DNA of 34,116 nt from Welwitschia mirabilis (GCA_051453625.1 JBOZIK010000001.1:1085066-1119181), one strand, 5' to 3'. Counted from the first letter of the stretch, positions 1-34,116 are shown. Numbers and translations: made by a program. The notes: generated by a model from the letters alone, not told the origin.

Positions 1-1526
1 TGAGAGGCATAAATGAGAGGTGTTATGGAGATAATACGGGAACATGCGATTTGCAATCATGTTAAATTAAGCAATTAAGCCTAGATTTGCATCTTGTATT
101 CAGCATACTCCATCTTTAATAGAAATCTCATACCCCTTCTCTTACAGCTGACCCATACTAAGCAAGTTGATCTTTAAATCAGGAGTAAAAAGAACATTAA
201 AGATAGTGTGGGTAGAGCTTTCCTTGGTTTGGAGAGTAACTCTTCCTTTTCCCATAATAGATACTGTGGAATTATCACCAAACTTGACAGTGTTACAAAA
301 ACATTTGTCTAGGTTAGAGAAGGCCTTCTTATCTCTACACATGTGGTTACTACAGCTAGTACCTAAATATCACATGTTTTGTTGAATTTCTTCATTTACT
401 TTACACGCCATCAAAAGAGACACTTCTTCTTCTTTTTNNNNNNNNNNNNNNNNNNNNNNNNNNNNNNNNNNNNNNNNNNNNNNNNNNNNNNNNNNNNNNN
501 NNNNNNNNNNNNNNNNNNNNNNNNNNNNNNNNNNNNNTCTTCTTTTTTTGAAAAATTAGTTCTTTCTCCATTTTGTCTTACCAAATTAGTTCAACATTCT
601 AACTGATAATGATAATACATATGCCATCAGTAGCATTTAACATTAGACTTGTCTATTGACCTTAACCTATGAGTTATTAAGTGATGGCCTCCTCGTCCTC
701 TTGCTCTTCCTTGAAATTGATTTTCTTGGTGCTAGTGATGTCGTTGTTGGTTGCCACGATCATTACTCTGAAGGGAGTTCCGCGAAGGAAGTCATGCAAA
801 GGGAGTTATTGTTCCTCTACCTTTACCTCTACTTCTGCCTCTACCTTGTTCTCTATCTACTTTTGGTACTGAGTGATTTTCTATTGAGGCCTTTAGTGGT
901 TACTCCTCTTTCTTCTACTAGTTAAATTTTTTCTTATGAACCAAAAAAGAGCTCTACAACTCATCAATTGAGAGTGCATCAATGTCTCTTTATTCTTAAA
1001 TAGAGCATACAATAAAATTAAATTTTGATATCATCGATCGAAAATTCTTCTCGATAATGGTGATGTCTTCCATTCTTTCTCTATGGATCCTCATCTTCTT
1101 GATGATCGTCATCGTTCTTGAGTAGAAGCCTATAGCTAACTCGTTTAACTTCATGCGTAAAGTCTCAAATTTGGTCCAAAGTCCTTGGAGTTACACCCGG
1201 TTTGCCCTCACATTCCCTTAATGCTTCTTCTTCCTGGAGTCCCAAATCTGCTTGGAGGTATCTTTGCTAAGAATTATCTCCAAAATTACTTGATAAATGG
1301 CTTGGAAAATATAGTTCTTAGCATTAAGGTCCTTTATCTTCAATGCGTCTATCTCCATTTTTTGTATCTTTGACAACATTACTCTAGCTATTGGCTCTGC
1401 TACTATAGATTCAACAACCTACCAATACTTCTTGGATCTTAAGAAGTTATCTATTAGCATGCTCCAATGATCACAATGATCATTAAAGTGGGGAATTGCT
1501 AGTTGCACAAAGTTTTTGTTGGCCAT
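1..1526 (-). pseudogene. Degenerate copia gag-protease polyprotein with several stops and frameshifts
   Basis: ATG at 1526 gives MANKNFVQLAIPHFNDHCDHWSMLIDNFLRSKKYW*VVE, later KDLNAKNYIFQAI...KDTSKQIWDS and DKSNVKCY*WHMYYHYQLEC*. ORF 142-342 is the protease region. Confidence 0.9.
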
Positions 1527-1608
1527 CGTGATTTTACTACTGCTACAAGAAGAGTAAAAAAAAGAACTGTCATTTTTTTTAATGTCTCACATACTTTTCA
1601 TTTCTTTT

Positions 1609-1621
1609 GGCCCTGATACCA
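1609..1621 (-). other. Primer-binding site (tRNA-iMet type) of the copia element
   Basis: The minus strand reads TGGTATCAGGGCC, one mismatch from TGGTATCAGAGCC, 2 nt after the LTR-terminal CA. Confidence 0.88.
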
Positions 1622-1623
1622 AA

Positions 1624-2633
1624 TGTTAAAAATAAGAGAGCAAAAAACTAAATAGAAATTTAATGCTTTAAAGGGAGTTTCACAAANNNNNNNNNNNNNN
1701 NNNNNNNNNNNNNNNNNNNNNNNNNNNNNNNNNNNNNNNNNNNNNNNNNNNNNNNNNNNNNNNNNNNNNNNNNNNNNNNNNNNNNNNNNNNNNNNNNNNN
1801 NNNNNNNNNNNNNNNNNNNNNNNNNNNNNNNNNNNNNNNNNNNNNNNNNNNNNNNNNNNNNNNNNNNNNNNNNNNNNNNNNNNNNNNNNNNNNNNNNNNN
1901 NNNNNNNNNNNNNNNNNNNNNNNNNNNNNNNNNNNNNNNNNNNNNNNNNNNNNNNNNNNNNNNNNNNNNNNNNNNNNNNNNNNNNNNNNNNNNNNNNNNN
2001 NNNNNNNNNNNNNNNNNNNNNNNNNNNNNNNNNNNNNNNNNNNNNNNNNNNNNNNNNNNNNNNNNNNNNNNNNNNNNNNNNNNNNNNNNNNNNNNNNNNN
2101 NNNNNNNNNNNNNNNNNNNNNNNNNNNNNNNNNNNNNNNNNNNNNNNNNNNNNNNNNNNNNNNNNNNNNNNNNNNNNNNNNNNNNNNNNNNNNNNNNNNN
2201 NNNNNNNNNNNNNNNNNNNNNNNNNNNNNNNNNNNNNNNNNNNNNNNNNNNNNNNNNNNNNNNNNNNNNNNNNNNNNNNNNNNNNNNNNNNNNNNNNNNN
2301 NNNNNNNNNNNNNTAAGAGAGCAAAAAACTAAATAGAAATTTAATGCTTTAAAGGGAGTTTCACAAAGGGAGTCATGTAAAGGGAGTCATATTTTATTTA
2401 ATACAACTAGACAACCTTATATAGGCATACAATGGAAATAACAGTTCTTCTTATTCTTCTTTTTTTTTTTTTTTGTAATAGACCCACTAATGCTACTAAC
2501 TTAATAACCATTTTCCTTCTTTTTAGTAACTGACTCACTAACTCTACTGACTCAATAACTGTTTTCTTTCTTTTCTGTAATTGACCCACTAATTCTACTA
2601 ACTCGATAACTCTTTTCTATTTTCATACTAACA
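1624..2633 (-). repeat. 5' LTR of the copia element; about 330 bp once the N gap and its duplicated flank are collapsed
   Basis: Inverted termini TGTTA/TAACA, a minus-strand TATA (plus-strand CCTTATATAGG near 2415-2425) and the adjacent PBS. Sequence 1633-1686 recurs at 2313-2366 across the gap. Confidence 0.8.
2475..2624. repeat. Three 51-bp tandem units in the U3 region of the copia LTR
   Basis: Units of the form GTAA.(T/A)GAC.CACTAA..CTACT.ACT..ATAAC start at 2475, 2526 and 2577. Confidence 0.85.
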
Positions 2634-5600
2634 TTAAATTATTGGCATTATCTAAAGGAAATTCCAACATCAATGACCTATTCATCAAATAGTGAAGGTT
2701 TTGCAAGTATAAGGTTAAATATTTTTGCTCAAGGTTGATTCCCGATATAAAGTAAATCCTAGAATCCTTTTATATCAAAGCATCTACGATGAAGGCTGAG
2801 CCTTAACATTAGTTGTCTTGCCTTCCTCATATGGTGGGGATTCGCAATGGATGCATTCTTTCAGTATATTGGTTGTAAAACATTCTCAAAATCCATGGCA
2901 TTTTCAATTAGTTATACATGGATTTTGAGGATTTCATTCATTATGTCATGATAGGAAAGTACACAAAAAGTCATAGTAACTATAAGGGCTATGCCACAGG
3001 AAGCACTAAGCTATGAGATTTCAAAAATAACTTAGCCATAAAGTAATATCTAAAGTAGTATGAAAAAGGCTATCCTTATTTTTACACAGTAGAATTTTTA
3101 TGTAGAGAATTCTAAGATCATGCACTTCACCTTTAAATATGCTAAGTGCTTAGAAAAATATCCTAAACACTATGTGTGACATGTAATATGCATGTCATTG
3201 CAGAGCACTGCAAGTCAAAGCAATAAGACGGTTTTGGATGAGAGTTTCTGGAAGACGTTGATTTTTTGTGTAAGGCCAGGGCACAAGAGAATTAATTCAA
3301 TGAGTCATTTAGACATGCATACAACCCATAAATATATAGATTTATTTTCAAAGAAAGATGGACTTCCCAAAAATAAAAAGGCAAATTTTGTGGTCTCTAA
3401 GTCATCATGGTAGTGATACTTTTCCAAATCCTTGGGATTACTTCTTTAACATATGTGACTAGTAAAATGTTTCTTTACTAATTTCGCTTCTTTTTTTTTT
3501 CAAGGCTCCCCAAATTTTTTCGTGGGGTGATGTTGGTCATAATAGGTATCAAAGGATCTAATTCAATAGTTCATTAGAAGTAAAAATTAATGGTGAGATT
3601 TTTCATGAGAAAATTCTAATGCAAAAAGGTAAGAAATGACATAACGAACAAATCAAGATTTTGAATGAGATAAATTGTCATAGAAGGAAGACTATTCTAT
3701 TTTAATAAAAAGAGATAAGTAGATAAAGATTTAATGGAAACAAAATACTAAGATATAGTGATTAGCATAAGACACTTGATAAAATAAATTACCAAATGTA
3801 ACATAGTATGCAATAATAGCAGAAGCCAACCTACTATTAGTGAATGAATAGCACAAAGAGAGATCCACTATGAAAAACAAGAACATGACTAAAATCCTAT
3901 CATCTAACATATAATAAGCAATATATAATAAATTAAAAATGAAAGAGAGGCACACCCTTTGTAGCAAATGTTAAAAAGTAAGCGGTTTTACATGAGAAGA
4001 ATACTATAGAATACAATTAATATTTTTTCTTCTTACTGTAAATGATAATAAAAATAATTAAAAAAAGCCTAAGCAATACAGATTTAAATATAACATCTTT
4101 TCAAAATGTCATCTATTCATGATGATCTATTGTTTTTGCAAAAATATTTTATTGTAATGTTTAATAATAGGAACTATAAAAAATATATAATGAAAAAATG
4201 ATATATTTTCAATGAGCTAAGTAAAACCAATTGAAATCCTACAAAATTGAAGCAAAGACTTACTATTCCTTGGAAAATTATGTTTAAGAAAAACTCTGAT
4301 ATTTTTCTACTTTAAGAATATACTACAGTTTCAAAGAAACATATGTCCTAGCTGCCGAGAAAGAGGCTAGTAGTCTTAAAATAAGAACTAAAGCTATCAG
4401 TTATCATATATACATCCCTAATCATCATTCTTCGATAAGGATTACAATAAAATTTAAAACAATGAAATCATTCATTTAAGCCAAATTAAATTATTCAAAG
4501 AAAAGTGAAACGATTTATAACAAGGGAAGAAAAAATAATAGATAAAATCTATTTATAAGACAAGCAGCCAAGAAATCCTAAATAAAGGAAGCCACAATAA
4601 TTATCATTATTTCTTAACCCAAAATGANNNNNNNNNNNGCAACCTAGACTTTATGGGTAAGTAATAAATTATTTACTTTAGATGTTGAACATTGTAAAAG
4701 AAAATAAAGAAACTTAAGATTTCAAAGCAATATCATTACCATTCAAATATGGATCATCTTAGAGTATGATGTAGTAAATTAAAAGTGTGGTGGATGTCAT
4801 AAGCCTAGTACATCAATCGTCTACCCTAATAAAAACCTAACAAGACATTGAAGAAACCAAACTCAAATAAATTAAAAATTATAAAACATTTAAAATGGTT
4901 ATTACAATGCAAGTACTTATACATGCATCGATAATGTAAGAAAAGAAAATACAGTTATATATTAAATTCCATTAATCAATAATGCAAATACTATATACAA
5001 TAATAATTAAGTAGAAAATATGTTCCTAGACTTGATAAGGAAATTACCTCACGGAAAAACCAGTAGGTTCTCACATGCTTAGGAATGAAGAAAAGAGGTT
5101 TAAGACCTCATGATAAGACAAGGCCTTCTCATAGTCATAGAAGCCATAATGAGATCAATAAATATGAGGGGATAAATTGTAAACAAGAAATACCTAAGAA
5201 GTAATAAGTTAATGATGATAATGTTTCCTAATGCTTGAGGTATGTTATGGTTTTATAGCCTTAGGCTTTAGGATTTTACACTTGGTTTAACTTAATAGTT
5301 TGATGTACATTGAATACACTAAATTAGGATAAAGTGAGCTTCATTAAAAATTAATATTAATCAAGTTCACATTTATTATAGCTTTCATCGTTTTGCATCA
5401 TTTAGTTAACTATGGTAGCTTTTTATCAAATATATGATTTAATGGTTGATCTTCAGTTTAGGTTTTTTGGTACCAAATTAAGACTTAAAAAATTTAACTA
5501 AAGCTTAATTATCAGGTTCTCACTTGCATAATTGAGACTTAAAACAATCAGCTAAAATTTAATTATTATAATCTAACTTGCGTAATAAATGCTAAGTAAC

Positions 5601-8026
5601 AATCCTTCATATTAAAAATTAGATAATAATTAGGATCAATGCTTGACTTGTAAAAGATGATTATTCAACATGGTATTTATAGCCTCAAAATAATTAATTT
5701 ATTAAGGTTTAAAAGAAAAAATTGTAAAAATTAAACTATAATCACATATAAAGAATGCTTAAAGTTTATTTTAATGAAGGATTTATTAACCATAATTTTA
5801 TCTTTGGATAAATATTTCCACAATAATAAACACATAGAATGTGATAGTTTATTCCACCATAATAATGATATAATGATTTACACTTAACCTAATGATTCCA
5901 ATATTTATCAACATTATTTTAAATTCAATTAGTGTCTAGTATTGTAACTTCCAAAACTAAAGAAAGTTAGGCTATTATCTCAAGGCTACAATTTCCTTAG
6001 AAGACAGTTTTGTGTTTTTATATAAATAAGTAAATTATTTAATTAAATCTTTATTCTTGTTATCTCACCAAATACAAAGCATTCATTATGCTAGTGCTTA
6101 TTTAATTATTATCTTGTTCACTTTCATCCTCATAATTATAGTGGTTTATTTTTACCATTAGTTTTTCTATCATGAACTCATTGCGATGATACATCAAGTA
6201 GATCCTTCTTTTAGAAGTTACATCATACTCACTTTCCAAGTCAATCATGAATTAATTAACTTTAATTGATTGTTACTTATCATTACTTTATAAATTCCTC
6301 ATTCCACATTGAATGTTATATAAACTAAAAATACATAATTAAGGTTTTCTACATACATAACATTACTAATGGAAGATCATTGATATGAAAATTAGGAACA
6401 TTGATTATTGAGAGCTTTTTTTTTATTTTTAATCATTATTCTTTAAGTTTGTTAATGTTATTATTTACACATTTTATCACTATCATTTGCTAATATGCTT
6501 TACAACACTTTAGATGGAGAATTAAATAAATGGGTTTCCTCTTACATAGCGAATCCTTTGGGCTTTTAATCATATTGTTTATCTTAGGGATTCAATCTTT
6601 AGAGTCTCTTTATGAAAATAGCATGTGAATTTATATCAGTATTATTATACCATGTTGCAATAAAAAAATGATGTAAAATCACAAAGATAACAAACGATTA
6701 TATCAGCTTGTATCCATTTATTGAATCCTTAACCTTTTTTTTTAAGTCACAACTACTATTTGTTAGACCAGAATATTGTTCAAGTTCATTTTAGTTATAA
6801 TGGAGGTTATATATTGGGTCCTAATTAATTTTTTATGAAATGAAAATTGTTAAGAGAAAAAAAGAATAACAACAATATTTGAAAAGGAGAAAGTGATGTG
6901 TTAATTTATCTTTTCTTGTCTTTATATCTTTTTAATATTTACAATATAATATACAAGGATTTAGGTGAGAGAAACTTTGTCCTTTATCTAAATATTTTCT
7001 TTAGAACGTTTTCGCTAGTGTCCTAACACACTTGCATATAAGTCTAAAACCAAGAGAATACATTAATGTAAACACAATTTAATTTGAAAAGTAAAGTATG
7101 ACTTGTTTCTCAAAGGCATGGTTGACAAATGGATATATTTAACATATCTTTTGAAAATTACTTAATTAAAGTCACATGGTGGATTCTAAAGCAAGGGTAA
7201 AAAGATCATAACAATATGGCAACTACAAATGCTCAAAAGTTTTTAATTAAGGTTACATGGTGGGTTGTAAAGGTGCAGTAAAAGGCTATTAAGAATATGA
7301 TATTTAAAGATGCAAGTCCTAAAATTAGAGTAAATGGTTAATAAGAATATGACAGGTAAAGATTTAACATGAAAAGAAGGAAAGATTGCTAAAACTTTAA
7401 TTAAAGGGTTGAGAATATAATAATTGAAGATGCGAACATGAAAAGGAAGAAAAGTTTTAGTGTATATATATATGTAGGATAATGAGGAGGAAAGGAAAAA
7501 TGTCAAAGATGGTAAAGAAAACAATACATAGGATGATAAGGATGATAAAGAAAACAATGTAACCAATGCATTGCACTGAGATGAGACAAAACTTTTTGAG
7601 ATGACACAACATGCACCCAACAAGAAATGAGGGAAGCTTTCCAGTGGGGAGGATTCCACTAAGCCTTTAATTTTATAAGCACTTTAATACATGTCAAAGA
7701 CCTAAAAATAAAGGTCTACACTTAATGTTGCCTCTAGGTTGCCATTTTGCTAATCCATATAATAAGAATCACTTTATGTCTTGTTGGCTTTTTTTAAGGT
7801 TTTGTAAGTACTCAACAAATTCCATATGGAATTCCGTTATCTTTTTCCGTTTGCCCACCCATAAATAGATGGAATTATTTTACTAAAATACAATAATCTT
7901 TTCTAATTTTCCATTGATTACAACATTAATTAAGTAATTAGTTAGCTAATACTAGAATTTTAATCTGGAATATTATACTTCGTTGCACTTTTTCAAGGTT
8001 GCACAGGCCCCGCAACCTCCGACGGA

Positions 8027-8046
8027 GAACGTCAGCGATGACGTCA
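8027..8046 (-). promoter_or_regulatory. as-1/ocs-like element (tandem TGA/bZIP sites)
   Basis: The minus strand reads TGACGTCA-tcgc-TGACGTTC: two TGACG cores with the canonical 12-bp spacing, about 300 bp upstream of the TATA box. Confidence 0.6.
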
Positions 8047-8094
8047 CGCAAGATGAAAAGGTCAGCCGTCGTGAGTGTTTGGTTGCCGTCTTGC

Positions 8095-8265
8095 TGACGT
8101 GGCAAGGCCGTTGGGTAGATGTCGAGTAAAGCAGCGCTTCATTAATTGCCGTCAGCGTCTCCGCTGTCCGCCGCCAACATGACGGAATATTCCGGGAGGA
8201 TCCCGGCCGCCGTCGCGGCGTGGCGTCGCGGGAGAGGGCTCTTTGGAGGTTGATGTCCACGTGGC
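8095..8265 (+). promoter_or_regulatory. ABRE/G-box-type ACGT elements
   Basis: TGACGTGGC at 8095-8103 and CCACGTGGC at 8257-8265, both upstream of the TATA box. Confidence 0.55.
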
Positions 8266-8347
8266 AACTGACCTCACCGCAAGCATCGGTGCTCGAATGC
8301 CTTTGCCAAGATTCGCTGCTTCGCTTCTTTCTGCACTTTTGCGCGCC

Positions 8348-8354
8348 TATAAAT
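8348..8354 (+). promoter_or_regulatory. TATA box of the UMAMIT gene
   Basis: CCTATAAAT in a GC-rich context about 240 nt upstream of the ATG, with no ATG between the expected start site and 8592. Confidence 0.75.
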
Positions 8355-8591
8355 GCCCTTCGTTTCTGCGTAAGCCAGAGACGCCACTTGCAGAGAGTGG
8401 CGACACCACGAAAACCAGTCGAGGAAAAGGTCGGAGAAGAAGCAAGGAACTGCAGAAGTTGCAGAAAAGGGAAGAGGCCGCACTCGGAGAGAGAAATTGC
8501 AGAAGAAAGAGGAGTCGCAGGAGAAGAACTTAGAGGTTCGGAAGAAGCTGTAGAACAAAGAACCTACCGAAAGAAGTTGCAGAAGGAGAAA

Positions 8592-10442
8592 ATGCGGTGG
8601 CAATGGTGGAAGAAGTCTCGGGTGGCTTGTGCGATGATCGCAGTTCAGTTGGCATTCGCAGGGATGAATATCGTCTCGAAGGTGGCGATGAGCGCGGGAC
8701 TGCCGTTCTACGTTCTCGTCGTGTATCGCCACGCGGTGGCCACCGTTGCGCTCGCGCCATTCGCATACTTTCTGGAAAGGTCCAATTCCACTAATTCCAG
8801 AACCCTTTTTTCCCGCGTCTCTGATCATTCATTAGTTCTGTTATCGCAGAACGAAGTCAGTTATGTCATCGAAAGAAGCTTTTGTTGAATTCATTGCAGG
8901 AAGACGAGGCCGAGGCTCAGCGGTCGCGTTTTGATGGAGATATTTACCAGCGCGCTGCTTGGGTGAGTCTCTTTCCGCGAAAGTTCGCTTTCCTTTCGCC
9001 GATATGTGGGCAAATTAAACGCATTACAGTTCCAACCAAATAACGATTGATTATCGCTCTTCTGCAAAATTGGACGTGGAAAGGTCGTCGTTGAACCAGA
9101 ATCTCTACTACGCCGGCATGCACTACACATCTCCGACTTTCGTGTGCGCACTGGCCAACATGGTCCCGGCCATCACATTTCTCATGGCGCTGCTCTTTCG
9201 GTAAAACCGACAGACGTTTGCGGCTCGACGCGCAAAGACGCAGATCAATCTGACAAGCTTTATGGTCGTTTCTTTTCTCAGAATGGAGAAATTGGCGTTG
9301 CGGAGCGCAGCCGGGCAGGCCAAAGTGATAGGAACGACTGTAACAGTTGCTGGAGGGATGATCATAACATTGTATAAAGGACCCGCTCTGAATCTCTGGA
9401 AATCCTCGCTGAATGTTGCGCCATCAGTTGCCACTTCTCATCCCAACTATTCGCCGATGAAGGGCGCACTTCTGGCTCTCGGCAGCTGCATCTGTTTCTC
9501 CTGCTGGTTCATCGTCCAGGTCTCCCTCGAATTCTTTCCACTTCTTTCTTTCTTTCCGTCCAAGAAACGCAATCTGACATGTCGGTGCAGGCGAAGATTG
9601 GAAGCAGTTACTCCGCGCAGTATACGAGCATAACGCTTATGTTCTTTTTCGCGACGATTCAGGCCACCGTTGGGGCGCTGCTTTTCCAACATTCTCGCCC
9701 TTCGGTGTGGAAAATGGGGTGGGATTCCAAGCTGCTGGCGGTCATCTATTCGGTCTGTAATCTCAAATCTGTAAATCCCCACCCTTTTCATCCTTCTGCT
9801 CATTTCTTGGAGTCCGTTAATTGTTAAATGTTGATGCCGGAAGAGTTGCAGGGGGTGGTGTGTTCGGCAATGGGCTTCATGCTGATGGCGTGGTGCATTC
9901 GCAAAAAGGGCCCGCTGATCGTAACAATGTTTACTCCCTTTCAGCTCATCATGGTCGCGCTTCTCAGCTCCGTTTTTCTGCGCGACAAACTTCACCTCGG
10001 CAGGTACACCTCAAAACCTCCTAACAAGAGTCTTTGCACACTAGCGTTTTTCTGCTCAAAATAAACACCGACGGCAAAAAGAAAAACCGCAATACTGCTT
10101 ATGTTGGTTGTTTTTCTGCGCAGCGTGGCGGGGTCTCTGTTGATAATTGCAGGAGTATATTCGGTGGTATGGGCAAAGACAAAGGAGTTTAACAGTCAGA
10201 AGAAGCAGATTCCAACGACTGCGATGAGTAATAACAAGATTATCTGCGCGCCTTCTGAGGATTATGATAATGTTGCCGACGGAGCGTCCGTTGCCGCTGG
10301 CGAGGAGCGGAACCCGGATTGTGATGACGCGAAACCGGGATCTGCCGGTGACAGTACAGTATTAGTAGGCGTCCGTGTCGTCGTCGGCGGCGGGGATGGC
10401 CGGACAGAAGCGGGTAGACGCGGTGAAAGCGACGAGAGGTGA
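8592..10442 (+). CDS. UMAMIT / WAT1-related protein (nodulin MtN21, EamA-like amino-acid or auxin transporter family), 7 exons, 412 aa: join(8592-8779,8900-8962,9084-9200,9282-9519,9591-9752,9852-10003,10124-10442)
   Basis: All six introns are GT-AG and the exons join in frame (1239 nt). Family motifs include VLVVYRHAVAT...PFAYFLER, LNQNLYYAGMHYTSPTF, NMVPAITF, AKVIGT, TLYKGP, WFIVQ, KKGPLIVTMFTP and GVYSVVWAK. Internal exons of 63, 117 and 152 nt are typical of the family. The specific ortholog cannot be assigned. Confidence 0.96.
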
Positions 10443-13400
10443 CGGGCGGTGATTGGTAGATTGGTGACGTAAGACATGCAAAAACATGGGGAAACACGCA
10501 CACGCCAACAGGTGGAAAACGGCATACCAACGTTATATTGCAAGTACTAAAAACATAATTGTTGCTTTTTTAAAAGAAGATTTAAACTGAGTTATATGGG
10601 TATATGGAGGCCTGGCATCGCTAACATCGCTAACAATACGAATGTTTTTAAAATAAGAGCTGGGGGAAATGCAAAATAATCTTATTTCTAATCTTCCCTT
10701 AGTTTATAAGTAAGTACTTTATTAGATGCAAAGCAAGTTATTTCTAATTTCTTGTCTTCATTTCAAGCAACTACTTTCTTCTTGAAGGAAAGTAACTATT
10801 ACTTTTTGTGATATATAACTAAATGTCATTTATAAGAATTAATATAAGAATTAAACATAACAATTGTAAGATTTGTGTCAATCGGATATTAGTCCTAGAC
10901 GGTTTTCAAGCTCTATAGTAAGTAATGTCTTATGCCTTTTAAACTAACATCACTTTGATCAAGGCATCATGGAAATTTCATTCTAGGGGAACATGAAGGT
11001 GTATGAGTAGGAATAAAGAGCTAATCTTCATGGTATCACTCTAAAGAGTTGGCCTTAGACAAGTGCAAGGAAACAAAATTTCTAAGATTAAAAGAAAAGG
11101 AAAAGAAACAACATACTAGTGCAAGAAATGAAAAAGGAGGATTAGAAAAAATTCATTTCTATAGAGGACAAAGGAAAAAGATTCAATAACGTGTTCTAAG
11201 AATTAAAGAAGAAGAGACTTGCAATATCCATTTAGATTTTAAAGAAAAGGTATTTTCAAATCCAAATAAATTCATAAGAGCCTCATTTTCTTTTCAATAT
11301 TATTTGTTCCCCTTGATAATTGAAAAGATGTGGGAAGATATCAAAAATATTGTTAAGAAAATCCAGCAAGAAGGCTACTTTGACTGTAGATCAAGGGATG
11401 ATAATCAAACCCATAAAAGAAGAGATAAAACTATTAATAATTTTATGTTTCATCAAGAGCCAGAATCGCTTACAGAATTAAGAAAGAATTAAGAAATAAA
11501 TAAAAGGTTAGTTGAACTTCATTCCAAATAATACATGTATGATATTTTGTTTTAAAAAAAGATAACATTGTGATATGATAGCAATGCACTAGAAATAGGA
11601 TATATTAAAGAGAACACAAGTAAGTTATGAATTTTAGAATATCTTAGGCTAAAATTGCCTTTGATAAATAGTGACTTAGTGAGAATAAGGATATTTATAT
11701 ATCAAAATAGGTATGTGGTTCTTGCTACAAAAGGTAAATACAAGATTGTTAAGAGATGAGAATAGGTCTAGAATAAGTTAGAGGATTTGATTTAGATCAT
11801 CTAAGTTCTTTATACCAATGAATAAGCTTAATATCATAAACAACTAGTGTATAAACATGCATAATGGTGAAAAAGAACTAATTATGAAGGAATGATAAAT
11901 ATGAAGTTTGATATAAGTGTTTTGCTAAAGTAAGTAATACCAATGTATTGTAAATCAATAATTTCAATGTGATCTTATATTATAATATCAAAGGAGGATT
12001 AAGATATAAGACACATAATGCTATGGTCTAGAATCATAGCTAAAAATATCTATATAGAGAGTGAGCATATTTCATATCACACAAGATCATCGCATGGATC
12101 CTTCAATTATTTTGGCCACATGTACATAGTGCTTTGTTTTGTGTAAAGAATAAACACAAAATCTAGATAAAGCCATTACACAACTTTATGTTGATGAGTT
12201 CTTCATTTTTACCTTTTTAAAAAGCTCCTAAAGTTGTATTTATTTTAAGAAAAAATTAAGTAAATAAATAAATAAATAACACCTTGATTTGTTAAAAAAT
12301 CGTTAAAGAATATAAGAAAAACACAGATAATAGTATGAATGCCTAACGAGAAAAGAAGAAACCACATAAGAAATGAAGTGATAAAAGTGATCACAAGAGT
12401 GAAAGAAATAACAAACTACATTTGTAATAAAGCTTATAGTCCATTGTTCTACTTTCTTGATATAACACCCGATATTGTATCTTATGTCTATCAATTGAAG
12501 CTATACTTGAATACTTAGATAGACATATGATTTTTATATTTTAAAGAAAACTAAAAAATTCCTAGTCATTGGGATAAATGCTATGTATTGGTAATTATAT
12601 CCAAAATAAGTTGTTAAGAATAACATGTGATAAAATATACTCCTTGATTAAGGAGAGACATGCCTAGCTCCTAAGGCAAAGGGTTGCATATTCTAAAGTA
12701 AAACAATTGTAATTTTAGAGAATCATAGTTATCATCTTTCATGAAAACTACAAACAATTTTAAATGCTTACTAACACATTCTTTTAAATCAAATTAAATG
12801 TTGATTTATATAGATTATGAAAAGCTTAAAAAGATTATGTAATGGATAAATACTTCTTCTTCTAAGCATAAAAAGTGATCATTAAAGAAATCCTTAGCAT
12901 GCCTAAATTATTAAGACCACAAATATTATCTACATGTCCTTAACATAAGTAATAATTCATTATAGACTTAAAATCTATCATAAAATAATTCATGAATCAT
13001 TTTTTAAAAACCTTAAATGGATACGAATTGCAAAAATTAGGACATGTAATATTAGCATAATATGACTACCATTTAGGAATGAATTATCTCACAACATCAT
13101 GTTACATAGAAATCATGAAAGATGTTCTAAATTCTAACACATTAATTATTTCAACCTTAAAATTATATCAAAGAATTGTAGAAATCATCAAACACCAAAA
13201 GATAGTTTAAGTTATTATTGTATTAAAAGTAATCATAAATGCATTAATGATAAAAGCCAATGATAGACTAAGAAAAACCAATGATCTATATCACAAGTGA
13301 GCTCATCATTCTTTTAAAATCANNNNNNNNNNNNNNNNNNNNNNNNNNNNNNNNNNNNNNNNNNNNNNNNNNNNNNNNNNNNNNNNNNNNNNNNNNNNNN

Positions 13401-13712
13401 NNNNNNNNNNNNNNNNNNNNNNGAAAAAATAGGTTCTTATATGGTAACATTAATAAGACTTCAAATCAATACTCTTATGAGGGAGGCTCTACTAGGGTTT
13501 TAGAGCTCTGCTAGGGTCTAGCAGATCTAGAGCACAAGAGGGAGCAAGGCTTGAAAGGCCGTGGATTGGCAGGGGCAGTTTCAGTCCCTCGTCATGGAGT
13601 ATTGGGGGCGATTTTGGCCACCAGGCAATCTTTCTATAAGTAAGTTGCAAAATATTTTGAAATCTTAGTTATGATCCATGTTTACAATTTTTTCGAGGGG
13701 TTTGGCTCCAAC

Positions 13713-14810
13713 ATGGAGAAGATTCAATTCTCAAAGGAAGGGGAATCCCTAGTTTTAAACATTGATAAAGATGCCTGCTGTGAGATTGAGAAGAAACTTT
13801 AGTATAGTTTCATTAGAAAGTTAGTCTTATCTGGCCCATGACTAAGGCTAGATTGGATCTATGAATGGGTGACAACTAAATGGACGGGAGTTAGTAAAGT
13901 TGATGTTATTGTTATGCTAGAAGGACTGGTGCTTTTCCAGTTAGACAATGAACGAGATCGAAATTAAATAATCATGAGAATACCTTGGTTCTTTGGATTT
14001 TAGGATCTTTCCCTAGCCAAATGAATGCCAGGGGTGTAATCAGACCCAAAACTCTTTAAGAGGCTGCCAATCTGGATTTGCATCCACAAGTTTCCATTAG
14101 AGTTTTGGGATGAAGATCTCTTAAGAAAAAATATTGCTCGTTTTGGTGAACTGATCAAACTAGATAGGATTATCATCAAATAGATGAGACTAGCTTTAGC
14201 CAAATTTTGTGTATGGATGAACCTAGAGGACACAAATAAGATTCAATCCATAAAGTTTAGATTTAAATGGAGTACATGTAAACTTAAAGTTACTTATGAG
14301 AGCCTTCTAGTCTTATGTAATGTTTATGGAAAATCGGGGCATATTTTGGGGAGATGTGTTTCTTCTGAAAATAAATGTTCACATTATGTAGAATAGGTCA
14401 TTTAAGAGAAGAATGTAGAAAACGATCGATTGACATTAAGGAAAAGCAAAAGGAAATCTGTACTTTTTGTGAAAAGACCAAACGTAATGAAAGCTTATGT
14501 TAGCATAAGAAAAGAAAGGAAAACACAGAAAAAGTACTACTATTTTTCTTAAGGAAACTAAGGACAGTAAGAAGAAGAAGGTACAGGAAAGGCAATACTT
14601 ACCCTTCCAACATCTTGTGGAAGAAGAATATACCCAACAAACACCAAATAGTAATGAACCTAATGATGTGAAAACTCAAATAAAAGAAAGGCCCAACAAT
14701 AGAACCCTTTAAGAAAGGGAAATGACAGAGAATATGGCTAATAGCTCTTAAGCCACCATTGAAGATACACTAAGAAAAGGTCAAGCATTCAAAAAAGGAC
14801 AAAAACACCC
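13713..14810 (+). pseudogene. LINE ORF1 remnant (DUF4283-like RRM region plus zinc knuckle)
   Basis: One frame from ATG 13713 gives MEKIQFSKEGESLVL...WIYEWVTTKW...PWFFG...LPIWICIHKFPLEFWDED...VTYESLLVLCNVYGKSGHILGRC with in-frame stops. The 3' end is approximate. Confidence 0.85.
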
Positions 14811-14813
14811 CCA

Positions 14814-17800
14814 TTGAATTGTATCACATGCAATTACAGGGGATTAGGTTCCTCCTATAAGAAAAAGACCCTAGGAAACCTTATCAGTCAATTTAATATT
14901 GATTTAGTTTATTTACAGGAAATAAAAATAAAAAATGATATGAAAATAATAAGTTTAGGGTAGTAATGGAATTCCTTTATCTATGTAATCCAAGGTAATT
15001 CTGGAGGCCTCATGATCTCCATAAAAAGGGAGGTAGATCTAATTAATAGTAGTAAGATCCACATCATAATTTTCCTTAAAGAAGAAGGCTGGACTATGAC
15101 AAACATTGATAGTTCCCAAAATAACCAAGATAAAGCCTCTATCTTAGAAGAATTATAGTGGACAATGATAGATAAATATAAATGGCTCATTGTAAGGGAT
15201 TTCAATCAATGCCTTTACCACTGGGAAAAATCAGGCAGCGATAATTGAAATTCTAGAGGAGCTTCAATCCTTAAAGAGTTTTTGGCAAAAAATTCTCTTA
15301 CAGAAATTAATATTGCTAGATGTAAGTACACATGATCTAATATAAGGGTAGGCAAAAATCTGATCATGTCCAAGATCGATAGAATTCTTGCTAGCAAGGA
15401 TTTAGCTAAGCTCTTGATTGAAGACTATGGCTTGAATAAGATAGCTTTGGATCACCATCCTATCAGACTCAGAGTGGGGGCAATTTTGCCCTAGAGAACC
15501 CCATTTCAAATGAAACAGTATTAGGTTAGTCAGATAGAGACTAAAACATTAATGGTAAAATTATGGGCCGAGTATGATGGAACTCAACCCATAACTTTTC
15601 TATACAGGGGTCTCAATACATTAAAAGCCCACATAAGAGATTGAAGAAGCAAAGATAAAGAGAGAATTGAGTTAAAAGCAGAACTTGAGAAATAAATCCA
15701 AAGAATTCAGACTAAGTAAGAGGAGGAAGGAGACTAAGATAGCCTACACAACAGGGAATATTAGTGCTTATTAGAACTCCAAGAAATAAATGCTAATGAG
15801 GAAAATTATTAGAGAGAACACTCAAGAATCAAATGGCTAAAAAAGAGAGATAAGCACACTAGGTTTTTCTTCCAGTAAGTCAACCAACACATATCAGACA
15901 ATAGGATTAGAGGGCTTACCATTAGAGGCCAAATAACAAAAAATGAATAGGACATAATCAAGGAAATGTAGGTCCATCTTATGAGAATCTAGAAATGGGA
16001 CGATATCGTCTTTGGCCTTATTCTGGAGAATAAGAGAATTTTTAATGAGGACAATTCNNNNNNNNNNNNNNNNNNNNNNNNNNNNNNNNNNNNNNNNNNN
16101 NNNNNNNNNNNNNNNNNNNNNNNNNNNNNNNNNNNNNNNNNNNNNNNNNNNNNNNNNAATCTAGAAATGGGACGATATCGTCTTTGGCCTTATTCTGGAG
16201 AATAAGAGAATTTTTAATGAGGACAATTCCTTGCTTATTAAACCATTGAGTAGAGATAAAGTTTTAGCTACTGTGAGGTCTATGAAAAACAATAGATCCT
16301 CTGACCCTAATGGGTGGCTAGTTGAAATTTTTAAATCTTACTTCTCCATATTAGGGGATAATATTCAGGACGTTATGCAAGAAGTTTTTTATAATAAGCA
16401 AATCCCTATGGAAATGAATAAAACTAGGTGGTTCTTATCCCTGAAAAAAGGGATGCCAGCAAAATAGAGGACTTCAGATCTTTAGATGTCTGTAATAGTC
16501 TTTATGGAATCTTCGCGAAAATCATTATTTGCTGAATTGCCCCTGCTTCCCAAGGTGATTTTAGAGANNNNNNNNNNNNNNNNNNNNNNNNNNNNNNNNN
16601 NNNNNNNNNNNNNNNNNNNNNNNNNNNNNNNNNNNNNNNNNNNNNNNNNNNNNNNNNNNNNNNNNNNNNNNNNNNNNNNNNNNNNNNNNNNNNNNNNNNN
16701 NNNNNNNNNNNNNNNNNNNNNNNNNNNNNNNNNNNNNNNNNNNNNNNNNNNNNNNNNNNNNNNNNNNNNNNNNNNNNNNNNNNNNNNNNNNNNNNNNNNN
16801 NNNNNNNNNNNNNNNNNNNNNNNNNNNNNNNNNNNNNNNNNNNNNNNNNNNNNNNNNNNNNNNNNNNNNNNNNNNNNNNNNNNNNNNNNNNNNNNNNNNN
16901 NNNNNNNNNNNNNNNNNNNNNNNNNNNNNNNNNNNNNNNNNNNNNNNNNNNNTTATCCCTGAAAAAAGGGATGCTAGCAAAATAGAGGACTTCAAACCTT
17001 TAGATGTCTGTAATAGTCTTTATGGAATCTTCGCGAAAATCATGATTTACTGAATTGCCCCTGCTTCCCAAGGTGATTTTAGAGAACCAAGTTGGCTTCA
17101 TCCAATCCAGGTATATCTAAGACCAAATCCTCTTAACTCATGAGATCATTCACTCTATTAAAAAATATAAATTTCTTCTTCTCATTGCTAAATTGGATAT
17201 TGCCAAAGATTATGATTTGGTCAGTTGTCATGTGTTAGGAAGTATCCTCAAGAAAACTGGTTTTCATCAAGATATCATTAATCTTTGGCTAGATATAAAG
17301 GAAGCAACCAAATTCAGTATAGAGGTCAAAATTCATAGATCAATTTTTTTTAATAGCTCAAGGATTAAGACAATGGGACCCTCTATTTGCATATCTTTTC
17401 CTCTTTGTGATGCATGTTTTACATGTCTTCTTAAGTAGTAATGGAGTTATAGGAATCAAAATTAGAGGTCAAACTTTTATCGATAATCACTATGCAGATG
17501 ATACCATCATTATGATCAAGGCTTCATGTCAGCAAGTAAAAGCTATTAATAATTTCATAAACCCTTTTAAGATAGCTACAGGTCTTCATACTAACTAAAA
17601 AAGTCAAGAATTCATACTTTTGGAAGAAATAGTATCAGAGGAGGTGAAATCACCCAAATCCTAAATGCAAGACTAGGAGACTCACAAGATATTTACGTGG
17701 GAATTCCCTTTGAAATTAGCACAAGATCCTCACCTGGAATTACATACTTAATTCCATTTAAAGATAGTCTAACTCATGACAGAATAATTTCCTCTCATCC

Positions 17801-19212
17801 AAAGCAAAGATCATCCTCACAAACTCATGTTTAGTCTCTTCTTTCCGATATATAGCTTCTGTTATTGGCCCTCGAGGAATATTATTCAAAAAATCAATAG
17901 GATATTGAAAGATTTTATATGGTCTAGAGGTGAAAACCAAAATCAAATTCATCTTTGTAAATGGGAGACAATAGCTCATCTAAAAGAATCAAGAGGATGG
18001 AGGATTCAGAAACCAGTGGATTAAATCCTTATTGGAGCTCATAGAATCTTAAAAAGACTAAATGAAGGAGGACAACCTTGGAGTAACTTGATCAATCACA
18101 AATACATAAATTAGAGCACTGCTCAGGGAGAGTCATACCTAAGAGAACACCTCAAAAAAGACCAAAAACAACTTTTAGAATTAAATATTTGTCAAATATA
18201 TTCTCTTAAAGAAATATGAAAAAGATGAATTATACAAGAAATATTAGAAGGGTCAAATTCTAGAAAAAATAAAAGTATTTTGTTAGTTAAAAGATTATCA
18301 TAGAGTTATAACTAGAGATAAACTACTCAAGAGGGGTTTTAAGTAAAAATAAACTATTCTGTCTGTCAATCATGTCCTAAAACTACACATCACTTATTTC
18401 ATCAATGCACTTAGTGCAAAGAATTAATAGTAATAATGAAGAAGTACTACCAGGCCTGCAACATTTCTGATACCTACTTAAATAACGGGATTTGTTTGAT
18501 GTACTATTAGATTTGGAGAATCAGAAATGATCTNNNNNNNNNNNNNNNNNNNNNNNNNNNNNNNNNNNNNNNNNNNNNNNNNNNNNNNNNNNNNNNNNNN
18601 NNNNNNNNNNNNNNNNNNNNNNNNNNNNNNNNNNNNNNNNNNNNNNNNNNNNNNNNNNNNNNNNNNNNNNNNNNNNNNNNNNNNNNNNNNNNNNNNNNNN
18701 NNNNNNNNNNNNNNNNNNNNNNNNNNNNNNNNNNNNNNNNNNNNNNNNNNNNNNNNNNNNNNNNNNNNNNNNNNNNNNNNNNNNNNNNNNNNNNNNNNNN
18801 NNNNNNNNNNNNNNNNNNNNNNNNNNNNNNNNNNNNNNNNNNNNNNNNNNNNNNNNNNNNNNNNNNNNNNNNNNNNNNNNNNNNNNNNNNNNNNNNNNNN
18901 NNNNNNNNNNNNNNNNNNNNNNNNNNNNNNNNNNNNNNNNNNNNNNNNNAGGGGTTTTAAGTAAAAATAAACTATTCTGTTTGCCAATCATGTCCTAAAA
19001 CTACACATTACTTGTTTCATCAATGCACTTAGTGCAAAGAATTAATAGTAATAATGAAGAAGTACTACTAGACCTGCAACATTTCTGATACCTACTTAAA
19101 TGACGGGATTTGTTTGATGTACTATTAGATTTGGAGAATCAGAAATGATCTGATTTTCAATAACATCCCCTTACCATTTCCTTTAAATACTGCTAGGAGA
19201 ATTAAATGCTAG
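14814..19212 (+). pseudogene. LINE ORF2 remnant (APE endonuclease, reverse transcriptase, zf-RVT region)
   Basis: Endonuclease motifs CNYRGLG...LVYLQEIK, VRDFN, SKIDRIL, LDHHPI; linker SRIKWLKKRDKHTRFF; RT motifs SSDPNG, QVGFI, KLDIAKDYDLV, RQWDPL, HYADDT (about 17488-17505); C-terminal DFIWS, HLCKWETI, RNDLIFNN. It is interrupted by stops, frameshifts and N gaps. Confidence 0.93.
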
Positions 19213-19233
19213 CACTTTTAAATAAAACTTGGA

Positions 19234-20379
19234 ATGGAAGCTACGTCCATCGTCGAGACATCTGATCTTGATTTCTTTGAAGGTTGCCTAGCCCTATGGA
19301 AAAAAGTGCAAGTTATGGAATAGGTAACCCTCTTACACAAGATTAGGGGAGATCAAGAAATCGATATTACCCCCTTTTACAAATGTTCGAGAGGAGAGCA
19401 TATAACTTACAAAAGAATCCCTATCGAAATAATTAAAGATTCACTCTTTAAACTCTTGAAGATTCTTGCAACTAGAGAAAGGATCTCTCTTAGAAGACAA
19501 GGGTAGTGGAAAGTACTTTACTTATTTCCTAGTAGGGTTCCTAAGTTACTAAGTGGATACATCATTCTAAAGGCACTATCAGCCCTATGGAGTTTAGGCA
19601 CAGAACTAGTTGACCAATATTTTGTCCAGTCTGGGAACTACTCTAAGCTCTCAGGCATTTACTTCAAATTTTTTAAAGCCCTAGACTTAGGGTGCCAAGT
19701 GAATTTACCTTTATTTTTTGTTTAATCCCTTAAAAAAAAAAAAGACTTCTTTAGACATTATGGATTAGTTTTGGCTCTTTGGCAAGTAGCTAATGAAATC
19801 AGGGTAAGAGAGGTCCCTTCATCTCCTTCATGATGATGCCAACATTAGACTTTACTAAGGAGATCTCTTAAGAGAAGGGCCATTATGGAAGGATCTCCTC
19901 AATTTGAGGAGAACGCTGTACAAGGTAGCCCCAGTCAGTGGGGCGTGACTTCACCCATAAACCACATAGAGGAGATAAATTTACCCCTAACCAAGCAAGA
20001 GACAACTTAAGAGACATCTTATGAGACAACTAGGGAGCCAATTTAAGAACATCCATAAGAGAGGCCCAACCAAGCCTCCGCTCCACCAACAAGAAGCCTT
20101 AGTCCTACCTAGAATTTAAGTATAAACTCTTCTTTAGTAGAAATGTAGCATCACTCTCAAGAGGACATAGATATGAATGTTTCTCATTGGGAAGTTATGC
20201 TGGCAACAATCTAAGGACTAAAGAGATGCCTCTTCATCACATTAGGAATATCCCATAGAGCCTTCCCTCAAGCCATCAAATTCAGCTATAAAAAGAATGT
20301 CCTTAGATTATATCCAAATAAAATCCTAGTAGGTGTTGAAGAATTCAAAAAAGTAAATCAGACTTTGATGTGCTACTGA
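19234..20379 (+). pseudogene. Extra ORF3 inside the LINE, resembling plant transposon accessory proteins (Transposase_32/PMD-like) followed by a low-complexity region
   Basis: A single frame from ATG 19234 gives MEATSIVETSDLDFFEGCLALWKKVQVME*VTLLHKIRG...LSALWSLGTELVDQYFVQSGNYSKLSGIYFKFFKALDLGCQVNLPLFFV*SLKKKKDFFRHYGLVLALW, then an S/P/E/T-rich tail. The family call is from recalled motifs only. Confidence 0.65.
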
Positions 20380-21332
20380 TGAAATGGATCATTTCTTACT
20401 AGAATACAAACATGGTAATCTTTTTCCTTTTTGTAGATAATAATAATCCTCCCTTGATCAATTCTTTCTCTAGCCTAAGTTAAGTTTTATCACCTTTAGT
20501 ACTTTGGAGCATTTTCCTCCCCAGCTGTAAGTTAGCAGTTTTTTCTAGTGGTTGATGCATAGTATTCTTCTAGATAGGTAGTTTTTTATCTTTAGTATGT
20601 TTTCCCAGGGGCACTTTCACCTCCAATTTTATTCTTTTTTTGATCCATTTCTAAACTTTCAATGGAATGTTTTTCCTTTCTTCGAACAGTTTAAACTTCC
20701 TGTCAAGTTAGGGCATTATCACCCCCCTATGTAAATTTTCTAGTTTAGTATACTTGCTATTTTTTAAAAAGAATAAGACTTTAAGTATAGCCTCTAGTTT
20801 AATTTAAAATTAATCATGTCAAACGACATAGACAAGATAGATAAAATATTAATTATAACAAAAATTTAGAATTAACTTAACTAAAGATATTTATAATGAA
20901 ATATTAATACAAATAATTTATCTATACCTTTTTAATAAATAATTTCATAGATATATTAACATTAAAACACTAATACAGAAGCTATAGTATCATTACAAAT
21001 CTCTTCATATGCATTGTAATATATTTTCATATGTTTCATAAGAATCTTATAAGCAATGTCTCTACATTACGCGTATTTCTATCTCCACATGCATTTGAAT
21101 AGATTAACCATTGAAAAACTTTCTAAATATCATGTCAAAAAAGTGCTTTATATCTCTAGATTTTCTTTAGATATGATTTATGAATACTTTAGCTATGAAA
21201 TCTTTGAAGTTTTTGGAACTTTTCACAATCTTATGAATATATTTTAACTATCAAAGCCATTCTAAGTCATATTTGTAACAATTCCAAAAACTTGTTTTTG
21301 AAACCATCATCTATTATGGTAAGTTCATCGTT

Positions 21333-21791
21333 TGTAATACATCATGAAATATTGTAATAACTATTCAAAGTATGTAACATTTATAGAATAACTATTTCTT
21401 AAAAAGTTGTATTATTTTACTATGATTAAATAAGGGATTTTGGAATGAAAAGGGTATGTATGTGACTTATACAGAAATACTGAATCCTTAATAAACTGGC
21501 CTGGCTCCTTGGTGGTTTCATAGACTAGACCTTAAAGGAAATATGATCTAGCCAAATTGGCTACCTAAGATCTTACATTTAACATAATGAAATTTCAAGT
21601 TAACTATCAAAAAATTAGGCAATAAAGATAAGTACTACCTTTTCTTTAAATATCTTATATTTTTACTTATTCAATAAAGATCTTTTCTTTCTTCTCCAAT
21701 CTTTTCTAATGTTCTTAAATGATGTTCTCAACTACTATTAAAATCTTTTTCTTTCTTATTTTAATTTTTAAGAGAAATTGAGAATGTCACA
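21333..21791 (+). repeat. Putative LTR (TGTAAT...TCACA); the left boundary is uncertain
   Basis: It ends in CA 2 nt before a PBS and contains AATAAA followed by a T-rich U5-like tract. Confidence 0.5.
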
Positions 21792-21793
21792 AT

Positions 21794-21805
21794 TGGTATC
21801 ATAGC
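21794..21805 (+). other. Primer-binding site (tRNA-iMet type)
   Basis: TGGTATCATAGC matches TGGTATCAGAGC at 11/12 and directly follows ...GTCACA-AT. Confidence 0.7.
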
Positions 21806-22099
21806 AAATCTATTCATACTAATATGTAAAAGATTTTTTGAAAATATAAAATTTCATTAACAAGCTTAACACCCAATACAAGCAAAAATAAAGTAAACTA
21901 CAAGAAACATCAAGGAGATAATAAATAGACCATAGTGGCTTGAGATTAAAAAAGACAACAAAAGTAATACATCACTAGGGGATCATTATTCTATGAACAA
22001 GAAGCCTCAGGCAAAGGATTGAGTGAGTTAAGGAGAATTTTACCTTCCTTGTCACTGAGCAATGAGTAGTCCAAGGTAAATAACTTAGTATAGTAATCA

Positions 22100-24279
22100 T
22101 TTCAAAAATTAATGATGTATTTTAATGAATTCTTAAGGTTCTCTTTAGACACTTAATGGAGATGATAAAAGGTGCAAAGGTCCTCCTTCACAAAAACTAA
22201 TCATTTACAAGAATGATTAAGGACCCACTCCAAGTGGGCAATGTGGGTATTATTTTACACTAGTATAGAGATGACAGTCTTCGTTTAAGCCTGCTTACTC
22301 TAAAGAGAATAATTCTCTAGTTGCATAGAATTTAACTCCATCTGTAATAAACATTATAAGAAAGAAAAAATATCAAAAAACCATATCAAATCCCTTAATC
22401 ATAATAGAAGAAATATCCATAAATTATCTTGATACCTCTCCAACTTTTAAAAGTGAACCTCAGAGGTTTGTAATTCATATATCTTGTGCCGTGTCATAAA
22501 ATGTACTACTTCTAACTCATTGATAAAAATCTCAAAATTCCAATAAGTAAGATTCCATAAAGGATCCACTGAGTAATACATAGAAAATTCCAGAAATGAA
22601 TAAGGTGAAAATCCTCATTAAAATTATAGCCCTCTTATTTATGAAGAATAAAAGAATCATCTTTATAAGATAATTCAATAACTTGCTCAAAGATAAGACT
22701 TTTTAACTACTTGACTTAATTAATTTGGGCTAATAAGCTCTAGATATTTAGAATCAATTCTATGATGGCTACAAGATGAGTCATGTCAATGTTGGAAGAA
22801 GTTAAAGGAACTGTCATTGAGGGTGATGAAGGAGAAGAATGGGAGTTACAAAAAAAAATAGAAGACTATACTTTAACTAGTATGAAAATGTTTTTCAGAC
22901 TCAAAGATGGTGTAGTAGAAAAATTGGCAACCTAGTCAACATCGATTACCATACCAGGATGATCCTCTTTTAAATCAGACAAGGAAGGAATCCATAATTT
23001 GAATAAAAAGGTAATCTAATAGGACCACTTACTTCAGCCCTAGAATGAATATTTCTATATTTGTCCATGCTTATCTTTCCCTTCTCTTGTAATGGAGTAG
23101 GAGAAAGAAACACAAGTGTCTTCCTATAATAAAGTATGAGATCAAATTAGGATAACTTCAACATTAACACCAACTAATGAGCAGAAAAGTTAAGAAAATA
23201 GTACATTTACATGATGCTTAAACCTCTAGGTGATAACTAGTGGAGAGCATTTCTCCCTTTCATCCACATTAACAAAAGTTGAAGTAGGAGTAGGATTTTT
23301 CAATGAAAGGACCTTACCCTTTCCTTTAGAGCATAAAATCTTAGAAGATGTCTTCTTATGCATTCCATTTATAGAATCATAAAAGGTAATAATAATAAAC
23401 AAGTAATAATAATTAATTTTTTAGAAGGGAAGAGAACCAATTACCTAATCAGAATACACCCCACTTACCAAAGAATAATAAGTTTTGCTTTTATCATTAT
23501 AATAAAAGTGTAATTCAAAAGGATCAATCCTAGGAAGGGACTGTAAGAACATCATGATATGAGAAGAAAGATTGATTTATTTAATTTTCTCAAAGTGATT
23601 ACTACCACAAAAAGCAAAATAGAAAGAAATAGCAATGCTTCCATAAGTTAATTAACAAAAATCTGAGTTTTACTTCATCTTAGTTATTTGTGAAAGTAGT
23701 TTAGAGTGAATGTTGTAACTCTAATCAAAGGAAACTTCATGATAATGAGCAAAAGATAAAAGGTAAATGGAATATTTAGGAAGTTGTGAGGAACAGAAGT
23801 GAAGGAAGTCCTTAACCACAATAAGAAATCCTAAAGCATCATAGTAAGAAACTAAAATCATGTTTGTAGGGATACCATGATAACCCTAATGATAGCGTTA
23901 ATGATTAATAAAATCAAATAAGATAGTTTGAAAGAAACGTAGTGTTTATAATTCATCAGTCAAAAATTAAAACGACTTAAGAACTCCATCTGAAAGACTA
24001 AAAATATGCTTCATAGCCTAAGAAATTATAGAAATTGAATAATACTAGGGATGTTGAAAGGTATAACTAGTATAATCATGTGAAGCATAGATAAAATGCA
24101 AGAGAAGAAATATCATAGATGACTGAAGGTTAAAAAAAAAAAAAAAAAAGAAACTCTAAAATATTAAAGCTAATGATTTATTTGAATTCAGAATCAATCA
24201 GTAAGTTATACATCTTCTCATTGATAAACCTAAGATTACAATTTAACCATCTGATGTGAGGAAAAGACCTAGGAGCCAT
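22100..24279 (-). pseudogene. Degenerate antisense accessory ORF of a retrotransposon (Transposase_32/PMD-like N-terminal part, possible coiled-coil C-terminal part)
   Basis: ATG at 24279 gives MAPRSFPHIRWLNCNLRFINEKMYNLLIDSEF; about 23790-23600 reads LPKYSIYLLSFAHYHEVSFD*SYNIHSKLLSQITKMK*NSDFC*LTYGSIAISFYFAFCG; about 22340-22260 reads LQMELNSMQLENYSL*SKQA*TK. There are many stops and the 3' end is approximate. Confidence 0.55.
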
Positions 24280-24350
24280 ATCTTTGAATAATGTGAAAAG
24301 GAACTTGGATTGAAAAATGGAGAAAAGATAAAGAAGTTAAATTAAATAAT

Positions 24351-24443
24351 CTAGAAAAAACAAAAGAATAGATGTGTAAAACAATATAATATAAGTAAAG
24401 ATAATTTTTAAATACTAAAGATAAAGAAGTGAAAAGCACTTAC
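24351..24443 (-). other. Predicted 93-nt 5'-UTR intron of the antisense ORF
   Basis: Minus-strand donor AG/GTAAGT at 24443 and acceptor TCTTTTGTTTTTTCTAG ending at 24351, between the TATA box and the ATG. Confidence 0.5.
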
Positions 24444-24500
24444 CTATTAACTATATGATGAAAAGTAAAAAAATGTAGATTAAAATAAACTTCCAAACCT

Positions 24501-24508
24501 TATTTATA
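24501..24508 (-). promoter_or_regulatory. TATA box for the antisense ORF
   Basis: The minus strand reads CCTATAAATAAGG about 220 nt upstream of ATG 24279. Confidence 0.55.
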
Positions 24509-24669
24509 GGAAAAAGAAAGAATCTTTTATACTTGCTGACATGACATTAGAAGTACTAGTGAGGTGACAATCAACTAAACTTTAATAGAACTGATAATGC
24601 AACTACAAGAGAGAGAAAGTAAGGTAAATAAATTAAAAGAGGAGAAGAATCATACAGGACCAATCACAA

Positions 24670-26105
24670 TTTGAAAAGATGAGCTATACTTAAAAGGAAG
24701 CATCATACTATTGAGTGTGCAGTTTGAATTCATGATATAATTAAGCAAGAGTAATGAAAGAAATCTATAATGTTAAAAGATAAATTAGCCTTATAAGGAG
24801 ATTCACATTATTGATTGGGCAGCCTAATTTCATCATAGAGTTAAGTAGTGATGACCTAAGTAGTTTGAGAAGTGAAAAGGTGAACTAGACTTATAAAGAA
24901 GCACCACACTCTTAGCTAGCAACCTAATTTAATCATTGAGTTAATTGGTGGTTATTTAAGCAGTTTAAGAAGCAAAATGTTAAACTAGACTTATAAAGGG
25001 TTATCACACTACTCACATGGAAATTCAAAGATGATTTCATACTAAATCAGTAGTTGTAAGGGCCTAATAGTTGACTAGATCCATAAGACGGTGTTAGGCT
25101 ACTGACATAACAACCCAAAGATGATGTCATGCTAATATTAATAGTCATGAGGGCCTAATAGTGGACTAGATCCATAAGGGAGTGTTACACTGGTGATATA
25201 ATATCCCAAAGATGATGTCATGTTGACATCAATAGTTACAAAGGCTTAATAGCAAACCAAATCCATAAGGACATGCTACACTACTAATATGGCAACCCAA
25301 AGTTGATGTCACCCTGATATCAGTAGTTGTAAGGTCCTAATAGTGGACCAGATCCATAAGGGGGTGCCACGCTACTGACACAATAGTCCAAAGATTATAT
25401 CTTTTTTACATCAGTAGTTACAAGGATCTAATAATGAACTATAGCCATAATAAGACACCACACAATTGACATGACAGTCCAAAGATGATGTCATATAGAC
25501 ATTAGCAGTCATAAAGATCTAATAGTAAACTAGATATAAAAGAGAATACCACACTATTGATATTGCACTTTAGATATGATGTCATATTGACAGTAGTAGT
25601 TATAGAAGCATAATAGTTTATTAGATCCATAAGAATACATCAGATTATTAATAAGACACCTCAAAATCTATGCCAAACTAATAATAATACTTACAAGAGT
25701 ATAACACTTTATCAATCCATAAGGAGGCACCATGCTATTGAGTAAACACCTCAAAATACATGCCAAAATGATATTAGTAGTTGCAGGAGCATAATACTTC
25801 ATTATATCCATTAGGGAACACCACACCATTGATCAAACACCTCAAAATCCATGCTAAGCTAACAGTAGTAGTCGCAGGAGCATGTCACTTTATCAAATCC
25901 TTAAGGAAATATTACACTATTGAGTAGACATCTCGAAGTCCATGTCAAACCAACATTAATAGCCACAAGAACATAACACTTCATTACACTCATCAGGGAG
26001 CATCACACTATTGATCACATACCTTAAAATTAATGCTAACTTAACATAAATAGTTATCAAAGTCTAATACTTTACCAAACTTATAAGGAGTACCACCCTA
26101 ATGCC
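24670..26105. repeat. Diverged tandem array of about 16 units (about 100-bp period on the left, 90-91-bp period thereafter)
   Basis: A GATCCATAAG/GACTTATAA-like anchor recurs at 24687, 24788, 24888, 24988, 25078, 25169, 25260, 25351, 25442, 25533, 25624, 25714, 25805, 25896, 25987 and 26078. Confidence 0.92.
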
Positions 26106-26339
26106 ATAATAGTCCTATAATATCAAGTGAGGTTTACCAATACTAGATTCAAGACTGAGATAAGTATTTACCAACTTAAAGATATTTAACTAATTTTGTT
26201 ATATTACTATAAACAATTATCAAAATTAACATGTGCTAAATATGAAACAATTAAGTAGTTTTAACTACTAATGAATCTATCCTAATAATTATATTAATAA
26301 CTAATCATTTATCCTACAAAATATAGAATACAAGTAAGA

Positions 26340-29300
26340 ATGAAGTCCAGATAACCCTCAATGATGCATACATTGTTGAACCATGAAAGATCATATAAAC
26401 AATCATATCAATGCTCTATAAACAATAAATTGAAGAAGTACAACATCAATTATAGATCAATTATGTGAATATTAAGGCTTTACAATAATTAGTTAATGAT
26501 AAGCTAGACTCTATCCTTAGAGCTATAGATGGAATACCATGAAAACAATTAATCAAAGAACTTCGATCTCAAGTACAATAATCCCTCTAAGTACAAAATG
26601 AAAAGATATAATATTTTGAGAAGAACTCTTTCCAATATTCTAAATAACAAGTAGGAGAAGAGATGCATAGGTGAATACAATAGTACCATGTTCATAACTC
26701 ATCTCCAAACAACATCACAAAAGATTAAGACATATAATAATATGTAAATAAAGTACAAATTCACATGTAAATAAGAACCTTAGGGTTTTATAAGGAATCA
26801 CTCCAATGATTGTGATACATTAAGAACCATTTTAAAATGAAAAATGTAGAGAATAGCTTACATAGTCAATATGCCATCATGTTCTTATAGAATATTTCAT
26901 AGTTTGATGGAGTTGGCTAAGTGTAATAAGGAATGATTGAGTTGATTAAAAGAAATTTACTAAAGAATTTAAATAGGCTTTTATTCCTGCTTACTTTATC
27001 AAGGATAGAAGGATGTAGTTCACATGCTTAAGATTGAGCATAAAGAGCCTTGATAAGCATTGGAAAGAATTCTATAAATTAGCTAAATTCCAAATCCAGC
27101 GAGATCAAGGAGAATTTAATAATGACTTTATTGGTACCCTGGCATCCCGATTAAGAAATTTTATCTATTCTTTAGAACCTAAATCTCAATAAGAATCATA
27201 TTGGAAGAGCAAACATTATATCAAGGTGGAACAAAGAAATTTGATGATGGCTTAGATTGAAACAATTATCACTTCATAATCAAGACATCAAAACTCTCCA
27301 TTCCAATTAGAACCCTTCAGTTAAAGTTACTAGGTACCAATTTTCCACTACTACAAGAAGGAGGATCACATAATTAAGATCTATTTTAAGAAAAAGGAAG
27401 ATACAAATTCTGATTAGTTGACTATAGCATAAGGATAGCCACAAGTAAGAAAAAGATCATTCATCCTAGTTCAAAAGGTTTTATGTGAAACCAATTCTCT
27501 ATAATTGAAATTAAAGGATTTTTACATAATTTTCTTATTATATCTCTCATTTATTATGGTGCTAGTGATAATATTATTTCTCCTAATTTTGCAAATCACT
27601 TCCAAGATAAAATTAGTAGGGAACCAATTTCTAAAGTAGAAGTCATGGGAGAAAAAATAATCACTCAGTTAGGTCAGTGCGCATAGTTAAACTTTATAAT
27701 TCATGATTTATATTTTATTAATAAATTTGATCTCTTTAATATCAAAAAAGATGAAGCAATTATAGAAATGTCCTTTTTGAGAAAATATGATGTAAGAGCA
27801 TCTTTCGAAAAATAAACCATATTGATTTTCACTCCATATGAAAGATGAATTCTAAAAGGAAAGGAAAGAAAAGAAGGAAATAAGTATTATTCATAACAAG
27901 TAGGGAAATGAAGAAAGCCTTTAAGATAACTTAGTTATTTTTGTGCCATAGTCAGAAACAAAGCAAAAGTATATCTACCTATTAAGTTATATATTAAGTT
28001 ATATAACTTCTAATAAGTATTTAAATATAAGGTTGATTTACAACCAAAGAGAAAGATGTAATATGAAATTAATCTTATTCCAGGGGTACAGTTAATCTCT
28101 CGAGCATCATGTGAATTTTTTATCATTAATTTTAAAAAGCTAAAATTGAAAATTTAACAATTATAAATGAAGGTAAAATCAAGCCTAGTATATGATATTG
28201 GGAAGCATCAATTTTGTTTGTAAATAAAAAAAATGGATTGCTAAGTCTTCACATTGATTATTACTAGTTAAATAAGGTAATAATAAAGAATAAGTATTCA
28301 CTACCTCGAATCGATGAGATTTTTGACTAGATATAGGGAGAAAGGTATTTTTGTAAAATAGATTTAAAAATCAAGATACCATCAAATTCATATCAAAGAA
28401 GACAATGTTTCAAAAATGTCTTTCTGAACTAGATACAACAATTTTAAATTCACAGTTATGCCTTTTGGTTTGACAAATGTTCCTAATACATTTATGATAT
28501 TAATGAATAACATTCGTATTTAGATCAATTTATTATTATCTTCATGGATGATATTTCAATTTACTCCAAAAGTAAGGGAAAACATGTTAAACACATGAAG
28601 TTAGTTTTTTAGCTACTTCAAAAAAAGGGTTTTGAAAACTAAACTCAACAAATGTTAATTCTTATCCCTTATTTAGAGCATGTCATATCTAAAGAAGGTT
28701 TAAAAATTAATTCCAAAAAAATACAAACTATAAGAGAATGGCCTAAGCTAAAAACTCCCCCTGAAGTAAAAAGCTTCCTTGGTCTTACAGAATTCTATAG
28801 GTGTCTCATCCAAAATTTCTCCAAAATTGTGAGTCCAATGACAAATTTGACTAAAGATAAAATTTCATTTAATTTTGATAACAAGTGAAAAGAAGAATTT
28901 TTATGAATCAAACTCTTATTGACCACATACTGAGTTTTAAAGATCCCAAAAATGGATAAAGAATTCTTAGTAGTCATAGATTCTTATAGAGAGGAAGTAG
29001 GTATAGTCTTGATATACGAAGAAAGATTGATTACATATGAATCATTCAAGTTAAAGAAACATGAATGCAACTATCTAGTGCATAACTTATAATTTATATT
29101 CATAATTCATGCATTAAAAATATGAAGACACTACCTTTTAAGAAATAAATTTCAAATTAATACTAATCATAAAATGTTAGAATTTTTATAGAAACAAGAT
29201 TTTCTAAATATACGATAATGAGGATGATTGTAATCATTATCAGAATATAATTTTAATCTTAAATTCATACTTGAAAAATAAAACAAAATTGTAGACACTC

Positions 29301-30790
29301 TCAATTACATATGGTATATGATGATTTATATAGTAAATCCTTAGATGGCAAAGAAATTAAAGAACAAGTGCCATAAGATGAGATATTTAAACAAATTTGG
29401 CATAAACCTATATTCAAACAAATTTGGCATAAACTTATGAATGATAAAGAGGGTTCTCCTTTTATTTAACTAATAATGGAATTTTGATAAGAGAAAATCA
29501 AGTTTTCATTTTTACTAGAACTTGACGTCCTTAATTACTTAGAGAAACACATAAAGTTCTATATGTGGACAACCTAGGCTTTGCAAAAACATACATCACT
29601 TTAAAGAAGCAGTATTATTAGCTAGGAATGAAGTTTTAGATTAAAGATTTTGTTAAAAGTTATCCAATATATCAAAGTATTAAATTAAAATAGCAAAACC
29701 TGATCAGATTCCTAAAACCTTTAGAATGCTATCCTAGAGATGGAAATAAATTCCTATGGATTTCATTGTAGGTTTAACCAAAACCATTAAAAAACATGAG
29801 GCCATATTCATATATGTGGATCAACTCACCAAGATGGCATGTTTCATTCCAATTAAAACCATGACTACTATAGAAGAAATTATAATCTAGTTTGTGAAGG
29901 AAGTATTTTATTAACATGAAATTCCTAAAACTATCATTTTAAATAAAGATTCAAAATTTGTATCAAACTTTTGGAATGAATTCTTGAAGCAATTAGGTAC
30001 TCAAGTACTTTTTAATACAACTCATCATCAAAAAACTAATGAAAAAATAGATTAAGTGAATTATATCTTAAAATATATTTTGAGAAGTGATGTGGTTGGT
30101 AGACTAGGGAGATGAGAAGATTTCCTTCATTTGGTAGAATTTGCTTATAACTAAGGTTGCTAAACTTCAATTAAACATTATCTATTCGAAGTAATATAGG
30201 GTAGGAACTATTAAACTCTTATAGGTTGGTTAGATCTAATTCAAACATATTAAGAAGAAAAAGAAGAAATTCAGAGAATGAAAAAAGTAATCAATAAAGT
30301 GCAAAAACAACTACAAGGTACACCATATAGATACAAGAAGTATTTTGACTAGAAACATTTTTACTTCATTTTTTAAGTTGATTATTAAATACTAATAAGA
30401 GTTAAAACTAAATAAGTAACCTTAAAACTAGGGAAATATTTCAAATTAGCACCTTGGTTTTGTGAAATTTTCCATGTTATTAAGATAATAAGTGAAGTGT
30501 TATATAAACTTTATCTTTCTAAACAATGGTCTCTTGTTCACCTAGTGTTTTATATTAACCTTCTTAAAACTTATTACCTTAATGATTATATTATGGATTA
30601 GAATAGACTTTTGATAGGATCTAACATTACTTTTATAATTAACCTATTTGTTATTGAGGATTATAGAGAAAAACAGTTAAGAGAAAAATCAATAAAATAA
30701 GTACTAAAAGAATGATCTCACTATGATTACTGTAGTTGGAAAAGTGAACAATATATGAAAGAGAATTATCTAGGTTTACTTATAAATAAA
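26340..30790 (+). mobile_element. Ty3/gypsy chromovirus gag-pol remnant (Gag, protease, RT, RNase H, integrase, chromodomain)
   Basis: Degenerate knuckle HYYKKEDHII (about 27346), protease LIYYGASDNIIS (about 27545), RT WEASILFVNKKNG...KNKYSLPRIDE, VMPFGLTNVP, FMDDISIYSK, EVKSFLGLTEFY, RNase H IIHALKI*RHYL, integrase IPMDFIVGL, VDQLTKMACFIP, HEIPKTII..KDSKFVSNFW, and chromodomain-like REKQLREK...SWKSEQYMKENY (about 30665-30775). The RT-RH-INT order is gypsy type. Confidence 0.93.
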
Positions 30791-30912
30791 ATATAATGAG
30801 TTCTTATTTAATGTAAAGGAACATGATGAGGAAGAAGAATCTAATGCTAAACAGATCTTGCAACAAAATGATTCCATGGAGGAACAATAGTTTGAGGATG
30901 AATAATAAGATT

Positions 30913-30923
30913 AAGGGGAGAAG
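30913..30923 (+). other. Polypurine tract of the gypsy element
   Basis: AAGGGGAGAAG downstream of the chromodomain, followed 2 nt later by TATAAT, a probable decayed TGTAAT LTR start. Confidence 0.75.
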
Positions 30924-30925
30924 TC

Positions 30926-32183
30926 TATAATAATATTGATAACCTATAAAATTTAACATTTATATTAACGATTTTAGTTATCTTAGAAAATATATTTAAT
31001 TAATCATTTTTATCATGAGATTATGTCTTTCCTTAGTTTTATTATAAGTTATAAAGTTATGCACTTTCAAATGATAAATCTAAGTACTTAATAGCATAAT
31101 GGAGTATCAGGCCAAATCAACTTCAAACTATCATGTTGAACTTATCATGGAATGACATGTGGTAGCAAGTTATGGGTCCTCTCAGTTCCTAAATCCTAAT
31201 CAACTGAGATCCTCAAAGACACCTAGCATNNNNNNNNNNNNNNNNNNNNNNNNNNNNNNNNNNNNNNNNNNNNNNNNNNNNNNNNNNNNNNNNNNNNNNN
31301 NNNNNNNNNNNNNNNNNNNNNNNNNNNNNAGATCCTCAAAGACACCTAGCATCAACATGGTAGATATGTGATGATGATGTAACAAACATGTGGCAGTGAC
31401 TTGGTAGAAAAGTAGTAATCATAACTGATAGTGACACATGAAAATGATATTAACACAAACATCATTGAAATTAGTTGAAAGTTTTTGTACAATGGACCAC
31501 ATGTTGAAGGAATCATGAGAAATTTCTATTAAATTCTAAAAGATAAAACTTTTACTTAATAATATAAGACAAAGATTAGACCAAATGCTAAATGGCAAAG
31601 TGCTACAAGATAAAGATTCCAACAAATTGTATAAGACAAGAAATCTTAACCTTCACCTAAATCTGCAACATATAATTTAATCTACTTAATGATAAATGAT
31701 AAATATTCTATCTAAAGCTATAAGACAGAGCCCACCCACCTCACCTACCACTATAAGTTAAGAAATCTAACTACTTATCCTTCTTAGCTTTGCCTATAAA
31801 AGGGTCTTTAAGCCCTTCATTATAACATCACTTCATCTTTAATGAAAGATATATTATACCTTGACATAGTCTAAGGAATTTGTACTAGCCTAAGAAATTT
31901 GTACTTCATAATGCCTCTTTCTTGTAATGTAAGACAATTACTTTTATTTTATGTTAATGAAGTTAGTTTCATTTTCTTAATTTTAAGTGTGCATCATTTC
32001 ATAATTAGAATGCTTGATTAGGAGCTATGAAAAGGTCAAGATATCTTTATTAAGTGTATTTTCATGTTTGCTTAGCTAGCAGTAGTTGTAAGTATTTGAT
32101 GGTTTTCAGGCTTAACTTCCTATCTTCCATACTTATATTTGAACTACAAATGATGTTAAATAATATGAGATATTTTACCAACA
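30926..32183 (+). repeat. LTR-like sequence after the PPT (3' LTR or nested LTR pieces); the right boundary is uncertain
   Basis: It follows the PPT, contains CCTATAAAAGG (about 31793-31803) with a T-rich downstream region, and has a possible CAACA end at 32183. No TSD was found. Confidence 0.45.
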
Positions 32184-32445
32184 CTTAGGTGATGAATGAT
32201 ATTATGCCATCATGATTTAAACTTAATAACTTAGGGAGGGAAATATTTAATGCAAGTAATTATCATATCTTCTATAATTGAAGTTTCATGTATATATAAC
32301 TTGGACAAGATTAGAGTGTTAGTTTGTTTCTACTTTTGCTAATTGAATTTTTCCTTATTACATCTTGGATTTAACTTCCTATTATTTAAATTTTACTTTG
32401 AACTTTTTTATGTGCCAAATTTTATAAGCTAATGATATTCATCCT

Positions 32446-34116
32446 TGTGAAGAAAACAATACTGGATACTGCTTAGTTAGAACAGATAGAAGTATGTTGT
32501 GGTGTGAATTTATGCAATTCTAAAGTCCTTTAGGTAAACTTGTAATTAAATAACTTGCAGAAAAACACATGCTAGTATAAACGGGAGTTTACCTAAATGT
32601 CATAATCCCAACGAAGACACTAGGCTCAGAGTTAGAGAATTGATTTCCAAGGGTAGTTTTGGTATTTATCTTTTACTTAACTGAAAGGAAATAGNNNNNN
32701 NNNNNNNNNNNNNNNNNNNNNNNNNNNNNNNNNNNNNNNNNNNNNNNNNNNNNNNNNNNNNNNNNNNNNNNNNNNNNNNNNNNNNNNNNNNNNNATCCTT
32801 GTGGAGAAAACAATACTGGGTACTGCTTAGTTAGAACAGATAGAAGTATGTTGTGGTGTGAATTTATGCAATTATAAAGTCCTTTAGGTAAACTTGTAAT
32901 TAAATAACTTGTAGAAAAACACATGCTAGTATAAACGGGAGTTTACCTGAATGTCATAATCCCAACGAAGACACTAGGCTCAGAGTTAGAGAATTGATTT
33001 TCAGATTTGTTTTTGGTCTTTTATCCTTTACTGAATGAAAGTAAATAATAAAGTAAATGCAATGCAAGTGAATGGAAGTGAAATGCAAGTGAATGGAAAT
33101 GAAAATAGAATGGATTCTTTTGATTCCTAATCCTTCTGTCACAAGAACTAGCTTCTAGCCTTTCTATTACAAAGACTATCCTTCCTATGATTCAAGTCAA
33201 TTAAGAAAAGCATTCATCTAATTCCTAACGAACATGAGCTATGAGATGTACCAAATAGAATATGCAATATTTGATATGAAATGAAATGGAAATGCAATGC
33301 AAACATACTACTAACCAAGGTCAATCTTAACAAAGGTTGCCCTCATGATCTAAATAAATCATAGATTTGTCACTTAACTATGACCAAGTTAAACCATAAG
33401 GGACATTCANNNNNNNNNNNNNNNNNNNNNNNNNNNNNNNNNNNNNNNNNNNNNNNNNNNNNNNNNNNNNNNNNNNNNNNNNNNNNNNNNNNNNNNNNNN
33501 NNNNNNNNNAAAAGCATTCATCTAATTCCTAACGAACATCAACTATGAGATGTACCAAATAGAATATGCAATATTTGATATGAAATGAAATGGAAATGGA
33601 ATGCAAACATACTACTAATCAAGATCAATCTTAACAAAGGTTGCCCTCATGATCTAAATAAATTATAGATTTGTCACTTAACTATGACCAAGTTAAACCA
33701 TAAAGGACATTCAAAGAATTGGAATGAAAAGAGTATTTGTATAAATTCAAAAGAACTGTACATCCATTTATAATAGAATAATAGCACCTCAATGGTAAAA
33801 ACACATCCTAACACTAAGGTAACTCCTTTCTACAGCTATTGGATGGATCTCCTCCCTTTAAGCTTCCGTCACAAGCATATCAGATGCAAAAGATGATTTG
33901 GAAGTAAAGGAGAGAAGGGTATTTATAGTTTTACAATGAACTGTAATCCTAGATATTGGTGAAGAAAACCCTAGCGGCCCACATGGATTACTTAACCCCG
34001 TTTACAATCATATTTATTATGAACATGTAAAATAAGTTATCATCTCGACTGTCATAGGGATGATAAAGAGGACGACACTACCTTTTACCTTAGGTTGTGT
34101 GCCCATGTTATGCCTT
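32446..34116 (-). mobile_element. Probable LTR of another retrotransposon in reverse orientation, running off the window
   Basis: It starts at plus-strand TGT (minus-strand ...ACA end), has a minus-strand TATA CTATAAATACCC near 33917-33928 and short AATGCAA/AATGGAA repeats, and is non-coding. Confidence 0.45.

Follow-up and report, generated by a model that had tools for sequence, protein, structure and literature searches.

A decayed third reading frame with a predicted C-terminal J domain in an L1-type LINE of Welwitschia mirabilis

LINEs are thought to need ORF1p, ORF2p and host factors alone, and some plant L1s carry RNase H at the end of ORF2. A window of Welwitschia mirabilis DNA (the whole stretch analysed here, 34,116 nucleotides; GCA_051453625.1 JBOZIK010000001.1:1085066-1119181) raises the question of what a further reading frame directly behind the ORF2 of such an element encodes, and whether it belongs to the element at all. 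The initial annotation had proposed a third coding region at the place where some plant L1s have their RNase H, and the frame, its homologues and a second element, denoted L001, agree with this proposal. We consider that positions 19234–20379 are probably a decayed third ORF (ORF3), consisting of an N-terminal domain, a charged linker and a J domain, and integral to an L1-type LINE that occupies about 13.46–20.77 kb of the window.

Structure and decay of the element

The following features were assigned along the window:

13452–13461, no strand: candidate 5' TSD, AATAAGACTT, where repeat depth climbs from ~50 to >1000
13713–14700 (end approximate), plus strand: LINE ORF1, decayed, with DUF4283 at ~13857–14214 followed by a Cys/His knuckle
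14770–19212 (start approximate), plus strand: LINE ORF2, decayed and frameshifted, assigned by collinear tblastn matches to L001
~14871–15500, plus strand: endonuclease (EN) part of ORF2
~16234–17708, plus strand: reverse transcriptase (RT) part of ORF2
18979–19209, plus strand: C-terminal zinc-binding part of ORF2
19210–19233, plus strand: ORF2–ORF3 junction, where TAG and TAA precede the conserved Met codon and both ORFs are in one frame
19234–19830, plus strand: ORF3 N-terminal domain of ~200 codons, with three stops and no Pfam family
19831–20214, plus strand: ORF3 linker, charged and Ser/Thr/Pro-rich, its frame doubtful in the window copy
20215–20379, plus strand: predicted ORF3 J-domain remnant, helices I–III, with YPN in place of HPD, ending in the TGA at 20377
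20380–20771 (boundary approximate), plus strand: LINE 3' UTR, ending in A5 at 20766–20770
20772–20781, no strand: candidate 3' TSD, AATAAGACTT, where repeat depth falls

The window is part of an AT-rich scaffold (mostly 22–35% GC) with ten N gaps. The LINE was recognised as an L1-type plant element by an ORF1 containing DUF4283 (Pfam E 2.3e-14, 53.6 bits) and a CCHC knuckle, and by an ORF2 with EN and RT, identified in the window through collinearity with L001. ORF1 is 36% identical to that of L001 over 176 aa (tblastn E 5e-30), and ORF2 is collinear with the L001 regions that match Exo_endo_phos, RVT_1 and zf-RVT (tblastn E 4.5e-23 and 2.7e-19). Pfam gave no RT or EN match in the 3000-residue frame reads of the window, and nothing on the reverse frames of 13000–22001. 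N gaps break ORF2 at 16058–16157, 16568–16952 and 18534–18949, and gap flanks are duplicated: 18332–18533 equals 18950–19151 at 97%, and 16435–16567 equals 16953–17085 at 96%.

ORF2 of the window ends in ...IWRIRNDLIFNN..., followed by TAG at 19210–19212 and TAA at 19219–19221. From the ATG at 19234–19236, which lies 21 nt past the TAG, one frame of 382 codons runs to a TGA at 20377–20379. The ORF2 terminus, the two stops, the ATG and some 380 codons in the same frame had all been described in the initial annotation, and each was verified. The frame contains 12 internal stops (five TAG, five TAA and two TGA) at codons 30, 91, 164, 200, 201, 205, 259, 271, 275, 293, 305 and 327. Including the terminal one, this makes 13 stops, compared to 23–33 in each of the remaining five frames of 19234–20379, whose 1901 codons together hold 148 stops, a background of 7.8%. 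The stops are unevenly spread, with three in the 199 codons of the N-terminal part (19234–19830), nine in the 128 codons of the middle (19831–20214) and none in the last 54 codons (20215–20376). Since the stop density of the middle part equals the background, the frame is possibly not continuous there. With this proviso, we confirmed that the ORF3 frame is a real coding signal beyond chance, uneven along its length.

Elsewhere in the window copy, stops were found at 6 of 176 codons in ORF1, 14 of 359 in EN/RT and 3 of 77 in the ORF2 C-terminus. The ORF3 domains are thus no more stop-ridden than ORF1 or EN/RT, as would be expected of parts of equal age, and all parts of the insertion have decayed together. 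The copy is dead: all three ORFs contain stops, the HPD motif has become YPN, and the J domain is shortened.

The limits of the repeat were read from summed Logan contigs of two DNA runs (X1/X3) at ≥80% identity, a measure of depth and not of copy number. Depth was ~19–58 in the left flank (12500–13167) and ~1200–15000 in the ungapped bins of the LINE body (13502–19179), where two bins that are almost wholly N gap had a depth of 4–13. Further downstream it was 886/1347 (X1/X3) at 19180–19513, 636/924 at 19514–19847, 441/531 at 19848–20181, 1520/2028 at 20182–20515 and 446/828 at 20516–20849, before dropping to 18/15 at 20850–21183. A single-copy contig begins at 20704, and the DNA is unique from about 20.85 kb. 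The high depth over 19180–20849, with low values in both flanks (15–58), indicates that the ORF3 segment has been repeated many-fold together with the LINE. Over most of the LINE body, depth is 2–10 times that of ORF3. Because L1 copies tend to be truncated on the 5' side, the 3' end is expected to be the commonest part; the lower depth of ORF3 in spite of its 3' position suggests that many family members may lack ORF3, or that ORF3 diverges faster. (Faster divergence of ORF3 would also lower its depth at the 80% threshold.) There was no loose-end cluster at 19.2 kb among the best-supported clusters listed, beyond which there were 9499 further ones.

The initial annotation had placed the frame inside a candidate TSD and concluded that it moved with the LINE. 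A mobile unit that includes ORF3 is borne out by the depth and by the order of parts in L001, but the TSD candidate is not significant on its own: AATAAGACTT is the sole 10-mer common to 13100–13760 and 20380–20950, and a 10-mer was also common in 442 of 2000 shuffles. An assembly gap (13323–13422) lies just upstream of the candidate 5' TSD. The window has no clear poly(A) tail, only the A5 run ahead of the candidate 3' TSD. Terminal direct repeats of the LTR kind, considered because of a resemblance around "GATCCAT", were rejected, as local alignment of 13423–13900 and 12901–13322 with 19201–21000 gave chance scores only (25 and 28).

Two RNA runs, X14 and X17, yielded 286 and 106 reads on the LINE. 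As most of these (256 and 100, respectively) were <90% alike, they come from other copies than that of the window. RNA depth over ORF3 was at most ~1 in both runs.

Homologues of ORF3 and a second element

A HMMER search over 1,835,955,588 representatives (E ≤ 0.001) returned two homologues of ORF3, denoted P0002 and P0003. P0002 is a 91-aa ORF on a Trinity transcript from Welwitschia mirabilis (EukProt; HMMER E 1.2e-16), which aligns without gaps to about codons 1–90 of ORF3, with 49% identity over 90 aa (pairwise E 1e-26), and starts with a Met at the ORF3 start position. P0003 (86 aa, E 2.8e-4) aligns to ORF3 residues 123–187, and the identity of the ORF3 N-terminal domain to P0003 and L001 is 40–42% over 66–82 aa. 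A word-indexed search with P0001 as the query gave no scored match among 1460 near-length, 1751 longer and 114 shorter candidates, and in alignment scans no relative was found among the stretches from viral contigs (43) or from prokaryote genome contigs (29). At the DNA level, plasmids gave no match either.

These proteins help in reading individual positions of the frame. At the TAG stops of codons 30 and 91, P0002 has W and Q, respectively, in accordance with the earlier remark that the stops fall where Q, R or W codons would fit; codon 164, by contrast, corresponds to E in L001 and P0003. (That a Q, R or W would fit holds for any stop codon, and is not a test when taken alone.) Position 19624 is A in 605.5 of 619.3 depth in X1 and in 655.6 of 672.1 in X3, which gives Ile and matches L001 and P0003 (YFIQ). 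The A12 run at 19732–19743 was considered as the poly(A) tail of the LINE and rejected, because it reads KKKK in frame and P0003 aligns through it.

L001 is a 13,874-nt metagenome contig that was reached via P0003 and was the sole confirmed match among 161 pattern matches. On one strand it carries, in this order, Pfam matches to DUF4283 (E 1.1e-19), Exo_endo_phos/Exo_endo_phos_2, RVT_1 (E 4.7e-18) and zf-RVT, with DnaJ ~2.4 kb further on. At the DNA level, L001 and the window have no similarity, just one 47-nt match. At the protein level, EN/RT is 25% identical over 364 aa and other RT pieces are 25–59% identical (25–33% is the range quoted for ORF2). One HSP spans both the ORF2 C-terminus and the ORF3 N-terminal domain, aligning 18979–19794 of the window with 5057–5887 of L001 (288 aa, 24%, E 1e-10).

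ORF3 of L001 runs from ~5327 to 7866, about 850 codons, with one frameshift near 5890–5944, and includes a Lys/Glu-rich linker of ~500 residues, far longer than that of the window, that belongs to no Pfam family. Against a background of 6.4%, stops occur at 3 of 205 codons in its N-terminal domain, 8 of 555 in the linker and 1 of 103 in the J domain, or 12 in 863 codons, the segments overlapping by 52 nt at the frameshift. All three segments thus have a clear coding character, the linker included. The element ends in an A9 run (8008–8016), 141 nt after ORF3, where the GC content changes from ~38% to ~28%; no 10-mer that could represent a TSD was shared between the stretches compared.

The presence of the same ORF3 region in two far-diverged LINEs points to an ancient gain of the region and its retention by selection, and argues against a one-off 3' transduction. 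Judging by these comparisons, ORF3 appears to be a long-kept gene of the LINE lineage and not a one-off capture. The evidence base for this lineage claim consists of two dead genomic copies and one transcript fragment, every one of them broken, with no intact ORF3 among them.

Domains of ORF3

The clearest family relationship is found at the C-terminus. The end of L001 ORF3 matches the Pfam DnaJ profile (PF00226) over positions 2–63 of 63, with 35.4 bits (cutoff 27.8) and an E-value of 1.2e-8. The corresponding piece of the window matches positions 4–48 of the 63 with 20.9 bits, which is below the 27.8 cutoff, and an E-value of 3.8e-4; within the whole window ORF, the E-value of the DnaJ match is 0.015. 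The last 54 codons of the window ORF are the best local match to the L001 J domain (30% over 33 aa, E 0.007), and no continuation of the domain was seen past 20379, where all three frames were within shuffle range. The L001 J domain furthermore matches 20 distinct PDB J-domain sequences at E ≤ 0.01, DNAJC5 being the best (2e-6), and its YYLDK aligns with YHPDK in the PDB J domains. ORF3 is accordingly predicted to end in a J domain, the one part of it with a firm family assignment.

J domains bind Hsp70, trigger its ATPase via the HPD motif and pass on the cargo of the rest of the protein, and HPD is essential for the stimulation of Hsp70. As read, the His-Pro-Asp motif is absent from both decayed copies, with YLD in L001 and YPN in the window. 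Substitutions of the C>T or G>A type suffice to turn HPD codons into either of these (H>Y, P>L, D>N). Between the family contigs and the window, transitions were more frequent than transversions; in X1 there were 577 C>T, 530 G>A, 447 T>C and 411 A>G differences, with 18–117 in each of the transversion classes, and the Welwitschia genome paper reports decay of such a C>T/G>A kind (PMC8275611). Modeling with AF2 gave a pLDDT of 59.4 for the J region from a two-row alignment; Foldseek of this low-confidence model against the PDB returned no match at E ≤ 0.001, and J domains were among the rows at E 2–5. The C-terminal J domain had been overlooked in the initial annotation.

RNase H (RVT_3, PF13456) was not matched in the forward frames of 13000–22001 (E ≤ 0.1), in L001 1–8402 (E ≤ 0.01) or in the ORF3 pieces (E ≤ 10), in agreement with the earlier observation that the extra ORF shows no RNase H motifs. 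The identity put forward at that time, a Transposase_32/PMD-like protein that the LINE would have captured from an LTR element, did not find support in profile searches: hmmscan gave no match to PF20167, PF03078 or PF10536 at E ≤ 10 in the pieces of the ORF3 N-terminal domain. At the same threshold, no Pfam family at all matched the N-terminal domains of the window and L001, or P0002 or P0003. An AF2 model of the N-terminal domain, built from a four-row alignment, had a pLDDT of 32.3 and was unusable.

The ESM Atlas offers a lead of a different kind. For a stop-free 105-residue stretch of L001 from the second half of the domain, 9 of the 30 nearest clusters were PF20167, with a score of 0.90 and 153 of 256 features, a count below that usual for true family members. 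For P0002, which represents the first half, all of the top 30 clusters were unnamed (0.93–0.94, 188–189 features) and from Streptophyta where known, and the nearest named clusters were PF20167 (0.89) and ATHILA PF03078 (0.88). PF10536 was not among the Atlas matches listed. A kinship of the N-terminal domain with PF20167/ATHILA is suggested by these results as a lead from a protein language model, which is not a homology test. The two pieces, which do not overlap, point to families that had been named by eye in the initial annotation.

Alternative readings and biological meaning

Four points have been demonstrated above: the reading frame, its homologues, the J domain and, in each of two diverged elements, the linkage to a LINE. 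The possible origins and uses of the frame can be weighed against them. The region might be no separate ORF3 at all, but a C-terminal extension of ORF2p, an EN-RT-(N-domain)-J polyprotein or a readthrough product, in which case decay would have produced the stops at 19210 and 19219. ORF2 and ORF3 are in one frame at both loci, a single tblastn HSP crosses the junction, and a single transition would turn CAG/TGG into the TAG, and CAA into the TAA. In L001 the stretch from the ORF2 C-terminus to the conserved Met is free of stops, and ORF2 of this decayed copy runs into ORF3. However, as L001 is decayed too, the loss of a stop there is as likely as the gain of stops in the window, where two of them lie within 12 nt directly before the Met. 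The Met itself is kept in the window (19234), L001 (5327) and P0002, and the predicted transcript ORF of P0002 begins there and not upstream, which favours a separate ORF over fusion or readthrough. We therefore regard a continuous ORF2 product as somewhat unlikely, though far from negligible. A chance juxtaposition, in which the frame would be fortuitous or part of a neighbouring or nested fragment of another repeat or gene, could account for the uneven depth (886–1347, 636–924, 441–531 and then 1520–2028), for the lack of a significant TSD and of a poly(A) tail in the window, and for the background stop density of the linker. It is nevertheless extremely improbable, since L001 has the identical arrangement, frame and order, and its lack of DNA similarity to the window excludes one recent chimeric insertion behind both elements; moreover, significant protein homologues exist in the ORF3 frame, and the clusters listed include no loose-end cluster at 19.2 kb.

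The retention of protein similarity also bears on a further alternative, that 3' transduction or template switching brought a piece of a host J-protein gene into an ancestral LINE, whose family has since carried it as a passenger of no use to the element. A neutral passenger would be expected to lose its similarity at the protein level, whereas the window and L001, without a DNA match, agree in the frame and order of ORF3, at a protein identity of 24–42% (compared to 25–33% for ORF2). LINEs do transduce 3' flanks, and the lack of an intact copy, the loss of HPD in both copies and the depth of ORF3, which is under that of the LINE body, are all consistent with a useless segment. On the other hand, the 12 stops in the 863 codons of L001 ORF3, against a background of 6.4%, and the conservation of the start Met count against it, and we consider a passenger origin to be quite improbable.

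If ORF3 is a gene of the element, as we prefer, its product (ORF3p) would be an Hsp70 co-chaperone encoded by the element itself. Its J domain might bring host Hsp70 to the target of the N-terminal domain, which could be the LINE ribonucleoprotein or, at LINE copies, chromatin or methylated DNA. Recruitment of Hsp70 might then aid particle assembly or remodelling, nuclear entry, or the transcription of silenced copies. ORF3 may be translated when ribosomes re-initiate behind ORF2 (re-initiation is known for mammalian L1 ORF2), or it may be produced fused to ORF2 or through readthrough. A more specific version of this model, a gnetophyte-type LINE co-chaperone whose N-terminal domain belongs to the Athila-ORF1/Transposase_32 group and whose J domain re-activates methylated copies or remodels the particle, seems unlikely.

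The element resembles other plant L1-type LINEs in its DUF4283 ORF1, in an ORF2 with EN, RT and zf-RVT, and in the ...IW..RN..IF... tail of ORF2, but differs from them by the extra coding region after ORF2, ~380 codons in the window and ~850 in L001, without an RNase H match. DUF4283 has been described as the dominant ORF1 domain of plant L1 (PMC5203782). With J-domain co-chaperones (DnaJ/Hsp40), the J domain of L001 shares the YDVLGV of helix I and the patterns of helix II and of helices III–IV. Unlike these proteins, ORF3 is encoded by a retrotransposon, has its J domain at the C-terminus, reads YLD or YPN, and is without a G/F or zinc-finger region. The J domain of the polyomavirus T antigen provides a viral precedent.

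The accessory ORFs of LTR elements (Athila ORF1 PF03078, PF20167 and PMD PF10536) are, like ORF3, accessory ORFs of plant retroelements, with Atlas proximity of ORF3 to PF20167 and ATHILA; they differ in that their HMMs do not match ORF3 at E ≤ 10, and in that the host of ORF3 is a non-LTR LINE and ORF3 is fused to a J domain. PF20167 has been reported from an Athila 3' aORF and described as a relative of Athila ORF1 (PMC11728184). In Arabidopsis, the J-domain proteins SDJ1 and SDJ3 activate promoter-methylated genes (PMC7827474), and PKL-associated JDPs act with a chromatin remodeler (bioRxiv 10.64898/2026.09.14.751395). These are host genes, comparable to ORF3 by analogy through the J domain only; on their model, ORF3p could possibly be a TE-encoded anti-silencing factor.

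Gains of coding capacity by LINEs have been described in the form of primate L1 ORF0 and a viral SF1 helicase acquired by insect LINEs (PMC5203782, PMC6338049), which differ from ORF3 in protein, position and host. The main text of a broad survey of L1 elements contains neither "DnaJ" nor "ORF3", and is silent on J domains and chaperones (PMC5203782), and the main text of a paper on retrotransposon accessory domains does not mention DnaJ, J-domain or chaperone (PMC6338049). Our literature search, whose coverage ended short of supplements and subscription journals, found no paper on a J domain or on such an ORF3 in a LINE. Provisionally, a J-domain third gene in an L1-type LINE thus appears to be new to print.

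If a J-domain gene has been kept through the deep divergence of these elements, this would be a retrotransposon with its own handle on host Hsp70, like some DNA viruses. Should the N-terminal domain indeed belong to the Athila-ORF1/Transposase_32 group, plant retroelements with and without LTRs would use the same accessory module. ORF3 would also provide a possible functional partner for the uncharacterised accessory proteins that plant retroelements encode, and would offer a way to ask which step of retrotransposition, or of the escape from silencing, needs chaperones in plant LINEs.

Surroundings of the LINE

Some 3 kb separate the LINE from an EamA-like host gene upstream of it, and two further repetitive regions follow downstream.

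8000–10700 (+): GC-rich island with exons of a transporter-type, EamA-like host gene
21184–21851: second repeat, downstream of the LINE
25046–26078: tandem array of about 11 copies of a 91-nt unit

The island has a GC content of 41–54%, and its match to Pfam EamA (E = 8e-6, 26.6 bits) was slightly below the cutoff; the N-terminal exon of the gene contains the sequence ...AMIAVQLAFAGMNIVSKVAMSAGL.... The second repeat reached a summed contig depth of 220–384, compared to 15–71 in its surroundings, which is lower than the depth of the LINE itself. The array, in which the copies are 61–77% identical to reference copies, is a decayed satellite or minisatellite.

Duplicated sequence at the assembly gaps

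Six N gaps in the window have direct repeats on both sides, 54–253 nt in length and 91–100% identical.

1633–2367: N gap with its flanking repeats
15986–16229: N gap with its flanking repeats
16435–17085: N gap with its flanking repeats
18332–19151: N gap with its flanking repeats
32441–33047: N gap with its flanking repeats
33206–33713: N gap with its flanking repeats

These repeats are most likely overlapping scaffold ends that the assembler failed to merge, and parts of ORF2, including its C-terminus, therefore appear twice.

Linker and end of ORF3

The distant LINE on the metagenome contig L001 has a longer ORF3 linker.

L001 5944–7400: Lys/Glu-rich ORF3 linker of about 500 residues

This linker is almost four times as long as that of the window ORF3. 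No Pfam family was matched within it at E ≤ 10; its basic runs resemble nuclear localisation signals.

Some contigs of the LINE family carry an additional T after window position 20375 (8.5 of a depth of 45.2 in sequencing run X1, and 37.1 of 77.1 in X3), causing a frameshift immediately upstream of the TGA that terminates ORF3 in the window copy. The end of ORF3 therefore varies between copies.
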